Shown here: positions 1-64,000 of the stretch, one piece after another
Layout: the number at the start of each line of letters is the position of its first letter
How positions within the stretch are numbered: the first letter of the stretch is position 1
Virus record (IMG/VR): IMGVR_UViG_2873737359_000001
Span: 1-64,000 of that record
Source of the DNA: a virus
Taxonomy: Duplodnaviria; Caudoviricetes
Reading direction: 5' to 3' (one strand)
DNA length: 64,000 nt
Translations under genes and position numbers: made by a program
Notes under the pieces: generated by a model
Databases searched by the model: none
The model's input: only the letters and a program-made list of their open reading frames with translations
What the model was told of the DNA's origin: nothing

Positions 1-1962
1 TCACTGCTTTCCCACAAGATTCAGAAAATCTTCTTCTGAAAGGATCGGGATTCCCAGTTCCCTGGCTTTTTTGTTCTTGGATGAACTGGACTGGATATCA
101 TTGTTGATCAGATAATTTGTCTTCTTGGTCACAGACCCCGTCACTTTGCCACCCAGAGACTCGATGAGTTCTTTGGCTTCACTTCGATTTCCGAAATGTA
201 CCAGGCTTCCCGTGATCACAAAATTCATTCCCGCAAAAATCTGTTCCTGCTTCGGTCCTTCATCCTGAATATGCAAAAAGCTCATAAGATGATCCAGACG
301 ACGGTTATTCTCTTCATCCTGGAAATAGGAAACCAGATTTCCGGCGATCACAGGTCCGATCGTATCAATTTCACTGATCTCTTCCAGGCTGGCATGACGG
401 ATCTTTTCAAGATCATTATTAAAATAGCGGCAGATCACTTTTGCATTGGCAAGTCCAATATTTGCGATTCCAAGGCTGTAGATCACTCTCGGAAGCGTTG
501 TTTCTTTCGCCCGTTCAAGGCTTTCTATAAGATTATCATAGGATTTCTGTCCAAATCCTTCCATCTCTACAATTTCATCCCGGTATCGGCTGATCTCAAA
601 AATATCACCAAAATCGTGAATAAAACCACGGGCGATAAATTTCTCCAGTGTCGCTTCTGAAAGTCCGTCGATATTCATTGCATCTCTGCTGGTAAAAAGG
701 CCAAAAGACTTGATTTTTTTGGCTGGGCACCCCGGATTAACGCAAAAAAGACATTCCACATCATTTTCTTTCTTCACAACAGTTTCCTGTCCACACGCCG
801 GACAGATATGCGGAACCGGTGCATTACCACTTCCTGTCAGATTCTCCGCGATCTGTGGAATGATCATATTCGCCTTGTATACACGGATCGTATCCCCGAT
901 TCCAAGTTTCAGCTCTTTCATAATGCTGATATTATGCACACTGGCCCTGCTTACCGTCGTGCCTTCCAGTTCTACCGGTTCAAAAACAGCTACCGGATTG
1001 ATCAGGCCTGTTCTGGACGGGCTCCACTCAATTTCCAGAAGTTTCGTATCACGCATCTCATCTGCCCATTTAAATGCCATGGCATTTCTGGGAAATTTAG
1101 CTGTAGTTCCAAGAGATTCTCCATAGGCAATATTGTCATACAGAGCCACCAGTCCATCTGATGGAAAATCATTCTTCGTAACTGCTTCCGCAAAATAATC
1201 CATAGCTTCATCCAGAGTATCTGCTGTAACTTTACGGTACTCTACCACATCAAATCCCTGGGCATTCAGCCACTGAAACTGCACTTCTCTGGAATTCTGG
1301 AAATCCACACCCTCTGCACTCACCAGAGAGAATGCATAAAACCGTACATTCCTCTTTGCCGTAATCTCATTATTCAGCTGACGCACGGAACCACTGCAGA
1401 GATTTCTGGGATTTTTGTATTTGGCATCTGCATCACCGATCGTTTCATTGATCTTCTCAAAATCGGAATACGTAATGATCGCTTCTCCGCGAAGTACCAA
1501 TCTTCCTCTGAACGAAATCTTAAGCGGAATATTTTTGAAAACTCTTGCATTGTTGGTAATGACCTCTCCCACAATACCATTTCCTCTGGTAACTGCCTTT
1601 ACCAGCTCTCCGTTTTCGTAGGTGAGCACTATCGTAAGTCCATCCAGTTTCCACGAAAGAAGCGTTGGATGTTCTCCGACAAACTCCCGCAGTGCTTCCC
1701 GATCCTTTGTTTTATCCAGAGAAAGCATCGGTCTCTCATGTTCTTCCTTGGGAAGCTGATCTACCGCTTCATAGCCGACATTAACGGTCGGACTGTCTGC
1801 CAGAACGATTCCTGTCTCTTCTTCCAGTGCGCTCAGTTCGTCGTACAGAGCATCGTACTCCACGTTTGGCATGATCTCCCTGTCTTCCTGATAGTACGCC
1901 CTGGACGCTTCCCGGAGCTTTTTTCCCAGCTCTTTCATTCTTTTTATGGATGTTTCGTTCAT
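1..1962 (-). CDS. ligA: Host NAD-dependent DNA ligase
   Basis: KLDG adenylation motif, NPRN, Zn finger (CPAC..C....C), HhH repeats, C-terminal BRCT; start moved to ATG 1962 (MNETSIK) behind GGAGG. Confidence 0.97.
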   Translation of the reverse strand: MNETSIKRMKELGKKLREASRAYYQEDREIMPNVEYDALYDELSALEEETGIVLADSPTVNVGYEAVDQLPKEEHERPMLSLDKTKDREALREFVGEHPTLLSWKLDGLTIVLTYENGELVKAVTRGNGIVGEVITNNARVFKNIPLKISFRGRLVLRGEAIITYSDFEKINETIGDADAKYKNPRNLCSGSVRQLNNEITAKRNVRFYAFSLVSAEGVDFQNSREVQFQWLNAQGFDVVEYRKVTADTLDEAMDYFAEAVTKNDFPSDGLVALYDNIAYGESLGTTAKFPRNAMAFKWADEMRDTKLLEIEWSPSRTGLINPVAVFEPVELEGTTVSRASVHNISIMKELKLGIGDTIRVYKANMIIPQIAENLTGSGNAPVPHICPACGQETVVKKENDVECLFCVNPGCPAKKIKSFGLFTSRDAMNIDGLSEATLEKFIARGFIHDFGDIFEISRYRDEIVEMEGFGQKSYDNLIESLERAKETTLPRVIYSLGIANIGLANAKVICRYFNNDLEKIRHASLEEISEIDTIGPVIAGNLVSYFQDEENNRRLDHLMSFLHIQDEGPKQEQIFAGMNFVITGSLVHFGNRSEAKELIESLGGKVTGSVTKKTNYLINNDIQSSSSKNKKARELGIPILSEEDFLNLVGKQ

Positions 1963-2698
1963 GGCCTTCCTCCGTCTTTCTTTCTGTTTTTGCGGAGGAA
2001 AGCATTTCCTCCAGCTGTTTTCTCTCTTCCGGCCTGATCTCACGGTATTTCCCCGCTTCCAGCCCGTCAATATGCAGGTTCATGATCCGAACTCTTTTTA
2101 ATGTTGTGACTTTATATCCAAAATATTCACACATACGTCGGATCTGACGGTTCAGTCCCTGCGTAAGAATAATCCTGAAGCTGTTCTTTCCGGTTTTTAT
2201 GACTTTACAGGGACGTGTAACTGTGCCCAGGATCGGCACTCCACTGCTCATTCCCTGTATAAACGCTTCTGTTACCGGTTTATTCACTGTTACACAATAT
2301 TCTTTCTCGTGATAATTTCCCGCTTTCATGATACGGTTCACGAGATCTCCCTGATTGGTCAGAAGAAGCAAGCCTTCTGACTCTTTATCCAGACGTCCTA
2401 CAGGATAGATCCTCACCGGATAGTTCAGATATTCTGTCACTGTCATTTCATTGCGCTGCTGTTTGGTACTGCAGACGATCCCTCTTGGTTTATGAAAAAG
2501 AAGCAGAATCTTTTTTTCCTGTTTCTTTATTGGTTTCCCGTCAATGCAGATCTCCTCATCCGGAAAAATCTTTTCTCCTGTGGAAACGACTGTTCCACGA
2601 ACAGTTACCCGTCCAGCCTCCGTCAGTCTGTCTGCCTCTCTTCTTGAACAGACACCTGCATCACTTAAATATTTATTAATTCTGATTTTTTCGTCCAT
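1781..2698 (-). CDS. rRNA pseudouridine synthase (RsuA/RluB/RluF family) with S4 domain
   Basis: RINKYLS...SRREAD S4 start, GRLD catalytic motif, GLNRQIRRM; tail runs ~180 nt into ligA. Confidence 0.93.
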   Translation of the reverse strand: MDEKIRINKYLSDAGVCSRREADRLTEAGRVTVRGTVVSTGEKIFPDEEICIDGKPIKKQEKKILLLFHKPRGIVCSTKQQRNEMTVTEYLNYPVRIYPVGRLDKESEGLLLLTNQGDLVNRIMKAGNYHEKEYCVTVNKPVTEAFIQGMSSGVPILGTVTRPCKVIKTGKNSFRIILTQGLNRQIRRMCEYFGYKVTTLKRVRIMNLHIDGLEAGKYREIRPEERKQLEEMLSSAKTERKTEEGHERNIHKKNERAGKKAPGSVQGVLSGRQGDHAKRGVRCSVRRTERTGRRDRNRSGRQSDR

Positions 2699-2806
2699 TA
2701 TTCTATTATATATTTTTTCCCTGGTATTCGCAACCGGTTATTTTCCTTGTATTTTTCTGACAGGTATTGTATGATAAACAAAAATGTAACAGTCAGGAGG
2801 AAAATC

Positions 2807-3343
2807 ATGTCAGACCGTACACCTCATCTGAACCGACTGCTGATCTTTATTATTATTATTTTGTGTCTGATCTGTGGACTTCTTTTTACCCAGTCATCTG
2901 CTGGACCGTTCGGAAACAGCCATACTTCTGTAATCGCAGAAAATACAGGCGATATTGCTGTTCTTTCTTCCGACAAAGACCAGAACATTAAGCTGAATAT
3001 ATCTGGTACCGACATCTCTGTTTCACCTTCTGCCACTCCATCTCCAACCCCTGTCAAAGAACAGGATGCAGAAAATGTTTCTCCTGAAGCGGAAAGTGGA
3101 ACCTGGACAGCAGATGGAACAAACTGGAAATTTATGGTAAATGGAAAGGCCTATACAGGCTGGCTTACAGATACCGATGGCCACAGATATTATTTCAACA
3201 AAAAAGGGATCATGCAGACCGGCTGGCTTGAGACAGGCAAAAAGCGCTATTATCTGGACGAAGACGGAATCATGCAGACCGGCACCATTACGATAGACGG
3301 TCAAAAGTACACATTCGCTTCAGATGGTTCTCTGAAAAAATAA
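2807..3343 (+). CDS. Membrane-anchored protein with cell wall/choline-binding repeats
   Basis: N-terminal TM helix, GW...YY...G.MQTG repeats; AGGAGG before ATG 2807. Confidence 0.85.
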   Translation: MSDRTPHLNRLLIFIIIILCLICGLLFTQSSAGPFGNSHTSVIAENTGDIAVLSSDKDQNIKLNISGTDISVSPSATPSPTPVKEQDAENVSPEAESGTWTADGTNWKFMVNGKAYTGWLTDTDGHRYYFNKKGIMQTGWLETGKKRYYLDEDGIMQTGTITIDGQKYTFASDGSLKK

Positions 3344-3355
3344 GATCAACATGGC

Positions 3356-3392
3356 AAAAAAATGCAGGCTCTTCAAAAGAACCTGCATTTTT
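3356..3392. terminator. Bidirectional intrinsic terminator
   Basis: AAAAATGCAGG...CCTGCATTTTT between convergent genes. Confidence 0.8.
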
Positions 3393-3401
3393 ATTACATT
3401 T

Positions 3402-4322
3402 CTACTCCAACAGACTGCTGTGTACATATCCGGTCTGTCCATCATAATCGACCTGTATCCAGTCACCTTCCTGCCCCTTCTTTTCAACTTCCGTTCCTGC
3501 AGAAAAGCCACCGATAACTTCACCCTCTGGATCTGCGGAAGCACGAACATTACAATCTTCTGTGACTGTAAGCATTGTTCCTGCATCTGCAGAAACACTG
3601 GCATCATCACCCAGGCCCTGAAGAAATTCTGCCAGAGAGGAATCTCCTGCCTGTGCTGCTTCATAATCAGCCTTCACTTTCGCAATAAGATCCTGAACAT
3701 CTTTCTCTGACTCCAATTTCTTCACATATGCACTGATATCTGCGTCTTCATCAGCTCCACCCTTGATCTTCAGATTTCCGTCACTGTCAGTTTCCACATA
3801 AAACTGGCTCAGCGCCGGAACCGGAGTCTCAATTCCTGTACAGATATAGTTAAAAACCACATAGACGACATACGAACCGTCCGTTAGTCCCTTCTTTGCG
3901 TAAACATCCTGTACTTCATACCCGTCAATATAATCCCTTGAATTAATCTGTGACTCATCGGCCGGTGTAAATCCGTCCTCAATTGTCTTAAGTGTTGCAA
4001 TGTCTTTTTCCCCAAAAGCTTTATAATAGCTTTGAATCAGCTCGGTTACTTCCGTGCTGGCTTTTTCCATGGTTGTCTCCGCATTCGTATCTGTCGCGGG
4101 ACTGGCGTCTTTCTTCTCGTCTGTCTCCCCATCATTTGCCGGAGAAGAAGGATCATTTTCCTGGTTACTTTGGGCTGTTTTCTGATCTTCATTGGAATTC
4201 CCCTTCTTACCTCCAACACAGGCGCGGACGCCAAAGATCAGAACAAGCACGATCACCAGAATTGCTCCGCCTAACATAAAATAGCGAAGGTTATCTGATA
4301 ACCATTCTCTGAAATCATCCAA
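3402..4322 (-). CDS. Membrane-anchored SH3b-domain protein
   Basis: TM helix; C-terminal NVR...W..V.Y.G.TGYV SH3b signature; TTG start after AAGGAGG. Confidence 0.85.
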   Translation of the reverse strand: MDDFREWLSDNLRYFMLGGAILVIVLVLIFGVRACVGGKKGNSNEDQKTAQSNQENDPSSPANDGETDEKKDASPATDTNAETTMEKASTEVTELIQSYYKAFGEKDIATLKTIEDGFTPADESQINSRDYIDGYEVQDVYAKKGLTDGSYVVYVVFNYICTGIETPVPALSQFYVETDSDGNLKIKGGADEDADISAYVKKLESEKDVQDLIAKVKADYEAAQAGDSSLAEFLQGLGDDASVSADAGTMLTVTEDCNVRASADPEGEVIGGFSAGTEVEKKGQEGDWIQVDYDGQTGYVHSSLLE

Positions 4323-4379
4323 GTTCTTGTCCTCCTTATCATAACAACACGCCGGAACAATTCCCACTGTTCCGGGTAG

Positions 4380-4451
4380 CACACCTGAAGGGAATCGAAC
4401 CCCCGCACATGGTACCGGAAACCACTGCTCTATCCACTGAGCTACAGGTGC
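4380..4451 (-). tRNA. tRNA-Arg(CCG)
   Basis: Full cloverleaf GCACCTG...CAGGTGT-G, anticodon loop TTCCGGT, GGTTCGATTCC T arm; CCA not encoded. Confidence 0.95.
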
Positions 4452-4614
4452 ATAATTTGAAAATCAATCTCCGTAATTACTTGTAAATAGCGGAAATACT
4501 TGATTTTACAGGACTTTCAAGCCCTATGATAAGATTATATGATTGTCAAAGGTGCAATGTATAAATCTTATATTGTGTTAAGTAATCCCTTTCTGTACCC
4601 CTCAAATTTAAATG

Positions 4615-4667
4615 ATAAGGGGGAAACTTGGGTGAATATATATACGCTTTTATACATAAGGGGGAAA
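4615..4667 (+). repeat. 12-bp direct repeat ATAAGGGGGAAA, candidate integrase arm-type sites
   Basis: Copies at 4615-4626 and 4656-4667 between tRNA and integrase. Confidence 0.55.
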
Positions 4668-4672
4668 TTATA

Positions 4673-4701
4673 TTGTCCTTCCCACCTAAAAATGATATAA
4701 T
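4673..4701 (+). promoter_or_regulatory. sigmaA promoter for integrase
   Basis: TTGTCC-17 bp-TATAAT with extended TG. Confidence 0.6.
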
Positions 4702-4801
4702 GTCCTTAACACAAATAGTATATTACCACATTTGATTCAAAAAGTAAAGTTATTTCTTTTGTATAGACAATTGGACAAATATTTAGGATGGAGGAATACT
4801 C

Positions 4802-6004
4802 ATGACTGCAAGACCAAGAAGAGAAAAAGGAACCGGATCGTGGGACACTGTAACAAAAAATGGAATCACATACTATCGATATAGAAAGAAATATGATGGG
4901 ATGACTTCTCGCAAAGAATTTGTTGCTCGGACGAAGGCTGATGTAAAACATAAGATCAAAGAATATGAATCTAAGACGATGCATATAACAAATAGAGATT
5001 ATCTCAAAATGACTCTTGGAGAATGCGTCGATATTGTACTTGAATCGCTTGAATCTACCTTTAAGACCAATAATTACGCCACATTACAGTCTACAAATAG
5101 ATGCTATATAAAAACAAATAAAATAGCTGATGTACAGATGGGTTCTGTAGATCCAGTGCTCATACAGAATTACTATACAGAACTGTCAAAGAAATATTCC
5201 GAAAGCACTGTAAAGAAGACTAGGACATTATTTAATACTGTTTTTGACTATTTAGTATCTATTAATATAATGACCGCTAATCCTGCTAAAGGTATTAAGA
5301 TGCCACATAAAACAAATTATGCAGTACAGAAAAAAGAACATTCGTTCTTGTCATTAGAACAAGCTGAAAAATTTAAAGAAGCTGCATTAATGAAAGCAGA
5401 CGAGACTATAGCAGGTGTTAAGACAGGTGATTATATTTATGGAAGAAACGCAAGATTTTGTCTGATTGTATTATATACCGGAATGAGAATTGGAGAAGCT
5501 TATGCACTAACGTGGGACGATGTGAATTTTAAACGCAATGTTATCCGGATCAACAAATCTATGGAACGTATAAAGATTAATGGAAAATATCAATGGATTA
5601 CAGATACGCCTAAAAAGCCAGCTTCTATTCGAGTTATTCCGATGTCAAACATTGCAAAGGAACAATTATTATATTTAAAGATGATCTCTCCTGGTAACGC
5701 CGCAAAAGGAACAGACACTATCTTTGTGACTGATAGCAACATTCCTCCATCACAATCTTCTCTTACTAGAACGTTAAAAGCTATATTGACAAGAGCCGAA
5801 ATCAATCCTAATGGATTTGGGTTGCATGATCTGCGACATTCGTTTGGTTCTATGCTATTGGAAAAAGGTTGGGAAACAAATCATCCTGTAGATATAAAAG
5901 TCATATCCGAATTACTTGGTCATGATGATGTGTCTACAACTTATAACACATATTTGCACATCATAAATAGTCATAAATCAGAGGTTGTGAATCTCTTAAT
6001 ATAA
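4802..6004 (+). CDS. int: Tyrosine integrase
   Basis: TGMRIGE, HDLRH, LGH, TY catalytic residues; N-terminal arm-binding domain. Confidence 0.95.
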   Translation: MTARPRREKGTGSWDTVTKNGITYYRYRKKYDGMTSRKEFVARTKADVKHKIKEYESKTMHITNRDYLKMTLGECVDIVLESLESTFKTNNYATLQSTNRCYIKTNKIADVQMGSVDPVLIQNYYTELSKKYSESTVKKTRTLFNTVFDYLVSINIMTANPAKGIKMPHKTNYAVQKKEHSFLSLEQAEKFKEAALMKADETIAGVKTGDYIYGRNARFCLIVLYTGMRIGEAYALTWDDVNFKRNVIRINKSMERIKINGKYQWITDTPKKPASIRVIPMSNIAKEQLLYLKMISPGNAAKGTDTIFVTDSNIPPSQSSLTRTLKAILTRAEINPNGFGLHDLRHSFGSMLLEKGWETNHPVDIKVISELLGHDDVSTTYNTYLHIINSHKSEVVNLLI

Positions 6005-6011
6005 CAAATTA

Positions 6012-6047
6012 GGGAGCTATATCATTACGATATAACTCCCATTTTTT
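6012..6047. terminator. Terminator between int and xis
   Basis: GGGAGCTATATC/GATATAACTCCC hairpin plus T run. Confidence 0.7.
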
Positions 6048-6049
6048 AC

Positions 6050-6262
6050 TTATAAAAATATTGTTTTACGCATATTGTCAGATAACCATTTTAGGTATTT
6101 GTTTTTTGGAATTCGATATGTATTGCCTATCTTAATTTTAGGGAAATTACTTAAATGTATTAATTGGTATGTTTTATTACGCCCAATTTTTAAATGCTTC
6201 ATGATATCTTCTGGAGTGATAAATTCATCATTAAATTTATTATTATTTACTTCACCTTCCAT
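6050..6262 (-). CDS. Excisionase-like HTH protein (start uncertain)
   Basis: ITPEDIMKHLKIGRNKTYQLI...FPKIKIG..YRIP pattern; convergent with int. Confidence 0.8.
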   Translation of the reverse strand: MEGEVNNNKFNDEFITPEDIMKHLKIGRNKTYQLIHLSNFPKIKIGNTYRIPKNKYLKWLSDNMRKTIFL

Positions 6263-6489
6263 GGCTCCAACCCCCATTCGAATTCCTGCTGCCGCTGTGG
6301 ATCATCACTATTCAAGATAAAATCTACTTCGCAAGGTAATCCCATAGACAGAACTCCGAGAATAGATTTTGCATCAATAATATATCTGCCATGTACGCAA
6401 TCAACATCACAATCTCTGAATCCATTCATGATATTAACAATGGCATTTGCCGCAGATGAATTTTCAATTCTTACTTTTATAGTTTTCAT
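6247..6489 (-). CDS. HPr-family phosphocarrier-like protein (no His15)
   Basis: GRYIIDAKSILGVLSM Ser46 signature. Confidence 0.8.
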   Translation of the reverse strand: MKTIKVRIENSSAANAIVNIMNGFRDCDVDCVHGRYIIDAKSILGVLSMGLPCEVDFILNSDDPQRQQEFEWGLEPWKVK

Positions 6490-6703
6490 ATATATATCAA
6501 CTCCTATTAATTATTTCAGATTAAGATGTTATTATGTGTTATAGAATAATACTTCTATCCGTGTATTATTCTATAGTGTGTTACGGAAACTTTGAATTTA
6601 TTTACTATCTCATTTCAAAGTTGGCCTCTTATTCTAAAAAAAACACACTTGTACTACTTATACTATACTGAAGAAATAAGAGGCTTAGATCTAAAAATTT
6701 TAG

Positions 6704-6732
6704 TTGCATTTTCTATCACACATAGTTATAAT
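6704..6732 (+). promoter_or_regulatory. sigmaA promoter for the small hydrophobic ORF
   Basis: TTGCAT-17 bp-TATAAT. Confidence 0.65.
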
Positions 6733-6825
6733 ACAGGCGTACATTGTGTTCTGTGGAACAATATGCACGCCTTTGTACTTTGAAAATTAAATAATAAGCA
6801 ATAATTTTGCAGAAAGGAGGACACT

Positions 6826-6978
6826 ATGGATGGATATAGTTTCATAATTTGTATTTTAATCATTGCGGCACTTTTTGTTATCGCAGTGCTTATTATCAGA
6901 AAACAAGACATTAAAGAGATCGACGTAAATAAATCTGATAACCAATACAAATTTCATTGTTCATTCTTTGAAAAATAG
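6826..6978 (+). CDS. 50-aa single-TM peptide, candidate type I toxin (missing from ORF track)
   Basis: AGAAAGGAGG RBS; MDGYSFIICILIIAALFVIAVLIIRKQDIKEIDVNKSDNQYKFHCSFFEK. Confidence 0.7.
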   Translation: MDGYSFIICILIIAALFVIAVLIIRKQDIKEIDVNKSDNQYKFHCSFFEK

Positions 6979-7031
6979 TGTGCTACTTCTTGGTAAATTA
7001 TGCTTTATTCATTTAGTTTTCTCCTTTATCT

Positions 7032-7069
7032 CAAACGCCAGACTCTGCTACAACAGGATCTGGCGTTTG
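7032..7069. terminator. Hairpin / probable terminator
   Basis: CAAACGCCAGA...TCTGGCGTTTG just past the dut stop. Confidence 0.6.
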
Positions 7070-7077
7070 TACCATGT

Positions 7078-7602
7078 TTATTTATCGGTACTACCGAATC
7101 CACCATTTCTTACTGCATCTGCATTGTCATCCAGAGTAATTCCATACGGAAGGAAAATACCCTGAGCGAAACCCTTTCCGGCAACAATATCCACAGGTTT
7201 ATCTCCTCTATTTACAAGCTTAATAAAGATATGTCCTTCATTATCACTATAGAAATAATCTTCATCAATCACAGGAATGGTATTACATATTCCTAACTGA
7301 TATTTAAAACCAAGTCCGCTTCTAGGAAATACCATAAGCACATATCCATCTACCATCTGGCAACGAATTCCTGTAGGAATATTAAGTGTCTGACCAGGAT
7401 GAAGTGTGTAATTAAATGGTGCATAAAAATCATATCCGGCACTACCTGCAGTTGCTCTTTTAGGAAGTTTAATATTTGAATAAATTTCTTTAAATCTTTC
7501 TTCTGATGAAGTAAAAGCATTAAATGTATGCATCCAGTCTTTCTTAAACTGCTCATAAGATACTTTTTTAAATCTTGCTACTTTCTTTGATCCTTCAATC
7601 AT
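7078..7602 (-). CDS. dut: Trimeric dUTPase
   Basis: SAGYD, PRSG, VIDEDY, AQGI, RNGGFGSTD motifs. Confidence 0.95.
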   Translation of the reverse strand: MIEGSKKVARFKKVSYEQFKKDWMHTFNAFTSSEERFKEIYSNIKLPKRATAGSAGYDFYAPFNYTLHPGQTLNIPTGIRCQMVDGYVLMVFPRSGLGFKYQLGICNTIPVIDEDYFYSDNEGHIFIKLVNRGDKPVDIVAGKGFAQGIFLPYGITLDDNADAVRNGGFGSTDK

Positions 7603-7625
7603 TTTTTATCCTCGACTTTCTCCGC

Positions 7626-7775
7626 TTATTTTAATTTTTTCATATCCGCCTCAAGCAACCTTATAACGTAATCTTTCATTGTTATGCCACGTAATGCAGC
7701 AAGCATCTTGATCTGTCTATGAAGATCTGCATCAACTTCGATGGACATTCTTACTGTCTTATCATTTTCAGTCAT
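7626..7775 (-). CDS. 49-aa ribbon-helix-helix DNA-binding protein (missing from ORF track)
   Basis: MTENDKTVRMSIEVDADLHRQIKMLAALRGITMKDYVIRLLEADMKKLK; overlaps the upstream stop. Confidence 0.75.
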   Translation of the reverse strand: MTENDKTVRMSIEVDADLHRQIKMLAALRGITMKDYVIRLLEADMKKLK

Positions 7776-8499
7776 GATTTTCTTTCTCCTTATCTTTCCT
7801 CCACTTTTCTAGTTCTTTATCAAGATACTTTATATATTTATCCCAAGTGCCAGAATAATGAATAAAATCCTTGCCTTTTAGCATAGACTTACGCATTTCT
7901 ACTTTTACATCTTTTGACCTATATTGCTTGCTCTTAGAGAGTATATTTTTAATAAACCGTCTCGTAATCTGTGGAACGATCAAGATATCCTCTTGAGCAA
8001 TATCCTTTATCAAATCTGTATACGCTGCTAAATCATCGGCAGGTATCATGTAATCAGACTTAGGAAGGTTCTTAGTTGAAAACGGTGATATGCCTGCCCC
8101 GCTTGTCTGTGGTTTAAGATATTCCGCTATCAGCTCTATATTCTTTGAATGAAATCTGAATTCTACTTCTTCATCATTCTCCATAATATATCTAATGGTT
8201 CCTTCTTTTAATAAAGCATCATAAAGTGGTTTATAATTTATACCTATAGTTGTAATATCAAAATTGCATAATCTCTGTCCTAACGCTTTAAGAATGTTGT
8301 GCCCCCGGCCAATCGAAGGAATATACGCTACCAGAACGCCATGTCCATAATGATATATCTGGCAGCCTAAAGCACATTTAATATAAACATCATCAGAATC
8401 AATTAATCCATTCCAATCTCTAGGGAAATCATTGGTATTCTGATCGATATGTGCTTTTAATCTGTATATTCCTTTATATCTCATAAGATAATTTGCCAA
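7768..8499 (-). CDS. Hypothetical phage protein
   Basis: 243-aa ORF in operon. Confidence 0.75.
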   Translation of the reverse strand: MANYLMRYKGIYRLKAHIDQNTNDFPRDWNGLIDSDDVYIKCALGCQIYHYGHGVLVAYIPSIGRGHNILKALGQRLCNFDITTIGINYKPLYDALLKEGTIRYIMENDEEVEFRFHSKNIELIAEYLKPQTSGAGISPFSTKNLPKSDYMIPADDLAAYTDLIKDIAQEDILIVPQITRRFIKNILSKSKQYRSKDVKVEMRKSMLKGKDFIHYSGTWDKYIKYLDKELEKWRKDKEKENHD

Positions 8500-8513
8500 C
8501 TACTTATGATCTC

Positions 8514-9287
8514 CTATACATACTGCATATCAGCGTAAGCATCGTCATAATATCCATCTACAAGATATTTTGGCATTAATCTTGATTTAAACAGGTTCTT
8601 TTCATGAAGCTGTTTAATCTTTTTAGCAATTTCTGGATCATCACATTTCCCAGTATAAATATATTTATCTAATACAGCATATGGGAAACCAAGATTATCT
8701 TCGTCTGTTTTACCACACAGTCCATCAATCGGAATTTTCTCAATAAATTCCTCTGGCAATCCAAGCACATATCCAATTGCTTTTACTTCTGTGACAAGCA
8801 TATATCCAATAGGACTGAAATCTCCTGCAGAGTCGCCATATCTGGTTTCATATCCGACAAATGACTCTGAATAATTGCAGGTATTTGCTACTCTGCCATT
8901 CATAGACTGTGATACAGCGTATAATGTTGACATTCTAATACGAGCCGGGAGATTCATTCTTGTCTGATCACTGATTTCAATACCAGAAGTCTCAAGTCTG
9001 GACAATACACTTTTTACCGTATCTCCAATATTTACTTCATATCTTTTAATATCAAGATAATCACAAACCTTTCTAGCCACATCAATATCAGACTGAATTC
9101 CCTGCGGCATAAGTACGCCAATAACTCTATCCTTACCAAGAGCTTCTACGCATAACGCTGCTACAATAGTAGAGTCTTTTCCACCGGAAATTCCTACGAT
9201 TGCATTGCAATCTGGCCCATTCTTTTCAAAAAAGTTTCTAATCCATGTTACGCATCTATCCTTATGTTTCTTTGCATCAAAAGCCAT
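8514..9287 (-). CDS. nadE: NH3-dependent NAD+ synthetase
   Basis: GISGGKDS PP-loop, N..ARIRM, T.N.SE..VGY.T.YGD, TDEDNLG. Confidence 0.95.
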   Translation of the reverse strand: MAFDAKKHKDRCVTWIRNFFEKNGPDCNAIVGISGGKDSTIVAALCVEALGKDRVIGVLMPQGIQSDIDVARKVCDYLDIKRYEVNIGDTVKSVLSRLETSGIEISDQTRMNLPARIRMSTLYAVSQSMNGRVANTCNYSESFVGYETRYGDSAGDFSPIGYMLVTEVKAIGYVLGLPEEFIEKIPIDGLCGKTDEDNLGFPYAVLDKYIYTGKCDDPEIAKKIKQLHEKNLFKSRLMPKYLVDGYYDDAYADMQYV

Positions 9288-9648
9288 AATTCTGTCCTCC
9301 TATAGATACAATTCGTGATTTGCTTGTACCATCATCATATTCTCTAGTGACTAATGTACCCTGTATCATTTCTCCAACTCTTCCATGATATTTACGATAC
9401 ACAGATTCGCTGTTAAATGAGTAATCAACTCCATCATATTCAACTGTAATTTCATATTCAGCAGGTTTGTTTTTCATGATCGGTCTACCGTCCGAATAAC
9501 CTGCTACTCTTATTGTTCCTGGATCATAATATTCATTAACAATTTTAACCTTTACTGGTTCTGTAGTTTCCTTAATACATTTTGTACATCCTGTTAATGT
9601 AGACAACCCAATCAATAAACTTGCTGCAACAATTCCTATCTTACGCAT
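9277..9648 (-). CDS. Putative lipoprotein
   Basis: Signal peptide ending LTGC. Confidence 0.7.
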   Translation of the reverse strand: MRKIGIVAASLLIGLSTLTGCTKCIKETTEPVKVKIVNEYYDPGTIRVAGYSDGRPIMKNKPAEYEITVEYDGVDYSFNSESVYRKYHGRVGEMIQGTLVTREYDDGTSKSRIVSIGGQNYGF

Positions 9649-9843
9649 TTAAATATCCTCACAAACTACTTCAATTGATTCAAATCCTTCATTGTCAATA
9701 AACGCATCTGAAATCTGATCCATAACCATTTTTTCCACAATGTTTTTGTCCGTCAACGTTGCTGCTAATTCTGGATCATCTGAGAAATCATACTCTACTG
9801 TAACTGTAATAATTCTTTTTGTAGATAAATCCATTATTTCCAC
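9649..9843 (-). CDS. Small acidic hypothetical protein
   Basis: Tightly packed ORF. Confidence 0.6.
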   Translation of the reverse strand: MEIMDLSTKRIITVTVEYDFSDDPELAATLTDKNIVEKMVMDQISDAFIDNEGFESIEVVCEDI

Positions 9844-10382
9844 TGCCTCCTTCTTTTACTTTGATCTTTCCAACATTTTGACTTCTTTCTATAATTATCA
9901 AACGCCCAAGGAGCAATGATCCTTTTCGGTTCATTAAGATAAATACCATATTCATTTGCAGCTTCTTTTATTTCATCTGGAACAATACTTCTTCTTCGTT
10001 CTTGAACATTACTTACATGTCTTCTTATCTGATAAGCATAATGACTATAATGACGCATTTTATGCTTTCTATACGCTTTTGTTAAGTCATCAAAAGATCT
10101 AATATTTCCAGAATCATCAACTATTAAAAATCTTCTTCTACAATCTATATATTTCTTATTAAAACATCTATTATCGTATTCAAATGAATTGTGAAACTTT
10201 ACAGATCGTATAAAAAATATATTATATAACTTTACATAATTGCGAAAATATGTATATAAATCTTTCGCCCCACTTACATAACCAAGATACTCCCATGGAA
10301 GCCATTTATAAGTAGTCATTTCATTCCATAAATCAAAACTAATAATTTTTATGTGCTGTATATAAATATGGTATTTTCTCAT
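9834..10382 (-). CDS. Basic hypothetical protein
   Basis: 182-aa ORF ending WKDQSKRRRQWK. Confidence 0.65.
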   Translation of the reverse strand: MRKYHIYIQHIKIISFDLWNEMTTYKWLPWEYLGYVSGAKDLYTYFRNYVKLYNIFFIRSVKFHNSFEYDNRCFNKKYIDCRRRFLIVDDSGNIRSFDDLTKAYRKHKMRHYSHYAYQIRRHVSNVQERRRSIVPDEIKEAANEYGIYLNEPKRIIAPWAFDNYRKKSKCWKDQSKRRRQWK

Positions 10383-10384
10383 AC

Positions 10385-10621
10385 TTATTTCCTCTTGTTA
10401 TTAAGTCTAATATGCTTTTTAAGCTCATTGATTCTTAAAGCTTGTAATAAAATAATGATCCAAGCCAAACAACAATCTATGAATATGGTTCTATTTGGTG
10501 CAACACGTATAAAATAACATGCTGTATTCATTATAATAGAAATTGTGCCAACTATATAAAATAGCCAATCTGTCCAATCTCCATATTTGCGGAAAAATTT
10601 ACGAATCTTATTATGTTTCAT
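10385..10621 (-). CDS. Small two-TM membrane protein
   Basis: Two hydrophobic segments. Confidence 0.6.
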   Translation of the reverse strand: MKHNKIRKFFRKYGDWTDWLFYIVGTISIIMNTACYFIRVAPNRTIFIDCCLAWIIILLQALRINELKKHIRLNNKRK

Positions 10622-11124
10622 CACTCTTCGTACCTCCATAGTTCTACATTATAATCTTCGAGTTCTCTCTTAATGATCGGATATATATCATTCTCCCAAT
10701 CTGCTCCGCCTCTGCCGCAGCCAATCTTATATGGAAGTGCTACTGTCGTATTACGAAGCTCGTCACATTCTTCAACCCATGCAGGCCAATTAGCTTTGAA
10801 TCTTCTTAAACATTCTACAAAGGCACCCAAATCTGTGTATTGTTTGCCATCATAACCATATTTATCCTGAGCGAACATTGATACTACACATTGAGATTCG
10901 CCATGATTTGTCCACCAATAATAATCATTCAAACCAAGCAGCGAAAATCCGGCTTTTGTAACATTGTCATACATTAAATAATAATGCTGGAACAATCCAT
11001 CTTCATATTGTCTTAATGTCTTCGCGACGCCAGAACCCATTACTCCCTGACAATTAACTTGATGTAAAATAAAATCAGTTTTGGCATCCAAAATATTACC
11101 ATTAATGATTTTTATATTGCTCAA
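10621..11124 (-). CDS. Macrodomain protein (Poa1p/TARG1-like ADP-ribose processing)
   Basis: GNILD, HQVNC.GVMGSGVA, P.KIGCGRGG.DW. Confidence 0.9.
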   Translation of the reverse strand: MSNIKIINGNILDAKTDFILHQVNCQGVMGSGVAKTLRQYEDGLFQHYYLMYDNVTKAGFSLLGLNDYYWWTNHGESQCVVSMFAQDKYGYDGKQYTDLGAFVECLRRFKANWPAWVEECDELRNTTVALPYKIGCGRGGADWENDIYPIIKRELEDYNVELWRYEE

Positions 11125-11893
11125 AAGTAAATCCTCCCATTACACACCATTTATTCACGAACATCGTGTACCATTCAACCCATTCCTTATTCACAGTATC
11201 TGGAAGATCGGTGTTCTCTTTGTCATATTTAAATCTTTCTTCTAACTGGTTAATTAAATCATAATAAATAGATATAATTTTACCATTGTCAGTTAAGAAT
11301 TGTCCGTTGCGAATATCCATAAGAAGCGAATGCTCATCTTCACGATATGTCACAATTTTTTTATTTTCCAGTACATCAAAGGCCATATAATACAACCGGA
11401 TTGGATGAACCATATACTTCGCAAGTTTATCCTTGTCAATAAATACCTTTTCAAGATCGAGCATTTTTTTGCTCTTTTCAATATATCCGCCAAATGAATA
11501 CGCCGCTTTTCTACAGAGAATCTCATCTGCATTATTTTTTAAAATATCAAAAAATATATGTTTATATAAATAATGCTCCGGTTTTAATCCAAGAATTTCA
11601 ATGACTGCAGGATTATTGCTACAAAGCAGTTTAATCATTTTCTTAAATGTATATATAGTCGTGTCAGTTTCATGGCTGACTACTTGCTCAATATCCTGTT
11701 CTAATAAAATTTCTCTCTCAGTATTACGAGTAATGCCCCTTATATCCAGATCGCTACTAGCTGCATTAGTACCATAAGCATAGCTACCTCCTATGGCGAG
11801 AACCATAATATTCTCGCCAAGATGAGGGTTTATACGAAGAAATTCATATCTTTTATCAGTTTTAAGAGTTTGTTTAATTTCATTTAAAGTCAT
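11102..11893 (-). CDS. Pol-beta nucleotidyltransferase (RlaP/YcgL/nrdC.11-like)
   Basis: GSYAYG....SDLDIRG, NP..IE.L. Confidence 0.85.
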   Translation of the reverse strand: MTLNEIKQTLKTDKRYEFLRINPHLGENIMVLAIGGSYAYGTNAASSDLDIRGITRNTEREILLEQDIEQVVSHETDTTIYTFKKMIKLLCSNNPAVIEILGLKPEHYLYKHIFFDILKNNADEILCRKAAYSFGGYIEKSKKMLDLEKVFIDKDKLAKYMVHPIRLYYMAFDVLENKKIVTYREDEHSLLMDIRNGQFLTDNGKIISIYYDLINQLEERFKYDKENTDLPDTVNKEWVEWYTMFVNKWCVMGGFTFEQYKNH

Positions 11894-13365
11894 TATATTT
11901 CTCCATTCAATCTGTTACGGATTTCCTCAAATGTATCCCTATGAATAATTCTGCCATCCTTAAATACAGTTTTAAGTTCGCTATTCTGTCTAATCCCTTC
12001 AAGTCCATCAATGCAATAAAGATCGTTATCATAGTAATCTCTCTGTACTACACAGCAGCCTTTATGAGATTTCTTAAGCTTGCTAGTATCTGTTTTAGGA
12101 TCTTTGTAGATCATAATTGGTTTACCATTTACTTCGCCATATGTAGCCTTCATAGCAATTCCAAAAGTGTCTCTGGTTACAACAACCATACGACCATCAT
12201 CTTCGACAATAGCCGAGAAACAAAATGCACCTACGCCAAATACAATATTGTTCGCTGCAAAGCCTAAATCTCGTAATTTATTCCAAATCTCATTTACATG
12301 ATTGAGCGAACATCCGTCTCCATAAATAATACCAATATGAGGGTCGAGTACTTTATAACCTTTGTTATTTACTGTTCCTCCAAATGTATTCCAAAGTTTT
12401 TTAATTGTTTTTACAGCTATTTCTACCATGTCACCTGAATCCGGTCTGACAAGTAATTTCCCGTTATGATTCATGATTTCTTCTTTACAAGCCGGGAGAA
12501 TATTATCAATCATATTCCAATAATCATATGTATCAGATACCATACTAAAAGATGAATTCGGATATAACTCTGTAAGAAGTCTTTTGACAAATGTAATCTC
12601 GTCACCGTCAACTGCAAAATTTGAAGCCATAACTGAATGTTCTGTACTTACAGCCCCAATACCAAGACCCGTATTTTTACAATCAGCCTGATAATAAGTA
12701 TCAATGTAATCAATCGCCGGAATTGTGCTTGTCTTATTAAAGGAAAGTAACCAGGCGGCAGAACATCTCTGAGCTTCGTCCATACAAGACATACCTCTCA
12801 TACCAAAATCAGAAGCCGCCATTGCTGGATCTGCATCGTCTGTAGTTATTTTGTACCAATAATCTGCCATTTCTCTGTACATGTGACCGATTGTAGCATG
12901 GCAACATGGTTTCCAAAGTTCAACCTGCAGGATACATTCGATCCACTGTACAACCCATGCAAAATCTGGATGTGTATTACTGATCTCAATACATGGCACT
13001 GTCATTGGTACAAGTGTTCCTTCCGGGAGTGCTCTAATATGTAATGGAAGATACCCAAGACGATGCAATTTAATGATCGGATCCAAATCATAATCTTTTG
13101 ATGTAAGCTGAATATTCATAGTAGAAATATATGTACTAGCTACTAAAGATTCCGGAAGCTTAAAAAACCAAGTATTAAAATACTCAATCAAATACTCCTG
13201 AACAAATGCCTGGAGTCCAAAGAACACCATTTCCTTCTGATTTTTAAGCATTGATCTTCTCGGGGTCCAATAAGATACTAATTTAGTAAGCCCCGGAGGA
13301 AGCATTTTATTATGTACCTGTTTATATGTATCTGAAAGTAGAATTGCTAGTGTTTTTGTATTCAT
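11893..13365 (-). CDS. NAMPT-fold nicotinamide/nicotinate (ADP-/phospho)ribosyltransferase (Namat/NadV-like)
   Basis: DTYK..H, DFGMRG, STEHS, VSDTYD, RPDSG, IYGDG, RDTFG.AMKAT, KKS.KG. Confidence 0.92.
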   Translation of the reverse strand: MNTKTLAILLSDTYKQVHNKMLPPGLTKLVSYWTPRRSMLKNQKEMVFFGLQAFVQEYLIEYFNTWFFKLPESLVASTYISTMNIQLTSKDYDLDPIIKLHRLGYLPLHIRALPEGTLVPMTVPCIEISNTHPDFAWVVQWIECILQVELWKPCCHATIGHMYREMADYWYKITTDDADPAMAASDFGMRGMSCMDEAQRCSAAWLLSFNKTSTIPAIDYIDTYYQADCKNTGLGIGAVSTEHSVMASNFAVDGDEITFVKRLLTELYPNSSFSMVSDTYDYWNMIDNILPACKEEIMNHNGKLLVRPDSGDMVEIAVKTIKKLWNTFGGTVNNKGYKVLDPHIGIIYGDGCSLNHVNEIWNKLRDLGFAANNIVFGVGAFCFSAIVEDDGRMVVVTRDTFGIAMKATYGEVNGKPIMIYKDPKTDTSKLKKSHKGCCVVQRDYYDNDLYCIDGLEGIRQNSELKTVFKDGRIIHRDTFEEIRNRLNGEI

Positions 13366-13787
13366 TATTTTTCATTCTCCTCTACATTATTACTCTGATT
13401 GCCATTTACAATTTTATCAATTTGATCTGAGACATAATCGATTACATCTTTCCCAGTTTTTCCGATGGCTTGAATATTATCGGTTGTTAAATTGTCCAAA
13501 GCCAACATCGTATACATGGTATCTTTTGAAGGAGCAATGACAACTAACAACGCACTTATAATTAAACCAACAACAGATTTTTTGAAACATTTTTTAATAT
13601 TTAATATTTTATTTTGGTCTTTTTCATCATCTTCGTTATAATATGGACTATCTATGACTATTAAAAAATATATTGCATTTCCAATTCCGACAAGTATTGC
13701 AGCAGCTGCTGCTACTATAAAAATATTTTTTAATCCAGATAAAACATTAATTAAGTAAATTGACCACGGACTAATAATAGGATTCAT
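13365..13787 (-). CDS. Phage membrane protein
   Basis: MNPIISPW start, two TMs, PSK.T.Y motif; paralogue at 47547-47894. Confidence 0.75.
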   Translation of the reverse strand: MNPIISPWSIYLINVLSGLKNIFIVAAAAAILVGIGNAIYFLIVIDSPYYNEDDEKDQNKILNIKKCFKKSVVGLIISALLVVIAPSKDTMYTMLALDNLTTDNIQAIGKTGKDVIDYVSDQIDKIVNGNQSNNVEENEK

Positions 13788-13805
13788 AATTAAAATACCC
13801 CCGGA

Positions 13806-14618
13806 TCATTTTTTTCTAAACTCTTCAACCAGTTCAATCTTTGGACTTTCTGTATTTGTAAGAATACTATCTGTAGTATAAATCTTTTCAATAAGTCCGT
13901 TATTTTTAAGCAGCTCTCCATCGTAAATTGAATTTTCACAATGAGTAACATACAGATAAATGTTTGTTGCACCAAGTTCTTTGAGTTTCAATGCACTGTG
14001 ATAGAATGTTCCACCTTTGCTGCAGATATCATCAACAATAAGAATATCTTTACCTGATAGCTGATCAATTTCGCCAGATAAATCTAAACCTTTAATCTCT
14101 CCAGTTTCCCAATCTCTATTCTTAATGCCGAAGGCATATGGAAGATGCACTGCTGAAGAATATCTCTTCATAGATCCTGCGTCTGGATAAAACATCATGA
14201 GATTATCACTTGCAATCTTCTTAACAGCAGTTTCAATCATTCGATTCGGAGATTCTACATGTATTTTATTAAATAATGCGACAGATACATCAGAGTGAGG
14301 ATCTAAAACTTCTACCTTATCAAAATGTAACGAATTAATAGTCTGAGCGAAGTATTTTAAAGTGAATATCTCATTTTCTTTTTTAACTCGATCCATACGA
14401 GCATCTGGAATATAAGGCATGTATAAATAAGGCATTACTTTATGATCCCAACAGTATCGTGCAATATAAACTACTGCTGCGAATTCTTCCATTGAATCAA
14501 AAAACCATTCAATAACACTTCTATGCCATCCTCTAATAGATGATGGAATATTCTTAAATAAAAATGTTCCATCTGGATATTTATCAAGTTTGATTTCTAC
14601 GCCGTTTAATTTAATCAT
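13806..14618 (-). CDS. PRS-like pyrophosphokinase (Adps/ADPR-PP synthetase-like)
   Basis: YPDG, PY.P.ARMDR, LDPHS, PDAG, IVDDICSKGGT; ATG 14618 (MIKLNG). Confidence 0.9.
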   Translation of the reverse strand: MIKLNGVEIKLDKYPDGTFLFKNIPSSIRGWHRSVIEWFFDSMEEFAAVVYIARYCWDHKVMPYLYMPYIPDARMDRVKKENEIFTLKYFAQTINSLHFDKVEVLDPHSDVSVALFNKIHVESPNRMIETAVKKIASDNLMMFYPDAGSMKRYSSAVHLPYAFGIKNRDWETGEIKGLDLSGEIDQLSGKDILIVDDICSKGGTFYHSALKLKELGATNIYLYVTHCENSIYDGELLKNNGLIEKIYTTDSILTNTESPKIELVEEFRKK

Positions 14619-14634
14619 TCCTCTTTCCCTCTCT

Positions 14635-14919
14635 TTACCAAGTAATTTCATTGTTTTGGTTCGATATAGATTTGTTTGATTTATATCTTTCAGTATACAA
14701 TCTTTCAGTATACAAGTGTTCCAATTTCTCAAGTTCATCTTCAGTAAGATTTGCCTGCTGCATAATATCAAATATTTCACAAAGTAAATACGCCAGTTTT
14801 TGAAGATTTATTTCATATGGATAATCTGGATAATTATCTCCTAGCTCATGATGTAACATCAAATCTATACATTCTGGTCTTTGTGATAGTTTTATAATTC
14901 GTTCTCTAGTTTGACCCAA
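14635..14919 (-). CDS. Hypothetical protein
   Basis: 94-aa ORF filling the operon gap. Confidence 0.55.
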   Translation of the reverse strand: MGQTRERIIKLSQRPECIDLMLHHELGDNYPDYPYEINLQKLAYLLCEIFDIMQQANLTEDELEKLEHLYTERLYTERYKSNKSISNQNNEITW

Positions 14920-14920
14920 T

Positions 14921-16030
14921 TTAGTTCACCTCAAAATAAAAATACTTTACTTTCCAATCGTCTTTAAATGTATCACGAACAGATAAAGCTATCTTTCCAC
15001 ATTCATTCATATGCGTTATAGCTAAAGTTTTCTGGCACGGGAGTCCTGCAGTTTTTATATCTGCTTGACATCTTTCATGTAATTCTTTTACATTTAACTT
15101 CCCATATCTCAAAGTATCCTGATGTGGATTTGGAACATTGGTTAAATCTTCTATGTCCAGATTTATGTCCGGATTAATTTCTTCCTTATTACATTCAGTT
15201 GGGAACGCACCGGCTCCATGCCGCGTCATATATGTACGTGTCACATAACAAGCTTCTATATTAATTTCATCAGTCCAATTTACAGACTTTATAATTCTGG
15301 CAGGATTTTTAATACCAGTGTTAGATGGAGTAAGATGTGGATAATATTCAATATTATTTTGATCCAAAAGAAGCCCCTGCCCATTTTCAAATACTATGGT
15401 ATCGTATCCATTAAGTAATTGATCATTATTTACAAAATGTACATGTGACATCATAAAATCAAGATCTTCATAGTAATGATCTCGAAGCCCAGGATTTTTT
15501 ACGGGATGAAATAATTCTTCTTCCTGTTCAGATAACGTAATTCCCATGCTTTTGAACATATTCATATAATATGACCATGACAATGAATATGAATTAATAT
15601 GTTTTTTATATCGTTGAATTGTATTATAAATCCCCATTCCACAGCTTCCGTGTTTATTGTTACCACGACTTCGTTCAATAATTTGATTTGCCATCATATC
15701 AAGAGGATTTGTAATCATACATTTTCCATGAACGTACACATAAGGTTCCCATCCTAATTTCTTTAACTCTTCCCATTCTTCCCTAAATACCAGAGGATTT
15801 AAAATAAAATCCTCCGGTAAATAAGTATCTGCTCCGTTTAATGTTCCAGAGCCGAAATGATGAAAGACATGCCGGGTTCCGTCTGATTTTAATACTGTAT
15901 GTCCTCTCTGAGCACCGCCATTTGAACACACAACGATACAGTTATCTGCATTTTTAGTATAATAATCTGTTAATTTGCCCTTGCCCTCGTCACCAAAGTT
16001 TGCCCCGATGACAATTTTTATATCTTTCAT
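14921..16030 (-). CDS. Divergent adenylosuccinate synthetase (PurA)-like protein
   Basis: GANFGDEGKG, GG.Q.GHT, FE.GQG.LLD, YP.LT.S, Y.TRHGAG. Confidence 0.88.
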   Translation of the reverse strand: MKDIKIVIGANFGDEGKGKLTDYYTKNADNCIVVCSNGGAQRGHTVLKSDGTRHVFHHFGSGTLNGADTYLPEDFILNPLVFREEWEELKKLGWEPYVYVHGKCMITNPLDMMANQIIERSRGNNKHGSCGMGIYNTIQRYKKHINSYSLSWSYYMNMFKSMGITLSEQEEELFHPVKNPGLRDHYYEDLDFMMSHVHFVNNDQLLNGYDTIVFENGQGLLLDQNNIEYYPHLTPSNTGIKNPARIIKSVNWTDEINIEACYVTRTYMTRHGAGAFPTECNKEEINPDINLDIEDLTNVPNPHQDTLRYGKLNVKELHERCQADIKTAGLPCQKTLAITHMNECGKIALSVRDTFKDDWKVKYFYFEVN

Positions 16031-16039
16031 ATGTTCTCC

Positions 16040-16939
16040 TTACCAAACAATAGCTCCTGATTCATCTGTTTCTGCAGAAATTACAGTGGATGAGGCTACT
16101 ACAGGTTCATTATTTTCTGCAGCCGCAACTACAATCTTTACAATTTCATCTGCAATATTATCAAGACGATTAATGGTCCTAAAATGGTTATCATCAAGAT
16201 ACTCTGAGAAAGACTCAACTATTCCTTCCAGGTCATATTCATTACGATGATTTACATTGATATGATAAATATCAAATTTCTCAGATGTTTCCATATATAA
16301 ATCTTTAGTTTCTACATCTGCCTGAAGTGTATCGCCAGTTGTAATTCCTAATCCAGAACGGCGTCCTGATACTGGTAAGTACGGATTAAGACGTTCGTCT
16401 CCAATAGTAATAATTACGCCTTTTTTACCCCTATTCCAACAATCAAGTTTTGTATGACGAGATCCAAAATACCAAGCAGCAGTATAAGATTCATATGAGT
16501 TACCTCCGCCACCAAATTCAAAGTAAATTTTATCAAGCTGCTCTGCGATTCTAATATCTGATTCAAACTGAGAAGCCTGTATCGGATAACTATCATAAGC
16601 CAAATCTCCAATACCCATAATCATAAATTCTACATCTTTAATCTGACCATATAATTTTGTCATGATTTCATTAAGTCTTTTTGCAATTTCTACTGCGGTC
16701 TGCCCCATAGATCCGGTGACATCTAAAGCCAAAATAACCGGTAAAGTATTCGGATGTTCTTCATTATCGCAACATTCTCTAATAACACCTTTAGGATCGA
16801 GTGCTGCATCAATATTTTTTGCTTTAAACATTTCCTGGTTAGAATAGTTAGAAGTGATAATTCCTCTAGTATCAGTCTCGTATCCTTTTGATGTTGCATA
16901 ATTTACAAAACTTGCTGTTGTCCAACTTCCACATCCCAT
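16040..16939 (-). CDS. vWA-domain protein
   Basis: MIDAS DVTGSM, GGGGN..ESY, TIGDE. Confidence 0.88.
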   Translation of the reverse strand: MGCGSWTTASFVNYATSKGYETDTRGIITSNYSNQEMFKAKNIDAALDPKGVIRECCDNEEHPNTLPVILALDVTGSMGQTAVEIAKRLNEIMTKLYGQIKDVEFMIMGIGDLAYDSYPIQASQFESDIRIAEQLDKIYFEFGGGGNSYESYTAAWYFGSRHTKLDCWNRGKKGVIITIGDERLNPYLPVSGRRSGLGITTGDTLQADVETKDLYMETSEKFDIYHINVNHRNEYDLEGIVESFSEYLDDNHFRTINRLDNIADEIVKIVVAAAENNEPVVASSTVISAETDESGAIVW

Positions 16940-16941
16940 AA

Positions 16942-17553
16942 TTATTCGTCCTCCTCTACTTCATCATCTTCTACATCAGTATCATCCATACTGAAATCAA
17001 ACATGCCGTCAAACATATCTCCCATACTACCGTTCATCATCATAAATGGCATCATAGCGTTCATAGGATTATTGTCTGTTCCAGTTCCTGTACCAGCTAC
17101 TCCGTTCATCATCTGGGTCATCATCATATATTTGAATATTTTGTTTGCACTGTTCTTGTCTTTTCCAAGATTACTTCCAAACATAGACACGATTTTTCCA
17201 TAGAAATAAGTGTTTCCCATAAATACATGGCGCTCCGGCAAAATTGTTTCAACTGTAGAATCCTCATAATTGATTACAGTAATTTTTGTTTTATCTGCTT
17301 CAATAACGCATTTTGGTCTTCCATTTACAAGGATAATATCTCATTTAGCCACCTTATTTGTTGGAATAACGAAGAAGAAATTTTCATCTACTCCAGGAAA
17401 CACAAAATTACCACAGTTTGTGAGCTTACCGGATTTAACATTGTAACTCTTATATCCATTAGAAGTTTTTACAGCAATATTACCGCTCATGGATAACTTG
17501 CACATTCCGCTACCAATTTTTCCAAACATTCCATTCATAAAATTATTCATCAT
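16942..17553 (-). pseudogene. Phage protein with Met-rich tail, interrupted by one in-frame TGA
   Basis: Track ORFs 17341-17568 and 16942-17241 share a frame: NKVAK*DIILVNGRPK...; stop at 17341-17343. Confidence 0.8.
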
Positions 17554-17576
17554 TTTAATTTCCTCCATTGTTTAAT

Positions 17577-18131
17577 TTAATTTTTATTGATCACATTAAT
17601 TTGACAGCTCTCCATTACCTCAAGCGCTGCTTTATGCTTTACTGGTGTTGATCCGGCGCAACAACTAGCATCAACTGTAATTTCTACTTCTGGAAATTCA
17701 GTTTTTAAACACAAAGCATTTGTAATCACACAAATATCCGTACAAAGACCTATGATTTCTACTTCATAAATTGGCTTGCCAAGTTCAAACATGCCAAGCC
17801 ATGGCAGATAATCCCAATGATATCCAAATGTATCTTTATAACGGATTTTTCTTAAATCTGGAGATTCTTCTTCTACTGCCAACTCACTAATAATTTCCCA
17901 TCCCCATGTATTACGAATACAATGCTCCACAGGAAGTTTTCTACCTTCCTGAGTATTTAAGTAATTTACTTCGTGCGTATCTTTGGTAAAAATAACAAAA
18001 TCACCATTGTTTCTATACTCATTAATTTTTTTTACAATATTGGGGACTATGGCAATGGCTTCATCACTACCAAGACTTCCATAAACAAAGTCATTCTGAA
18101 CATCCACTACAACTAATATCTTCTTTGCCAT
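17577..18131 (-). CDS. pncA: Nicotinamidase (isochorismatase-family cysteine hydrolase)
   Basis: VVVDVQNDF..GSL, TKDTH, P.HC..NT.G, K.TF, GLCTDICV. Confidence 0.88.
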   Translation of the reverse strand: MAKKILVVVDVQNDFVYGSLGSDEAIAIVPNIVKKINEYRNNGDFVIFTKDTHEVNYLNTQEGRKLPVEHCIRNTWGWEIISELAVEEESPDLRKIRYKDTFGYHWDYLPWLGMFELGKPIYEVEIIGLCTDICVITNALCLKTEFPEVEITVDASCCAGSTPVKHKAALEVMESCQINVINKN

Positions 18132-18468
18132 CTTCTTTTCTCCATTCTTTTTCCTGCTGTTTGCAATCTATTACCTGCTGCTTATCATGTCGTTTATAAT
18201 TATCTCCAGGACCATTACGTGCATTTGCATGAGCTTTTCTCATATTTGTCTTTTCAGCGGCACCGCCTCGACCAAGCCATCCATTATGACCTTTGGCTAG
18301 CATCCCTGATTCAAATTCAGATTCATCAATCCATTTACCACGATATGCCCCAGCATATTTTTGCTCCTTAATTAATCTGCGTCTTTTCTTGATATTTTTT
18401 ATTCTTTGTTTTCTATAATATCCTCTGTCACGTTTTGGCAAATAACTCGCCTCCTTATCACAGTTCAA
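18091..18468 (-). CDS. Basic hypothetical protein
   Basis: 125-aa ORF. Confidence 0.6.
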   Translation of the reverse strand: MNCDKEASYLPKRDRGYYRKQRIKNIKKRRRLIKEQKYAGAYRGKWIDESEFESGMLAKGHNGWLGRGGAAEKTNMRKAHANARNGPGDNYKRHDKQQVIDCKQQEKEWRKEDGKEDISCSGCSE

Positions 18469-18474
18469 TTATCT

Positions 18475-18528
18475 GAATATCCACTTTTTATTCTGAATAT
18501 TTACTTTTGTAATAAAAAGTGGATATTC
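18475..18528. repeat. 18-bp inverted repeat
   Basis: GAATATCCACTTTTTATT...AATAAAAAGTGGATATTC, intergenic. Confidence 0.7.
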
Positions 18529-18533
18529 GATTT

Positions 18534-19169
18534 TTAATTCTTAATATCACATCTTTTGGCCACCTCAATTTCTTTATCAGTAAGACTGTCAGCTCCAGTA
18601 ATAATCTCTTCTAATGTTCGAGGTGTATAATTCATATATGGCATCATAGCTCCTGCGTTATACATATTACATGGTCGATCATACAGTTCTTTCATTTCAT
18701 ATTTAGTGCGTTCCATCATATTCCACTCGAACGAATTATGTACATGTGCATAGAGATGATACCAACCGTAATAATGATGATTGAAACATGGAATCGGATA
18801 ATGGCAGAGTACAACACCATTACTATTCTTCTTGTCATCTGTTCCAGTGATATGCAGCTCTTTATAATCTGTAATTTCTACAAACATAGACTGCAACTCT
18901 CTATTTTTAAGATGCTTATGATCATGATTTCCCCTAATTAAATGAATATGTCCATTTAACTGTTTAAGAATTTCAAGAGTTTTTGTAGTGTTATACCAAC
19001 TGATGTCACCAAGAATGTATACGTCGTCTTCCATGCCAACAACATTGTTCCAATTCTTAATAAGCACAGCATCATGGTCTTCAATTGTCTTAAATGGGCG
19101 ATTATCAAATGATAGACAATTCACATGACCAAAATGTAAGTCACCGATAAAATAATTCATATGTGTCAC
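18534..19169 (-). CDS. Calcineurin-like metallophosphoesterase
   Basis: DLHFGH, LGD, GNHD, CHYP, HVH. Confidence 0.9.
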   Translation of the reverse strand: MTHMNYFIGDLHFGHVNCLSFDNRPFKTIEDHDAVLIKNWNNVVGMEDDVYILGDISWYNTTKTLEILKQLNGHIHLIRGNHDHKHLKNRELQSMFVEITDYKELHITGTDDKKNSNGVVLCHYPIPCFNHHYYGWYHLYAHVHNSFEWNMMERTKYEMKELYDRPCNMYNAGAMMPYMNYTPRTLEEIITGADSLTDKEIEVAKRCDIKN

Positions 19170-19354
19170 ACCTTAAATTTGTTAATATATTTCATCATTT
19201 CATCTTCTTCCAGATAAAATGGATCTTTACCATCTGCTGCGATTGCTCCGTGTACTATTGCCATGAACTGTTCGAATCTCAAATCTGGAGCATTTGTAGC
19301 CCATACTGCAGCCAACTCGTTACAAAATTTATAAATTCTATTCGGATCTCTCAT
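19166..19354 (-). CDS. Small phage protein
   Basis: MRDPNRI...PDLRF.Q...DPFY.ED pattern. Confidence 0.7.
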   Translation of the reverse strand: MRDPNRIYKFCNELAAVWATNAPDLRFEQFMAIVHGAIAADGKDPFYLEEDEMMKYINKFKV

Positions 19355-19371
19355 GTTCTTTTAATCTCATT

Positions 19372-19602
19372 TCATATTTTTTTTTCTATATACTCTTCAT
19401 AGATATTATCCGTAATGGTTTTAATATCATCGTGCAAATTTTCTTCGGGATATTCAATAAGCGAAGGCCATATATAAGAACTCATGATAATGTAATAAAC
19501 AGCTTCTTTTTTGGAAAATGAATATTTCCTCATTAGAATTTGTATCAAACCTCTTAAATAATCTTCATCTTTAATCTTTTCATCGTAAGTTTTACTCATC
19601 AC
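19372..19602 (-). CDS. Hypothetical protein
   Basis: Coupled ORF. Confidence 0.6.
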   Translation of the reverse strand: MMSKTYDEKIKDEDYLRGLIQILMRKYSFSKKEAVYYIIMSSYIWPSLIEYPEENLHDDIKTITDNIYEEYIEKKI

Positions 19603-20336
19603 GCCACCCTCACTATTTTCTTATATAAACATATATCTTTATCATTAACAGCCGTATTCACATGATAATGACCAAAGAACCATCGTGTATATTCTGTTGT
19701 GCATCGAACCTGCTCTAAGTAATTAGTAAGCTTATCTGGCTTAAAACGTCTTCCGAATATTAATGCCTGTGTGGAAGAAGCCGTACAATGAGTTAAAATA
19801 AAATCTACTTTGTTATCTGCCACTGAAAGATTATTTAATCCTTCATCCATTTCTTCTTCATTCGGCATTTCTTCTTCCCACCAAGAGATATGATTAATCC
19901 GATACGTTTTAGAGATATCATTTCGCCATATTCTTACTCTAGGATCATCAATTTCAAGAACACCATCTTGAATATCATGACTCCGTGCTCCACCAAATGT
20001 AAAAAACGATTTATCATCAATATTAAAAACTTGGCCTCGCATAAGATGAATAACAGAATTATTTATAAAATGTACTTTTCCGCCATGCCATTCAGATACA
20101 GGATAAGAATTAAGAAGATCAAAATTACTATGATTACCATCTATAAAAAGTGTTGTAAAATTCCTCTCTTCAAGCCAATTTAAATCATGTCTTTGCTGCG
20201 GAGTATCATTCCATATACCGAAATCGCCAAGAACAATTACATAATCATCTTTGGTCATTTCTTTTTGTTCTGGAAATGATTCCATATTTAATCTATGAAC
20301 CCAATCCCCATGCGTATCACCTGTTACCCAGATCAT
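19599..20336 (-). CDS. Calcineurin-like metallophosphoesterase
   Basis: GDTHG, GDFG, DGNH, LTH, GHYH. Confidence 0.9.
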   Translation of the reverse strand: MIWVTGDTHGDWVHRLNMESFPEQKEMTKDDYVIVLGDFGIWNDTPQQRHDLNWLEERNFTTLFIDGNHSNFDLLNSYPVSEWHGGKVHFINNSVIHLMRGQVFNIDDKSFFTFGGARSHDIQDGVLEIDDPRVRIWRNDISKTYRINHISWWEEEMPNEEEMDEGLNNLSVADNKVDFILTHCTASSTQALIFGRRFKPDKLTNYLEQVRCTTEYTRWFFGHYHVNTAVNDKDICLYKKIVRVA

Positions 20337-20629
20337 TATTTACCTCTCTTCATCAAAAACATTGTTGGTTCTGCGATTTCATACCCGTTCTTTTGGTAGG
20401 TATGTATAGCTCTTTTATTATCAGCATTTACCCATAACACACTACAACCGTATTTTTCATTTAGCATTTTTACAATTTGTGTTCCATATCCTTTATTTTG
20501 ATATGGTGGGAAAATATTTAAACGTGAAAGCATTCTACCTTTTATATCAATTTCTGCCTCTCCTATTTTTTCATCATTCAGGAATATCTCAATTTCCTGG
20601 TATAGTTCATTTTCTTTAAGATTTATCAT
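20336..20629 (-). CDS. Minimal GNAT acetyltransferase
   Basis: YQNKGYGT acetyl-CoA motif, N.RAI..Y.K.GY. Confidence 0.85.
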   Translation of the reverse strand: MINLKENELYQEIEIFLNDEKIGEAEIDIKGRMLSRLNIFPPYQNKGYGTQIVKMLNEKYGCSVLWVNADNKRAIHTYQKNGYEIAEPTMFLMKRGK

Positions 20630-20825
20630 TCTTCATCTCCTTCGACTCCTCCCTTAACCTAATAGCTCTTTTGACTTCTCTGTCTGTACTTTTCACATGC
20701 CTACCACTTGCACACTTTACACATTTAATTCTCCAACGACCTTGATATCGCTCAAAATGCCCGAACCCAGTGGGTACATATTCACCACAACAATAACATG
20801 TTCCTGGATATCTATTTCTTGCCAT
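20616..20825 (-). CDS. Small Cys-rich protein
   Basis: RNRYPGTCYCCG, CVKC. Confidence 0.65.
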   Translation of the reverse strand: MARNRYPGTCYCCGEYVPTGFGHFERYQGRWRIKCVKCASGRHVKSTDREVKRAIRLREESKEMKNDKS

Positions 20826-21288
20826 TCTTCATCTCCTCTAACTTCTTCTCGGCTTCTTCGCGAGTGAGAAAAATAGATTTTCCTATAGAATTTTTCATAA
20901 TTGAAGTAAATTTAATTTCTTTTACATAATATAATTTTCTTTCATATTCACACTGAATATCTTCTTCACATTTCCACTTTTGAGTAGCCTTGCAATTATC
21001 ATAATCGTAAATGCAATCAAGAAATGATCCTACTACATACACATTAGTTCCTGTCGCAACTGGCAACCTCACAAGTAAGCCCTGTTCTTCTAAGTCTTTG
21101 TAAGACTTTAATTCTTCCAACCACTTTACAAGTTGCATATGTTCTTCCGCACATTTTATACAATTAGTCTTTATATCATCGTCTATAGAATCAATTGGCT
21201 CAAAATCTGCGCCTCTATAATTCTTTTCTGCTACTTCTTTTGCATGAGCAATAGCTTCTTCAAGCGTTAATCTCTCCATCTGCTTCAT
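20812..21288 (-). CDS. Hypothetical phage protein
   Basis: LEEQGLLVRLP...FLTREEAE pattern common in Firmicutes phages. Confidence 0.75.
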   Translation of the reverse strand: MKQMERLTLEEAIAHAKEVAEKNYRGADFEPIDSIDDDIKTNCIKCAEEHMQLVKWLEELKSYKDLEEQGLLVRLPVATGTNVYVVGSFLDCIYDYDNCKATQKWKCEEDIQCEYERKLYYVKEIKFTSIMKNSIGKSIFLTREEAEKKLEEMKNGKK

Positions 21289-21302
21289 CTTAAAACCTTA
21301 TA

Positions 21303-21716
21303 TTATTTATTCTCCAGTTCATTGTATCTTTCAAGTAACTCTCTAAGTGCCGGATTCTCTGCTGCATACATTACGTATTTTTTTACTTCATCCATATCTT
21401 TAATGATCTTGTCCATCTCTTTGCGGAGTTTTGCTGCTTCTTTACGCTGCATAACCCTGTATTCATATGCCGCTGTATTAATCTTACAAATAACTTCCGC
21501 AGTAATCCCTTTAGAAATATTTTCCTCAATAAAATCTGGTGTAACAAAGTCTTTAATAGTCACAATACGATCAGAACCATTGCCAGAGACATATACTGTA
21601 TCTCCAACAGCATATTTTGTTCCGTCTTCATAAATTGCAAAGTAATAATCTTTTTTACAACATCCAGATCCTAATTCAACAACTGCTACTGACTGATATC
21701 CTGTTAATTTTGCCAT
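21303..21716 (-). CDS. Hypothetical phage protein
   Basis: AAGGAG before ATG 21716 (MAKLTG). Confidence 0.7.
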   Translation of the reverse strand: MAKLTGYQSVAVVELGSGCCKKDYYFAIYEDGTKYAVGDTVYVSGNGSDRIVTIKDFVTPDFIEENISKGITAEVICKINTAAYEYRVMQRKEAAKLRKEMDKIIKDMDEVKKYVMYAAENPALRELLERYNELENK

Positions 21717-21852
21717 TTCTTCATTCTCCTTTTTCTCAATATTATTAAGCTTATATTGCAATACAAAACTATCAAGTGTGCCTTTACGTTTTTTTGCAAT
21801 TATAATAGATGCAAATTTTATAGGAAACTCTATCATATGTTACTACCTATAT

Positions 21853-22035
21853 TTATTTCTTCTTATTTTTAAATAGCGTACCGATTAAAAGCATAATTAG
21901 CCAACATCCTGTTGCCATTGGCAAACTAAAACCGATTCCAAAACATAATGTGATTAAATAAATAATCCCACAAGTCACGGCCCAACTAACTAAATATGCA
22001 AGTACAACTACTAATATAAAACCTAAGCAATTTAT
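21853..22035 (-). CDS. 60-aa two-TM protein with ATA start (possible lost ATG)
   Basis: INCLGFILVVVLAYLVSWAVTCGIIYLITLCFG...KNKKK; in-frame TAA directly upstream. Confidence 0.5.
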   Translation of the reverse strand: MNCLGFILVVVLAYLVSWAVTCGIIYLITLCFGIGFSLPMATGCWLIMLLIGTLFKNKKK

Positions 22036-22050
22036 TTATTCTTCTTTCTT

Positions 22051-22074
22051 GGAGCAGGTGAAATATCCTGCTCC
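22051..22074. terminator. GC-rich hairpin
   Basis: GGAGCAGG-8 nt-CCTGCTCC after a stop codon. Confidence 0.55.
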
Positions 22075-22085
22075 ATGTTGTTATA

Positions 22086-23066
22086 TTATTTTCCTGCCTG
22101 CTGTGTCTGACCATTCAGAATTTTGACTCCGCCTGTGGATCTAACAGTATCTGCTGCCAGTTCTCTCATCTGTGCATATGCGTCGTCCAATTTCTTTCTT
22201 AATTCAGTTTTTTCACTTGTAAGAGAAGATACGTCCTCAAGAAGTTTTGAAATCTGATTTGTAAGATCTTTTACTTTATACTCATTCTCCTGTTTCAGGT
22301 ATCTAACCTCGAAAGCATTAGATCTGTCTGCATCGGCCTTACCCTTCTTGATTCCTTCTTCGGTTGCTTCCTGAAGCATCTGCGGGATATCTTTTACTTT
22401 CTTCTCAAGATCCTCAATATATGCTGTCTTCTCTGCAATTTCTGCTTCATCGGCTCTGACAGCTGCAATTCTCTCATTCAGCTCTTTTTCACGTTTGGCA
22501 ACTTTATCATCCCATTCATCATCGGCTGCTTTACGTTCTCTCTTAATATTATAGTCATATTCCTCTTTATCACGTTTGCGCTGCTTTTCAATAGAGGCTT
22601 TCAGATCTGCGGCCTCAGTTTCAATAGAATCAAGAATCTCATTCTTCTTCTGCTGGAGTTTGTAAATGTCGTCATTTAACTCAGCTGTTTTAGCATTGTG
22701 GGAATCATCCAGCTCCTTATTCTTAGCATCATATTTTTCTTTCAGCTCAATCTCTTTCTCCTTATGAGCGTTGACCATTGCAACAAAAGAATTAGCTTCT
22801 GAATCCAGATCGTACAGATCTTTCAGTTCAGCTTTTTTAATATCAATTGCTTCCTTAAGATCATTGTATTTAGCAATAATATTTGGATTAAGAATGTCTT
22901 GTGTCGCAATATCATCTGCAGATGCAAGAGTAGCCGTTCTTTTCTCTACCATTGCTGCCTTTACAGGATCGTCTGTAAGCTGCGCCTGTGCATCAAGTTT
23001 AGCCTTTGCTGCTTTGTATGCTTCCATGATTTCTGCCTTTGTTGATTTTAATGTTACTTCTGCCAT
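22086..23066 (-). CDS. Long coiled-coil protein
   Basis: E/K/A-rich heptads throughout. Confidence 0.8.
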   Translation of the reverse strand: MAEVTLKSTKAEIMEAYKAAKAKLDAQAQLTDDPVKAAMVEKRTATLASADDIATQDILNPNIIAKYNDLKEAIDIKKAELKDLYDLDSEANSFVAMVNAHKEKEIELKEKYDAKNKELDDSHNAKTAELNDDIYKLQQKKNEILDSIETEAADLKASIEKQRKRDKEEYDYNIKRERKAADDEWDDKVAKREKELNERIAAVRADEAEIAEKTAYIEDLEKKVKDIPQMLQEATEEGIKKGKADADRSNAFEVRYLKQENEYKVKDLTNQISKLLEDVSSLTSEKTELRKKLDDAYAQMRELAADTVRSTGGVKILNGQTQQAGK

Positions 23067-23132
23067 TTTATTGTTCTCCTTTATTTTATAATATTTATAT
23101 GAAATTTATTTTTAACAGTATAAGATTGAAAA

Positions 23133-23954
23133 TTATAAATCTAACTTAGTTTGAAACGTTATATCTTCTACGTCCTCAATTCCAAGCCGACCACCCTTAA
23201 TAAAATATTGATTTATCAAAGTGTTTATAATTCTTGCACCAAGAGTATTATTTTCATAGTTCTTTTTTAAATACTCTTTAATGGACTTAACTACAGAATC
23301 TCTATCTACGTCTGTAAAAATGCCAAGATAAGTATTTAATAATTCTGAATTTTCCAAGATTGTATACAGATCTTCTAATGTCAATTTATTCGTATTGTAG
23401 ACAAGCCCTACTCTTCCAAGAAATTCTGTTTTTACGCCAAATTTTCTCAACTTGTCCAATGTGATTTTTTCTTCGTTATTAAAAGCACCAGCAAAAATAA
23501 ATAATACTCTGCTTATATCAATATCATGATACTTCCCATAATTTCCATATACAGAGGTATATTTAGACTCCAATATTTTTAAAAATTCATTTTGTACTCC
23601 AATCGTAATCTCATTTGCAAGAGATGAATTTGAATTACCAGAAATAAAAAGTTTGTCAAATTCATCCACAAACACTACAACATTTTTTGAAGTATAATTT
23701 TCAAGTGGTACGAGTGCTTTACTGAGAGAATTTCCAGAAGTTCCTTCTTTTGTGATCTGAGCTGCATTTATTTCAAGCATTTCAAGATTTTTCATCTTGC
23801 ATAAAGATTTAATAGTGTAACTTTTACCAGAACCACTTGCTCCGGTAAGAATAAAATGTGGTCGAATCTTGGCATTACTAGCTACAAAAATGTCTAATAT
23901 TTTACCTATTTCTGACATAACCTGTGACTGGCCAACGATCTGTGTTTTCTTCAT
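23133..23954 (-). CDS. ClpX/HslU-like AAA+ ATPase (minimal)
   Basis: GASGSGKS, VFVDEFDK, GVQ...LKILE, EFLGR. Confidence 0.85.
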   Translation of the reverse strand: MKKTQIVGQSQVMSEIGKILDIFVASNAKIRPHFILTGASGSGKSYTIKSLCKMKNLEMLEINAAQITKEGTSGNSLSKALVPLENYTSKNVVVFVDEFDKLFISGNSNSSLANEITIGVQNEFLKILESKYTSVYGNYGKYHDIDISRVLFIFAGAFNNEEKITLDKLRKFGVKTEFLGRVGLVYNTNKLTLEDLYTILENSELLNTYLGIFTDVDRDSVVKSIKEYLKKNYENNTLGARIINTLINQYFIKGGRLGIEDVEDITFQTKLDL

Positions 23955-23999
23955 GTTTCCTCCTTTTTGTAGATTATATAAAATTTTAATAATTACTAA

Positions 24000-24512
24000 T
24001 TAATCTTCGTACAACACTATTTTTTTGTCTTCAATAGATCTCTGTACATCAATTACTCTCTGGTTTGTAGAGCCAGCCCAATGATAATTGATATCTGCGA
24101 GATTTTCCTCGAACGTTCCATCTACTATTACGTCTGTATCTTCCAAAATTGCTGTTAATATAGGCCAAGCTTCTTCAATTATTTCTTCCCAAGTATATCC
24201 CGTATAGATCCAAATAGATTTCGTATTTTTATATTTTCTACGAATACATTTGATCAAATCACAAACAATCAATCTATTATTTTTATTTAATGGATCACCG
24301 CCAGAAAAAGTAATTCCAGAAATATAATCTTTGTCGAGCTGATCGAAAATTTCATCAACTGCTGTTGTATCAAATAAGATGCCTGATTTTGTATCCCACG
24401 TTTCTGGATTTTGACAATTTTTACAATAATGATCACAACCAGAAACAAATAACGTTACTCTTAATCCTGGGCCATTATTCATGTCGTCATGCTTAATATC
24501 GTGATAATTCAT
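24000..24512 (-). CDS. nrdG: Anaerobic RNR activase
   Basis: NGPGLR, CxxxCxxC, SGGDP, GS.NQR. Confidence 0.95.
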   Translation of the reverse strand: MNYHDIKHDDMNNGPGLRVTLFVSGCDHYCKNCQNPETWDTKSGILFDTTAVDEIFDQLDKDYISGITFSGGDPLNKNNRLIVCDLIKCIRRKYKNTKSIWIYTGYTWEEIIEEAWPILTAILEDTDVIVDGTFEENLADINYHWAGSTNQRVIDVQRSIEDKKIVLYED

Positions 24513-26689
24513 TACATTGATTTCCTCTCTGAAATTTCTACCATCTTAGCTTTATTAAGACGAGTATCACCATGAACTCTACTATATGATAAATATCCAT
24601 TCATTCTATCAATTTTTGTAAGATTAGTTGAACCACATATCGGACACACATCCATATCAAGTTCCTCATGACCACAATCATCACAGTATGCAAGAGAAAG
24701 ATTTACGCCTTCATAATAGCCTAATTTCATAGCTCTTCTTACGAGAGTGACAACAGCCTCTCGATTATAATTAATTGGGTACCTTACATACTGAATTTTC
24801 CCACCATTAAGGAGATTCCAAAATCTATTTTCGAGATCCTGTTTTTCAATAGGTGTAATATCTTCCCATACTCCACAATGAAAACTATTGCTCACATATT
24901 CTCTATCTGAGACTCCAGGAATGATTCCGTACATCTTACGGAACTGCTCTACCTGAAGGCCACATAAACTCTCTGCCGGAGTGCCGTATATAGCATACAA
25001 TAAACCGTCTTCGTGTTTGAACTCATCAATTTTCTTATTGATATGTTTCATAACTTCTACAGCAAATTGTCCATCCTCAACTAAAGACTTTCTATTATAT
25101 AATTCTTGCAGTTCATTTAATGCCGTAATGCCAAATGATAATGTCATCGGTTTTAAAATCGATTTGATTTTTTCATCCGGTTTTAAATGTCCACCATAGA
25201 AACCACCCTCGCAATAACCAATTGGATTTGTTGAAGCTTTCATTTCTCCAATATAATCATATGTACGTTTATGGATTCCTCTAATCATTTCCAAATAATA
25301 ATCAAGTACTTCATAGAAATTTCTACTTTCTCTCTGAGCTTTTGCAAGTATCATCGGTAAATGAAGGCTTACAACACCAAGATTAAAACGTCCTTCAAAC
25401 ACTGCTTTATCATTCTCATCCGCTGGCTCCATACCGCCACGCTCGTACCACGGACTTAAAAAAGCACGACATCCCATTGGTGAAACAACCGTTCCGTATT
25501 TCTTGTACATACTTGGTACGTATCCATCTCCAGTCAAAGATAACCAGTCTGGATACATAGTTTTCATACTACATTCAATACCCGCATTAAACACATCTTC
25601 ATTAACTTTTCCTGGTCCATGAAGATTTTCGTCATAAAGAAATACTAATTTAGGAAACAATACCGGTTTCTTATTGCCATCTTTCCCCTGACCTTCTTTA
25701 TGTACATTGAGGAATGTAATGGAAGCCATCTTTCCAAATTTTGAAGTAGAAAGACCGAACGTCATAGTAACAAATGGATAGTCACCTCTGGAAGAACCGA
25801 CTGTATTCAGCTTATATTCAATTCCCTGCCATCCCTGTTCAAAGTCACGTTTTACTTTATTTGTAGCGTATTTACAAGCTTCTTCTTCAATATTTTTTTC
25901 AGCATAAGAAGCTGTATCGAGCCAAGTACCATCAATATCTGAATAAATGATATTTAAGAATTCTCTATAATATTTTTGATAACTCTTTTCTGCATACGAT
26001 TCTAGGATTTTATCAACCTGTGGTACTGTGAAACCTCCATACTGCTGTGCTGCAGTACTCAAGATAATGTCACCCATAACATCAAATGCGGTATCAAGAG
26101 AATTTGGCTCATTATACCAAACATTCCCCATTTCAAAACCACCTTTCATGACTTCTCCAACTAGGAAAAGACAACAATTTATGGTGTCAAGCCTAGCTGA
26201 CTGATCATGCACATAAATATATCCACCCTTACATGCCTGTAATTCATCTCGTGTCATAAAAAACTTCCTGTACAGCTCCTTGTTCAGCTCATTGAAGATC
26301 AGGCTTCGTTTCGTGGCAACAAGTGCACTATCTGTGTTGGCATTACTTTTATCACCGATATAACGGATCGCCTGACTTTTCGTATAAACTTCATCCATCA
26401 TATGAATAAATTCTTTCTTATAATTACGATAATCTTTATAAGACTTCGCAATTTTAGGATTAAATTCATCCAGAGCGGCCTCTACCGCATTATGTAAATC
26501 TTCTACAGTACATTTCTCCTGCTCGTCAACATCATCTGCAATCAATTCATCCCATACAAGATCAATAATTTTTTTATAATCTTCATTAGAAAGAGTAACC
26601 ATTACACGACTGGCTGATTTATTTACTGCATTTACAATTTTCTGATCGTTAAAAGGCTCTTCAGTCAAATCTTTCTTTATTACAATCAT
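24512..26689 (-). CDS. nrdD: Class III ribonucleotide reductase with ATP cone
   Basis: MGCR, TPAES, NSFH, CxxC-CxxC, RMNGYL glycyl motif. Confidence 0.96.
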   Translation of the reverse strand: MIVIKKDLTEEPFNDQKIVNAVNKSASRVMVTLSNEDYKKIIDLVWDELIADDVDEQEKCTVEDLHNAVEAALDEFNPKIAKSYKDYRNYKKEFIHMMDEVYTKSQAIRYIGDKSNANTDSALVATKRSLIFNELNKELYRKFFMTRDELQACKGGYIYVHDQSARLDTINCCLFLVGEVMKGGFEMGNVWYNEPNSLDTAFDVMGDIILSTAAQQYGGFTVPQVDKILESYAEKSYQKYYREFLNIIYSDIDGTWLDTASYAEKNIEEEACKYATNKVKRDFEQGWQGIEYKLNTVGSSRGDYPFVTMTFGLSTSKFGKMASITFLNVHKEGQGKDGNKKPVLFPKLVFLYDENLHGPGKVNEDVFNAGIECSMKTMYPDWLSLTGDGYVPSMYKKYGTVVSPMGCRAFLSPWYERGGMEPADENDKAVFEGRFNLGVVSLHLPMILAKAQRESRNFYEVLDYYLEMIRGIHKRTYDYIGEMKASTNPIGYCEGGFYGGHLKPDEKIKSILKPMTLSFGITALNELQELYNRKSLVEDGQFAVEVMKHINKKIDEFKHEDGLLYAIYGTPAESLCGLQVEQFRKMYGIIPGVSDREYVSNSFHCGVWEDITPIEKQDLENRFWNLLNGGKIQYVRYPINYNREAVVTLVRRAMKLGYYEGVNLSLAYCDDCGHEELDMDVCPICGSTNLTKIDRMNGYLSYSRVHGDTRLNKAKMVEISERKSM

Positions 26690-26738
26690 TTTAATTTCTC
26701 CATTATTATATCAAATTTATTATTGAAAGTATCGGGAG

Positions 26739-27335
26739 CTAAGACAACTCTTTTTTAATCCATTCACATACAATATCTACAGATTCTTCAAGAGGCTTGT
26801 CGTTTAATAAATGATAATCAAACATCTGCTCCTTTTCATATTCTGCAAACTGTATACTTTCATCATCGTATCTGTTCTTAAACTCCTGTTTTGTGCCTCC
26901 ACGGTCAATGAATCTTTGTTCATTTAATCTATACGGAACACGAATATAAATCTCTATAAATTTATACTGATCTCCACAAGCTTCTTTCAAGATCTTGACA
27001 CCTGCTGGGTCGATCACATATATATCTGATTTATCTAATTCATCAAATGTAGTAGCATATCTATTCCCATTAATTTCTGTGTATGCTACGAACCCTTCCC
27101 TGTTACCAATGGAATCAAATTCTTCATTTGAAACGAAATAATGATCCCAACTATCATTTTTTTCATTCTCATTACGAGGATGTCTGGTAGTAAGGCTTTT
27201 TACCTGTTTTAGTCCAAGTTTTTCACAAATACTATGTGCTATAACAGATTTCCCGGCGCCAGTACGTCCTATAAATAAGAATTTAACTGGTTTTATTATC
27301 TTCTGATCCTTCTGTATTTCCTGATTCTGGCTCAT
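26739..27335 (-). CDS. Guanylate kinase-like NMP kinase
   Basis: GRTGAGKS, TTR.PR..E, YVIDP.G. Confidence 0.85.
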   Translation of the reverse strand: MSQNQEIQKDQKIIKPVKFLFIGRTGAGKSVIAHSICEKLGLKQVKSLTTRHPRNENEKNDSWDHYFVSNEEFDSIGNREGFVAYTEINGNRYATTFDELDKSDIYVIDPAGVKILKEACGDQYKFIEIYIRVPYRLNEQRFIDRGGTKQEFKNRYDDESIQFAEYEKEQMFDYHLLNDKPLEESVDIVCEWIKKELS

Positions 27336-27513
27336 TCTTTTCTTCGCCTTCTTTCTGTATATAAAGCACATAATTATTGTTTTTAGTACATGCGGCTTTA
27401 AACAATGTGGCTGCCATCTGCCCCTCAGCTTCAAGGAACCTTCTGCAAGATTCTTTTAAGTCGCATGTATTGTCATCATTCTTGCAAAAGTATAAAGAAT
27501 CTAAATCAGACAT
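27283..27513 (-). CDS. Small Cys-containing protein
   Basis: C......C.LKESC.R pattern. Confidence 0.55.
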   Translation of the reverse strand: MSDLDSLYFCKNDDNTCDLKESCRRFLEAEGQMAATLFKAACTKNNNYVLYIQKEGEEKNEPESGNTEGSEDNKTS

Positions 27514-28273
27514 TATTACTCTCCACTTCAAGCAAGAATTCTCTAGTAATCCATGGATACCACTCATGTACCTGATCAATCAAACGTTCGATAGCAATCT
27601 GTAACTCTGGGGCTGCATTACCATGAGCAAGGTGTCCATTTTCTTTATCATTCATTCCTCTTTCAATATATACATGAGCAAGTTCTGTAACATTGATTTT
27701 GAATGTAAAATTCATAGGAAGCGAAAGCATATACAAACCACGTTTTACATCATTATTCTTCTCAAGACCTTTAAGAATGTAACCATTCTCGGCTTTGACA
27801 TATGTTTTGCCATCATGCTCAATCTCATCCGGAAGATTCATACTTAAAAGCTGCAGAGCTATATCTGTAGGAATAATCTTGCCGTCATACCATTCAGACA
27901 TCTCTTCTGTATTATAAGAAGCAAGTCTGGTGCTGCTACGAATAATCCGGTTATCCATTCTTTTTGCATGAGCATCAAGATCGTCAGTAGCTCCTCTATG
28001 AAGTCCAATTACAACTACTGAGAGATCTACGAATCTCCACATGGTAATATGTTTTCTACCAAATTTAACGAGTTTTTTCATCATATCATCAAATTCCGCC
28101 GCCATTGGATCAGCATCATTAAATTCTTTTATAAATCGTCCATGTCGATCTGTGCAATACTCTACAACAGTTCTGATCTTATCCTCCAGTTCAGGAGTCC
28201 ATGTACGTTTGCTCATGTACATCGTTCTTAATGCGTCTCGAATTGAATGCATTTCAGTTAAATAAATATTCAT
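27506..28273 (-). CDS. Divergent ThyX-like flavoprotein
   Basis: H...RF......GLHR....DL..H...R.STR spacing resembles ThyX; ATG 28273 after AAGGAG. Confidence 0.5.
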   Translation of the reverse strand: MNIYLTEMHSIRDALRTMYMSKRTWTPELEDKIRTVVEYCTDRHGRFIKEFNDADPMAAEFDDMMKKLVKFGRKHITMWRFVDLSVVVIGLHRGATDDLDAHAKRMDNRIIRSSTRLASYNTEEMSEWYDGKIIPTDIALQLLSMNLPDEIEHDGKTYVKAENGYILKGLEKNNDVKRGLYMLSLPMNFTFKINVTELAHVYIERGMNDKENGHLAHGNAAPELQIAIERLIDQVHEWYPWITREFLLEVESNNV

Positions 28274-28355
28274 TTTAATTCTCCTTATAGAGATAAAATT
28301 TATTATTGATAGTTTCAAGAGTTTTAAAAAATCAGCACTTCTTGCTGATGAAGAT

Positions 28356-28406
28356 ATCATATCATTTTCAATCAGTATTGTCAATACAAAATTTATTATT
28401 GATAGT
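28356..28406 (-). promoter_or_regulatory. sigmaA promoter with adjacent operator
   Basis: Operator 28389-28406, 4 bp, TTGACA-17-TATGAT with extended TG; second operator 28296-28313. Confidence 0.75.
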
Positions 28407-30662
28407 TTCAAATTTTAATAATGTTTTCATAAATGTAAGTCTACTGCAATTCTCCTTTTTCTTAACAGCAATATTCACAGTTTTAGCACTGCCAATATGG
28501 AAACACTTTTCTTTCATTCGAGTAAGAGCAACATAGATCAGATTAGAATTTAGCATAAAAGTATGTGCTGGCGGTGTTAAGAAGATAATAACCTTCGCAT
28601 TACCTCCTTGTGACTTGTGCACAGAAATAGAATATCCCAAAAGAACTTTTTTCATCTCTTCTCTATCATAATACACATCTACACCATCAAAGTTAATGAT
28701 TACTATCCCATTGTCAAGATCAATTTTAATGACCTTGCCAATCATACCGTTTGGTATAAAAGTACATTCTACATCATCATCGTTGGCGTCTGCTATTGCA
28801 TCTGTTCCTAAATATACTCTGGCCTTATAGTTATTTGCAGTCTGAATCACAATGTCATCTTTATAATAAGTAATTTCTCCTACAACCATATTCGTTGCAT
28901 AACCATAGTTTTCATTAGCGACCTTCTGTAACTGATTATTAATCTCAACGGTTCCCCATTCTCCTTTATTATAAGAAGACAACACCAATATATCCTCCGG
29001 AGCATAGTCTTTCAAAAGTTTTGTGTATAATGCTACTACTACTTTTGGAATACGATACGCTTCTTCCTGAATAAACGTATAATCTTGGTTGCTTCCAAAT
29101 GTAGTGCATTTTTCACTTATATCTTTTAAATATGGAACCATATTACGAACATCGGTAGCCACTTTCATTAATCCCCCTTCGCCATAACGAAAGATCTTAT
29201 TCAAGGTGACTGTAGGCACGATATCAGACTTTAAAAAATCATACAGGAGGTTTCCTGGCCCAACGCTAGGAAGCTGCGCGGAATCTCCAACCATAATAAG
29301 CTTTGTTTTTTCAAAATCAATAGCTTCTATAACATGGCTAAATAAAAATATATCAGTCATAGAAAACTCATCGATAAGGAGTACATCACAATTAATCGGA
29401 TTATATCTATCATATCCCCATCCTTCAGGCGGCATATATCCAAGTCCTCTGTGGATTGTCGAAGCTGGCTTCTGAGTATAATCTGCAAGGACTTTCGCAG
29501 CTCGTCCAGTCGGAGCCATCAGCTTATAAGTCCGCCCATTCTCATCAAGCATCCGAATAAGCATAGCAGATGTAGCAGATTTACCGGATCCACCAAAACC
29601 ATTGAGAATCATGATATTATTTTCACAAATACACCGTAACGCTTTAATCTGCTCATCAGTAAGTGAATATTCACCTGCATTCTGATATTTTCTCCAATCA
29701 ATATTCCATCTTCTCGGATTATCATTTGCATGAGAAATAACATTTGCGATTCTAACTTCAGTATCATATGTAATTCTCAATGCCACAGATCCTGTTTCTT
29801 TGTCACAATATAACTCTTTATCTTTCAAGCATGAAACAAAATGCTCTGTCATACATTCCGGTATCTTTCTAATGCCATTATCTCTAAGAGTCATGATATC
29901 CATTCTGGTATTACCATTATTCTGATTTTCATTAAGTTCGTATTCAATATATGCAGCACATCTCTGTTTACTTGTCCTAAGATCGAATCCAAAATTGATC
30001 ATCTTAGTTTTTTGAAGTTCAAGCAACATCAAATCTGCTTTTACAAATCCAATACCGGAAATTCTAGTCAGACACTTATAAGGTTCTGTTCTTAATTTTT
30101 TACGAATTTGTTCAATGGATGAATATTCATCGTATAATTTCTTAATAATAGTCAAACTAAGAATACCACCAAATTCTGCAACTAAATCAAAAAGAACAAT
30201 ATTAGATGTAATTTTGTCAATTATCTTATTTAAAGTTTTTGGTCCAATACCAGGCAGTTTATCAAGATCTACCTCTTTAATACTTCTATCGTCATTAGAA
30301 ATAATATCAATAATATCTGGATATTCCTGATACATTGCAGCTGCCTGTTTCTCCGAAATAATCTCACGAAGAAACGAATATACTTCTTCTCCTGTCTTTG
30401 GACGCTGAATAACAATCTTCTGCACCTTATATGTTGGACCATATTTACCATCTTCTAGCTCTGCTTTAATTTTATATGGCTGTGTAATACTCAGATCACA
30501 CAATTCTCCAGATATAGATACATTGTCATATTTATTCTTTTTAACATCTGGATATTTCTCAGTATCAACATTCATTGCGTAAATGGCCCAGTCCGAATCC
30601 GGACTAGACCATACGCAGCGTTCAACTCTACCCTCAAACTCTACGATTTTATTCTCATTCAT
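28368..30662 (-). CDS. recD2: RecD2-like SF1B helicase
   Basis: HhH N-terminus, GFGGSGKS, APTGRAA, IDE.SM, GD..QLPSVG, HKSQG, YVALTR. Confidence 0.93.
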   Translation of the reverse strand: MNENKIVEFEGRVERCVWSSPDSDWAIYAMNVDTEKYPDVKKNKYDNVSISGELCDLSITQPYKIKAELEDGKYGPTYKVQKIVIQRPKTGEEVYSFLREIISEKQAAAMYQEYPDIIDIISNDDRSIKEVDLDKLPGIGPKTLNKIIDKITSNIVLFDLVAEFGGILSLTIIKKLYDEYSSIEQIRKKLRTEPYKCLTRISGIGFVKADLMLLELQKTKMINFGFDLRTSKQRCAAYIEYELNENQNNGNTRMDIMTLRDNGIRKIPECMTEHFVSCLKDKELYCDKETGSVALRITYDTEVRIANVISHANDNPRRWNIDWRKYQNAGEYSLTDEQIKALRCICENNIMILNGFGGSGKSATSAMLIRMLDENGRTYKLMAPTGRAAKVLADYTQKPASTIHRGLGYMPPEGWGYDRYNPINCDVLLIDEFSMTDIFLFSHVIEAIDFEKTKLIMVGDSAQLPSVGPGNLLYDFLKSDIVPTVTLNKIFRYGEGGLMKVATDVRNMVPYLKDISEKCTTFGSNQDYTFIQEEAYRIPKVVVALYTKLLKDYAPEDILVLSSYNKGEWGTVEINNQLQKVANENYGYATNMVVGEITYYKDDIVIQTANNYKARVYLGTDAIADANDDDVECTFIPNGMIGKVIKIDLDNGIVIINFDGVDVYYDREEMKKVLLGYSISVHKSQGGNAKVIIFLTPPAHTFMLNSNLIYVALTRMKEKCFHIGSAKTVNIAVKKKENCSRLTFMKTLLKFETINNKFCIDNTD

Positions 30663-33600
30663 TTCTTATAACCTCATAATTATCTAATATGTCTTCTAGT
30701 TCTTCTGTTTCTTGCCATGTACCATTTATGCATTTTTTCTTATGTTTCTTGGTAAATCCATCAACTCTAAGGATTGAATATTCACCAAATGGATTATTTT
30801 CAAAAGTTTTTACGCTTGTTACTCTGGTTTTTATATCTTCGCCTGTTTTTATGTTATGCAGTGTGCAATAAGGTTTTCTGACTTCTTTGAATGTTTTATA
30901 GTCCGTCACAATATAGAAACTATGATTAACTCTCGGATTACTATACACAACATACTGCAAATATTCTTTCTCGAACTTGACTTGCTCTACTACAGACATC
31001 GGCTTATCTTCCAATCTTGAAGCAAGCTCAAAAATCAGCCCTTCATTATCAAGATCACGATACTGAGAAGCTGTCTCTCGCCCAGCGTACTTTTTCATAA
31101 GAAATTCAGTCAATCCAAGCTCTTCTAGTTTCTTCTTACTGATGATCTTTGCAGTCGCAAGCTTATCATATATCTTTGTTACATCCATCAGATATTTATT
31201 ATGACCAAATTTTGAAAAGAAATTAAGTCCGATAAGAATTGTGAGCTGTCTTGAATTTACCGAAGTATTTGAGTTTATATCCCCAAGTAACTGTGTAAAA
31301 TCTTTATAGTTATTATTATGAGCAAGATCAAGCATCTCATTTGCAATTATTGCATTACAAAATTTAATTGAAGCAATACCTTTATATAAAGCATGATTTG
31401 ATTTATCTACGGTATATTCTGGGCCAGATTTACCAAACTGAATGTTATTTATTGTAACATGCTTAATCTTGGCCAGTTCCGTACCCATTACTATGTCATC
31501 TGTATTATTCGCACAATTTAAATATGATGCAATAAACTCTTCTGGATAGTAATATCTGCATAAAGCACACATATAACCAATCATTGAATATCCAGTGGAA
31601 TGATTAAATCCAAACATGTAGTTTGATGAGTCTTCAATAATTTGAAGAAATGTCTTAGCCTCTTTTTCTGCTATATCTCGTGATTGCGGAGACATTTTGC
31701 AATATCCATCAAGAATGTCTGGTAATGCTTTCTGTAAACGATCCATCTGTTTACGACCAATTGCTCTTCGAACATTATCTGCTTCAGAACCACTAAGTCC
31801 ACATATCTTTTGAAGGAATGCAATAACATCCTCTTGAAATATAAGGAATCCTCTGTTATCTTTAAGCAAATCATCAATAAGCGGAGATGGATTTTTATTA
31901 ATTTCTCCGGCAAGTAACCTGTCTCTATAAGAAGCGCCAGATGGTCTAAGTGATGCATTAATCATCGACAAATCATTGACACATTGCGGTTTATAATTTT
32001 TAAGCATTTCAAAGGCATATGCAGATTCGAATTGAAAAATCCCAGCAGGACTAATGATAATATCGTTCCACACCTTTTTATCATTCCAATTAATCTGATG
32101 CGACTTCGGATATGGCTTTCCTACATATTCATAACATTTTCTGATAATCTGTAAATTTTTCAAACCAAGAATGTCATACTTAACAAGCCCCGCTCCATCA
32201 TGGATTTCTTCCATATTAATACAGATAATCTGTTTACCATCATTCCAGAATATTCCATAATTATCTGGCAATGTAATTGGTGATACTACAATTCCTGCAG
32301 GATGTATTGATTGAGATACCGCTGTTCCATTAAGACCATCAAAATAATAAAACAACTGTCTATACTGGTTCTCTTTTAAATCTTGCATCTGAGATATAGC
32401 CTTTTTATGCTCGGTTTTCTTTCTTTCATAATCTTTTCTTATGTTATAATATTCGCTGTCTTTTTCTGCACTTTCAATCTTATCAAAATGAGGCATCTCC
32501 TCAATTTCTTTGATGCGTTTTGCTGTACTGTCAATAACATCTTTATAAGTACTGTACAACAATTTAATATGTGCAACCTCTGCAAGTGGAATATCTAATG
32601 CTCGTCCTATTTCATCAATTGTACCTTTATCAGATATCGTTCCAATAGCAAGAATATAAGCAGTTTTATCATATCCGAAGGATTCAATAATATGGTTGTA
32701 TACCAATTCTCGTTGATCAGGCGAAATATCCAGATCAATATCTCCAACTTCTTCACGATCCTCATTTGCAAAACGTGAAAAAATAGTATTCCAAATAATG
32801 GGATCTACGTCGATGATATCTGTAATATAAGCTATCGTAGAACCACCTACAGATCCTCTGCATGGACCAACCGGAATACCATGATCCCAGCACCAGCATA
32901 CAAGTTCAGACATAAAAAGCATAAATCCAACCATATTAATCTTTTTGAAAACACGCATTTCTTCTACTATTCGCTTTTTATATTCCGGAAGTTTTTTTCG
33001 ATCAATAATACCTTTATCAACTTTTTCTTTCAGCATCCGAACAATACGCTTCTTTAAAACTTCCTCTTCATTATCATAAAGCTTTGGATATTTTACTGAT
33101 GTGTCAAGCTCAAAATCCTCAACAGAATCTGCCATTACATTAGTATTTTCAATAGCTTGTAAAATAGCATCAAATGGAATACCACAGCCTTGCTTACGAA
33201 ACATATCTACTAATTCGTCATATGATTTATAAGTAAGATCAAACTTATCTTCGTCGGCATATTCAATACCTTTGGCCTTCTGTAATATACTTCTACATTC
33301 TGCTTTATAATAATTAATACTATGCGTATCTGTGCCAGCGATTAATGGTTTTCCGGTCTGTAACGATGCCCGGTAAAGAAACTCATTATATTTTCTCTGC
33401 TCAGGATGATCATGGGGTTGTATTTCATAATAGTCATACGTTTTAAGAAGCCTATGGAAAATTTCACGAGCGGTTTTGTTTTTCATCTTCACCGCTTTAA
33501 TCTGCTTCTCATATTCCGTTTTTGTTGATACTACTTTATTATCGACAAATTTGATATATGCTTCATGAGGCGTACAGTTCCAAGTAATCCATGGCTCTTC

Positions 33601-34203
33601 AACGTAATTCGGATCGTCAATGTTATAGTCCTCGTTTTCAGATTTCGTATATGATATAATCCAGTTATTTTCTTCTTTTTCGTCTTTTCGTTTTGTTTCT
33701 ATCTGCTTGATAGTATCCTCTAAATCCTGCTGCAGACGATAAGTTTTTTCCCGAATTGATTTTTCGATATCATTTGGATAATTATGTAATGGAGACGCAA
33801 GACAAGCAGAAATCTTAATTACATTATCAGAAATATTAAAAAACTCTTCAAACGTAATTCTTGGCTTATAATATGTATGATCAGGCCGTGTAGATTTTTC
33901 AATCAAAAGATTAATCTCTTTTACGCCTTCATAATTTTTAGCAAGTAAAATAGTATGATAATTATCTCGTACCTTCTCTTCTAATGATTCTGTAAGATAA
34001 CACTCAACTCCATGGATATATTTCAATCCTTTGTAGTTAATGTACATCTTTTTTTCAATCCAATTGTAAATATTGCCATGTTCTGTAATGGCTAATGCTT
34101 TCTGCCCTAATTCTGCAGCTTTAGCAGCATATAATTTATAATTGGTGCAACTATCAAGAAGAGAGTCCTCTGTATGCACATGATATGCTGTATAGTTACT
34201 CAT
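30655..34203 (-). CDS. dnaE: DNA polymerase III alpha (phage DnaE, YorL-like)
   Basis: PHP (HVH..DS, TEHG, DTH), RGS, DIDLD, HPAG, KYDILGL, FN..H. Confidence 0.96.
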   Translation of the reverse strand: MSNYTAYHVHTEDSLLDSCTNYKLYAAKAAELGQKALAITEHGNIYNWIEKKMYINYKGLKYIHGVECYLTESLEEKVRDNYHTILLAKNYEGVKEINLLIEKSTRPDHTYYKPRITFEEFFNISDNVIKISACLASPLHNYPNDIEKSIREKTYRLQQDLEDTIKQIETKRKDEKEENNWIISYTKSENEDYNIDDPNYVEEPWITWNCTPHEAYIKFVDNKVVSTKTEYEKQIKAVKMKNKTAREIFHRLLKTYDYYEIQPHDHPEQRKYNEFLYRASLQTGKPLIAGTDTHSINYYKAECRSILQKAKGIEYADEDKFDLTYKSYDELVDMFRKQGCGIPFDAILQAIENTNVMADSVEDFELDTSVKYPKLYDNEEEVLKKRIVRMLKEKVDKGIIDRKKLPEYKKRIVEEMRVFKKINMVGFMLFMSELVCWCWDHGIPVGPCRGSVGGSTIAYITDIIDVDPIIWNTIFSRFANEDREEVGDIDLDISPDQRELVYNHIIESFGYDKTAYILAIGTISDKGTIDEIGRALDIPLAEVAHIKLLYSTYKDVIDSTAKRIKEIEEMPHFDKIESAEKDSEYYNIRKDYERKKTEHKKAISQMQDLKENQYRQLFYYFDGLNGTAVSQSIHPAGIVVSPITLPDNYGIFWNDGKQIICINMEEIHDGAGLVKYDILGLKNLQIIRKCYEYVGKPYPKSHQINWNDKKVWNDIIISPAGIFQFESAYAFEMLKNYKPQCVNDLSMINASLRPSGASYRDRLLAGEINKNPSPLIDDLLKDNRGFLIFQEDVIAFLQKICGLSGSEADNVRRAIGRKQMDRLQKALPDILDGYCKMSPQSRDIAEKEAKTFLQIIEDSSNYMFGFNHSTGYSMIGYMCALCRYYYPEEFIASYLNCANNTDDIVMGTELAKIKHVTINNIQFGKSGPEYTVDKSNHALYKGIASIKFCNAIIANEMLDLAHNNNYKDFTQLLGDINSNTSVNSRQLTILIGLNFFSKFGHNKYLMDVTKIYDKLATAKIISKKKLEELGLTEFLMKKYAGRETASQYRDLDNEGLIFELASRLEDKPMSVVEQVKFEKEYLQYVVYSNPRVNHSFYIVTDYKTFKEVRKPYCTLHNIKTGEDIKTRVTSVKTFENNPFGEYSILRVDGFTKKHKKKCINGTWQETEELEDILDNYEVIRNE

Positions 34204-34218
34204 CCTCTTCTCCTATTT

Positions 34219-35427
34219 TTACAAGTCATTAAGCCAGTCCAGATTATCAACTTCATATTCATCTTCGTCTGACTTCTTCGGTCCTAAAATACTGCCATTC
34301 TTTTCAGCTTCAAGCTTCTCCAGATAGGCTTTATAGGGCTTATGTAAATTAGGAGAATACGCACAAAGGTTCGATAAATAATAACTCTGTTTCTTTATAC
34401 TATCTTCGTCTTCCCACCAGATCTTGTCAGCTTCTTCATATTTGCCAGCTGCTTTTAACTCTTCATATTCAGCTTCTTTCTTACGAATCAGCTTCATTGT
34501 ACTGATAATAAAATCTTCCCAATACTGAATCAGTTCCGGAGTAAGATCCACATATACATAACAGTCATGCAGCTCATACTTCTCTTGTACTTCTGGTGGC
34601 AAACATGTAATATCATTGGTCTGTGCTAGTTTATCAAGATATTCAAGTAACTGGTCTTCGTATCCAAATTCTTTCAACCACATTTTGGCATTAGCTTGTA
34701 GCTTATTACCGAGTTCAAATCTTTCAATTTCTCGTACTTTCTTAATGCCTTTTTTAGATTGGACAGTTACACATTGATACTTCAAAAAGTTCCAGGCAAT
34801 ACGGATCTTTTCATATGGGATACCTTGTTGATGTAATCCCAGAGAATAAAGCACTAACTGTCCGCATTCATTTTTGGCTTTATCTCCTTTGTATATTGAA
34901 GACGTCTTCCAATCTAATATTGTATGAACACCATCGTCATCCACCAAATGAGCATCCATATATCCTTGGTAATATTCATCTCCGACTTTTATTTTGATAA
35001 ATTCCTCAATATTCATCTGAGATGTAATTGGTTCGTGAGTAGAAAAGAAATTCTTTAAATCATAGTAGTATTTATTAGCAATATTATTATTTCGTTCACT
35101 ATCGCTTCTCACAAATTTCAGATCGGCCATATCAAAAGCCATGGTCCATCCATCTTCAAATTCGTTCACCATATCTGCATAAGAGATCTCTTTTCCATAA
35201 AATTTCTCAAGAATTTCATGAGACAATCCTCCGGTGACAACATAAATGCTGTCCTCGCGATCCTTTTTTTTGTGTAAAACATAGTTTAAATAATATTCAT
35301 ATAATGAATTCTTAATACAGTTTAATCTGCTCCAAGAATTTAATCTATCAGTTCCAAGTGCCCCGCACATCTTTTGTAAATCTTCATAACTAATCCTCAA
35401 TTTCGAATTTATATCCTTTTTTAACAA
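34219..35427 (-). CDS. PD-(D/E)XK exonuclease (Cas4/RecB-like; start uncertain)
   Basis: S.S start, G...H.ILE, G..D...ILDWKT, QL..Y. Confidence 0.85.
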   Translation of the reverse strand: MLKKDINSKLRISYEDLQKMCGALGTDRLNSWSRLNCIKNSLYEYYLNYVLHKKKDREDSIYVVTGGLSHEILEKFYGKEISYADMVNEFEDGWTMAFDMADLKFVRSDSERNNNIANKYYYDLKNFFSTHEPITSQMNIEEFIKIKVGDEYYQGYMDAHLVDDDGVHTILDWKTSSIYKGDKAKNECGQLVLYSLGLHQQGIPYEKIRIAWNFLKYQCVTVQSKKGIKKVREIERFELGNKLQANAKMWLKEFGYEDQLLEYLDKLAQTNDITCLPPEVQEKYELHDCYVYVDLTPELIQYWEDFIISTMKLIRKKEAEYEELKAAGKYEEADKIWWEDEDSIKKQSYYLSNLCAYSPNLHKPYKAYLEKLEAEKNGSILGPKKSDEDEYEVDNLDWLNDL

Positions 35428-36094
35428 TATTATTTTTTACTCTGTTCATAACGGTTTGCCTCCCTATATGATATTTTTTAGTAATATCTGTTATATGACC
35501 TTTGTCAATTAATTCATTATTAAAATAAACTTTTACTATCGTATTGCTTCTTCTATTTCTCGCATTTTCTTTACAAGATACAATATGACAATTTTCTAAG
35601 CTATAATCTGCGTTGTTATCAATTCTATCCAACTGATATTCATGTCCATTACATAATAAATTGCAATTTTCTAATGTTAAAATATCTTTTAAAAAATATT
35701 CAAAACATAACCACCTATCGCATACCTTTATTCCTCTAAGACCATAATTTTTATAACTTATGTGATTAGAGTTATAACACCTATTAATCATTTGTCTCCA
35801 ATGTCTACATAATATTTTAGAAAAATCCGACACTTCATACATACCCTGGCATGCTACACCACAAATATATGAATAATCATATACATTTTTAACATTTCCA
35901 CTTTTAATATTGCTATGTCTTGCAGGAATTAATGCGCCGTTATCAAATTGAACCAAAAAAATATGATAATTTCTATGTTTTTCTAGCAATCCAACAATTG
36001 TACATTTACCATATCTTTTTTGATCCCATTGACTTCCGTTATAATATATTTTTGAAGTATTTTCTAAAAGCGTATAATCTTCTATTTTCTTCAA
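35390..36094 (-). CDS. Free-standing HNH homing endonuclease
   Basis: W..M..RCY, YG.RGI.VC.RW, LDRIDN...YS.ENC......N. Confidence 0.85.
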   Translation of the reverse strand: MKKIEDYTLLENTSKIYYNGSQWDQKRYGKCTIVGLLEKHRNYHIFLVQFDNGALIPARHSNIKSGNVKNVYDYSYICGVACQGMYEVSDFSKILCRHWRQMINRCYNSNHISYKNYGLRGIKVCDRWLCFEYFLKDILTLENCNLLCNGHEYQLDRIDNNADYSLENCHIVSCKENARNRRSNTIVKVYFNNELIDKGHITDITKKYHIGRQTVMNRVKNNIVKKGYKFEIED

Positions 36095-36114
36095 AACTAC
36101 TCCTTACTCTCAAA

Positions 36115-37194
36115 TTATTTCTTTAATTTCTCAATATATTTTTTATGTTCCTTTTCTGTATAAGGAATTCTCCATTTAAACATGAAGTTATATAGTTTAT
36201 TTGGCAAATCAGCCGGAGAATCTTTATCTCCTAAAATATCCCACTTGTCGTATATATAGCTGACTTTACGCAGCCCATAAAACTTTTCACACATGTTCCA
36301 GACTTCTGCCAACGGAACATCCTTATCCATTGCTATGATCACTTCTTGGACTCCTGTGCCTAATATAACCCTTACTTGTTCATCAGACATAACATGCCCC
36401 TCAAGTGCCACACATGTAGAATCATTCCTGCTGTCTCTTTTCAGTACCGATTTCTCAGCTTCAAATACAACAATATATCCAGCCTTTTTAATATCGTCTT
36501 TATTCTCCCAAAGACCATAAAGATTAATGTCTTTTCTCATTCCTGGAGTTATAAAATATTTAGCAATGCCAAATAATGAACAATTTGGAACAGAAGATCT
36601 TGCATTATACCCCATTAATGTCCCATCCGCCCAATATCGCACAGGGAAGACAGTTCTTTTCCATTGATATGAATATCCAAGTTCAAACTTCCTAATTGTT
36701 TTTTTAATAATTCCTTCCCTAAATAGATCAATATGAATATAAGGAGCGAAATCTAATAACACACCTTCTTCTAATGGATTAAAATCAACTATATCGCGCT
36801 TTTTGTGTCTTGTTTTGTACTTCGAAAATATGAACCATGAATCATCTTTCTTCTCAACCTTTCTATCTTTTTGATATAGATTTTTTAATCCAAAGAGTTT
36901 ATGAAGATATTTCATTGCTCCTGCAAAATCAGTATTCCGATTATATTGAACAAGTGAAATAATATCTTCGCCGTCGTCATAAGATACGCCCCTTGTATAG
37001 TTCCTATAATTCAAATATTTATTGTTTTTAATATTAATAGCAGCAGGATTATTACAGTCACCTCCTACCGCATTAGAACAGCTGTAATAATCCCTAGTGT
37101 CGTGATACACTATGTTGCTGCACCCTATACTCTCTAACACAAAAGGTATTTTATCGTGCTCAAAAATATATTCTTTTATTTCTAATGCAGTCAT
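36115..37194 (-). CDS. DNA primase (TOPRIM)
   Basis: LYGL, VFEAEK, AMDKD, KDSP.D; next to helicase. Confidence 0.88.
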   Translation of the reverse strand: MTALEIKEYIFEHDKIPFVLESIGCSNIVYHDTRDYYSCSNAVGGDCNNPAAINIKNNKYLNYRNYTRGVSYDDGEDIISLVQYNRNTDFAGAMKYLHKLFGLKNLYQKDRKVEKKDDSWFIFSKYKTRHKKRDIVDFNPLEEGVLLDFAPYIHIDLFREGIIKKTIRKFELGYSYQWKRTVFPVRYWADGTLMGYNARSSVPNCSLFGIAKYFITPGMRKDINLYGLWENKDDIKKAGYIVVFEAEKSVLKRDSRNDSTCVALEGHVMSDEQVRVILGTGVQEVIIAMDKDVPLAEVWNMCEKFYGLRKVSYIYDKWDILGDKDSPADLPNKLYNFMFKWRIPYTEKEHKKYIEKLKK

Positions 37195-37210
37195 ATACTA
37201 TACGTTCCTT

Positions 37211-38734
37211 TTAAAAGTCTTGTGGTATATTACAGATCGCAACATCTTTATTTATATTCATGCTCAAATCATATTCGGAAATAATCTGAAACGGATCTGT
37301 GTTTCCGAATCGATTCTTCGTAATGAATGTGATCATGTAATGCTTATCTGGATCTAACTGATATGGAATCTTAGTTTTACCATTTTTACCTGTTATTTTA
37401 TATGCCTTGATTTCATGCGAACCGCCTGGAAATTCATCATCAAATGGTCTTCTCATCATGAGGTTTACACTGAATACATCAATAATATTCTTAGCCTGTC
37501 CGATTTCATTATTTGTATAATATCTTAGTTTTACAGAAGCTTTCCCTAACTGATAAGTGACAAATAATGCTACATTCTTGGCGGATGGTTTAACAACATC
37601 ATATAAATCAACCATATCTCGCTCCATGGATTTCCATGTTTCTACGTTTCTGGAATCTGAAGACTCTTTCAATGTGTCAAGAACAAATAATCGAACACCC
37701 ATACTGGAATACTTCTTGATAACTTTAATAGCTGCTTTTACTGTGTATTTCTCAAAAGGAACAATCGTAATATTTCTACGATCCTTTAAATCTTCAAGGA
37801 ATTTCGCTGCCTTTTTTAAGTTTTCAAGCACTTCTGGAGAAAAATGTCCATCTCTTAAAACATATTTATGTATGTTTGCCTTATAAATATTATTGGCAAC
37901 CCAAATAAGCAATTCTCTGCGTACCTTATCTTGATCTTCCTCATTGATCATAATGACCATTTTTTCATTATTCTCAAGAACAGATGGCATAAGATAGTTA
38001 ATAGCCGTAGTTGATTTACCAACACCAGAGTTAGCACCAAGCCCATAAATATTTCCATTAAAGTTAACTCCGCCAATCTCTCTGTTCAAAATATCAGCGT
38101 TTTTTAATGGCATTCCGACCTGGCTGCCCGAATTTAATTTATCAATCAGATCAAATAATCCGTCACAGGCATTGAATGTTTTCACCTGAGTTTCTACATT
38201 GATGAATGTATGATTTAACAAAGCCTCTAACTCGTTATAAATGTCATCAGCCCGAGCATCAACATATTTACTAAGCTTGTCACCGACAGGGAATCCAATC
38301 TTTGCAAGTTTCATTACAGCATTCCATTTTTTAATTTCGCTTACATAAGCGTCAAAGTTTTCTTCTTTGATATATTCTACTGCACTTTCAATCTTGTCGA
38401 ATCCACCGTATTCGTCATACTTTGCACTAAGTTTTGAATGCTTTGAAAGATACATACTGATCGTAAGTTCATCCAAAGTATTTTTCTGTTCTATATTGAT
38501 GAGATCATTTGCAATAGAATAGTAAACTCTCCAGGCGTTGTTTGTAATATCATCAAGCTTTAATGATGTTTCTCTGATCAAATCCGGATTTTTGTAAATA
38601 GATGATACTGCATTAGCTTCTGCAATCAATTTGAACTCGTTAATTTTTTTTATTGTTTCAATGCATTCTTTTTGAAATGCAGAAGCAGTTGTCGCACTAC
38701 TGCGGTCTTTTGCATTATGTACGACCTTCCCCAT
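37211..38734 (-). CDS. DnaB-like replicative helicase
   Basis: GANSGVGKS, INEE, LDTLK, TYQL, KNRFG. Confidence 0.92.
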   Translation of the reverse strand: MGKVVHNAKDRSSATTASAFQKECIETIKKINEFKLIAEANAVSSIYKNPDLIRETSLKLDDITNNAWRVYYSIANDLINIEQKNTLDELTISMYLSKHSKLSAKYDEYGGFDKIESAVEYIKEENFDAYVSEIKKWNAVMKLAKIGFPVGDKLSKYVDARADDIYNELEALLNHTFINVETQVKTFNACDGLFDLIDKLNSGSQVGMPLKNADILNREIGGVNFNGNIYGLGANSGVGKSTTAINYLMPSVLENNEKMVIMINEEDQDKVRRELLIWVANNIYKANIHKYVLRDGHFSPEVLENLKKAAKFLEDLKDRRNITIVPFEKYTVKAAIKVIKKYSSMGVRLFVLDTLKESSDSRNVETWKSMERDMVDLYDVVKPSAKNVALFVTYQLGKASVKLRYYTNNEIGQAKNIIDVFSVNLMMRRPFDDEFPGGSHEIKAYKITGKNGKTKIPYQLDPDKHYMITFITKNRFGNTDPFQIISEYDLSMNINKDVAICNIPQDF

Positions 38735-39241
38735 TTACCAAAGCTCCTCGAATGTCTCATTCATAAACTCATTAATATCTTCTGACTGTCTCTGGTATTC
38801 AGCTACTTCATTTACCTGAACTTCAGTATTTGCTTTCTCACTCTTTTTCTTACTCATTTCCGCATTCCTCATTCTTGTATACACATCATTCAGATCATTT
38901 CGAACGATTGCACATATATAATTTATTTTTTGTAATTCACCATCAAATTTTTTATTCTTAATGGCATTCTTTATTACAAATTTATTAATCTTAAAAGTAG
39001 CAAATATAACATCTATTGGATAAGAACCGTACTGTTCGCAATTATTGTTTGCCACTGCTTGGCCTCTTTGAAGTCCTATCAATGCTAATGCTCCAGCTTT
39101 TTGTATCTTCTGATCAATTCCGTCATACCCAAGCAATTCTGTTTCAATCCATAAACACATGTCACGAAACTTTTCATCTTTCCGGCCAACAATTTCAACT
39201 TTCTTATCCTCTATTGTTTTTGCTTTTCTTCTTTTTGCCAT
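38735..39241 (-). CDS. Hypothetical replication-module protein
   Basis: Position directly before the helicase, as in SPbeta-like phages. Confidence 0.65.
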   Translation of the reverse strand: MAKRRKAKTIEDKKVEIVGRKDEKFRDMCLWIETELLGYDGIDQKIQKAGALALIGLQRGQAVANNNCEQYGSYPIDVIFATFKINKFVIKNAIKNKKFDGELQKINYICAIVRNDLNDVYTRMRNAEMSKKKSEKANTEVQVNEVAEYQRQSEDINEFMNETFEELW

Positions 39242-39272
39242 AATTATTTTGTCTCCTATTGCCTAAAAGATG

Positions 39273-39294
39273 TCCCGGAGCCAAAACTCCGGGA
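39273..39294. terminator. Hairpin
   Basis: TCCCGGAG-6 nt-CTCCGGGA. Confidence 0.55.
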
Positions 39295-39300
39295 TAATTA

Positions 39301-40440
39301 TTATGCAGCAGTTAATGCAAGAATCTCTTTGGCAACATCAATGTCGTCTACTGCCATCGGATTTTCATATCCTTTTTCTTTAGCCAGAACAAGTAATGGT
39401 TTCAGCGCAGCTGCTTTGCCTTTATTTGCTATACAAAAATCTTTGATCTTAGCTTTAATATCATTAAGCTCCTTTTCTTTCTTATTAGATTCCTCTACAG
39501 CCGCAATCTGTTCTGCTCTCTTTTCTGCAGCTGCATCCTGCTCTTTCTTTAATTCTGCAATAGACTTTTTGCCTTTGCTTGCTTCTGCTTTAATGGCATC
39601 TGTAAGAGCCTGAATAAGAGAATCAACATTAAAATCGAATTCTGGAACAATATCTGCAAATCTGGATTTGGAATCAATGGAATAAGAATCATCACGGAAT
39701 GTGATCTTTCTGCTTTCTTTAGCGATTACACCCTTCATGATGTCTTTCTTCTTATCGTCCTTTTTACCAGTTTTTTCCTGCACGATTTCTCGATCAATAG
39801 ATGCGACACCAAGGAAATGTAACTTCGTTTTAATTGCATTAAAATCTCTCATTGACATATTTGTTGTCAAAGATGTATATGTTTGTCCTGTTACAACATC
39901 CTCCTGCTGTCTCTGTTTAACATGTCCAATAATAATGAAGTGGACTCCAACTGATTTCAATTCCCAAAGTTTATCAAGAACAATCTCTGTTGCTTTATCC
40001 TCGCCACTCATGTATCCTCCAAAAGCAGCTTTGATTGATTTTACTGGTTTTTCTGGATGTTCCGCATTATGCATACGAATTACTTCTGGCTTTGCGATTT
40101 CGATAAGCTGATCATATGTATCAATTACAACTGTTTTAAGATCCGGATACTCTGTAGATTTATTCTCAACAACATCGTCTACAAAGTCCTCAAATCCAAT
40201 AGAGTTGGTGTATTCATCATAGTCCATAGACCACTCAGGACAATTCAGATAGTTAATTCCATCGATTCCATCTGCACCATCCTCTTTTCCACATTCAAGA
40301 AATCTATATCCATCTTCACCAACAAGTTTTTCGCACATTTCTTTGATGATGGTTGTCTTTCCAATACCGCTTTCCCCAATAAGCCCGATATTGTAGCTAA
40401 GTGGATCAATTTTAATAACATTCTTTTTTCCGTATCCCAT
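39301..40440 (-). CDS. AAA_24/Sak4-like ATPase (YorG-like)
   Basis: GESGIGKT, VVIDT, GGY..G, IIGH, KSRF. Confidence 0.85.
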   Translation of the reverse strand: MGYGKKNVIKIDPLSYNIGLIGESGIGKTTIIKEMCEKLVGEDGYRFLECGKEDGADGIDGINYLNCPEWSMDYDEYTNSIGFEDFVDDVVENKSTEYPDLKTVVIDTYDQLIEIAKPEVIRMHNAEHPEKPVKSIKAAFGGYMSGEDKATEIVLDKLWELKSVGVHFIIIGHVKQRQQEDVVTGQTYTSLTTNMSMRDFNAIKTKLHFLGVASIDREIVQEKTGKKDDKKKDIMKGVIAKESRKITFRDDSYSIDSKSRFADIVPEFDFNVDSLIQALTDAIKAEASKGKKSIAELKKEQDAAAEKRAEQIAAVEESNKKEKELNDIKAKIKDFCIANKGKAAALKPLLVLAKEKGYENPMAVDDIDVAKEILALTAA

Positions 40441-40502
40441 TTTTTTATTACCTTTCAAACATTAATGTGAGTATAAAATTTATAATTAACAGTATTACGA
40501 CC

Positions 40503-41732
40503 TTAAACGATGCTATCCATCCAGGAATCATCATCCAGATCATCAGACGGATCTTCCTTCTTTGGGTTCTCTTCTTCAAAAGGAACTTCATCTTCTTCCT
40601 CTTCCGGCTCCTCATGCTTAATCAAATAATCAAGCATCAAATCATCATCTGAATACTTATCTTCAAATTTCTGGATCTGAAGAGTTTTACTACCTTCTTC
40701 TCCAACCATACGAAGAAATGGACGTTTAAGAATCATTCTTCTTTCTTTTCCTTTGTTTTCAGAACATTTCGCAAGAGCTTCTTCCATAGAATATGCACCA
40801 AGATCAATTAGCTCTTTGATGTCTGCCGGAATGTCAGCTTCTGTTGCCTGTACTGTTGCTCCTCCCTCGACAAAAATTCCTTCACAAGTAAGCATTGTAA
40901 TATTCTTTTTCACTTTGAATACTTTAGAAATAACAAGATCTGCTTTCTCTTTATTGTCCGGATCAACTTCATAATCGAATACTTTTCTCAGTGGTACAAA
41001 CTTACCGCCTTTTACGGATCCACCATCAGTAAGATCATTTCCGTTATATTCTTTAAACTTCTCAAGAATCATACCGACAATTGGATAAACCATCTTGTCT
41101 TTATCGAGTTTTCCAACCGAATCTTTATTCAGCAGCATAGTCTGTGTGAACATAGCAATTGGAGTATCTTTATCTGTTTTAAGGAAAATACTGTTAATCT
41201 GTTTTGTTACCTGAATAGCATCATTGTAAATGGAATACTTAAGCTGTCCTTTTACTTTAATTTCTGTTCCATCTTTAAGAGTGTCTGAAAGATAGTTGGT
41301 TGCATCATAATCGGAAAGGAATTTTTTCTCAACAATGTTTCCATCTTTATCTCTCTCGATTCCAATTCTGATAAAACAAAGATTTCCGACGTCCTCAAGA
41401 ATACTCTCGTCGAGACGGTCTTCCCAGTCGATAGTATATATATTGTCAAAATCATCAACTTCTCTTCCGGTTTTCTCATCTATCTTTTTACCATGGACAT
41501 ATAATGGATACGGATTGCTAATACTATATCCTCCCATTAGCTGACTCTGTACAAGTCCATATTTCTCTCCACAATCAACATTTAATAGCATTCTGGAGTA
41601 GATATAATCACTCTTTTCTGAATGTGCATCAATATTGAATGGAAATTTACCAAGAGCTGCTTTTCCTACAAGTGTAAAACTCTGAATCCAGCCCTTTTTG
41701 TCTAATGCTTTTTTTTCTTTTACTTTTGCCAT
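40503..41732 (-). CDS. Putative phage ssDNA-binding protein
   Basis: OB-like repeats, very acidic tail, upstream of the ATPase. Confidence 0.65.
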   Translation of the reverse strand: MAKVKEKKALDKKGWIQSFTLVGKAALGKFPFNIDAHSEKSDYIYSRMLLNVDCGEKYGLVQSQLMGGYSISNPYPLYVHGKKIDEKTGREVDDFDNIYTIDWEDRLDESILEDVGNLCFIRIGIERDKDGNIVEKKFLSDYDATNYLSDTLKDGTEIKVKGQLKYSIYNDAIQVTKQINSIFLKTDKDTPIAMFTQTMLLNKDSVGKLDKDKMVYPIVGMILEKFKEYNGNDLTDGGSVKGGKFVPLRKVFDYEVDPDNKEKADLVISKVFKVKKNITMLTCEGIFVEGGATVQATEADIPADIKELIDLGAYSMEEALAKCSENKGKERRMILKRPFLRMVGEEGSKTLQIQKFEDKYSDDDLMLDYLIKHEEPEEEEDEVPFEEENPKKEDPSDDLDDDSWMDSIV

Positions 41733-41738
41733 TGTCTA

Positions 41739-41957
41739 TTATCTCCTATAATCGTAATATCTACTGTCGTTATTCAACTTCATTGATCTGTCATGGAAAT
41801 ATCGAATCACATTAATCCGGCTACAACATTTACACTCTACTAACTTGGTTGAATATCCAAATCCATGATCATCTGTAAATGTCTCGCTTTCTTCATAGTC
41901 AAAGATTTCATTGCATATCCCACATGACATTTGTTTCATTTGCTGTCGTTGTTCCAT
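41739..41957 (-). CDS. Small Zn-ribbon protein
   Basis: CGIC...CKCC. Confidence 0.6.
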   Translation of the reverse strand: MEQRQQMKQMSCGICNEIFDYEESETFTDDHGFGYSTKLVECKCCSRINVIRYFHDRSMKLNNDSRYYDYRR

Positions 41958-42188
41958 TCAAGTCCTCCTCTCTTTTAGATTGGAAGATCAAGAATGCAAG
42001 TATGCAATTCTATCTCCGGATGATTGTGATCACGATATCCATCAATGAGATAATAGATAATCGCGGTTTTGTCACCCTGACATCTCTCCACTGCTTCAAG
42101 AAAACAGTGTTTCAATCCTATTTACATATCTCTTTCATTTTTATAATTTGTATAAAATTTATTATTTACAGTGTCAAAGCAAAAATAA

Positions 42189-42596
42189 TTAATCGTTTTT
42201 GATCTTGACCTTACAACCAAATTTCTCTTCGACTTCATCCATCGTAACTTCTTTTACGGTATCATCATAGATAAGCTCAAATTCTGGAAACACATCATCC
42301 ATAAAATTTTCGTCACCCCCAATAGGCATAGAACCGACTCTACGAACATCGTTAATTCTCCAAACCTTGATAATGCGATCATTTTCTTTATAACTAAATA
42401 CACAAAACCGCATATTCCCAGTTAAGCATCTGAATGTTCTGAATTTATTGATGCTTCTGTGACTTACTTTGCTGTAATACCATTTAATGAGATCTCCACG
42501 ATCAGTGTTCTTTAAAACAATACCGTAACTTCCTTTTGTAGAAAGAACAATATCGCCTGTCCGAAGATCATTCAAACACATTGTTTTCATAATCAT
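42189..42596 (-). CDS. Hypothetical phage protein
   Basis: DLRTGDIV start, KEVTM.EVE.KFG.KVKI tail. Confidence 0.75.
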   Translation of the reverse strand: MIMKTMCLNDLRTGDIVLSTKGSYGIVLKNTDRGDLIKWYYSKVSHRSINKFRTFRCLTGNMRFCVFSYKENDRIIKVWRINDVRRVGSMPIGGDENFMDDVFPEFELIYDDTVKEVTMDEVEEKFGCKVKIKND

Positions 42597-42639
42597 GCTC
42601 CTTATACATTTACTTTATTTTCTATTGTAGCGCTACAAA

Positions 42640-42712
42640 TTGGCATAGACGGAATCGAACCGTCATTATATTGATCCATGAGTCAATTATTCTACCATTG
42701 AACTATATGCCA
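42640..42712 (-). tRNA. Atypical tRNA with 8-nt anticodon loop (CUCAUGGA)
   Basis: TGGCATA/TATGCCA acceptor, ATTGA/TCAAT stem, GACGG-TTCGATT-CCGTC T arm. Confidence 0.75.
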
Positions 42713-42767
42713 AACCATTACATATACAAATGAGTGCCTAATAGAGCTTATGCAAAATATCAGGCAA

Positions 42768-42841
42768 TGGAAATTCTGGGACTCGAACCCAGGACCGACC
42801 GGTTATGAGCCGGTTGCTCTAACCAACTGAGCTAAATTTCC
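42768..42841 (-). tRNA. tRNA(CAT), probably Ile2
   Basis: GGAAATTTAGCTCAGTTGGTTAGAGC...CTCATAA; body resembles Firmicutes tRNA-Ile2. Confidence 0.9.
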
Positions 42842-42911
42842 ATGCTCTGTATATGACACACTACTATGATATATCATATACAGGAAAACACTTATTATAA
42901 ATGCAGCCTAC

Positions 42912-43342
42912 GTTTATAGTTACCACAATCCTATCATTGCTAACAACACTGATCGGTTCGACCTCATATACTACCTAATTTCACCTCACTATAAACACGT
43001 TTATTCTTTCTATTCTTTTATAACTACATTAACAGCCGTCGCTGTTTTGATCCCCACTCACTTCCTCATCCTCGTTATAAGAATATAAGCTATAAAATCA
43101 ATAAGCTGCGTAATTGATATTTCCTTATATTCCAGATACGACTACACCAAACCATATTGTTTGCCTCACCATACTTTCTCACCCTCACCTCGTCATGTAT
43201 CAAGAATACTTCAGAAATATTTTCCTTTTATATGACTACACCAAACCATATTGTTTGCCTCACCATACTACCTCACCCTCGTCATATAAAAGATCATCTA
43301 TATAAATGTATGTGCTACCAAACCCTCTACCAACCTCGCACA
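42912..43342 (-). ncRNA. Array of five structured units (stem-GAGG...GUA-stem)
   Basis: Five different outer stems with the same flanking motif; units 43135-43201 and 43225-43292 share a ~36-nt exact repeat. Confidence 0.65.
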
Positions 43343-43523
43343 GAGCCATACCCAAAGTACAGGCTGTTCCCAACTTAGTTTCATCTCATTGTAAAATTGT
43401 AATAAAATATATTACATTTGTCTGAGACTATAATGATATGCTGATCACTGCTATCTTGATCTCAAGTAGGTTAACCTTCAGATCTAAATTAATCCGTGGC
43501 CTTTAGATATCTAAAGATCTGAA

Positions 43524-43605
43524 TACGGATAATGGGACTTGAACCCATATGAGTTTCCTCCGGAGAGTTTGAGTCTCCTGCGTCTGCCTATTTCGCCATA
43601 TCCGC
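43524..43605 (-). tRNA. tRNA-Leu(CAA)
   Basis: Class II cloverleaf, GGAGA-CTCAAAC-TCTCC, A73. Confidence 0.9.
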
Positions 43606-43627
43606 TTATGATGTCTGTTTTAAGACA

Positions 43628-44356
43628 TCATATTTCATTCCATTGATCATCTGGAATATTTTTAATTACAGATTTTTTACTTGGTAACTTATATTTTATA
43701 CACCATTTTCTAACTGAATTATCAGTTACGCCATACTCTTTGGCAATACTAACAAATGAATCTTTTCTTATCTTATTTTTTAAATCTTCTCTTGATATTG
43801 GCGGTTGTTTCAAAACCACTTTTGGCTTAACTTTCCCCTTCTTGTTTATTTTCTTATTTGCCTTTAAATGTTTTTTAGAAGATTTTCCTGCATAATTTGC
43901 TGTTTGCGAATGACAATTCGGACATAAAATTTGCAAATTTTCTAATTTATTATTTGAATGTTCTCCATCAATGTGGTGTAACACCAACGTAATGTCTTTT
44001 CCATTCCAATTAGAAATGCCACAAATTTCACACTTATATTCTTTTACACCTTCATTTACTAACATTTTCAATAATCTACTAGATTGATAATTTTTATATT
44101 TTCCATCCAATACATCATTCAAAGACGCTTTTGTTTTTTTATGCGTTTTCAAAGCGCATTCTCTATATAAATTAGAACGATTTTTAGAATTTTTAGTTGT
44201 GTCTAATCCATATTCTATGATTAGCTTTTTCAAGGTTTCTGGATTAGAACCATGTCCATTAAGTCCAACTTTTCTTAACAAGTCACAATACCCATTTGAA
44301 GTATCAAGTAAATACTGTAATTCGTCTGGAGTAAAATCATATAATATACTTGCCAA
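43628..44356 (-). CDS. HNH endonuclease within the tRNA cluster
   Basis: CEICG, LHHIDG...NN...NL..LCPNCH. Confidence 0.9.
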   Translation of the reverse strand: MASILYDFTPDELQYLLDTSNGYCDLLRKVGLNGHGSNPETLKKLIIEYGLDTTKNSKNRSNLYRECALKTHKKTKASLNDVLDGKYKNYQSSRLLKMLVNEGVKEYKCEICGISNWNGKDITLVLHHIDGEHSNNKLENLQILCPNCHSQTANYAGKSSKKHLKANKKINKKGKVKPKVVLKQPPISREDLKNKIRKDSFVSIAKEYGVTDNSVRKWCIKYKLPSKKSVIKNIPDDQWNEI

Positions 44357-44357
44357 A

Positions 44358-44440
44358 CTAGGGTGGTGGGATTCGAACCCACACGGAAATCTCCAATAGA
44401 GTCAAAGTCTATTATGTCTATCCAATTCCATCACACCCCA
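44358..44440 (-). tRNA. tRNA-Gln(TTG) with long variable arm
   Basis: ATAGA-CTTTGAC-TCTAT, variable arm TGGAGATTTCCG, U1-A72, G73. Confidence 0.8.
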
Positions 44441-44443
44441 ATG

Positions 44444-44824
44444 ATTATCCACCATTTACCAGCCTTGCAGATCACTTATGGTCAAATACAACTATACCAA
44501 TAACATTTGCCAAGGATTTGATAAAATTTTATTCTTTATTATTTACTCTTTTAACTTTGATCAAAAATAAACTTTGAATTTTAAGCTTTATTACTTGACC
44601 TTTACAACTTTAAGCTTTACAGTGCATTAAGTAATATTATTTATCCATAATATGTATTATTTATAATATATTCGAATTAAAAGTTCGACCATTATTTAAA
44701 TTTTCTACCACTGTAGACCTTTCGATTTTAGAGTAGAGAGCTTCTTTTTAGCTTTATATGAGACTATGCTCTCCTGAAAGTCTAATAAGTTGTAATTTAA
44801 AGTTTTCAGTAAACAATGGATAAT
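44444..44824 (-). ncRNA. ~380-nt structured RNA candidate with heptamer-periodic AAAG tract
   Basis: Terminal ATTATCCA/TGGATAAT helix, several nested helices, no ORF. Confidence 0.65.
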
Positions 44825-44841
44825 TCTAATTTATATCAAAA

Positions 44842-45483
44842 TCAATAATTGATTTCGATTTCCGTAATTGCGTTGCTCACAGAAAGTGCTGCATCAACCT
44901 CTGATTTAAAATTTGAGATTTCTTCTTCAAGAACATTGATCTTGTCATTTACCTTGATAGGATCGAGCAGGTCGTAGGACTGAGCAGTGATAAAATCGTT
45001 ACGAGTACGATCAAACGCTTCTGCATTTACCTTTGTGTCTTTTGCGCCATACAGACCGATGACATACTGATCTGCTTTCTTCTCAAGTTCATCTCCGTTC
45101 CTAGTTTTAATAACAGCCTGAGCATTGTTAAACTGCTGTTTCATCTTTCTTAAAAGTTCTTCTTTAAGATCCATGAAGTTGTTTTTCATATCAATGGCTT
45201 CTGCAACGGTATATTCAATTCCTGTAATTGTTACCTTTGTCCTAGCATTTGAAAGAACAACTGCCGTTTTAATCGCGTTTCTGCGTGCCATAAGATCTAC
45301 AACTTTATCGTAAGATCCAGTCATCATGTTAAGATACTCATCAACTTTAATTCCATTGATCTTTTCATTAGAATGTTTATTAGCTACACAGAATACAGCT
45401 TCACTAATTGCTAAATGAATTCTATCATCGAGAATCTTAAGTTCTGAAAGTGCTTTGTGTACTGTCATCTTTTCTGTTGTCAT
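44842..45483 (-). CDS. DIP1984/septicolysin-like helical protein
   Basis: T...AL.ELK.LD.RI start, D..LS.SNA.TEI end. Confidence 0.65.
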   Translation of the reverse strand: MTTEKMTVHKALSELKILDDRIHLAISEAVFCVANKHSNEKINGIKVDEYLNMMTGSYDKVVDLMARRNAIKTAVVLSNARTKVTITGIEYTVAEAIDMKNNFMDLKEELLRKMKQQFNNAQAVIKTRNGDELEKKADQYVIGLYGAKDTKVNAEAFDRTRNDFITAQSYDLLDPIKVNDKINVLEEEISNFKSEVDAALSVSNAITEIEINY

Positions 45484-45611
45484 AACGTTTCTCCTTATAA
45501 TCTTTAAATTTTAATATGTATAAATGCTGAAACCGAACTTCACATTTATTTAAGTTTTTTATCATAACCAATACTTACAAACTGATGTCATAATCATCTC
45601 GCTACCTCCGT

Positions 45612-46709
45612 TTATACTGCATAATGTAAAGCTTTGTCCTCACATCTAATTACCTCGATATGATCTACTCCAACTGCTGCCAGTTTCGTATCATCTTCGT
45701 CTGTAACATCGTCAGCTTTAACTTCTACATATTCGCCTGGAACATAATTAATTCCACGTTTAGTATCAAATACACAATCTGCATTTCTAAAACTAACATA
45801 TATACATCCATTATCAATGTATATATAATCTTCAAATTTTTCAGATTTATCAAACAAATCAAGATATTTAAATGTCTGATTAGTTCTACCATCCTTCATA
45901 TATGTATATATCGCATATTTTACAGATGATGTATTTACGATGTTCAAATCTTTAATTGCGTTTTCAAAATCACCAGAATGATTAATTTCAAAAGCAATCG
46001 CTCTTAAGCAATCATAATTAAGAGGAACTTTTTTAGAGAAGCTAATTACTTTGGTAATTTCACCATATTTTTCTTTTGGAAGCTTATCCTGCATGTATTC
46101 TGTAATATCATCTGTGTCTGGATAATCAAATCTAAAATGATAGTGGAATCTTCCTGGACGGTTCACTAAAAAGTCACTAAGATTTCTAAGCTCATTACAT
46201 GTGATAACGAATAATTTCTTTCCGTCATATAAACCATCAAATAAAGTAAGCAGTTCCGTCTGTGGATCCGCAGCCCCATCAGGTGCTTTAATTCCTCCAA
46301 ATGTTTTATCATATTCATCAAACATTACCATCACTTCCTGATTAATAGATGCAATAAAATCAGCAATACCAGGAATATAACTATCAACAATAAGAACTGG
46401 AATGTCTCTTTTAATAGCTTCGGTAGCAAGAATTTTTGCAAATAAAGATTTTCCAATTCCCTTATCTCCAGAAAGGATCACTCCTAAATTCTTATTAAAA
46501 TAAGGAAATGCATTAAGAACTTTGTTTGCCTTACTCATATGAATCCCATAGATTTTATTTTCTCTTACAACAATATCCGTGTGTTTATCAAGAAAAAATC
46601 CAGAGCTTTTTGAAAACGATACTGAATATGCTTGAGCCGGAAGTTTGTCAAATACTTCGAGTTCATCATTATAAGCTTGGTATGTAGTTCCAATTTTAAT
46701 TACTTTCAT
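45612..46709 (-). CDS. AAA+ ATPase
   Basis: GDKGIGKS, FDEYDK, NRPGRF. Confidence 0.9.
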   Translation of the reverse strand: MKVIKIGTTYQAYNDELEVFDKLPAQAYSVSFSKSSGFFLDKHTDIVVRENKIYGIHMSKANKVLNAFPYFNKNLGVILSGDKGIGKSLFAKILATEAIKRDIPVLIVDSYIPGIADFIASINQEVMVMFDEYDKTFGGIKAPDGAADPQTELLTLFDGLYDGKKLFVITCNELRNLSDFLVNRPGRFHYHFRFDYPDTDDITEYMQDKLPKEKYGEITKVISFSKKVPLNYDCLRAIAFEINHSGDFENAIKDLNIVNTSSVKYAIYTYMKDGRTNQTFKYLDLFDKSEKFEDYIYIDNGCIYVSFRNADCVFDTKRGINYVPGEYVEVKADDVTDEDDTKLAAVGVDHIEVIRCEDKALHYAV

Positions 46710-46740
46710 GTTTCTTCTCCTTTATTTTTCATTATATAAA

Positions 46741-46811
46741 CGGCCATGGAAGGATTCGAACCTTCTCCACGATAATCAAAGTATCGTGTGCTGCCATTAC
46801 ACCACAAGGCT
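46741..46811 (-). tRNA. tRNA-Gln(TTG), imperfect acceptor stem
   Basis: CGATA-CTTTGAT-TATCG, GAAGG-TTCGAAT-CCTTC; two acceptor mismatches. Confidence 0.75.
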
Positions 46812-46978
46812 GCATTTATTATCAAATTTATTATTGATAGTTTCAAGATATTTTTTTTGTTACCTACAAGATATTTCTATCTCATAGGTAACATTTTTAA
46901 TTTTGTATGTTTATACAAAATTTATTATTGATAGTTTCGAGACATTTTAAAAATTGCCTCTCGCTTGACTGTATATGT

Positions 46979-47029
46979 ATTATAGCACATCTATATAACT
47001 ATGTCAACATCAAATTTATTTTTAACAAT
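46979..47029 (-). promoter_or_regulatory. Consensus sigmaA promoter with operators
   Basis: Operator 47012-47029, 4 bp, TTGACA-17-TATAAT with extended TG; further operators at 46918 and 46824. Confidence 0.85.
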
Positions 47030-47051
47030 ATAAAGTTTTAAGAAGCATTTT

Positions 47052-47543
47052 TTACTTATATAACTGATACTTTTTGCTTATAGTATGTGCAATATCATCT
47101 GGAAGCGGACGAAACCATATTCCAACAATAGTAGTTCCGTTCTCCTCTTCTGGTTTCAACTCTGTAAAACAACAATCCGCAATAATACCATAATCTCTGC
47201 CTTCAATAAGCCCTAGATCATTCGCAATATCTTTTGCTTTAAGTAGTTTGTTCTTATTCTTTGCTTCGCATACTGTTTTTACAAAATTTCCGTCAATATA
47301 CTGTTCATATTCCTCTTTTGGAATATATACAGTAGACTTGTAATGCGTAATATCATCAGAATCCGCCGGGACTTCCCTTACAGGAAGCCCTATAGCATTG
47401 AAATTCATCTCGATCGGAGTAACAGGCTTGATCAATCTTGTATAATATGCCTCCACACAATGCATCAACATTGCAGACAATTTGCCTGGACTTAGGTTAA
47501 GATCTTTTCTTATTATAAATAATCTTCTATATCCCATAAACAT
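47052..47543 (-). CDS. Peptidyl-tRNA hydrolase Pth2-like
   Basis: IIRKDL.LS.GKL.A...H, K.VC, I.D...TE, T.VG...P. Confidence 0.8.
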   Translation of the reverse strand: MFMGYRRLFIIRKDLNLSPGKLSAMLMHCVEAYYTRLIKPVTPIEMNFNAIGLPVREVPADSDDITHYKSTVYIPKEEYEQYIDGNFVKTVCEAKNKNKLLKAKDIANDLGLIEGRDYGIIADCCFTELKPEEENGTTIVGIWFRPLPDDIAHTISKKYQLYK

Positions 47544-47546
47544 ACC

Positions 47547-47894
47547 TCAACGTTTCTTCTCATCAGAATCATTTACAATCTGATCAATCTTATCAACAAT
47601 ATAATCCACTACATCTTTACTTGACTTGCCAATTTAGTCAATGTTATCCGAAGTAAGCTGATCCACTACAGCAATCGTATATATAGTTTCTTTTGATGGC
47701 ATTAATGCAGCAGATATACCAAAAATTATAAAAATAATTCCAAATATAATTACAATTTTATCTACTTTCTCTTCATCGAGAAAACGAGATGCTGCAACTA
47801 TAAAAGTAAATATAGCGATCAATACACATATATTCTGTATATTTTTTGATATTCCAGCAAAATATATCAACCATGGATTAATAATTGGCTCCAT
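47547..47894 (-). pseudogene. Membrane protein paralogue of 13365-13787 with in-frame TAA
   Basis: LTSDNID*IGKSSKDVVDYIVDKIDQIVN aligns with LTTDNIQAIGKTGKDVIDYVSDQIDKIVN. Confidence 0.8.
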
Positions 47895-47905
47895 AATTAT
47901 ACCTC

Positions 47906-48319
47906 TTATTTCGCTTTAGATTCCACTTCACTTGCAATCTTCTTAACAACAAGACGTTTCGCAGCTAGTCTTAGACCAAATTCTAAATCAAATTTATCTC
48001 CTTCTTCTTCATTACAGGATGCCATAGCACTTAATGCACCTGATCTAACCTGTACTCGCTTTCCATTATGTCGATACTCAAATTTCAAATCTTTTTTACT
48101 TTTAGAAAACGGATCAACATAATAGTAATACGCAACTTTCCAGACAGACCATTTCGGCTTCTTAAGATTTTTCTTCTCAACCTTGATATCATCAGATACC
48201 AAAAGCGTACAAATTTCCGTTAGAATTTTTGCAATATCTTCTTCAAATGCAGCAGCCATCACATCTGAAAATTTCATATCACCCAATGCCTGAACTCTAT
48301 CAATTTTACTTTCAACCAT
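47906..48319 (-). CDS. Hypothetical phage protein
   Basis: ASC...DKFD.EFGL.LA..R tail. Confidence 0.7.
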   Translation of the reverse strand: MVESKIDRVQALGDMKFSDVMAAAFEEDIAKILTEICTLLVSDDIKVEKKNLKKPKWSVWKVAYYYYVDPFSKSKKDLKFEYRHNGKRVQVRSGALSAMASCNEEEGDKFDLEFGLRLAAKRLVVKKIASEVESKAK

Positions 48320-48322
48320 ATC

Positions 48323-48442
48323 TCATTTCTCCTTTTTATCTCTGTTAAAAAATTTTTTATAAATATAATGACCTGTGCAACATCCAACAATAAAAATCGT
48401 TACTGCGATTACAGCAAATGTTCCAACATTCAATACAATCAT
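48323..48442 (-). CDS. 39-aa single-TM protein (missing from ORF track)
   Basis: MIVLNVGTFAVIAVTIFIVGCCTGHYIYKKFFNRDKKEK, directly after the PspA-like stop. Confidence 0.65.
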   Translation of the reverse strand: MIVLNVGTFAVIAVTIFIVGCCTGHYIYKKFFNRDKKEK

Positions 48443-48443
48443 T

Positions 48444-49187
48444 TTATTTTCCTTTCCTTGCTTTTAACTCCTGCAGTTTCTTATCAATGGCCTCATCTTT
48501 CATCTTCTTATCAAGGCGCTTCTGCTGTACATCTGCAGACGCATCAAATGCTGCTTTTGTACCATCCGCAGCCTCTTTTTGCTTTTTGATACCTTCGCGA
48601 ACAACTTCAAGCATTTTATCTTCTTCCTTGTCTGAAGCACCTGGAGTAACCTGTAAGGATTTTGTAACCTGTGCTGTTTCAAGAGTAAGAATTGCCTTAT
48701 CCTTTTCAGACTTAAGATCGTTTACCGCCTGAAGCGCACTGTCAAGCATTTCCTTTTGAGCGGTTGCATTAGATCTAAGCTCTTTAAGTGTATCTTTTAA
48801 AACAGCAATCTTATCTTCTGCATCCTGCTGCTTTTTCAAATATACTTTAGCCCCTTCATCGTCTCCTTTATCAATACAAGCATTGATATTTAAATTAAGC
48901 TGCATATTTTCTTTCTGTAATGCTCGAAGCTGCTCCTCATAAGAAGTGATCTTACCAAGCATCTGTGTATAGATCTGATTTGCCTTATTATACTGATCCT
49001 TTTTTGCATCAATCGCTTCATTATAATAGGCTTTTGCCCCTTCAGGGGTGGAGGCATCTTTAATGATAGCCTCCGTTGCTGTACCTGTTGCCCTTGTTTT
49101 TACTCGTTTCCCTGTTTTACTTCTGAAAAAGAAAAACGCTGCAATGATAATAGCAATTAATAATACTGCTCCAAATGTAATTTTCAT
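48444..49187 (-). CDS. PspA/IM30-like coiled-coil protein with N-terminal TM
   Basis: TPEG, helical hairpin, G.DE.AK..L, C-terminal ...LQELKA. Confidence 0.65.
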   Translation of the reverse strand: MKITFGAVLLIAIIIAAFFFFRSKTGKRVKTRATGTATEAIIKDASTPEGAKAYYNEAIDAKKDQYNKANQIYTQMLGKITSYEEQLRALQKENMQLNLNINACIDKGDDEGAKVYLKKQQDAEDKIAVLKDTLKELRSNATAQKEMLDSALQAVNDLKSEKDKAILTLETAQVTKSLQVTPGASDKEEDKMLEVVREGIKKQKEAADGTKAAFDASADVQQKRLDKKMKDEAIDKKLQELKARKGK

Positions 49188-49189
49188 GA

Positions 49190-49828
49190 TTAATCCCTTC
49201 CCTCATCAATGTCAAGACCGAAATTCTTAAACAATTCTGTCATTCCTCCGGTATATCCTGATCCAAGCGCCTGGAATTTAAATCCATCTCCGTATTTATA
49301 AAGTCTTCCCATCTCTACAGCATTCAGATTTTCAAAATTCTCATTCTCAGACAGATCATATTCGTACTTATCTCCGTCTGGATTATCATAATCACAGATC
49401 ATCATAGTTGCATTACTTACCATACCAAAATTCTGAAGGCGCTGCACCGCTCTGAAAATAGTAAGACAAATGGTAAAGTCTGTTTTATTCTCCGGGAACT
49501 GATCTGCATGGACAATAAAGTACTCATCATAATGCTTTCCATTAAACATCATGCCCTGAGAATCATTTCCGGTAAGATTATCTCCGGAATAATCAACCCA
49601 CGGATAAGCAGATCCATCTCCATATGTATTGTAATTTACCAAATCTCCAGGATAAGTGACTTTTCTATCTGTATTAGTTAAGAATCCGTTAATATCAAAA
49701 TCAATGTCTGCTTCTCCGGAATAACGATTCTGGTCCCAATTTACACCAATAAAGAAATTTTTTACTGCTGATCCATCTTCTTTTGTCATACTGATTTTCT
49801 GATTTTTGCTCATATTAATTGTTGCCAT
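49190..49828 (-). CDS. TerD-family protein
   Basis: IN.SK.QKIS, G.NWD, D.D, GDNLTG, QNFG.V.NA, KF.A.G.GY.GG. Confidence 0.9.
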   Translation of the reverse strand: MATINMSKNQKISMTKEDGSAVKNFFIGVNWDQNRYSGEADIDFDINGFLTNTDRKVTYPGDLVNYNTYGDGSAYPWVDYSGDNLTGNDSQGMMFNGKHYDEYFIVHADQFPENKTDFTICLTIFRAVQRLQNFGMVSNATMMICDYDNPDGDKYEYDLSENENFENLNAVEMGRLYKYGDGFKFQALGSGYTGGMTELFKNFGLDIDEGRD

Positions 49829-49887
49829 ATTCTTAATCTCCTTTAATTTGCGTTATTTATATAAAATTTATTATTTACAGTATAGAA

Positions 49888-50694
49888 TTATTTTTTATTG
49901 AGCCAATCTTTGTACTGGCGAAGAATCTCTGTATACAGCTGCTCGTCATTCATTTTGTTCATGTCTTTTACAGCAGTAAAACCAGTATTATCATGTTTTC
50001 TGCCTTCCATATGATCTAAAGCTCGAAGATAATTAAAACTTTCATCTCCAATTCCAATAAACTGTACAAACATATTGTAATTAGAAAGTTCTTTTACGAT
50101 TTTATTTGTCTCATTCGTATCCCAATTTTCTCCATCTGTGATAAAAATAATAAATGCTGGAACTTCACTTGGCTCAATATCTTTGTAATAAGAAACCATT
50201 TCCTTTAATACAGGAGCATAATTGGTTCCGCCCATACTCATATTTGCTTTATTCATTACTTTTCTTACATATGTTGAATAATTGTCTTTTGTAACAGCTG
50301 CAAGTCTCTCACTTCCGTTAGAAAATAACCAACTCTCAAGTTCACCATTATCATCAAATCGAAGAGCAATTGGTAACAGCCGAGAAACTGTTTCCTGAAC
50401 AGATCCATTACGGAAAAGATTGCTCATGCTTCCGGAATAATCCATAGCCAATGCTACTCTCGCTACATGTTTTGTCATGTCAATTTTGTTATCTTTTGAC
50501 ATATTGATCAGGACAGTTTTTAAATTTTCTTCATGTTTCGACATATCGATTGGCATTACCGGAGAATTTGGTTCCTCATCATTCTGATTTTGCATCTGAT
50601 CCTGCAAATCTTTTTCTGTTGTAATCTGCTGTGTTACCATGCTTCCTGTTGAACCATTTTCTTTCTTCCCAAATAACTTTCCTAAAAATCCCAT
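49888..50694 (-). CDS. vWA protein (TerF C-terminal-like)
   Basis: DYSGSM, FDDNG, GGTNYAP, FITDG, QFIGIG, DN.GF. Confidence 0.88.
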   Translation of the reverse strand: MGFLGKLFGKKENGSTGSMVTQQITTEKDLQDQMQNQNDEEPNSPVMPIDMSKHEENLKTVLINMSKDNKIDMTKHVARVALAMDYSGSMSNLFRNGSVQETVSRLLPIALRFDDNGELESWLFSNGSERLAAVTKDNYSTYVRKVMNKANMSMGGTNYAPVLKEMVSYYKDIEPSEVPAFIIFITDGENWDTNETNKIVKELSNYNMFVQFIGIGDESFNYLRALDHMEGRKHDNTGFTAVKDMNKMNDEQLYTEILRQYKDWLNKK

Positions 50695-50706
50695 TTTTTA
50701 TTCTCC

Positions 50707-53364
50707 TTATTTCTTATTTTTTATAGAATATATTAACCTAACTAACAATTCTCCACCAATCATACAAGATGGAAAAGCAAATACAAAAATCCATTGCTTT
50801 AAATTAAGCGCAGTAGTCTGTACAAAATTACCTGCTATATTGCATAATAAAAGTGTTGCAACAATAATGCCAATTGCAATATAAACAAATGATTTATTTT
50901 CACGAATTCCTTTAAATAAATTAATGCTATCTGTACGAATCGAAAATCCATTAAATACTGCAGCAATACATAATGCAGCAAATCGTGCTGTCATAGATTC
51001 TATTTCAGTTGGATATAGATTTTTAAAGAATATAATAATTCCAAATATTAATAAAAAGTCTACGGTTGTGTCAAGTATTCTTGCCATTGCACCATTGATA
51101 AATAATCCAGATCCTTTTCTTAATGGTTTCTCTTTCATGTACTCTTCTTTCGGTGGTTCTCCACCAAAGCTTAGAGAATTCAGAGAGTCCATGATGATAT
51201 TGATAATGAGGATCTGTACTGCCGCCAGGAACGGGCTTCCTCCAGAGATAACCGGATATAACATACTCATAATAAGTAATGATATATTAATTGGAAGCTG
51301 AAACTCGAGAAACATCATAATATTATGCATAAATGTTCTACCAAGCTCTATGCCTTTTACGACACTTGCAAAGTTATTATCTGTAAGAATAATATCTCCT
51401 GCTTCCTTTGCTACATCTGACCCTGCCTGCATTGCGAAACCAACATCTGCCTTTTTAAGTGCTGGAGAATCATTTACACCATCACCTGTCATAGCGACAG
51501 ACATCCCAGCGTTCCCTTCAGACATTCCGACTCCAACAGACATTCCTGTATTCTGTGCAATATTTACAAGACGAAGCTTTGTGTTTGGTGAACATCTTGA
51601 GATTACTGTAAGCTTTGGAAGAATTTCTCTTACCTTTTCATCTGTCATAGCTTCAAATTCATCATTGGTAACAGCTAAGTCTCCTGCTCTGTAAATACCT
51701 GCTTCCGTTGCTACAGCTTTTGCTGTTTCAAGGCAATCACCAGTGATCTCAATAACCTGGATGCCTGCGTTATGTGCTACTCTGACCGCCTCTGGCACTT
51801 CCGGTCTGATCGGATCAACAACGCCAATCACACAGAGAAAACTCATATTGTCAGGAAGATCATTTTCTTTAAAGCTATCAGACATAGTTAATACAATGCA
51901 ACGCATTGCTTTTTCTGTCATTCCTTTAATATATGATCTGAGTGCGTCCTTTTTAGTTTCTCCGAACTCGTCTACGTAACCATCAGGATGAACAAAATGA
52001 GTACATCCATCAATTAACTTCTCTGGCGCACCTTTATAAAATGTTACAGTATTTTCACCATTGTCTACCATAATGGCCGAATATTTATTTTCACTACTGA
52101 ATGGCTGTTTTGCCTTGACTGTAAATCTATTCTTAACACCGGAAGCATCCGTTGAAGAATACATACCAAGTACGGCGCGATCAATAGAGTTACCGCCAGT
52201 AATATTTCCATTAGAATCAAATTCTGCACTGTTATTTAGGCAAATATTATTCATAATCAAATCATTAAGCACAGATTTTGAATTCATAATATTCTCACAC
52301 AATCCGTTTACCATTGTCTTCGGAGTCATTACTCCAGTGGTGAGGGTTCCTGTTTTATCAGTACAAATAAGATTTACGTATGCAAGCTCTGGAATCTTTC
52401 CTGGATTTTTGGCCAGGATATTAAATTTTTCCATAGTACTTACATTTTGCTTTGTAACAAGTTTAATAATAAGTGGCAATCCTTCCGGAACCGCAGCTAC
52501 AATAATCGTTAGTGCATTTGCAAAGTTCTGTGCGATTTTCTGTACGATTTCAAGAATATCTCCTGAAAAATATGAGCCAAAACCACCAACATTCATAATT
52601 CCGGATACAGTCATGACAATAAAAGCAAGAACTGCTGCGATTGTTCCCCACTTGGAAATAAAATTGCACAGATTATCAATCGCAATATCAAGAGCTGTTT
52701 TGGGAGCTTCAAGAGTTTGCATTTTAACAAGCGTATCGCCATTAACTGTGTTTATACCGACAGCCGTTACAAGCATTTTGCCTTCCCCGGCAACTACTGT
52801 AGTACCTGCAAAAAGGTAGTTTTGATTAGTATATGTATCTGTAGATGTTGATTTGGTATAAACGAATCCATCTATCGGAGTTTTAACGCATTCTTTTGTT
52901 TCACCATTGATGGCCGCATTATTTACAGAGATTTTTCCTTCAACAATATATCCATCTGCAAAGATTTCCTGGCCAGTTCTAATAATGACGAGATCTCCAA
53001 CTACAATATCATCTTTATTAATTGTTTGTAGCTTCCCATCTCTAATTACATCGCAATATCGCACGGATGTTTTAGCTCTTAGCTCTGCAGCTGATTTCTG
53101 AACACCAAGTCCAGTCTTAATTGCCAAACCAGTAACAATGGCAAGAACTAAGAGGATCATAATTGGTTCGGATAACTCCGCTACACCTAATATTCCAAGC
53201 ACAAGTTCAAATACAGCGATAATAATTAAAATCAATGTAATTGGTTCTGTCAGTGCTTCTTTTGCAAAATGATACCATTTCTTTTGTTTCGGTTCAGGAA
53301 GCTTGTTACTCCCATGTAATCTTCGGCTCTCTTCAACCTGTTCATTTGATAAACCGTTCTTCAT
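50707..53364 (-). CDS. P2-type (Ca2+-like) ATPase
   Basis: PEGL, DKTGTLT, KGAPE, TGD, TGDGVNDSPAL, ~10 TMs. Confidence 0.95.
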   Translation of the reverse strand: MKNGLSNEQVEESRRLHGSNKLPEPKQKKWYHFAKEALTEPITLILIIIAVFELVLGILGVAELSEPIMILLVLAIVTGLAIKTGLGVQKSAAELRAKTSVRYCDVIRDGKLQTINKDDIVVGDLVIIRTGQEIFADGYIVEGKISVNNAAINGETKECVKTPIDGFVYTKSTSTDTYTNQNYLFAGTTVVAGEGKMLVTAVGINTVNGDTLVKMQTLEAPKTALDIAIDNLCNFISKWGTIAAVLAFIVMTVSGIMNVGGFGSYFSGDILEIVQKIAQNFANALTIIVAAVPEGLPLIIKLVTKQNVSTMEKFNILAKNPGKIPELAYVNLICTDKTGTLTTGVMTPKTMVNGLCENIMNSKSVLNDLIMNNICLNNSAEFDSNGNITGGNSIDRAVLGMYSSTDASGVKNRFTVKAKQPFSSENKYSAIMVDNGENTVTFYKGAPEKLIDGCTHFVHPDGYVDEFGETKKDALRSYIKGMTEKAMRCIVLTMSDSFKENDLPDNMSFLCVIGVVDPIRPEVPEAVRVAHNAGIQVIEITGDCLETAKAVATEAGIYRAGDLAVTNDEFEAMTDEKVREILPKLTVISRCSPNTKLRLVNIAQNTGMSVGVGMSEGNAGMSVAMTGDGVNDSPALKKADVGFAMQAGSDVAKEAGDIILTDNNFASVVKGIELGRTFMHNIMMFLEFQLPINISLLIMSMLYPVISGGSPFLAAVQILIINIIMDSLNSLSFGGEPPKEEYMKEKPLRKGSGLFINGAMARILDTTVDFLLIFGIIIFFKNLYPTEIESMTARFAALCIAAVFNGFSIRTDSINLFKGIRENKSFVYIAIGIIVATLLLCNIAGNFVQTTALNLKQWIFVFAFPSCMIGGELLVRLIYSIKNKK

Positions 53365-53556
53365 TTAAAATTTCCTTTCTATTTCTTCTAATATTCTGCA
53401 AAGCTTTCCCAGCTTTCCAGTAAATTTATATATTATCATCACTACTGCGTACATAAAGGTTATAAAAAATACTATGAAAACTAATATTCCCATTAATACC
53501 AATACAAAGTACGCAGTAAGTAATGTAATATTTAACAATTCTGTGATCAACATCAT
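53365..53556 (-). CDS. Small membrane protein
   Basis: Long hydrophobic stretch. Confidence 0.6.
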   Translation of the reverse strand: MMLITELLNITLLTAYFVLVLMGILVFIVFFITFMYAVVMIIYKFTGKLGKLCRILEEIERKF

Positions 53557-53933
53557 GCCTTAAGCATTGCCTGTAGTTCCTCAATAGACTTTCCGGCAAG
53601 CTCTTCATTCTGTTTGCGCTCAATCAGTTCAAGCAGTTTCTGATTGTATTCTTTTTTGTCTTTTGCCTGAAGACGCTCTTCAATCTCTTCCTGCTTAAAT
53701 TTAACAATATATTTTACAATCTGAATCTTATTATCAAGTTCCTGATCTTCTGCTGTTTTTACCTGAAGAAGACTCTCTTCGTCATTCTGTTTTTTCTGTT
53801 TATTAAGAGATTTGAATACAGAATCAAGATCCTGCAATTTCAGATCCCAAAGATCCTCGACAGAAATCATTCCTTTAAATGGGAAACGATATTTTCCCTT
53901 TGTAGCTGCTTCAAAAATGTTTGTGATTGTCAT
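53553..53933 (-). CDS. Conserved-type large-phage protein
   Basis: FE.A...YRF..KG..SVEDLWDL pattern. Confidence 0.75.
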   Translation of the reverse strand: MTITNIFEAATKGKYRFPFKGMISVEDLWDLKLQDLDSVFKSLNKQKKQNDEESLLQVKTAEDQELDNKIQIVKYIVKFKQEEIEERLQAKDKKEYNQKLLELIERKQNEELAGKSIEELQAMLKA

Positions 53934-53988
53934 AATCTTATCTCCTTTTTATAATATTGATATAAAATTTATTAATAACAGTGTCAAA

Positions 53989-56055
53989 TTAGAATTTAAT
54001 CTTTAATACTCTTTCTGTATTTCCTTTGACTTTTACAATTAAATCATTTCTCTTTGTAAAACTAAATCCCACACCAGAAAGTTGATCATCTACATCTTTT
54101 ACATGCGCTTTTGCTCCAAGTGCTTCAAATACTCTTTTGTGTTTCTCAAGGTCTGATTTAAGAAATTCATTATAAAATCCATTAGGCTCTTCTGGATTTA
54201 TACAATCTTTTAACATAAAGAATAAATGCTGATGTCCAATTCCCTTCTGTTCATCCCAATAATTTGGAGAATAGCATACAACTGATACAGGTACAAACTG
54301 AAGAGTTTTAATTCCCCATACATCTTTGCTAACAGTAGCGCAATTTCCGTTGAGTTTATCTACAACTTTAAAGTTTCCATCATTATCAAGAATAACTTCA
54401 GCAACATCTACATCTCTACGTACTGGATGATTATATTCATAAGAATGAATTTCTCCATTTACTTCGATCTCGGCTTTAAATCCCTGAGAATTTCTATACG
54501 AATACTGGTTAACATAAAATCTATATGTTCCAGGAATCATATTTGCTTTTGATGGAAAAGTAATATTTTCAACTGCAACACCTTTGCTTGCTTTGCACTG
54601 CTCAATCGGATGTGTAATATCAATGTCAAGATTTCCATTTGTACGTCTTGATACCTTATGACCAAAGTAAATGTGATCCCCGTCTCCCGGCTCTACGCAG
54701 TGAGCATCAAGATCTGAATTATCTTTTCCGTCTCCGTCATTCCACTGAATGGAAAATCTTACAATACCTGTTACAGATCCACCGGCTGCTTTTACATTTT
54801 CCTTGATATCGGAATCAGTAATATTTCCGGTATAAGCCCAAGAAAAACCATTATTCCATTTAAACATTGTCTTTGCTTCTTTGTTTTCTGGGGCAATCAA
54901 AGATACCATATTCTGTACATGTTTGTTCTCAAGATATACTTCGAGTTCCTTTGCAATTGGAAGCACATTCTTAATAAAGTCTTCTACAGAAATCTCTTCT
55001 ACTCTCGTAAATTTCTTTGGATCAATAGCTACTTCACTTTCCATCTCATCAAAAAGATCCATAGCTCCGGAAATTCTCTTTGCTGAATCTTTGTTAGAGA
55101 ACAGGATGTTATTTACAGTAATATCATCCAGCGTTGCAAATCTTCTCTGCAGTGCATCCATATATCCAAGTTCTGTAATAGTTTTCTTTGCATCTTCTAG
55201 CATCTTTTTAGTGAAAATTGCTTTCGGACGTTTGTAATTTGCAGGAGCTACGATTTGTTCATATTTCTTTACTGCTGTATCAAGTTCCATTCCTTCAGAA
55301 ATATTTACAAGTAATGTTCCAATACTGTGGTTACGAATCTTGCCAATAACAGCCCCAGCTTCAATAGATTTCTCCCAGGCATACAGATCTTTTTCTTTGC
55401 CTTCATACATTTTGCTGTACTCTTTCTGATATCTTTTAAATTCAGTAAGAGGTTTCTTCCACTCCGCTCCCTTGTATAATGAATTCTGCGCGATCAGCTC
55501 AAGAACTGTTTCTGTCGCTTCAATAGAAATCTCATCTAATGATCTTTTAAATACATGTTTGATTGCATTGTAATTTCCTTTTACAGTATCTTTAGTTTCA
55601 TATCCTGTATAGATGAATTTCTTTGGGATATTCATAAAGAAATGATCGTATGTATTAACCTCTCCGGTTGGAAGCATTTCTCTGCTTTTCTTTGTTCCGA
55701 TCACAGCTTCGTCTCTTACATACACTCCGTTAACATAACACTTCTTAATATATAGATCCATTACTTTTGCTACTACTGAATATATTCCGTCGTTGATATT
55801 AAGGTTCCAGATAGTATCTACTTTCCCATCTTTAATAGTTACTACATTGCCAAGATCCCTAATAAAATGCCTGCAGCAGCTACAATCATATTTTCTTCTC
55901 TTTCTGTAAATTTCATTTGTTCCATCAGGAAATGAATCAAGATACAAATTATAAAACATTTCTGGATCCACATTAACAGTAAATAATACTTTTGCATCCT
56001 TTGTCATCTCTGTAAAATGTTTCTGCATCTCTTTTACAAACTCTGTAAATTTCAT
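53989..56055 (-). CDS. Conserved-type large-phage protein of unknown function
   Basis: CSCCR.F, VAP.NYKRP, SDLDAH...LD.D...AVENI. Confidence 0.8.
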   Translation of the reverse strand: MKFTEFVKEMQKHFTEMTKDAKVLFTVNVDPEMFYNLYLDSFPDGTNEIYRKRRKYDCSCCRHFIRDLGNVVTIKDGKVDTIWNLNINDGIYSVVAKVMDLYIKKCYVNGVYVRDEAVIGTKKSREMLPTGEVNTYDHFFMNIPKKFIYTGYETKDTVKGNYNAIKHVFKRSLDEISIEATETVLELIAQNSLYKGAEWKKPLTEFKRYQKEYSKMYEGKEKDLYAWEKSIEAGAVIGKIRNHSIGTLLVNISEGMELDTAVKKYEQIVAPANYKRPKAIFTKKMLEDAKKTITELGYMDALQRRFATLDDITVNNILFSNKDSAKRISGAMDLFDEMESEVAIDPKKFTRVEEISVEDFIKNVLPIAKELEVYLENKHVQNMVSLIAPENKEAKTMFKWNNGFSWAYTGNITDSDIKENVKAAGGSVTGIVRFSIQWNDGDGKDNSDLDAHCVEPGDGDHIYFGHKVSRRTNGNLDIDITHPIEQCKASKGVAVENITFPSKANMIPGTYRFYVNQYSYRNSQGFKAEIEVNGEIHSYEYNHPVRRDVDVAEVILDNDGNFKVVDKLNGNCATVSKDVWGIKTLQFVPVSVVCYSPNYWDEQKGIGHQHLFFMLKDCINPEEPNGFYNEFLKSDLEKHKRVFEALGAKAHVKDVDDQLSGVGFSFTKRNDLIVKVKGNTERVLKIKF

Positions 56056-56124
56056 GTTTTTCTCCCTTTCTTTTAAATACATCATTTTAAGTAAAATTTA
56101 TATTTTACAGTATTGAATGATATT

Positions 56125-56175
56125 AATATATCACTTTTGACTCTCTGTGTCAATATCAAATTTATTAATAACATT
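56125..56175 (-). promoter_or_regulatory. sigmaA promoter with operators
   Basis: Operator 56158-56175, 4 bp, TTGACA-17-TATATT with extended TG; second operator 56094-56111. Confidence 0.75.
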
Positions 56176-56189
56176 CTCAAAAGTAAACT

Positions 56190-57053
56190 TTATAACTGAC
56201 AGTATTCATCTTCACTAATAATAGGAATATTTAATTCCGCTGCTTTCTTATTTTTACTAGATCCACTTTCCTTATCATTAGTAATCAAGTAATCTGTTGC
56301 TTTTGTAACTCCAGACACAACTTTCCCTCCTTTCGATTCTATGTCTGCTACAAGTGCATCACGGTTTGCGAATTTCTTCAGCTTGCCAGTGATACAGAAT
56401 TTCTTTCCTTCTAACGATGTGTTTGCAGCTATACTTTCAACTGTATTATCTTGAAATGTAAATTGCGATGCTAAAGCGCATACATAATCATAATTCTCTT
56501 TAAAATAATTATGAATTGAGTTATTTCTTTCTACACCCAGTCCTTCAATATGTGTGAAATCATAATTTTCTGCTGCATCAACTATAAATGTATTAATAGG
56601 TTCTAATAAGTTTGTTTCTTTTGTCCTTATTCTTTCATGTTTGGCAATATCTTTGGCCGCTCTGCTTCCAATAAGAGGAATGTTCAGTCCCACAATAAAC
56701 TTTTCAAGAGTTGTGTTCCTGCTGTCATCAATTGCCTTGAGTAAGTTACTGATCTTTTTCGCTCCCATTTTAGGTAAATATGCAAGCTGCTCTTTCTTTT
56801 CTTTTAAATGGTACAGATCAATAGGAGATTCTACTAATCCTCTCTGTATCATAAGACTTAATGTTGCCTCAGATAACCCATTGATATCGTGTGCTTTTTT
56901 CCCTACGAAAGCACAAAGTTCACCCAAAAGCTTTCCTTTACACTGAGCATTCATGCACATAAGAACTTCAGAGTCTTTTTCTTTTACTACAGATACCGGC
57001 TTACCACAAATCGGGCATACTTCAGGGATTTGAATAAATCTTATATTGTTCAT
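56190..57053 (-). CDS. ligA: Phage NAD-dependent ligase, C-terminal part (Zn finger, HhH, BRCT)
   Basis: CPICG..C....C, INGLSE, CITG, VSGVTK.TDYLI; own GGAGG and TAATG coupling. Confidence 0.9.
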   Translation of the reverse strand: MNNIRFIQIPEVCPICGKPVSVVKEKDSEVLMCMNAQCKGKLLGELCAFVGKKAHDINGLSEATLSLMIQRGLVESPIDLYHLKEKKEQLAYLPKMGAKKISNLLKAIDDSRNTTLEKFIVGLNIPLIGSRAAKDIAKHERIRTKETNLLEPINTFIVDAAENYDFTHIEGLGVERNNSIHNYFKENYDYVCALASQFTFQDNTVESIAANTSLEGKKFCITGKLKKFANRDALVADIESKGGKVVSGVTKATDYLITNDKESGSSKNKKAAELNIPIISEDEYCQL

Positions 57054-57613
57054 TATACATACCTCCAATGATATTTTAGATTTTTAGTTTTTAATCCGTT
57101 ACACATTCTTGCAATGGTGTGTTCGCAATCACCTGTATCCATAGACGCTGAACGAATAGATCTGTATGTCTTACCTGTTTCTTCGCATAAAACGCGCTTC
57201 CACGATTGATTATTTGTTGTAGATTTTTTAGCACGTTCTATTCTTGTTCCATATTCTACATTATATTTAGGGGTACACCATTCTAAATTATCAGAACTAT
57301 TATTCATTTTATTTTCATCTATATGATTTACCTGTGTTTTATGTATAGAATCGTCATTAGTTACAAATGCTGTGGCTACCAAACGATGTATTAATTTGTT
57401 TTCAGTTTTTCCATTCTTGCATAAAATAACAAACGGATAATGCTGATTATCTTTAGGTAAATAAATTTTTAATAATCTTTCGCCAGTATTTCTATAACCA
57501 TTTTTATTTTTTACAATTCTATTCAAACTTTTAACATTACCTAAATTACTTATTTGATAATACCCCTCATATCCTATTATATCTTTCCATATTTCTATTT
57601 TTATATTATCCAT
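57053..57613 (-). CDS. NUMOD4-HNH homing endonuclease
   Basis: EIWKDI.GYEG.YQISNLG.V, HRLVA..F, VNH.DE.K.NN...NLEW. Confidence 0.93.
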   Translation of the reverse strand: MDNIKIEIWKDIIGYEGYYQISNLGNVKSLNRIVKNKNGYRNTGERLLKIYLPKDNQHYPFVILCKNGKTENKLIHRLVATAFVTNDDSIHKTQVNHIDENKMNNSSDNLEWCTPKYNVEYGTRIERAKKSTTNNQSWKRVLCEETGKTYRSIRSASMDTGDCEHTIARMCNGLKTKNLKYHWRYV

Positions 57614-58758
57614 TTATCATCCACCATTTCTGCTTTTGTAATATATGGAATTACTTGGTTTGCTTTAATTATCCATAATTTTTGTCCAACATAAGGATAC
57701 CCCAATTTTTCTTTTAATATAGAAAGATTAAATAAACTAGCTTTTGTTATAACACTTCCTTCTATTTCGATAGGTTTAAATACGGCTATCGGAGAAATAA
57801 TTCCGGTTTTACCAACTTGCCATTCAATATTAATAAGTGTCGTAATATATTCTTCATTATAAAACTTGTATGCAAGAGAATGTCTTGGAAATTTATCCGT
57901 CACACCAAGCGACAAACCATAAAGAATATCATCATAAGTTACTACCATTCCATCAATAGGATAACTATACTCTTCTGCAGCCATCCTCAGACATTCAATA
58001 GTATCTTCCATTGAATTATGAGTATCTACAGCGTGAATATACGGTACAATATCAAAGCCTAATTCCTTTGCTTTTTCTAATCGTTCATTAAAACTGTTAA
58101 TCTGTTCCATCCCGGCTGGAACTTTCCATACAACAAATTTTACATGGCGTTGTTTTGCGATTTTACTGTCAAGCTGTCTTACGGATCCCGAAGCAAGATT
58201 ACGTGGATTTTTATATTTGGCATCCGGATCTTTAATCTTTGCATTGATTTTTTCAAAGTCATCATATGTAATAATTGCTTCTCCTTCAATTTCTACATGT
58301 CCAGGAAGATTGATATGGAGAGGGATATTATCAAATACCTTTGCATTATGTGTAATTAATTCTCCTACCGATCCATTTCCACGTGTCTCAGCGCGAATTA
58401 ATTCTCCGTTTTCATATGTAATAAGACAAGTTAAGCCGTCCATCTTACACATTAATACAAATTCCTTATCTCCAATGAATTTCTTTAACACATTTACATC
58501 TTTCGTTTTATCTAGCGACATCATAAGATGACTATGTGCTGTCTTCACTAATTCACTTTTGACCTCACATCCTACATGCTGCGTAGGAGAATTGCTTAAT
58601 ATAATTCCAGTTTCCTTTTCCATATTTAAAAGTTGATCATATTTCTGATCGAATTCAAAATCAGATATCAAACTTTTTGATTGATTATAATATGCATCGC
58701 AATACTTATTTAACTCTGCTACGAGTTCTTTCATCTCATTTACTTTATTCATCTTCAT
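57601..58758 (-). CDS. ligA: Phage NAD-dependent ligase, N-terminal part (adenylation + OB)
   Basis: YY....ISD.EFD, M.SLDK, KMDG, TRG.G, NPRN, DG.V, KAN..IP. Confidence 0.92.
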   Translation of the reverse strand: MKMNKVNEMKELVAELNKYCDAYYNQSKSLISDFEFDQKYDQLLNMEKETGIILSNSPTQHVGCEVKSELVKTAHSHLMMSLDKTKDVNVLKKFIGDKEFVLMCKMDGLTCLITYENGELIRAETRGNGSVGELITHNAKVFDNIPLHINLPGHVEIEGEAIITYDDFEKINAKIKDPDAKYKNPRNLASGSVRQLDSKIAKQRHVKFVVWKVPAGMEQINSFNERLEKAKELGFDIVPYIHAVDTHNSMEDTIECLRMAAEEYSYPIDGMVVTYDDILYGLSLGVTDKFPRHSLAYKFYNEEYITTLINIEWQVGKTGIISPIAVFKPIEIEGSVITKASLFNLSILKEKLGYPYVGQKLWIIKANQVIPYITKAEMVDDKWII

Positions 58759-58797
58759 TATATATAATCACTCCAAATTTATTAATAATAGTCTCAA

Positions 58798-59109
58798 TCA
58801 ATTAAGAAAATCAATATTAACAATCCAGGAATCTCCAGTAAGCTCAATAGACTCTTCAATATCAGGGTCACATTCTGGTATCTCATACCGAATTTTACAT
58901 TCATTGAGATCAATATTTAATTCCGTTCCATTTGCACAAATACTCATAATATCTTGTGTTGAGAATTCAATATCTCCAGGCGTACATGACATATGTGATG
59001 ATATAATATCATTACTGATAGTCATATGTACTGCAAGCAACTTACCTGGATCCTCTGCTGCAGCCATAAACGCGTTTTCAATGTCTTCAATTGTCACAGT
59101 GTTAATCAT
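58798..59109 (-). CDS. Acidic hypothetical protein
   Basis: AAGGAG RBS, 103 aa. Confidence 0.65.
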   Translation of the reverse strand: MINTVTIEDIENAFMAAAEDPGKLLAVHMTISNDIISSHMSCTPGDIEFSTQDIMSICANGTELNIDLNECKIRYEIPECDPDIEESIELTGDSWIVNIDFLN

Positions 59110-59183
59110 TTTTCATTTCTCCTTGAATTATTATTTATATAAAATTTATATATTACACTATCAAAGTATGCTTTGACGACTAT

Positions 59184-60074
59184 TTATAAATAGTCGCCAA
59201 ATTGCCTTATAAAAAACGATGGAACTATTTTTGCTCCATATTGATTAATAATCTCATCCTGATATTGTATTAAGTATTCCTTTGGAGTTAATTTTGTTTC
59301 TTTTGTTCTCTTTTTAACAAAGTCTATTCTGCCAGAATCAATAATTGAATTAGGTGTCACAACATTGTTAATATGAGATAACGATTTGGTAATACTAATA
59401 TACGCAGAATTTCTTGTTGCAGGGCGATTATAGCAACTTTTAAATACATCAATATGACCTGACGAATCAATAAGTGACAATACCCTAGTACTTGTTTCAT
59501 ATTCATAAGTATTTGCACTTTTTAATATAATGTTAATAAGAGCATCAGACAACATTACTACTCTTCCGGATGTAAGCTTTGCCTTTTTATTTTGTATATC
59601 TACATCTTCTAAATGAAGTTTGTATATATCTTCGTATTTATTTCCTCTTCCAAATTCAAATAATGCAAGCATTGCGTACTGATCACGCGGCTCTAAATTA
59701 ATAATTGCAGTTAATAACTCGTCTTTTGTTACTATTTGCATTTTTTGTATCAATTTATTTAAACATGCATTTAGTTCATCCCTTTTAAATTCCTGGAAAT
59801 GATTTTGGCAGTCTCTAACTAATCCCCTATTAATACAAAATGTTGTATAAGATATAAATACTGTATTAATTGTACTTAAAGTATTAGCTGAAGAAATATT
59901 CCATAATTTATACATATTTGATATATCTACAAATGTAAACATGCATAAATCTTTATTTAATTTCTCTTCATACGAAGTGGTTCTTTCAAAAATCGATTCA
60001 AGAAAAATTCTATTTATAATAGTTGTTTTTTCTTTATAATCAATGTAGAGCTTTTTTATATCGTGATTATACAT
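59184..60074 (-). CDS. Catalytically degenerate tyrosine-recombinase-fold protein (YopR/MrpR-like repressor)
   Basis: SAM-like N-terminus, LFE.G....I..L...D, I..SG.I in place of HxxR. Confidence 0.65.
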   Translation of the reverse strand: MYNHDIKKLYIDYKEKTTIINRIFLESIFERTTSYEEKLNKDLCMFTFVDISNMYKLWNISSANTLSTINTVFISYTTFCINRGLVRDCQNHFQEFKRDELNACLNKLIQKMQIVTKDELLTAIINLEPRDQYAMLALFEFGRGNKYEDIYKLHLEDVDIQNKKAKLTSGRVVMLSDALINIILKSANTYEYETSTRVLSLIDSSGHIDVFKSCYNRPATRNSAYISITKSLSHINNVVTPNSIIDSGRIDFVKKRTKETKLTPKEYLIQYQDEIINQYGAKIVPSFFIRQFGDYL

Positions 60075-60075
60075 T

Positions 60076-61389
60076 TTACACCTCTTCCTGTATTATTTCT
60101 TTTATCTTTTTTATAGCCACTTTCCCTGTGCTCTGAATTACTTGAGTTGGAAGTTTATTTTTGTTTTCAAATACTTTATGAATATCATTTACCATATTAT
60201 CCTTTGGTTTACCTTGATAAATATAGAATACAGATAAAATTATCAATATATCTCTTTTGGTGTATTCCATGCTTAAAAAGGTGTTATCGGCTTCTGTAAG
60301 TATATTAAATTCTTCAATCAACTCCTTAGAAACAGATATTTTTAATTTGCGTTTTTCATCATTAGTCATAAAAAATCTTGAATGGAAAAATATTTTACGA
60401 AGCACATCTGAAAAAGTTGCAAAATCTATCGGGGTCTGATATCTTCCAATCATTCCATATATATTGCATAGGCTATTTTCATTGATTGTCTTTGTAATAA
60501 TATTTGCTAAATCACTAGAATTATATGAATTAGTATTAACCTTTGACATTTTTGTTTTCTGTGCCTGCTGATAAATATACCTTTGAGATTTTTCTACATT
60601 AAAATTGGTAATACGAAGTTCCATTTCTTGATTACATTTTGGATAAGAACGTTTCGCTCCTAATAATGCCAGGTAACGATGATATCCATCATTAATATCA
60701 AATGCATCAATATGATAAACAATTAATTGCTTCTGTTTAGAATCATAGTAAAAACTTGCTTCATTATCTTCATTTATATTTTTAGGAATATTTAATGTAA
60801 TATCTGAAGGAATATAACTTTCTCCTATAATGTCTTCCTTAATAGCATTAACAGCTTTTTGATCAATAGTAATTTTATAAAAAGATTCTTCGTTTCTTGT
60901 TACTTTTGTCATTGCTCGCTGAGTCTCTGGATTATAATTGATTAATCCTTTATTCATAAAATAATATAATTGATCAGAGTCAATTTTGCCAATCCACTGA
61001 TCATCTGCAATTTCAATCATATCAAATTTTAAGGGCCATTCTATTTCTTTTTCCATAGGATCATCGTCAAATTTAGATCCACTATAGTCATGAATTTCCT
61101 TTGAAGTAAAATAATCTGACAACTTATTTAAACCTTTTCCGTTTCCATTATTTATCTTAATTTGACTAAGATAACTATCCAGCATTACAAATAGTTCTAA
61201 ATCAGATGCTTCAATCAAATTTTTTCGAGTAGATGTATATTCAGAAAATTGAAGTTTGGTAAAATTATAAGTATTTTCAGCATAATCATACATTGCCTGC
61301 TCTAAAGACTTATCATTTAATAAAACTCTAATGAACCTTTCTTCCATATATTTAATCAATACACTTCGATCAACTAACATCTTGACCAC
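60076..61389 (-). CDS. DGQHR/DndB-ParB-like protein (YopQ-like)
   Basis: YNPETQR, IT.N, INDGYHR. Confidence 0.7.
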   Translation of the reverse strand: MVKMLVDRSVLIKYMEERFIRVLLNDKSLEQAMYDYAENTYNFTKLQFSEYTSTRKNLIEASDLELFVMLDSYLSQIKINNGNGKGLNKLSDYFTSKEIHDYSGSKFDDDPMEKEIEWPLKFDMIEIADDQWIGKIDSDQLYYFMNKGLINYNPETQRAMTKVTRNEESFYKITIDQKAVNAIKEDIIGESYIPSDITLNIPKNINEDNEASFYYDSKQKQLIVYHIDAFDINDGYHRYLALLGAKRSYPKCNQEMELRITNFNVEKSQRYIYQQAQKTKMSKVNTNSYNSSDLANIITKTINENSLCNIYGMIGRYQTPIDFATFSDVLRKIFFHSRFFMTNDEKRKLKISVSKELIEEFNILTEADNTFLSMEYTKRDILIILSVFYIYQGKPKDNMVNDIHKVFENKNKLPTQVIQSTGKVAIKKIKEIIQEEV

Positions 61390-61422
61390 CTCTCTTTTAT
61401 TTTAGTATTGCCTTGGAGCAAA

Positions 61423-62397
61423 TTACGCTCCAAGACTCTTTGACATATAAGTTGCTGCCTTTTTCCTTGGGTTATCAGATCTTGTGATGTACAAACTAGT
61501 TGTGCTTATACTTGAATGTCCGACAGCTTCCTTTGTAGCTTCAATATCCTTTGTTTTCTTATAATAAAGTGAAACAAATGCAGCTCTTAATTTATGTGGA
61601 GATATTTCGTAACCTAAAGCAGCTTTTGAATATTTCTGTACGATATCATATATTGTTCGAGGACTTATCCGATTTTTCTTTGCAGATATAAAAAACGCAT
61701 CTTCTTTTATTTTAAAAGATTCTAAATATTGATCTCTATATTTTAACCATTTCATTAGAATTTTTTTTGTCCCAGGAGAGAAAATATATACCTGTTCTTT
61801 ATCTCGCTTGTCAATAATAGTCAGTTTCCTTTTCTTCCAATCAAAATCAGTAACATTAATCTCACTTAAAGCTGTATTTCTCATTCCAGTAACCATAAAT
61901 AAATGCAAAATTGTATAATTTCTTGCTTTCCAGATATCAGCAATATTATCATTTCCAACTTCTTTAAGGATTTTATTTAAATCATTCATTGAAAGGAATA
62001 TTCTTTTTACTGAATCTTTTCTCATCGGTCGATCAATAAGATCCATTGGATTTCCATTGATAATTCTTCTTTTGTACAGATATTTAAAATATTGATTAAG
62101 TGCACTACATGCAGCTTTTGTATAAGCTGCAGATGCTTTTTTTATTTCTCCGTTTTTGTTGATATATTGAATACTATTTAGATATTCCTGTATGTCTATA
62201 TCGGTTATTTCTTCAATATAATCTTTCCTTGAATATTCAATAAAATTCTGTATGTATCTAATATATTCAATACATGTTTTAGGGCTTTTTGATACTCGAA
62301 TGTTATTATAGAATTGCCTTACATTATCTGGCAGTTTAAGTAACATTGTCTCTATCTTTTGATTAATTTGAAGTTCATGCTCTAACCTGCCATTCAT
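61423..62397 (-). CDS. XerD-like tyrosine recombinase (YopP-like)
   Basis: TGMR, K, HKLR, GH, Y intact. Confidence 0.9.
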   Translation of the reverse strand: MNGRLEHELQINQKIETMLLKLPDNVRQFYNNIRVSKSPKTCIEYIRYIQNFIEYSRKDYIEEITDIDIQEYLNSIQYINKNGEIKKASAAYTKAACSALNQYFKYLYKRRIINGNPMDLIDRPMRKDSVKRIFLSMNDLNKILKEVGNDNIADIWKARNYTILHLFMVTGMRNTALSEINVTDFDWKKRKLTIIDKRDKEQVYIFSPGTKKILMKWLKYRDQYLESFKIKEDAFFISAKKNRISPRTIYDIVQKYSKAALGYEISPHKLRAAFVSLYYKKTKDIEATKEAVGHSSISTTSLYITRSDNPRKKAATYMSKSLGA

Positions 62398-62411
62398 TCA
62401 GCATTCTCCTT

Positions 62412-63236
62412 TCACTTCTTAATATACTTATTAATGATCCTCTTCTCCAATATTTTCCCAGAGTCCCGGTACCATGGCAAGATTACTCCGCAATATTCCT
62501 GTACTCTCATAGAGTATATCTCGCCACATATCATAAACACAATCAATCCAATTGCAGCAATCAGTCCTCCGTTGGCCACAATACATAATAGCAGGCATGG
62601 TACAACCCAATACCAGTTATATGAGAAATGGCACCATTTAACCAGCCACTTTTCATTCATCATATCAAAACGTCTGATCTCATCCTGAGATAAAGAAGTC
62701 TTTGGAGGATTGGCAGCTGCCTTGCGTCTCATCAACTCCGCATATCCAACCGTTGGTTCATCCGGGCTGGTATACTTTTTAACATCCTCCTGCATCTGCT
62801 TAATTCTGCGTTCTTTCTCTTCTTTTTCTCTTCTTAGTCTAGGATTATTTTTATATCTAAATTCCTCATATGTGTTTCTTATTAACTGTTCTATCTGTGG
62901 AGGAGTTCCTGATTTAGTACAAATTTGATTATAAATATACTTCATCTCTTCAAGCTCTATATATGCTTTAGGGACACTATAACGTTCGTAATAACTTTTC
63001 ATACTTTCTGTTTGACGTTTTGCTCCTTTTACAGCATCTTTTACATATCGCACATAGTTTTCGTAATGTTCTTTATTTGTTATTATATAATTACCAGCGT
63101 GAACAACACAGTTGCATTTTGCATTTGCTTCTTCCGGAGTAAGATTGTTAACAATATCCTCACACTTTTTAATAAGATCATCTGTAGAATCTGCATACTC
63201 CTTATAATTCTGCGCGTCTTTAAAACTCATAATCAT
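62412..63236 (-). CDS. Membrane protein with C-terminal TM pair
   Basis: Hydrophobic hairpin near the C-terminus. Confidence 0.7.
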   Translation of the reverse strand: MIMSFKDAQNYKEYADSTDDLIKKCEDIVNNLTPEEANAKCNCVVHAGNYIITNKEHYENYVRYVKDAVKGAKRQTESMKSYYERYSVPKAYIELEEMKYIYNQICTKSGTPPQIEQLIRNTYEEFRYKNNPRLRREKEEKERRIKQMQEDVKKYTSPDEPTVGYAELMRRKAAANPPKTSLSQDEIRRFDMMNEKWLVKWCHFSYNWYWVVPCLLLCIVANGGLIAAIGLIVFMICGEIYSMRVQEYCGVILPWYRDSGKILEKRIINKYIKK

Positions 63237-63376
63237 AAGTGTTTACCTCCTTCCTTTTGTAAGCAGTTCTATTATTTGCTTTGATTTTCCGCAGCAATTT
63301 TTATTTTTAATTGTTACAAATATTCTTTTTAAAATCTATAACAATCATTACAGAAGAATAATGCCCTTTTTCTGTT

Positions 63377-63697
63377 TTAACTTCCCATCAAATCATCTAC
63401 TGAATCAAAAAGTTTCAAATCATCATGTATGTTTTCATGAATCCCATAATTATAAGCCCATTTTCCAAGATATTCAACAACTTCTTTCCTGTTCTGTAAA
63501 TAATCTTCTTTACGCATCTTTCTAATGTTAGACAATCGGTCACGTGCCACTGATCCGTTCCTAGCAAAAATCACACCATGTAATTTATCATCAGAAATAT
63601 TTAATAAATGGCATGGATACCAAGATTCACCAATCCTAAATTCATACATATAATTATAATTTCCATTTGCTTGTTCAACAGTCATTTTAACCACCAA
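63377..63697 (-). CDS. Hypothetical protein
   Basis: 106-aa ORF. Confidence 0.6.
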   Translation of the reverse strand: MVVKMTVEQANGNYNYMYEFRIGESWYPCHLLNISDDKLHGVIFARNGSVARDRLSNIRKMRKEDYLQNRKEVVEYLGKWAYNYGIHENIHDDLKLFDSVDDLMGS

Positions 63698-63710
63698 CCT
63701 TGAAATAACT

Positions 63711-63971
63711 TTATTTTAATTTATTTCTTAATATCCAACAAAAATCTTTCGAATCTAATAATGATCCATCAAATAATTTTGTACCTTCTTCATCATCGTT
63801 ATAAATTATCAATGAACCATCAAATCCTACAACAACATATTTCCCATTATATTGTTCCATATCAATTAATTTCCATTCATTTACTTTATATTGAGTTCCA
63901 TCATCCATAACGTCTACATATCCATCATATGAAAACAATGGAATACCAAACATATCTATAATACTTTCCAT
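63711..63971 (-). CDS. Hypothetical protein
   Basis: AAGGAG RBS, 86 aa. Confidence 0.65.
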   Translation of the reverse strand: MESIIDMFGIPLFSYDGYVDVMDDGTQYKVNEWKLIDMEQYNGKYVVVGFDGSLIIYNDDEEGTKLFDGSLLDSKDFCWILRNKLK

Positions 63972-64000
63972 AATCTCTCCTTAAATTCAGAATTTGTAAT

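Follow-up and report, generated by a model that had tools for sequence, protein, structure and literature searches.

A prophage gene module predicted to rebuild NAD+ through nicotinate, related to NARP1

Analysis of the 64,000-nucleotide window (the whole stretch of viral DNA studied here) revealed a gene module that is probably a nicotinate (deamidated) version of the NARP1 pathway, combined with the macrodomain extension of NARP1-AP, and that would rebuild NAD+. The trigger would be a host NADase that splits NAD+ into nicotinamide and either ADP-ribose (ADPR) or ADPR-1''-phosphate. A macrodomain protein could convert ADPR-1''-phosphate into ADPR, which an Adps-like kinase would turn into ADPR-PP at the expense of ATP, and a PncA-type nicotinamidase would convert nicotinamide into nicotinate. 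A Namat-family transferase with a rebuilt nicotinamide pocket would then join ADPR-PP and nicotinate directly into NaAD, which NadE would amidate to NAD+, and no adenylyltransferase would be required. All substrates and products in this scheme are predictions from sequence comparison. The initial annotation had proposed the route from nicotinamide and ADPR to NAD+, which is now supported by the trees, the Asp residue of characterised Namats, gene linkage, a gene fusion and the absence of nadD from the prophage. It had also suggested two possible advantages: the route may still run when host PncA consumes nicotinamide, and it may hold a pool of NaAD that NADases cleave poorly. We found no published description of such a module, and it implies an enzyme reaction for which no paper was found.

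Results

What was observed directly comprises the identities of the genes, their active-site residues, their place in the trees, the strict linkage and the fusion. The six genes named in the initial annotation are all present, on the minus strand, in a prophage of ~173 kb in a gut bacterium (contig C1, ~291.9-465 kb). The module opens with the nicotinamidase gene (17577..18131; PF00857, 5.5e-26) and closes with the gene for an NH3-dependent NAD+ synthetase, NadE (8514..9287; PF02540, 1.2e-51). Between them, on the same strand, lie genes for an Adps-like ADP-ribose diphosphokinase of the Prs fold (13806..14618), an accessory 140-aa protein (13365..13787; phrog_3878, 5.5e-12), the Namat-family transferase of the NAMPT fold (11893..13365), an accessory RlaP/Pol-beta-type nucleotidyltransferase (11102..11893; PF10127, 6.7e-13; phrog_388, 1.9e-35), whose start overlaps the transferase stop, and the macrodomain protein (10621..11124; phrog_335 'phosphatase', 7e-34). 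This grouping is not due to chance, because the same set recurs in >130 other loci. A lineage-specific insert that separates the PncA and Adps-like genes but lies outside the core module (14921..17568, minus strand) holds three unknown ORFs and a PurA/PurZ-like gene (14921-16030; phrog_1211, 5.9e-91; PF00709, 3.4e-37) that matches NCBIfam PurZ only at 6e-12, far below the cut-off; among related loci it is confined to the window's sub-lineage. The phage does appear to carry its own NAD-dependent ligase, as first noted: a ligase-like ORF (388 aa) occupies ~57859-58557 of the window, separate from the host LigA at 1063-1758.

The Adps-like protein shares 40% identity with SPbetaL1 Adps (E 2e-54) and matches phrog_619 (1e-71), whereas no canonical Prs structure does better than E 7e-18. 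The protein retains Arg87, His121, Asp161, Lys185, Asp212 and Asp213 (numbered as in the ICP1 Adps structure); the acceptor of the kinase cannot be read from sequence, because these six ADPR-binding residues are also kept in the host Prs. Among solved structures, Namat 9w5x/9w5w match the transferase best (E 2.7e-111); human NAMPT scores ~1e-52, and NCBIfam NAPRTase equivalogs reach only ~1e-5, far under their cut-offs.

The SFNKTSTIPA motif of the transferase is real, and HMMER pairs its Ser213 with SPbetaL1 Namat Asp215 (motif TGTDT), the counterpart of human NAMPT Asp219. Ser at this position would have counted against a switch to nicotinate had characterised Namats carried it too, but they have Asp instead (SPbetaL1 Asp215, PMC12774641; ICP1 reads GSDT). 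Asp215 hydrogen-bonds nicotinamide in SPbetaL1 Namat, where D215A causes an 8-fold loss of activity (PMC12774641); for human NAMPT, a switch of substrate affinity is listed for D219S and inactivity for D219A (PMC4919578). At this key position, 94 of the 150 best cluster representatives have Asp, 30 have Ala and 20 have Ser; Ala is the commonest residue within the clade that lacks Asp. In the alignment, this non-Asp clade is changed at four pocket positions, SPbetaL1 His187, Gly213, Asp215 and Ala242, which coincide exactly with human H191, G217, D219 and A244; human H191R, G217R and A244M are listed as blocking inhibitor binding (PMC4919578). The window's transferase carries Ser213 for Asp, Lys211 for Gly and Ser240 for Ala, and its equivalent of His187 is also replaced. 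The clade nevertheless keeps the catalytic core of Phe189, Arg192, His245, Arg306 and Asp308 (SPbetaL1 numbering).

Both enzymes fall with Adps and Namat, away from Prs and Nampt, as the initial proposal implied. The Ser- and Ala-type transferases form one group with support of 100 and 99 in two trees (SH-aLRT 99). Rooted on KVP40-type and 44RR Nampts, this group is nested inside the Namat radiation and joins SPbetaL1-type Namat, leaving ICP1 Namat outside (99). The partner kinases repeat this topology: with the host Prs as root, the window's kinase group and SPbetaL1-type Adps are sister groups, and ICP1 Adps branches outside both (UniProt F1D1Q1, PMC13586617, is read as ICP1 Adps; its numbering fits L292). 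Both enzymes are thus bracketed by SPbetaL1 Adps and Namat and ICP1 Adps, which are reported as active NARP1 (PMC12774641; PMC13586617).

In the window's transferase the adenine clamp is altered: the SCH clamp is interrupted by a 10-aa insertion, Tyr396 is replaced, and the SCL Arg40 is Met. Five basal members of the clade (P0023, P0054, P0032, P0021 and P0123) already have the Asp replaced by Ala or Ser, and in three of these (P0023, P0054 and P0032) the Namat clamp and Arg40 are kept, with the sequence GSYTYQY[NV]TRD (GSYSLQYVTRD in P0032); in P0021 and P0123 the aromatic run ends in QM and position 40 is Lys. The P0023 operon reads NrtR-WHD / Adps-like / PncA / transferase / NadE.

PncA is closest among solved structures to P. 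horikoshii PncA 1ilw (E 1.9e-14), with the catalytic Asp10/Lys/Cys and the metal ligands Asp/His/His conserved in the alignment, and is 52% identical to a host PncA-like gene product encoded on contig C3. NadE scores 173.6 bits against TIGR00552 (cut-off 63.65), and its SGGxDS loop aligns with that of its best solved relative, P. horikoshii NadE 2e18 (1.4e-33). The macrodomain protein weakly matches the DarG macrodomain (NF048014, 2.7e-13; 5m31) and yeast Poa1p 6lft, and annotations of its homologues in phages name a Poa1p-like Appr-1''-p processing protein; it is a probable Adpp-type ADPR-1''-phosphate phosphatase.

The initial annotation had asked whether pncA and nadE accompany Ser-type transferases. 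Adps, PncA and NadE occur together in 97/97 non-Asp viral loci with full flanks, whereas PncA or NadE was found in 0/54 of the full viral loci with an Asp/Glu-type transferase (Adps in 54/54), although on the tree the linkage comes down to essentially a single evolutionary event, so that this 2x2 count overstates independence. When the search was relaxed to lenient thresholds and seeded from the host, it likewise gave no PncA or NadE in any of the 81 Asp/Glu-type loci. On bacterial genome contigs the three genes stand together in 37 of the 43 full loci. At least two gene orders retain the set; in the commonest, PncA>Adps>Namat>NadE, no other tracked family lies between PncA and Adps. In cluster P0095 the transferase is fused to NadE and adjoins PncA and a Prs-fold gene. 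The macrodomain gene is present in 83/97 full non-Asp viral loci versus 6/54 Asp/Glu loci. The RlaP/Pol-beta-type gene lies within 8 kb in only 40/97 of the non-Asp viral loci, at varying positions. Homologues of the 140-aa protein hold the same position in many related loci, and an HMM found them in 34/97 of the full non-Asp viral loci; a paralogue is encoded elsewhere in the prophage.

The missing adenylyltransferase noted initially stands for this prophage but does not extend to a rule for the family. Pfam PF01467 has four matches in the whole genome, none inside the prophage, and no NadD/NadM/NadR-type gene was found across its ~173 kb. In contrast, nadE is directly followed in 20/97 related viral loci, among them the nearest relatives of the window, by an NMNAT-like gene, which would fit a mononucleotide intermediate; the gene matches PF01467 at 7.6e-11, and its best NCBIfam matches, all below cut-off, are NMN adenylyltransferases. 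No such homologue was found within the searched flanks of the other 77 full viral loci or of the 43/43 full genome-contig loci.

Discussion

Remodelling of the clamp in the window's own transferase means that ADPR-PP, as opposed to PRPP, is no more than its probable ribosyl donor. A phage-borne Preiss-Handler salvage via PRPP is unlikely, although the 20/97 loci with an NMNAT-like gene keep a PRPP/NaMN route open. Here the Prs-like enzyme would make PRPP, the non-Asp transferase would act as a nicotinate phosphoribosyltransferase on the PncA product to give NaMN, and host NadD, or the NMNAT-like gene product of some phages, would supply NaAD to NadE. The missing step could be borrowed, because adenylyltransferase candidates (PF01467) and a PncB-like gene are present in the host genome. 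The insertion and Met40 in the clamp also favour this route, as does the PRPP activity of SPbetaL1 Namat, which is kept in double clamp mutants that have lost ADPR-PP use (PMC12774641). However, in the trees both enzymes sit inside the characterised Adps/Namat pairs and well away from Prs and Nampt, and three of the five basal members combine an intact clamp with the Ala/Ser switch, PncA and NadE. Most loci showed no NMNAT-like gene in the searched flanks, the transferase::NadE fusion would pair non-consecutive enzymes, and the ADPR-1''-phosphate-type macrodomain of 83/97 loci would have no role.

The intact core outside the four pocket residues could instead reflect ordinary NARP1 with independent helpers, in which nicotinamide is still joined to ADPR-PP despite the Asp-to-Ser change, while PncA and NadE have some other purpose or supply a separate nicotinate salvage that depends on the host. 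Phages often stack several NAD routes, which fits this idea. We consider it highly improbable, since PncA would destroy the transferase's own substrate, the residue commonest in the clade is the Ala that is listed as inactivating human NAMPT and that impairs SPbetaL1 Namat, and independence leaves the strict linkage and the NadE fusion unexplained. The nicotinate chemistry may also be right but its purpose a general NAD+ boost or homeostasis, during infection or lysogeny, as an auxiliary metabolic module. At locus L068, apparently on a bacterial chromosome, a related operon has a chemotaxis receptor gene and an NrtR-type regulator as neighbours, and such regulated-looking copies suggest housekeeping salvage in some bacteria; the phage also has NAD consumers of its own, such as the ligase-like gene. 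As the sole purpose this seems improbable: a counter-defence role is suggested by analogy with NARP1 and its macrodomain extension, which are shown counter-defences (PMC12774641; bioRxiv 10.64898/2026.01.28.702374), the macrodomain is far commoner here than in classic NARP1, and the two purposes can coexist.

Among known systems, the module is closest to NARP1 (Adps and Namat), described from phages SPbetaL1, Bas63 and ICP1 and from Paenibacillus foliorum (bioRxiv 10.1101/2024.02.11.579819; PMC12774641; PMC13586617). In both, genes for a Prs-fold kinase and a NAMPT-fold transferase stand side by side in one direction; the module's two enzymes fall inside the characterised pairs in the trees, and its transferase keeps the catalytic core. 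The module differs in the Ser/Ala that replaces the nicotinamide-binding Asp and in three further pocket residues, in its obligatory PncA and NadE, in its predicted transferase product, NaAD rather than NAD+, and, in the window's sub-clade, in the remodelled clamp. NARP1-AP of Vibrio phage Gary adds the Adpp macrodomain phosphatase to Adps and Namat, and a macrodomain occurs in 15% of NARP1 operons (bioRxiv 10.64898/2026.01.28.702374). The in-operon Poa1p/DarG-like gene beside our transferase resembles this arrangement, as a putative counterpart of Gary Adpp, but is found in 83/97 loci and in operons that add PncA and NadE. As in Preiss-Handler salvage (PncA, PncB, NadD, NadE), a nicotinamidase comes first and an NAD synthetase last, with nicotinate as the predicted pyridine and NaAD as the predicted penultimate metabolite; unlike in that pathway, the transferase is of the NAMPT/Namat rather than the PncB type, the prophage has no NadD, and an Adps-family Prs-fold kinase is always there. 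The window lacks the Nmnat, PnuC or NadR-type adenylyltransferase that distinguish NARP2 (Nampt and Nmnat) and NARP3 (PnuC and NadR; PMC13464706), and its transferase lies far from phage Nampts in the tree, but the module would share with both systems a phage-encoded restoration of NAD+, and some of its relatives add an NMNAT-like gene.

Organization and identity of the module genes

The window contains the left arm of a prophage, with a tRNA-Arg at 4379-4451 and an integrase gene at 4802-6004. The GC content is ~0.45 in the flanking host DNA, falls to ~0.33 past the integrase and stays low as far as contig ~465 kb, which gives an element of ~173 kb. All genes of the module lie on the minus strand. 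In transcription order, pncA (18131-17577) is followed by the gene for the Adps-like kinase (14618-13806), which is adjacent to and co-directional with that for the NAMPT-fold transferase (13365-11893). An RlaP-type nucleotidyltransferase gene then overlaps the transferase stop and precedes a macrodomain gene (11124-10621), four small ORFs without assigned identity and, as the last gene of the module, nadE (9287-8514), which abuts a 243-aa ORF (7768-8499).

Between pncA and the Adps-like gene lies a lineage-specific insert, restricted to the sub-lineage of the window, of a PurA/PurZ-like gene (16030-14921) and three ORFs (16040-17568). The PurA/PurZ-like product matches phrog_1211 ("2-aminooxy adenylosuccinate synthetase", 5.9e-91) and PF00709 (3.4e-37), and NCBIfam PurZ only at 6e-12. 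The Adps-like and transferase genes are separated by that of a 140-aa phrog_3878 protein (13365-13787), which has a 37.5%-identical paralogue at ~47571-47894 in the prophage and a weak match to MFS_1 (0.0074) as its sole Pfam match. Further along the prophage, a phage tRNA cluster (42639-46812) includes one four-base anticodon (catg) and two tRNA-Gln(ttg) as called by ARAGORN, and an NAD-dependent DNA-ligase-like ORF (~57859-58557) is just 388 aa (PF01653, 4.4e-58); the host LigA (692 aa) is found at 1063-1758, immediately outside the prophage.

Comparison with P. horikoshii PncA (1ilw) matched the complete Asp10, Lys94 and Cys133 triad and the Asp52, His54 and His71 metal site in the phage PncA, and NadE scored 173.6 bits against TIGR00552 (curated cut-off 63.65), with GISGGKDS aligned to the SGGxDS ATP loop of 2e18. 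The Adps-like protein shares 40% identity with SPbetaL1 Adps (E 2e-54), and canonical Prs is distant (7e-18). The transferase matches the Namat structures 9w5x/9w5w at E 2.7e-111 and human NAMPT at about 1e-52, while PncB-type NAPRTase equivalogs in NCBIfam reach only 3e-5, far under their cut-offs. For the macrodomain, matches were obtained to the DarG macrodomain NF048014 (2.7e-13), 5m31 (6.5e-7), phrog_335 "phosphatase" (7e-34) and, weakly, yeast Poa1p (6lft, 0.011), the reference for the phage ADPR-1''-phosphate phosphatase Adpp (bioRxiv 10.64898/2026.01.28.702374).

A Namat clade with an altered nicotinamide pocket

The initial annotation proposed, from an alignment by eye, that Ser replaces the nicotinamide-selecting Asp of NAMPTs (human D219). 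HMMER alignment of SFNKTSTIPA in the window to SFTGTDTIPA in SPbetaL1 Namat confirmed this by placing Ser213 at Asp215, and the 41% identity to the solved Namat makes the residue mapping unambiguous. In Namat crystal structures Asp215 hydrogen-bonds nicotinamide, and D215A causes an 8-fold drop in activity (PMC12774641). In a review table of human NAMPT mutants, D219S is listed with a switch in substrate affinity and D219A with no activity, and inhibitor binding is given as blocked in H191R, G217R and A244M (PMC4919578). An alignment of 59 family members revealed that the window clade differs from Namat at His187 (Ser, Ala, Gly or Cys), Gly213 (Lys, Asn, Ser or Pro), Asp215 (Ser or Ala) and Ala242 (Ser), and these four changes coincide exactly with the positions of the human mutants, H191, G217, D219 and A244. 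The stacking Phe189, Arg192, the catalytic His, Arg306 and Asp308 of Namat are all aligned and kept in the window transferase, in which Lys211 could pair with a carboxylate.

Searching 1.84 billion cluster representatives yielded 3594 relatives of the transferase. In the best 150 of these, the residue at the position of Asp215 is Asp 94 times, Ala 30 times and Ser 20 times. FastTree analysis of 144 of the 150 placed 45 non-Asp proteins on one side of a branch with an SH-aLRT support of 100; P0147 and P0064 are two isolated non-Asp representatives within the Asp clade. An IQ-TREE phylogeny (LG+C20), rooted on the Nampts of a KVP40-type phage and Aeromonas phage 44RR, recovered the non-Asp clade (support 99) and united it with SPbetaL1-type Namat (99), leaving ICP1 Namat outside. 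The window transferase belongs to the Namat branch and not the Nampt branch, both in this rooted tree (99) and by PDB E-values. In the kinase tree, 51 of the 54 partners of non-Asp transferases form one group that is sister to SPbetaL1-type Adps (98), with ICP1 Adps further out and host Prs as a very distant outgroup. The trees of both enzymes thus bear out the NARP1 affinity first proposed from the sequence, and their agreement puts both inside the range bracketed by pairs with reported NARP1 activity.

Many other Namat-family proteins (including P0003, P0019, P0040, P0063 and P0018) have lengths of 570-1100 aa and align to the query in 2-4 pieces, with breaks that recur near query residues ~230-257 and ~317 and split the NAPRTase matches. 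P0018 is also extended at its N terminus by a region with HNH and AP2 domains. Such an arrangement suggests inteins or homing-endonuclease insertions.

Linkage to PncA and NadE

Loci were collected from IMG/VR with the window protein, a non-Asp alignment and an Asp-type alignment, their ORFs were scanned with purpose-built HMMs, and viral loci with at least 4 kb on both sides of the transferase were counted. All 97 non-Asp viral loci encode Adps, PncA and NadE together, and 83 also encode a macrodomain. The 54 Asp/Glu viral loci, in contrast, all carry Adps and in six cases a macrodomain, but none carries PncA or NadE, even with lenient thresholds and host-derived seeds. The co-occurrence anticipated in the initial annotation is therefore observed without exception at these loci. 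Since about one event on the tree accounts for the association, the Fisher test (p = 3e-42) reflects long-term retention rather than many independent origins. A scan of bacterial genome contigs with a 6-sequence alignment gave 43 non-Asp loci with full flanks (Adps in 41, PncA in 40, NadE in 39, all three in 37, macrodomain in 7); these contigs are mostly MAGs of Lachnospiraceae and other Clostridia, and the best 80 matches were all non-Asp.

Two gene orders are the most frequent, PncA>Adps>Namat>NadE (40 loci) and a version of it in which a macrodomain precedes NadE (21 loci), and another lineage has Adps>Namat>Macro>NadE>PncA. Distant members fit the pattern. At one of these loci (L065) a transferase::NadE fusion comes after PncA, near a Prs-fold gene; in a survey of long cluster representatives, fusion to NadE was found in P0095 only. 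The arrangements at two further distant loci are transferase, 139-aa ORF and NadE (L066), and NrtR-WHD, Adps-like, PncA, transferase and NadE beside a chemotaxis receptor gene (L068). The RlaP-like nucleotidyltransferase was considered as a stand-in adenylyltransferase or core part and rejected, as it occurs at only 40 of the 97 loci and in varying positions. At L065 (44-2105 and 5325-6503) genes for an RlaP-type nucleotidyltransferase and two RNA ligases (RNA_lig_T4_1 and RNA_ligase) lie among those of the NAD module; such neighbours may link NAD rebuilding to RNA repair.

The ribosyl donor

Whichever donor is used, NAD+ rebuilding is very probably routed through nicotinate. A mechanism is proposed in which the Adps-like enzyme would pyrophosphorylate ADPR to ADPR-PP, which the transferase would join to the pyridine base, with a predicted ADPR-1''-phosphate phosphatase step catalyzed by the macrodomain. 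Judged from sequence comparisons, ADPR-PP and nicotinate would probably give NaAD directly. The acceptor of the kinase is not discriminated by its ADPR-contact residues: a PDB search with the Adps-like protein returned canonical Prs structures only, so residues were mapped via ICP1 Adps from a phage record, and those that contact ADPR are common to the Adps-like protein and host Prs.

The alternative is a route through PRPP and NaMN, for which the adenine clamp of the window transferase is one argument. The SCH motif of this clamp in Namat is GSX-phi-X-phi-X-phi-TRD, with aromatics at positions 3 and 7, and is complemented by the SCL stacking residue Arg40; SPbetaL1 Namat double clamp mutants lose the use of ADPR-PP but retain that of PRPP (PMC12774641). 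The window transferase reads GAFCFSA, a 10-aa insert and TRD, with Met at the Arg40 position, and so departs from the published NARP1 motif; its derived sub-clade shares an 8-10-residue insertion in the clamp helix. In favour of ADPR-PP, the SCH motif and Arg40 are intact in three basal members of the clade (P0023, P0054 and P0032) and most of the clamp is kept in two others (P0021 and P0123), and in all five the Asp position is already occupied by Ala or Ser.

The PRPP route would also require adenylylation, and the initial annotation saw no NadD/NadM/NadR-type adenylyltransferase in the window. This stands for the window and extends to the whole prophage, in which a PF01467 search found no match, but not to all relatives. 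Applied to four complete viral contigs of relatives, the same search gave two matches, one partial in a 994-aa frame and the other an NMNAT-like gene. The latter (L009:16482-17057 and 26 other loci; 191 aa, PF01467 7.6e-11) has its best NCBIfam matches among archaeal/NadM-type NMN adenylyltransferases, all under cut-offs, and directly follows nadE at 20 of the 97 full viral non-Asp loci, mostly in the nearest relatives of the window; it occurs at none of the 43 full genome-contig loci. Against the PRPP route, both enzymes are bracketed phylogenetically by NARP1 pairs, the macrodomain is enriched at non-Asp loci, and the transferase::NadE fusion joins consecutive steps only if the transferase product is NaAD. 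Weighing this evidence, we rank direct NaAD formation above the PRPP/NaMN route, which we consider unlikely.

Host context and relation to known systems

Besides PF01467 candidates, the host genome carries a PncA-like gene (52% identity to that of the phage), a PncB-like gene and a long NadE-like gene, and it therefore salvages NAD through nicotinate. In such hosts, we infer, a Namat that depends on nicotinamide would be in competition with the PncA of the host.

Few bacterial defences against phages are commoner than NAD+ depletion, as practised by Thoeris, SIR2-type, aRES and other systems, and the phage responses known are NARP1 to NARP3. We lean towards the view that Ser/Ala-type transferases are nicotinate:ADPR-PP ADP-ribosyltransferases that form NaAD in one step, in a fourth phage NAD+ reconstitution route of PncA, Adps, transferase, NadE and often Adpp. 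The reaction of nicotinate with ADPR-PP to NaAD is absent from described NAD biochemistry and, if so, would be an addition to it, and four pocket residues would shift the preference of a NAMPT-fold enzyme from the amide to the acid. Large phages of the gut and rumen would use the route widely, and Clostridia-class bacteria would use it from the chromosome; it may suit hosts that salvage NAD via nicotinate. The variant seems to be common in gut phages and in MAGs of Firmicutes, as stretches that match it number over 575 in IMG/VR and 417 in GTDB genomes. Accounts of gut phage-host conflict based on NARP1 and NARP2 only would therefore undercount NAD+ restoration.

Literature searches on NARP1 with NadE, PncA, NaAD or nicotinic acid found no description of a nicotinate variant, and the published descriptions found of NARP1, NARP1-AP, NARP2, NARP3 and RyDEP include no PncA, NadE, NaAD or non-Asp Namat. 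Published NARP1 surveys drew on cultured-phage genomes, and in the phage collection searched the sole relative above ~42% identity comes from a metagenome (MT835544.1, of the Ala type and with the same gene set), while the one lower-scoring match inspected is of the acidic type; this may be why the variant was missed. That lower-scoring match, the crAss-like Bacteroides phage Kolpuevirus "frurule", was rejected as a cultured carrier: its Namat (L293:7992-9713) has Glu (GSET) with an Adps gene downstream and neither PncA nor NadE, as in ordinary NARP1. GSET also occurs in several IMG/VR loci, and Glu seems a tolerated acidic variant of classic NARP1.

NARP3, which consists of PnuC and NadR (PMC13464706), is unrelated to the present module. 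The Preiss-Handler pathway uses a PncB-type NAPRTase and NadD, whereas the PncB equivalogs score far under their cut-offs here and the prophage has no PF01467 match, and NARP2 places a phage NMN adenylyltransferase beside its transferase, whereas the window and the whole prophage lack one. As in NARP1-AP of Vibrio phage Gary, a Poa1p-like macrodomain gene, here for a putative Adpp, lies inside the operon. The module differs from NARP1 itself in the pocket, where NARP1 Namat has Asp215 (human Asp219) and the non-Asp clade has Ser or Ala throughout.

Follow-up and report, generated by a model that had tools for sequence, protein, structure and literature searches.

The analysed stretch of viral DNA (the window, 64,000 nucleotides) corresponds to C1:287511-351510 of a bacterial assembly of 3.7 Mb with 43.6% GC. 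The C1 block at about 290-460 kb had a GC content of 31-36%, carried 17 tRNA genes, and encoded a DnaB-like helicase, a Sak4-like ATPase, HNH endonucleases, and a PTH2-family protein. This block was interpreted as an integrated prophage of very large size (roughly 170 kb), with a mis-join as the alternative. An RNA island was found on the minus strand of the window, in which tRNA-Gln, RAGATH-27, a long-arm tRNA-Gln, an HNH endonuclease gene, and tRNA-Leu(CAA) were followed, in this order, by a non-coding interval of about 680 nt, tRNA-Met, a tRNA whose anticodon loop has 8 nt, and a 135-aa ORF. The non-coding interval holds a tandem array of RNA units, and the features around it were as follows:

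43524..43605, minus strand: tRNA-Leu(CAA), the upstream boundary of the array island.
43440..43523, minus strand: X element, directly after tRNA-Leu and always upstream of the array.
42767..42842, minus strand: tRNA-Met(CAU), the downstream boundary of the array island.
42189..42596, minus strand: 135-aa ORF (P0001 family), the nearest ORF downstream of the tRNA/RNA island in all lineages found to carry an array.

Other members of the island were recorded as well. RAGATH-27 at 44735-44820 (minus strand) was a full-length match of 92.9 bits and was also present in L004 (related contigs are given by L numbers); it is followed at about 44520-44640, on the same strand, by an A-rich tract in which the word AAAG recurs and which shows no complementarity to the GAGG units described below. 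The tRNA-Gln(UUG) at 44357-44441 (minus strand) measures 85 nt, which is long enough for a class II-like variable arm, and a normal 73-nt tRNA-Gln(UUG) lies at 46740-46812. The stems of the tRNA at 42639-42713 (minus strand) are intact, and its anticodon loop, CUCAUGGA, has 8 nt. This tRNA is conserved in L002, L003, and L192, and the tRNA at this position in the L004 lineage has an odd loop too (ARAGORN anticodon 'agcg'). Downstream of tRNA-Met, several lineages carry a conserved non-coding stretch of about 250 nt (L004 5600-5960; L190 ~2100-2310; L193; L199 3150-3430; L204 3150-3350) that is absent from the window's lineage. It contains words such as GAGAAAAUGUAGGGAAUUGAGCGG and AAAGAACACAUAAUCCUG and, at its end, a T arm and the 3' half of an acceptor, both tRNA-like; it may be another ncRNA or a tRNA that bears a large insertion.

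The X element is a separate conserved RNA-like element in which a covarying helix encloses the conserved CUAAAGGCCACGG, with AGGUUAACCU after it. Its helix occurred as UUCAGAUCU/AGAUCUGAA, UUCAGGCUAC/GUAGCUUGAA, and UCAGG/CCUGA, and its core reads CU(G/A)AAGGCCA(A/C)GG, then AGGUUA(n)ACCU. Besides the window, it was located in L004 (4935-5030) and in L005 (5053-5130, after tRNA-Met). The element had no match in Rfam. It sits at a position similar to that of a theta ribozyme, but it starts with U and could not be threaded by hand onto an HDV-like fold, and this assignment was not supported.

The 135-aa ORF belongs to a family with the invariant C-terminus KEVTMDEVE(E/R)KFGCKVKI. It had no match in Pfam or PHROG, its AF2 model (pLDDT 46) was unusable, and in the Atlas it retrieved viral hypothetical proteins only. 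When the neighbour protein was compared with genome contigs, one distant match was obtained, in a MAG labelled 'uncultured Clostridia bacterium'. The product is a candidate partner protein of the units only by position, and its co-occurrence with the arrays is inseparable from shared ancestry.

Within 42910-43343, the minus (tRNA) strand carries stem-closed units in which the first stem strand is followed by GAGG and the closing strand is preceded by GUA. The original prediction had placed five such units on the tRNA strand between two tRNAs; reading the sequence located all five there, and the flanking genes are indeed the tRNA-Leu(CAA) and tRNA-Met listed above. The inner hairpins it named, CAAAC/GTTTG and AACAGC/GCTGTT, were also present. 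The number needs a correction, in that four are good units and the first is an atypical hairpin whose orthologues are without GAGG/GUA. In the list below, P1 is the closing stem, P2 is the inner hairpin, and R2 is the covariance model described later.

43311..43342, minus strand: unit 1, a short hairpin UGUGC/GCACA whose loop starts with GAGG and ends with GGUA; atypical member.
43224..43293, minus strand: unit 2, type A; R2 76 bits.
43281-43293 with 43224-43236, minus strand: P1 of unit 2, 13 bp.
43258-43280, minus strand: GAGG-rich, C-free strand of unit 2.
43253-43257 with 43242-43246, minus strand: P2 of unit 2, CAAAC/GUUUG.
43237-43241, minus strand: GUGUA of unit 2.
43135..43201, minus strand: unit 3, type A, P1 GAU(AC)AUGAC/GUCGUAUC; R2 65.5 bits.
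43081..43134, minus strand: stem-closed spacer element without GAGG/GUA, GAAUAUAAG/CUUAUAUUC plus the inner hairpin AUCAAU/AUUGAU.
43018..43080, minus strand: unit 4, type A, P1 UUAUAAC/GUUAUAA, strand GAGGAUGAGGAAGUGAGUGGGGAUCAA; R2 41 bits.
43041-43046 with 43031-43036, minus strand: P2 of unit 4, AACAGC/GCUGUU, with the 3' junction AAUGUA.
42910..42998, minus strand: unit 5, type B, P1 of 9-11 bp, then GAGGUGA; R2 19 bits.

Units 2 and 3 have a sequence core of 39 nt common to these two only. In unit 3, the interior holds three further GAGG or GAG motifs, then P2 (CAAAC/GUUUG) and GUGUA, and its P1 contains a C.A mismatch or a 2-nt bulge; a variant in L003 has a contiguous 7-bp P1 including one U.G pair. 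Unit 5 has a longer interior with an extended hairpin and the 3' junction GUGGUA. Its orthologues in L004, L029, L193, L199, and L184 show changes in P1 and have the long inner hairpin in common. Type B units, unit 5 among them, are the last before tRNA-Met and follow the plan of the other units, with a longer P2 and a GGUA junction.

Unit 1 is the weaker member because its positional orthologues in L004, L029, and L190 have UGG-rich loops from which GAGG/GUA is absent. These orthologous hairpins keep a covarying stem of 4-5 bp (GUGU/ACAC, GCGU/AUGC). Unit 1 is thus related to the other units but distinct from them, a hairpin of a different type that lies next to them. A sixth element, at 43081-43134 between units 3 and 4, appears from its sequence and MFE fold to have the two-helix plan and no G-rich strand; it was found only in the window and in the near-identical L192. 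The conserved word CATTTATATAGATG precedes unit 2, and its interpretation as a repeated phage promoter was ruled out, as no such repetition occurs within the window. No terminator tails were seen after the stems of the array.

The consensus plan of the units is P1, (G/A)AGG, a strand of 21-38 nt, P2, (G/A)UGUA, and P1'. P1 and P2 may have any sequence, whereas the junction beside P1 is fixed, with (G/A)AGG on one strand and (U/G)GUA on the other. This consensus is unusually clear. The 5' strand consists of 48% G, 29% A, and 6% C, and the few C residues of each unit are located in P2. Among the representative units, GA precedes 38 of the 63 GG tracts, and GAGG occurs one to three times per unit (two or three times in 14 of 16); the last (G)AGG usually lies 0-8 nt from P2. 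A second 5' strand was noticed in units 2 and 3 (43138-43293, minus strand), where GUAUGGU, which also has GAGG after it, is able to pair with the P1 3' strand. This pairing would make either a nested mini-unit or an alternative conformer with GAGG directly opposite GUGUA, and the alternative strand was seen solely in the window's lineage.

Homologues were sought with two neighbouring proteins (135 aa and 213 aa) and with the conserved X element after tRNA-Leu. An early, loose X-element pattern had returned 120+ chance loci, which were reused as a negative control. The related contigs retrieved were 80-250 kb long and came from IMG/VR and human-gut metagenomes. Homologous arrays of one to five tandem copies were found on the tRNA strand of the tRNA-Leu(CAA)-to-tRNA-Met spacer in at least six lineages:

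Array lineage: window, L002, L173, L174, L181, L191, L192.
Array lineage: L004, L184, L199.
Array lineage: L029, L193.
Array lineage: L190.
Array lineage: L005, L165.
Array lineage: L203, L204, L207, L211, L214, L205.

In a more distant group (L136, L137, L158), only one unit is present, located after tRNA-Ala and upstream of an ORF. When the array was compared by BLAST with GenBank phages (50,697 records), only the tRNAs were matched.

The units were structurally unalignable by MAFFT, and a covariance model was instead built from two sequences and rebuilt from its own matches to give R2. True units in most of the related loci scored 19-77 bits with R2, and those in the more distant L199-L227 loci scored 13.8-27 bits, against a best score of 15.6 bits in 837 kb of unrelated viral DNA. 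The L203/L204 units, at only 18-19 bits, are near this background maximum and were accepted on descriptor evidence.

Among phages whose neighbouring proteins are 87-97% identical, the array differs by whole modules. One different unit takes the place of units 4 and 5 in L002, L174, and L191; unit 2 of L173 and L174 keeps P1 and has a different interior and P2; and L181 carries a hybrid of units 2 and 3. Such turnover of whole modules argues for independent modules and against one large folded RNA.

A mechanical descriptor (stem of at least 5 bp with G.U allowed, GAGG, 15-90 nt, GTA, and the complementary stem) gave matches that clustered in 42910-43343, with three weak matches elsewhere, having stems of 5-8 bp (128 kb, both strands). 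A stringent version (stem of at least 7 bp and at least four GG tracts), run on the whole 3.7-Mb genome, or 7.4 Mb of strand, gave 26 scattered matches in the genome versus three within the 430-nt array. No further true units were found in the prophage region of about 180 kb, and none elsewhere in the prophage or the 3.7-Mb host genome. The second tRNA cluster of the block, at C1:392.7-399.4 kb, was without GAGG units. R2 had no match in 150 other genomes of the host family, and none at E<0.1 outside the tRNA island of four whole related phage records. The folding of the region as a whole was not unusually stable (z = -1.35); the signal lies in the pattern rather than in bulk fold stability.

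Covariation, which the original prediction had proposed for these units and which one window alone is insufficient to demonstrate, was shown with the homologues: both the closing stem P1 and the inner hairpin P2 covary. When 24 units (22 of them distinct) were aligned by fitting to the CM, each of the eight modelled P1 pairs showed changes on both sides and 93.6% of the P1 cells were paired, versus 28-47% in slid controls, with none of 500 shuffles reaching the observed score; these counts lean towards structure, as the alignment is fitted to the model. The 28 distinct type A units extracted with the descriptor have 17 distinct 5' strands of P1 and 17 variants of the P2 helix, some of the latter differing by a single base. 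With G.U allowed, P2 was not significant per unit because the sequences are G/U-rich. A P2 restricted to Watson-Crick pairs and ending just before (N)UGUA gave a combined shuffle p of ~6e-7 over 12 distinct helices. Compensatory changes were seen between L005 (AUUGUAUA/UAUACAAU) and L165 (AUUGUGUG/CAUACAAU), between L204 (GUCAGC/GCUGAC) and L203 (GUCAGU/ACUGAC), and also between L190 and L204, and three G.U/G-C switches separate L136 from L158.

The strand of the structure was assessed through its wobble pairs. Allowing G.U on the tRNA strand lengthened 11 of 17 stems (81 to 156 bp in total), whereas allowing A.C, the equivalent of G.U on the opposite strand, lengthened one of 17, in a test that is somewhat biased since the descriptor itself admitted G.U. 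Judged from the sequences, G.U pairs appear to fit the tRNA strand only. The data strongly suggest that the array is a real, selected family of RNA structures.

The region 42843-43523 matched no Rfam 15 family at the gathering threshold, nor at E≤10, and this check covered GOLLD, ROOL, Y RNA, and type III antitoxins, the families raised in the original prediction. Units of L004, L005, L190, and L204, searched at E≤1, returned only a chance-level match to the C/D-box sR5 (21.7 bits vs. a 40-bit cutoff, E 0.49). No description of the GAGG-junction family was found in Rfam or in the searchable literature, the tables of PMC10690425 being outside this comparison. That paper catalogues 10,006 candidate structured RNAs of viruses, taken mostly from IMG/VR, and resembles the present case in its IMG/VR phage contigs, its human fecal microbiome material, and its covariation evidence; its candidates differ in carrying no names. 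The array is apparently an undescribed RNA family of a familiar kind, the orphan structured RNAs of phage tRNA islands.

Several known systems share parts of this organization. Species 1 and 2 of T4, GOLLD, and ROOL are likewise ncRNAs in or beside phage tRNA genes, on the tRNA strand, and like the array they are presumably matured from a common precursor. GOLLD and ROOL are single large RNAs, whereas the array consists of short modular repeats in variable number, and the Rfam models of both gave no match to it at E≤10. ToxI-type antitoxin arrays are also made of tandem short RNA units, which in ToxI are processed from one transcript, but ToxI repeats are near-identical and lie beside the gene of a toxin endoribonuclease, whereas the array units differ in sequence and keep the fold. 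A type III TA antitoxin was rejected, as the repeats are non-identical and the neighbours are tRNAs, an HNH endonuclease, and the 135-aa ORF, with no adjacent toxin gene. The unit sequences differ and no cas-like genes are among the neighbours, in agreement with the earlier view that the array is not CRISPR-like.

The sponge sRNAs CsrB and RsmX-Y-Z, on which the working model below is based, also carry many short purine motifs on a hairpin scaffold, and genes of the rsmX-type can occur in tandem. They differ from the array in two respects: their motif is GGA in hairpin loops, whereas that of the array is GAGG in a bulged strand, and they have their own promoters and terminators, whereas the array units lie inside a tRNA cluster. 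GGA is missing from several units, with none in the 5' strands of units 2 and 3. The units do not fit a sponge binding CsrA/RsmA, as the recurrent motif of the unpaired strand is GAGG and not GGA. The theta (minimal HDV-like) ribozymes share the niche of the array, gut Caudoviricetes beside tRNA-Leu or tRNA-Met (PMC10879173), but the array has no nested double pseudoknot and its units are nearly C-free. An HDV-like or theta ribozyme was rejected, as there was no match to the HDV clan and the C-poor units do not abut a tRNA.

The junction next to P1 was compared with ribosomal RNA. A GAG after one helix strand and a GUA before the other are the arrangement of the bacterial 5S loop E/sarcin-ricin (S-turn) submotif, in which sheared G.A, reverse-Hoogsteen A.U, and G.G pairs can adjoin the helix. 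The likeness to loop E that had been pointed out earlier holds in the strand arrangement, in which GAG/GUA abuts P1 as in the bacterial motif. The loop E sequence was present in 28 of 28 type A units, by construction of the descriptor ((G/A)AGG...UGUA), and R2, which is independent, recovers the type A units of the descriptor. Type B and C units, read by hand, end in GGUA. The first G of the junction is replaced by A only (AAGG in L029, L193, and L181), and A is isosteric with G at that position of loop E. The array also departs from 5S loop E, having one half-motif rather than a symmetric 7x7 loop and an asymmetric junction with a purine strand of 21-38 nt opposite 5 nt. Rfam gave no evidence of homology of the units to 5S rRNA. 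The assignment of the GAG/GUA junction to loop E is putative and is based on sequence and strand arrangement.

The best explanation of these observations as a whole, to which we give a probability of about 0.35, is that the units are modular small RNAs of about 60-100 nt that display GAGG in trans to a partner; the display or sponge mechanism taken by itself is equally tentative. GAG and GUA would form a loop-E-type non-canonical stack on P1, with a sheared G.A, a reverse-Hoogsteen A.U, and a G.G pair, and P2 would stack on this junction. The purine strand would bulge out unpaired, because C, with which it could pair, is nearly absent from a unit. The units would be transcribed together with the tRNAs and then released, with P1 protecting them as stable RNAs. 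By presenting many GAGG motifs on a rigid scaffold, they would titrate or recruit a partner in trans, either CCUC in the anti-Shine-Dalgarno tail of 16S rRNA or a protein that binds GAGG; a protein partner is as possible as the 30S subunit.

The end of the host 16S rRNA is GGATCACCTCCTTTCT, a tail that contains CCUCC. It thus carries the CCUC to which GAGG is complementary, and binding to the 30S subunit would be possible. The complementarity originally proposed was that of GAGGTGA to the anti-SD; its GAGG part (4 nt) is conserved, whereas GAGGUGA as a whole occurs in a minority of units. Ribosome binding by the units may be possible and would be weakly specified, because only the 4-nt GAGG is conserved. 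Phage genes themselves use SD sequences of the AGGAG type, so a global anti-SD sponge would hurt the phage too. The sponge model alone also leaves unexplained the invariant UGUA and the P2 that abuts it. A more specific form, in which the units are a new class of trans-acting phage RNA that displays several SD cores on a loop-E-anchored scaffold and binds the anti-SD tail of the host 30S subunit, with a new self-cleaving ribozyme as the second possibility, is unlikely. In such a case, the units would come from the operon of the phage's own tRNAs and would take over or buffer translation initiation during infection.

An unlikely competitor is that the units have no excised function and punctuate the tRNA precursor in cis, as barriers to or entry sites for RNase III, Y, or J, the hairpins separating or stabilizing the flanking tRNAs. 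The location of the array inside a co-oriented tRNA cluster agrees with this, as do P1 helices of 6-14 bp, which resemble nuclease substrates or barriers, and the precedent of STAB-SD, SD-like sequences near RNA ends that stabilize transcripts in Firmicutes. However, the other inter-tRNA spacers of the array phages are without units, while up to five crowd this one spacer, and in L136-type phages the single unit lies before an ORF and not between tRNAs. A cleavage site, moreover, needs no conserved GAGG strand, P2, or invariant UGUA.

A further reading, which we consider improbable, is that GAGG, (G)AGG, and GUGUA make up the catalytic core, between P1 and P2, of a new small self-cleaving ribozyme that cuts the polycistronic tRNA/ncRNA transcript. 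The approximately 13 conserved nucleotides are similar in number to the hammerhead core, and RAGATH-27, which as a motif occurs near twister and hammerhead genes, lies at a distance of 1.4 kb. The tRNA islands of gut phages also house theta/HDV-like ribozymes, which adjoin tRNA-Met, tRNA-Leu, and suppressor tRNAs (PMC10879173). Yet the strand between the conserved blocks (~21-38 nt) has no fixed spacing, which is unusual for a catalytic core, and the units have no pseudoknot partner and almost no C. No Rfam ribozyme model matched at E≤10, and no conserved cleavage-site nucleotide was seen flanking P1.

It is more improbable still that the units are ligand or ion aptamers built, like Spinach or Mango, on a two-tier G-quadruplex of four GG tracts closed by P1. 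At least four GG tracts are present in 12 of the 16 representative 5' strands, some of which read GGUUGGUUGGUAGG (L002 4330-4399), but this is the number expected from 48% G (shuffle P 0.22-0.92 in every unit). The G-quadruplex fails at this point, as the GG tracts are no more than composition gives. Only two or three tracts occur in L190c, L190b, and unit 4, one is lost in L181, and the conserved feature is GAGG, not G runs; tandem copies before a tRNA also offer an aptamer no obvious expression platform.

There is very little to commend the reading of the units as tiny protein genes, with GAGG as the Shine-Dalgarno sequence of an ORF of 8-15 codons, such as MVRQTIWFGVVI in unit 2. In units 2 and 3 and their close relatives, an ATG does follow GAGG after 4-10 nt, opening 12-15 codons in a frame that is kept across one 3-nt indel. 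Such ORFs are absent from L004a, L005a, L136, and L158, the peptides of other lineages are unrelated, and it is base pairing, with its G.U pairs and compensatory changes, that is under selection. Small protein genes were ruled out, the ORFs being confined to the window's lineage and not conserved. Least probable of all is a DNA-level element (such as a site of replication or recombination, or arrayed protein-binding sites), for although the region is non-coding and repeated and has HNH endonuclease genes nearby, structure is conserved where sequence is not, G.U is tolerated on one strand only, and the orientation is always that of the tRNAs.

Large gut phages pack tRNA islands with ncRNAs, almost none of which, to our knowledge, have known roles. 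The present family is small and modular, is defined by covariation, and has an invariant core of GAGG and UGUA; its small size and short core make it easy to synthesize and test. The array is a clean marker for one clade of uncultivated human-gut phages of 80-250 kb. One member of the clade is integrated in an assembled bacterial genome, and could be induced for study if the source is a cultured isolate. If the units self-cleave, they would be a new ribozyme class. If they bind the 30S subunit or a host or phage protein, they would represent an RNA-based layer in the phage's manipulation of translation or defence.

Follow-up and report, generated by a model that had tools for sequence, protein, structure and literature searches.

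A phage protein gene and a large double-pseudoknot RNA containing RAGATH-27 form a conserved two-part module, tentatively a ribonucleoprotein

A protein gene and the structured RNA that follows it on the same strand form what we read as a conserved two-part module of phages. The most likely reading, which we hold tentatively, is a ribonucleoprotein in which the protein would bind the RNA. The part of the RNA that is already known is its 5′ quarter, the Rfam motif RAGATH-27. The module was analyzed in a window of 64,000 nt (positions 1 to 64,000 of IMG/VR record IMGVR_UViG_2873737359_000001); the window is embedded in a 3.7-Mb bacterial genome and is therefore a prophage. The locus consists of the following features:

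46979–47007, minus strand: candidate consensus sigma-70 promoter, TTGACA-17-TATAAT with TG (12/12 matches)
44842–45483, minus strand: gene for a 213-aa helical protein, taken from the ORF list; PHROG 1491, no Pfam or NCBIfam family
44444–44824, minus strand: whole structured RNA of ~381 nt, from the P1 5′ arm to the P1 3′ arm, kept in all relatives
44357–44441, minus strand: tRNA-Gln(UUG), 85 nt, called by ARAGORN (Rfam tRNA model, 50.4 bits)

The RNA starts 17 nt after the stop codon of the 213-aa gene, the spacer given in an earlier note on this DNA, and its end lies 2 nt from the 5′ end of tRNA-Gln rather than the 3 nt claimed there. An HNH endonuclease ORF comes after the tRNA. The same note described the stretch as free of ORFs, and the RNA strand of the ~381 nt has none of at least 40 aa. 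Behind the sigma-70 promoter is a co-oriented run of tRNA-Gln, AAA ATPase, 213-aa gene, RNA, and tRNA, and the promoter could drive a transcript of this entire run; no promoter comparable to this consensus site was found directly ahead of the RNA. tRNA arrays flank the module on both sides in the window and in most relatives, and genes of the neighborhood encode a Pnkp-RNA ligase fusion, RtcB, PTH2, and PhoH. Only this genomic context points to a function in tRNA, translation, or RNA-repair processes. The RNA-library data are sparse, consisting of contigs and small shares, and are silent on expression apart from one contig of 181 nt in a gut metatranscriptome (depth 14.5), which spans only 44449–44626 in the 3′ domain. 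This single contig is a weak hint of expression, short of proof of transcription.

The first 86 nt of the RNA (44735–44820, minus strand) match Rfam RF03100, RAGATH-27, from end to end (92.9 bits vs. a gathering score of 76.1; positions 1–86 of 86 in the model), which corrects the claim that the locus holds no described element. The rest of the RNA matches no other Rfam 15 family at E ≤ 1 in a scan of 42000–48000. Rfam lists RAGATH-27 as an sRNA without a known function, and its model has one hairpin and 46 preceding conserved positions to which no structure is assigned; the helix GAGAGC/GCTCTC, reported earlier, is this hairpin. The motif is not discussed in the literature searched, including the main text of PMC5737381, which we take to be the paper introducing the RAGATH motifs. 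The flank that is unstructured in the Rfam model forms the closing helix (P1) and the long-range and H-type pseudoknots of an RNA that is 4–5 times longer. The model matches the closest relatives of the window (L002, L004, L036, and L038) and misses other clades (L005, L012, L015, L023, L028, L044, and L053). From 5′ to 3′, the RNA is composed as follows:

44808–44824, minus strand: 5′ arm of closing helix P1, ATTATCCATTGTTTACT, pairing with 44444–44460
44795–44807, minus strand: conserved joining strand GAAAAC..UAAA, with G24, A25, A26, and A27 invariant in 24 sequences
44788–44794, minus strand: 5′ strand of the long-range pseudoknot, UACAACU, partner of 44487–44493
44758–44786, minus strand: stem S1 of the H-type pseudoknot, AUUAGACU (44779–44786) with AGUCUCAU (44758–44765), the RNA form of AGUCUCAT
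44735–44774, minus strand: hairpin S2, GGAGAGC/GCUCUCU, the Rfam consensus hairpin, with the S1 3′ strand and an A-rich strand as its loop
44619–44714, minus strand: P2, ACAGUG (44709–44714) with CACUGU (44619–44624), around a variable insertion domain
44516–44618, minus strand: unpaired AAAGNYY tract of 12–13 heptads (7 repeats, a U-rich linker, and 5–6 repeats)
44463–44515, minus strand: 3′ hairpin domain, closed by CCUUG (44511–44515) with CAAGG (44463–44467), then conserved GCUG
44487–44493, minus strand: 3′ strand of the long-range pseudoknot, AGUUGUA, within the 3′ hairpin loop, partner of 44788–44794
44444–44460, minus strand: 3′ arm of P1, GGTAAATGGTGGATAAT, pairing with 44808–44824

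Four elements of this fold covary in 24 relatives: the closing helix, the H-type pseudoknot, the long-range pseudoknot, and the CCUUG/CAAGG stem. Structure was assessed in a MAFFT alignment of 24 nonredundant full-length RNAs, with 54 pairs scored. Across these pairs, 84.5% of cells are paired as compared to 35–45% when partners are slid by 1–3 columns, 45 pairs have changes on both sides, and 0 of 500 shuffles reach any observed measure. P1 has 17 contiguous pairs (44824–44808/44460–44444), several of which are G-U; its arm sequences differ in every clade, 92.6% of cells are paired, and 15 of the 17 pairs have both-side changes. The minimum-energy fold of a 400-nt stretch also recovers P1 (z = −2.25), which upholds the closing helix as first described. 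The many G-U pairs of the RNA would be A-C mismatches on the opposite strand, so the minus strand is the one from which the RNA is read. The structured RNA of the earlier note is thus both conserved and strand specific.

The UACAACU/AGUUGUA helix, suggested by RNAalifold, is paired in 96.4% of cells with six of seven pairs changed on both sides; because it crosses the CCUUG/CAAGG stem, it is a pseudoknot. Distant variants show, by eye, a long-range pairing with other letters, UCAUC/GGUGA in L277 and CCGGUU/AACCGG in L279, and both retain the GAAAAC..UAAA joining strand. S1 and the Rfam hairpin S2 together make an H-type pseudoknot with U-rich and A-rich loops. S1 is paired in 83.3% of cells (both-side changes in seven of eight pairs), and S2 in 57% of cells of the MAFFT alignment, a low figure because stem lengths vary among sequences. 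CCUUG/CAAGG, another helix that had been proposed, is paired in 100% of cells and in 24 of 24 relatives, and two of its pairs covary (UA/AU/CG). The length of the 3′ domain is 184–190 nt in most clades. Two of the six proposed helices did not hold up: CAAATG/TATTTG is paired in 55.9% of cells, no better than shuffles, and AGACTTTC/GAAAGGTCT is confined to the window and its 98% relative and is in competition with a covarying pseudoknot.

Between P2 and the 3′ hairpin domain, the RNA has a long tract with a period of 7 nt. In the window, the autocorrelation of A at lag 7 is 0.385, a value reached in 0 of 5,000 shuffles, and the best 103-nt windows for this signal in the 64 kb, on both strands, are all at the RNA locus. 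The periodic tract recognized from the window alone is conserved in the family as 12–13 heptads; the per-column fraction of A in the 24 sequences is autocorrelated at lag 7 (0.70), lag 14 (0.49), and lag 21 (0.36). Each unit reads A-A-A-G-N-Y-Y, with positions 1–3 nearly invariant and spacers that vary and are poor in purines. Seven units are followed by a conserved AAAGUUU, a U-rich linker, five to six units, AAAAUCC, and the 3′ stem. The tract had also been described as apparently unpaired, and the RNAalifold consensus leaves its ~100 nt open. A hairpin that joins the two heptad blocks was considered and rejected, as the best antiparallel register gives at most 47% pairing, which equals background. 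As a possible platform for multiple copies of a protein, the phased tract is the strongest candidate.

Regular-period repeats in AT-rich noncoding stretches can also be iterons, and the heptads could in principle be protein-binding sites of an origin or a packaging site on DNA, with the RNA helices incidental. We give this reading almost no credence. Compensatory changes keep the pairing by way of G-U pairs that are valid on one strand only, a period of 7 bp mismatches the helical repeat of DNA, and the tract is always within covarying RNA helices and on the same strand as the gene and tRNAs.

Inside P2, the insertion domain varies among relatives in length and sequence. The ACAGTG/CACTGT helix of the earlier note is retained in part: ACAG..CUGU closes the variable domain in roughly 15 of the 24 relatives, and about eight have a longer version with compensating changes. 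The variable domain of L055 and of L085 folds into an acceptor-capped, permuted cloverleaf that resembles a tRNA. A real tRNA-Asn nested in the variable domain is given for L279 and for G233. Across relatives, the size of the RNA is 310–480 nt, or 250–480 nt at its widest.

Gene and RNA are linked in both directions. A protein-first scan yields 35 loci in IMG/VR and one in a GenBank phage (Dulem virus 39), and 5′-part and 3′-part RNA profiles find the RNA at 36 of 36. The check once proposed, a search of the DNA downstream of homologous genes, returns the RNA at each of these loci. An RNA-first pattern scan of IMG/VR yields 35 loci confirmed by the 3′-domain profile; in 31 of the 32 with enough upstream DNA, the gene is upstream of the RNA. 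The exception, L087, has the 3′ domain only, behind a tRNA, and looks like a remnant. Gene and RNA are on the same strand, separated by 4–41 nt or by 280 nt where a small ORF intervenes. Scoring of 399 species genomes from the class found the gene in only three, and the other two encode homologs of 30–36% identity, each with a divergent RNA downstream. These divergent RNAs are missed by sequence profiles and share P1, the GAAAAC strand, the long-range helix, and the AAAUCC-stem-GGCUG end. A whole-genome pattern scan returned mostly chance matches, with 2 of 119 stretches true among the matches listed. Two-way linkage that is near-absolute and persists at 30% protein identity speaks for joint action of the protein and RNA.

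A third gene conserved with the module was sought and rejected: AAA ATPase, PTH2, and HNH are not consistently linked, and the AAA ATPase is in only 4 of 23 loci with no fixed position. Therefore, the unit is the gene plus the RNA. tRNAs are near in most loci: in 7 of 24 representatives, one starts no more than 10 nt from the RNA end, and 16 have one within 600 nt; the other eight have none that near. In several loci, a tRNA ends ~40 nt ahead of the gene. The idea that RNase P cleavage of the tRNA releases the 3′ end of the RNA is plausible for the window, where the tRNA is 2 nt away, and is not universal.

Another reading is that the structure is a cis-acting 3′ untranslated region that merely stabilizes or autoregulates the upstream mRNA, as an operator for the gene's own product or a block to 3′ exonucleases, with no function in trans. 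The short distance past the stop codon and the lack of a promoter found for the RNA itself are consistent with such a role, and T4 gene 32 autoregulates via a pseudoknot plus an A/U-rich repeat tract. We nevertheless consider it very unlikely. An RNA of 300–480 nt with two covarying pseudoknots, a tract of fixed length, and an insertion that holds tRNAs exceeds what a stabilizer needs. One GC-rich clade has a 90-aa ORF between gene and RNA and still retains the RNA. An operator, moreover, normally overlaps the ribosome-binding site and is not past the stop codon.

The 213-aa protein sequence matches phrog_1491 with an E of 7.4e-54, residues 3–212 aligning to profile positions 2–210 of 211, and has no Pfam or NCBIfam match at E ≤ 0.01. 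An AF2 model (pLDDT 83.5) predicts a long helical bundle and a small sheet, and several family-invariant residues fall within the predicted strands or next to them, including K36, H37, E90, Y91, T92, D174, and P175. The family is mildly acidic (pI 5.0–6.2), and Pfam and NCBIfam profile searches find no recognizable RNA-binding domain in it. Searches of the PDB by fold (Foldseek and VIA-align) return generic helical bundles only, with a best Z of 9.6. The ribonucleoprotein reading is weakened because the protein is mildly acidic, lacks a recognizable RNA-binding domain, and has a fold that matches only generic bundles.

In the ribonucleoprotein that we tentatively favor, the gene and RNA would be made as one transcript from a tRNA-island operon, and RNase P would set the 3′ end of the RNA where a tRNA abuts. 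The PHROG 1491 protein would then bind the RNA, and several copies could align along the phased array of AAAG sites, for which the folded core of the RNA would be nucleation point and ruler. The particle is predicted to act on tRNA, translation, or RNA repair during infection. An obvious candidate partner makes the biochemistry straightforward, and a phased, unpaired tract of 12–13 sites predicts a defined stoichiometry that is directly checkable.

Variants of the RNA suggest caution about the heptads. In G233, the gene–RNA pairing is kept and the heptad periodicity is absent (lag-7 autocorrelation of −0.16); in L277, the periodicity is weak (lag 7, 0.17). Because a distant variant without heptads retains the gene–RNA pairing, the heptads are perhaps not the binding site, and the protein, if it is a binder, may contact the conserved core instead. 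This variant and the acidic protein are the reason that core binding, an RNA-only machine, and a sponge for a host factor are weighed alongside a heptad-bound particle.

As a sponge or decoy, the AAAG repeats would titrate a host RNA-binding protein or a nuclease that targets A-rich single strands, and the phage protein, on the core, would load, protect, or target the RNA. Heptads are clade specific and the core is universal, which is expected if the tract follows a host target, and the setting is one of RNA-repair and tRNA genes. Many identical short motifs in an unpaired stretch of a structured scaffold is also the design of the CsrB/RsmZ and CrcZ sponges. However, the strict 7-nt phase and fixed repeat number point to an ordered oligomer over independent sites, and no Clostridia host protein with AAAG binding at 7-nt spacing is known to us. 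We judge a sponge improbable.

Large bacterial and phage RNAs with elaborate folds and no known function are rare, and ROOL, GOLLD, and OLE were recently found to form unexpected assemblies. ROOL and GOLLD are among the closest known systems. They occur in phages and prophages near tRNA islands, have multiple pseudoknots and conserved and variable halves, and sometimes nest tRNAs in a linker, and ROOL has no identified protein partner (10.1101/2024.12.08.627333). The RNA described here has the habitat, pseudoknots, conserved and variable halves, and nested tRNAs in common with them and differs in its smaller size, strictly linked protein gene, and long unpaired heptad tract. Their Rfam models have no match at E ≤ 1 within 42000–48000.

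These parallels raise the prospect that the RNA functions without a stably bound protein, as a homo-oligomer or a ribozyme, in which case the gene would encode a co-expressed pathway partner or a transient chaperone and the heptads would contact RNA or tRNA. An acidic protein with no RNA-binding domain and a variant that loses the heptads and retains the folded core are in line with this. On the other hand, ROOL and GOLLD have no fixed protein-gene neighbor, whereas the linkage is near-absolute here; the ROOL, GOLLD, and ribozyme models give no match at E ≤ 1; and a 100-nt unpaired tract with conserved phase is more typical of a protein platform. An RNA-only machine is the foremost of the alternatives and in our view rather unlikely.

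The ribonucleoprotein reading has a precedent by analogy. RAGATH-18 likewise lies past the end of a gene, and it turned out to be the guide RNA (reRNA) of the IS607 TnpB protein which that gene encodes (PMC11061315). The position of a RAGATH motif just 3′ of a protein gene is alike, and in that sense the pair may serve as precedent for a gene–RNA partnership. The two systems differ in that TnpB is an RNA-guided nuclease with its guide, whereas the protein here is a small helical bundle with no nuclease domain and the RNA has no guide-like variable end that we could see.

Y RNA, or YrlA, is another noncoding RNA encoded beside a partner gene, that of Ro60 (Rsr), often in RNA-repair operons with RtcB. 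It also has a long end-pairing stem, and further points of likeness here are the tRNA-like variable domain of L055 and L085 and the RNA-repair genes nearby. Y RNAs have neither a heptad tract nor a double pseudoknot. The Rfam Y RNA and YrlA models have no match at E ≤ 1 within 42000–48000, the 213-aa protein has no TROVE or vWA domain, and none of the neighbors tested is Ro60.

Regularly spaced, short, unpaired motifs are likewise a feature of the trp leader bound by TRAP, the T4 gp32 operator, and CsrB/CrcZ, in which the motifs are bound cooperatively or by an oligomer; in the RNA here, such binding is putative. The gp32 operator combines a pseudoknot with an A/U-rich repeat tract and has a site size of about 7 nt. 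The RNA here differs from these in its motif (AAAG), its period of 7 nt, its position after the gene in a double-pseudoknot scaffold, and the fold of the protein, and none of them is homologous. A type III toxin–antitoxin system of the ToxIN kind was considered and rejected. Such systems have tandem repeats of 30–45 nt upstream of an endoribonuclease toxin gene; here, the repeats are 7 nt and downstream of the gene, and searches of Pfam and NCBIfam find no nuclease domain.

We also considered a more elaborate form of the ribonucleoprotein, which we regard as quite a long shot. About a dozen copies of the helical protein would polymerize, one per heptad, along the AAAG ruler of the double-pseudoknot scaffold, and some scaffolds would present a tRNA or tRNA mimic. 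Within the tRNA island, the particle would protect tRNAs or ribosomes, or redirect them, in the face of host anticodon nucleases or other defenses that target RNA. If true, it would be comparable to a TRAP-like assembly or a mini-nucleocapsid with sequence specificity.

In Rfam 15 and the literature searched, we found no record of the complete RNA or of its obligate gene partner, and none of the heptad tract, the two pseudoknots, or the variable domain with its tRNAs. RAGATH-27, an orphan Rfam entry, becomes the 5′ quarter of a far larger RNA, and a third class of large RNA is added to phage tRNA islands, the biology of which is poorly understood.

The label "DIP1984-like" is unsupported for the protein and was reproduced by no tool: Pfam, NCBIfam, PDB sequence, and profile searches give no relative in DIP1984 or DUF6847 (PF20935), which we take to be the same family. 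DIP1984/DUF6847 is also absent among the listed weak matches of 24 family members at E ≤ 10, and PF20935 has zero matches at E ≤ 10 in the whole genome. A feature search of the ESM Atlas gives, as no more than a lead, a cluster bearing DUF6847 at 0.87; by fold, the DUF6847 cluster scores a TM of 0.28 over 72 residues. The same fold search returns phage clusters of unknown function, including DUF7873 (TM 0.56 over 170 residues). The PHROG label "tail fiber protein" is set aside, as the gene neighborhood gives it no support. The more than 3,800 homologs of the 213-aa protein are, without exception, named hypothetical. Homologs number in the thousands in phages of gut Clostridia.

In the window, the structured RNA lies among tRNA genes, and a consensus promoter sequence is found farther upstream:

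42639-42713 (minus strand), tRNA with a four-base anticodon (catg), called by ARAGORN
44357-44441 (minus strand), tRNA-Gln (UUG) adjoining the RNA, with an 85-nt body and a long variable arm
46740-46812, second tRNA-Gln (UUG), of ordinary length
46979-47007 (minus strand), sigma-70 consensus promoter (12/12 match) with an extended -10 TG

The promoter precedes tRNA-Gln and the AAA ATPase gene, and transcription of the module of protein gene and RNA likely begins there. The tRNA with the four-base anticodon scores 63 bits against the Rfam tRNA model, and its anticodon loop has one extra base.

In some relatives, tRNA-like or tRNA sequences also occur within the RNA itself. The variable domain folds as a permuted tRNA-like cloverleaf at two loci (L055, about 170-270; L085, about 1530-1640): it comprises a T arm, a loop-capped acceptor stem and a D arm, and its "anticodon" stem runs into the host RNA. 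The arrangement is similar to that of the tRNA mimic in YrlA-type Y RNAs. In genome G233, a whole tRNA-Asn (GUU) (L279, 1300-1375) sits within an RNA that belongs to the family but is divergent and has no heptad tract. The protein gene of this genome is present as three tandem paralogues, and a divergent RNA follows two of the three. At another locus (L087, 1159-1338), there is a copy of the 3' domain only, including the 3' arm of the closing helix without its partner; it is directly 3' of a tRNA, and the upstream protein gene is absent. The lone domain is probably a remnant of recombination.

Other elements and genes are found near the module in relatives. In two clades, RAGATH-36 (RF03104), also an orphan Rfam motif, precedes the protein gene by 1.1-1.5 kb (L005, 1783-1911, 151 bits; L015, 1403-1559, 133 bits). 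Two relatives carry genes for polynucleotide kinase-phosphatase/RNA ligase fusions on the downstream side of the module, at a distance of 1-2 kb: one of about 730 aa (L044, 7048-9240; phrog_8238, E 1e-221) and a putative one, an ORF of similar size (L059, 501-2684, minus strand). Dulem virus 39 has RtcB downstream of the module. The GenBank record of this phage (PP511791.1) annotates two short hypothetical proteins within the RNA, at 3657-3767 (plus strand) and 3870-3983 (minus strand); both are probably miscalls because the RNA structure covaries.
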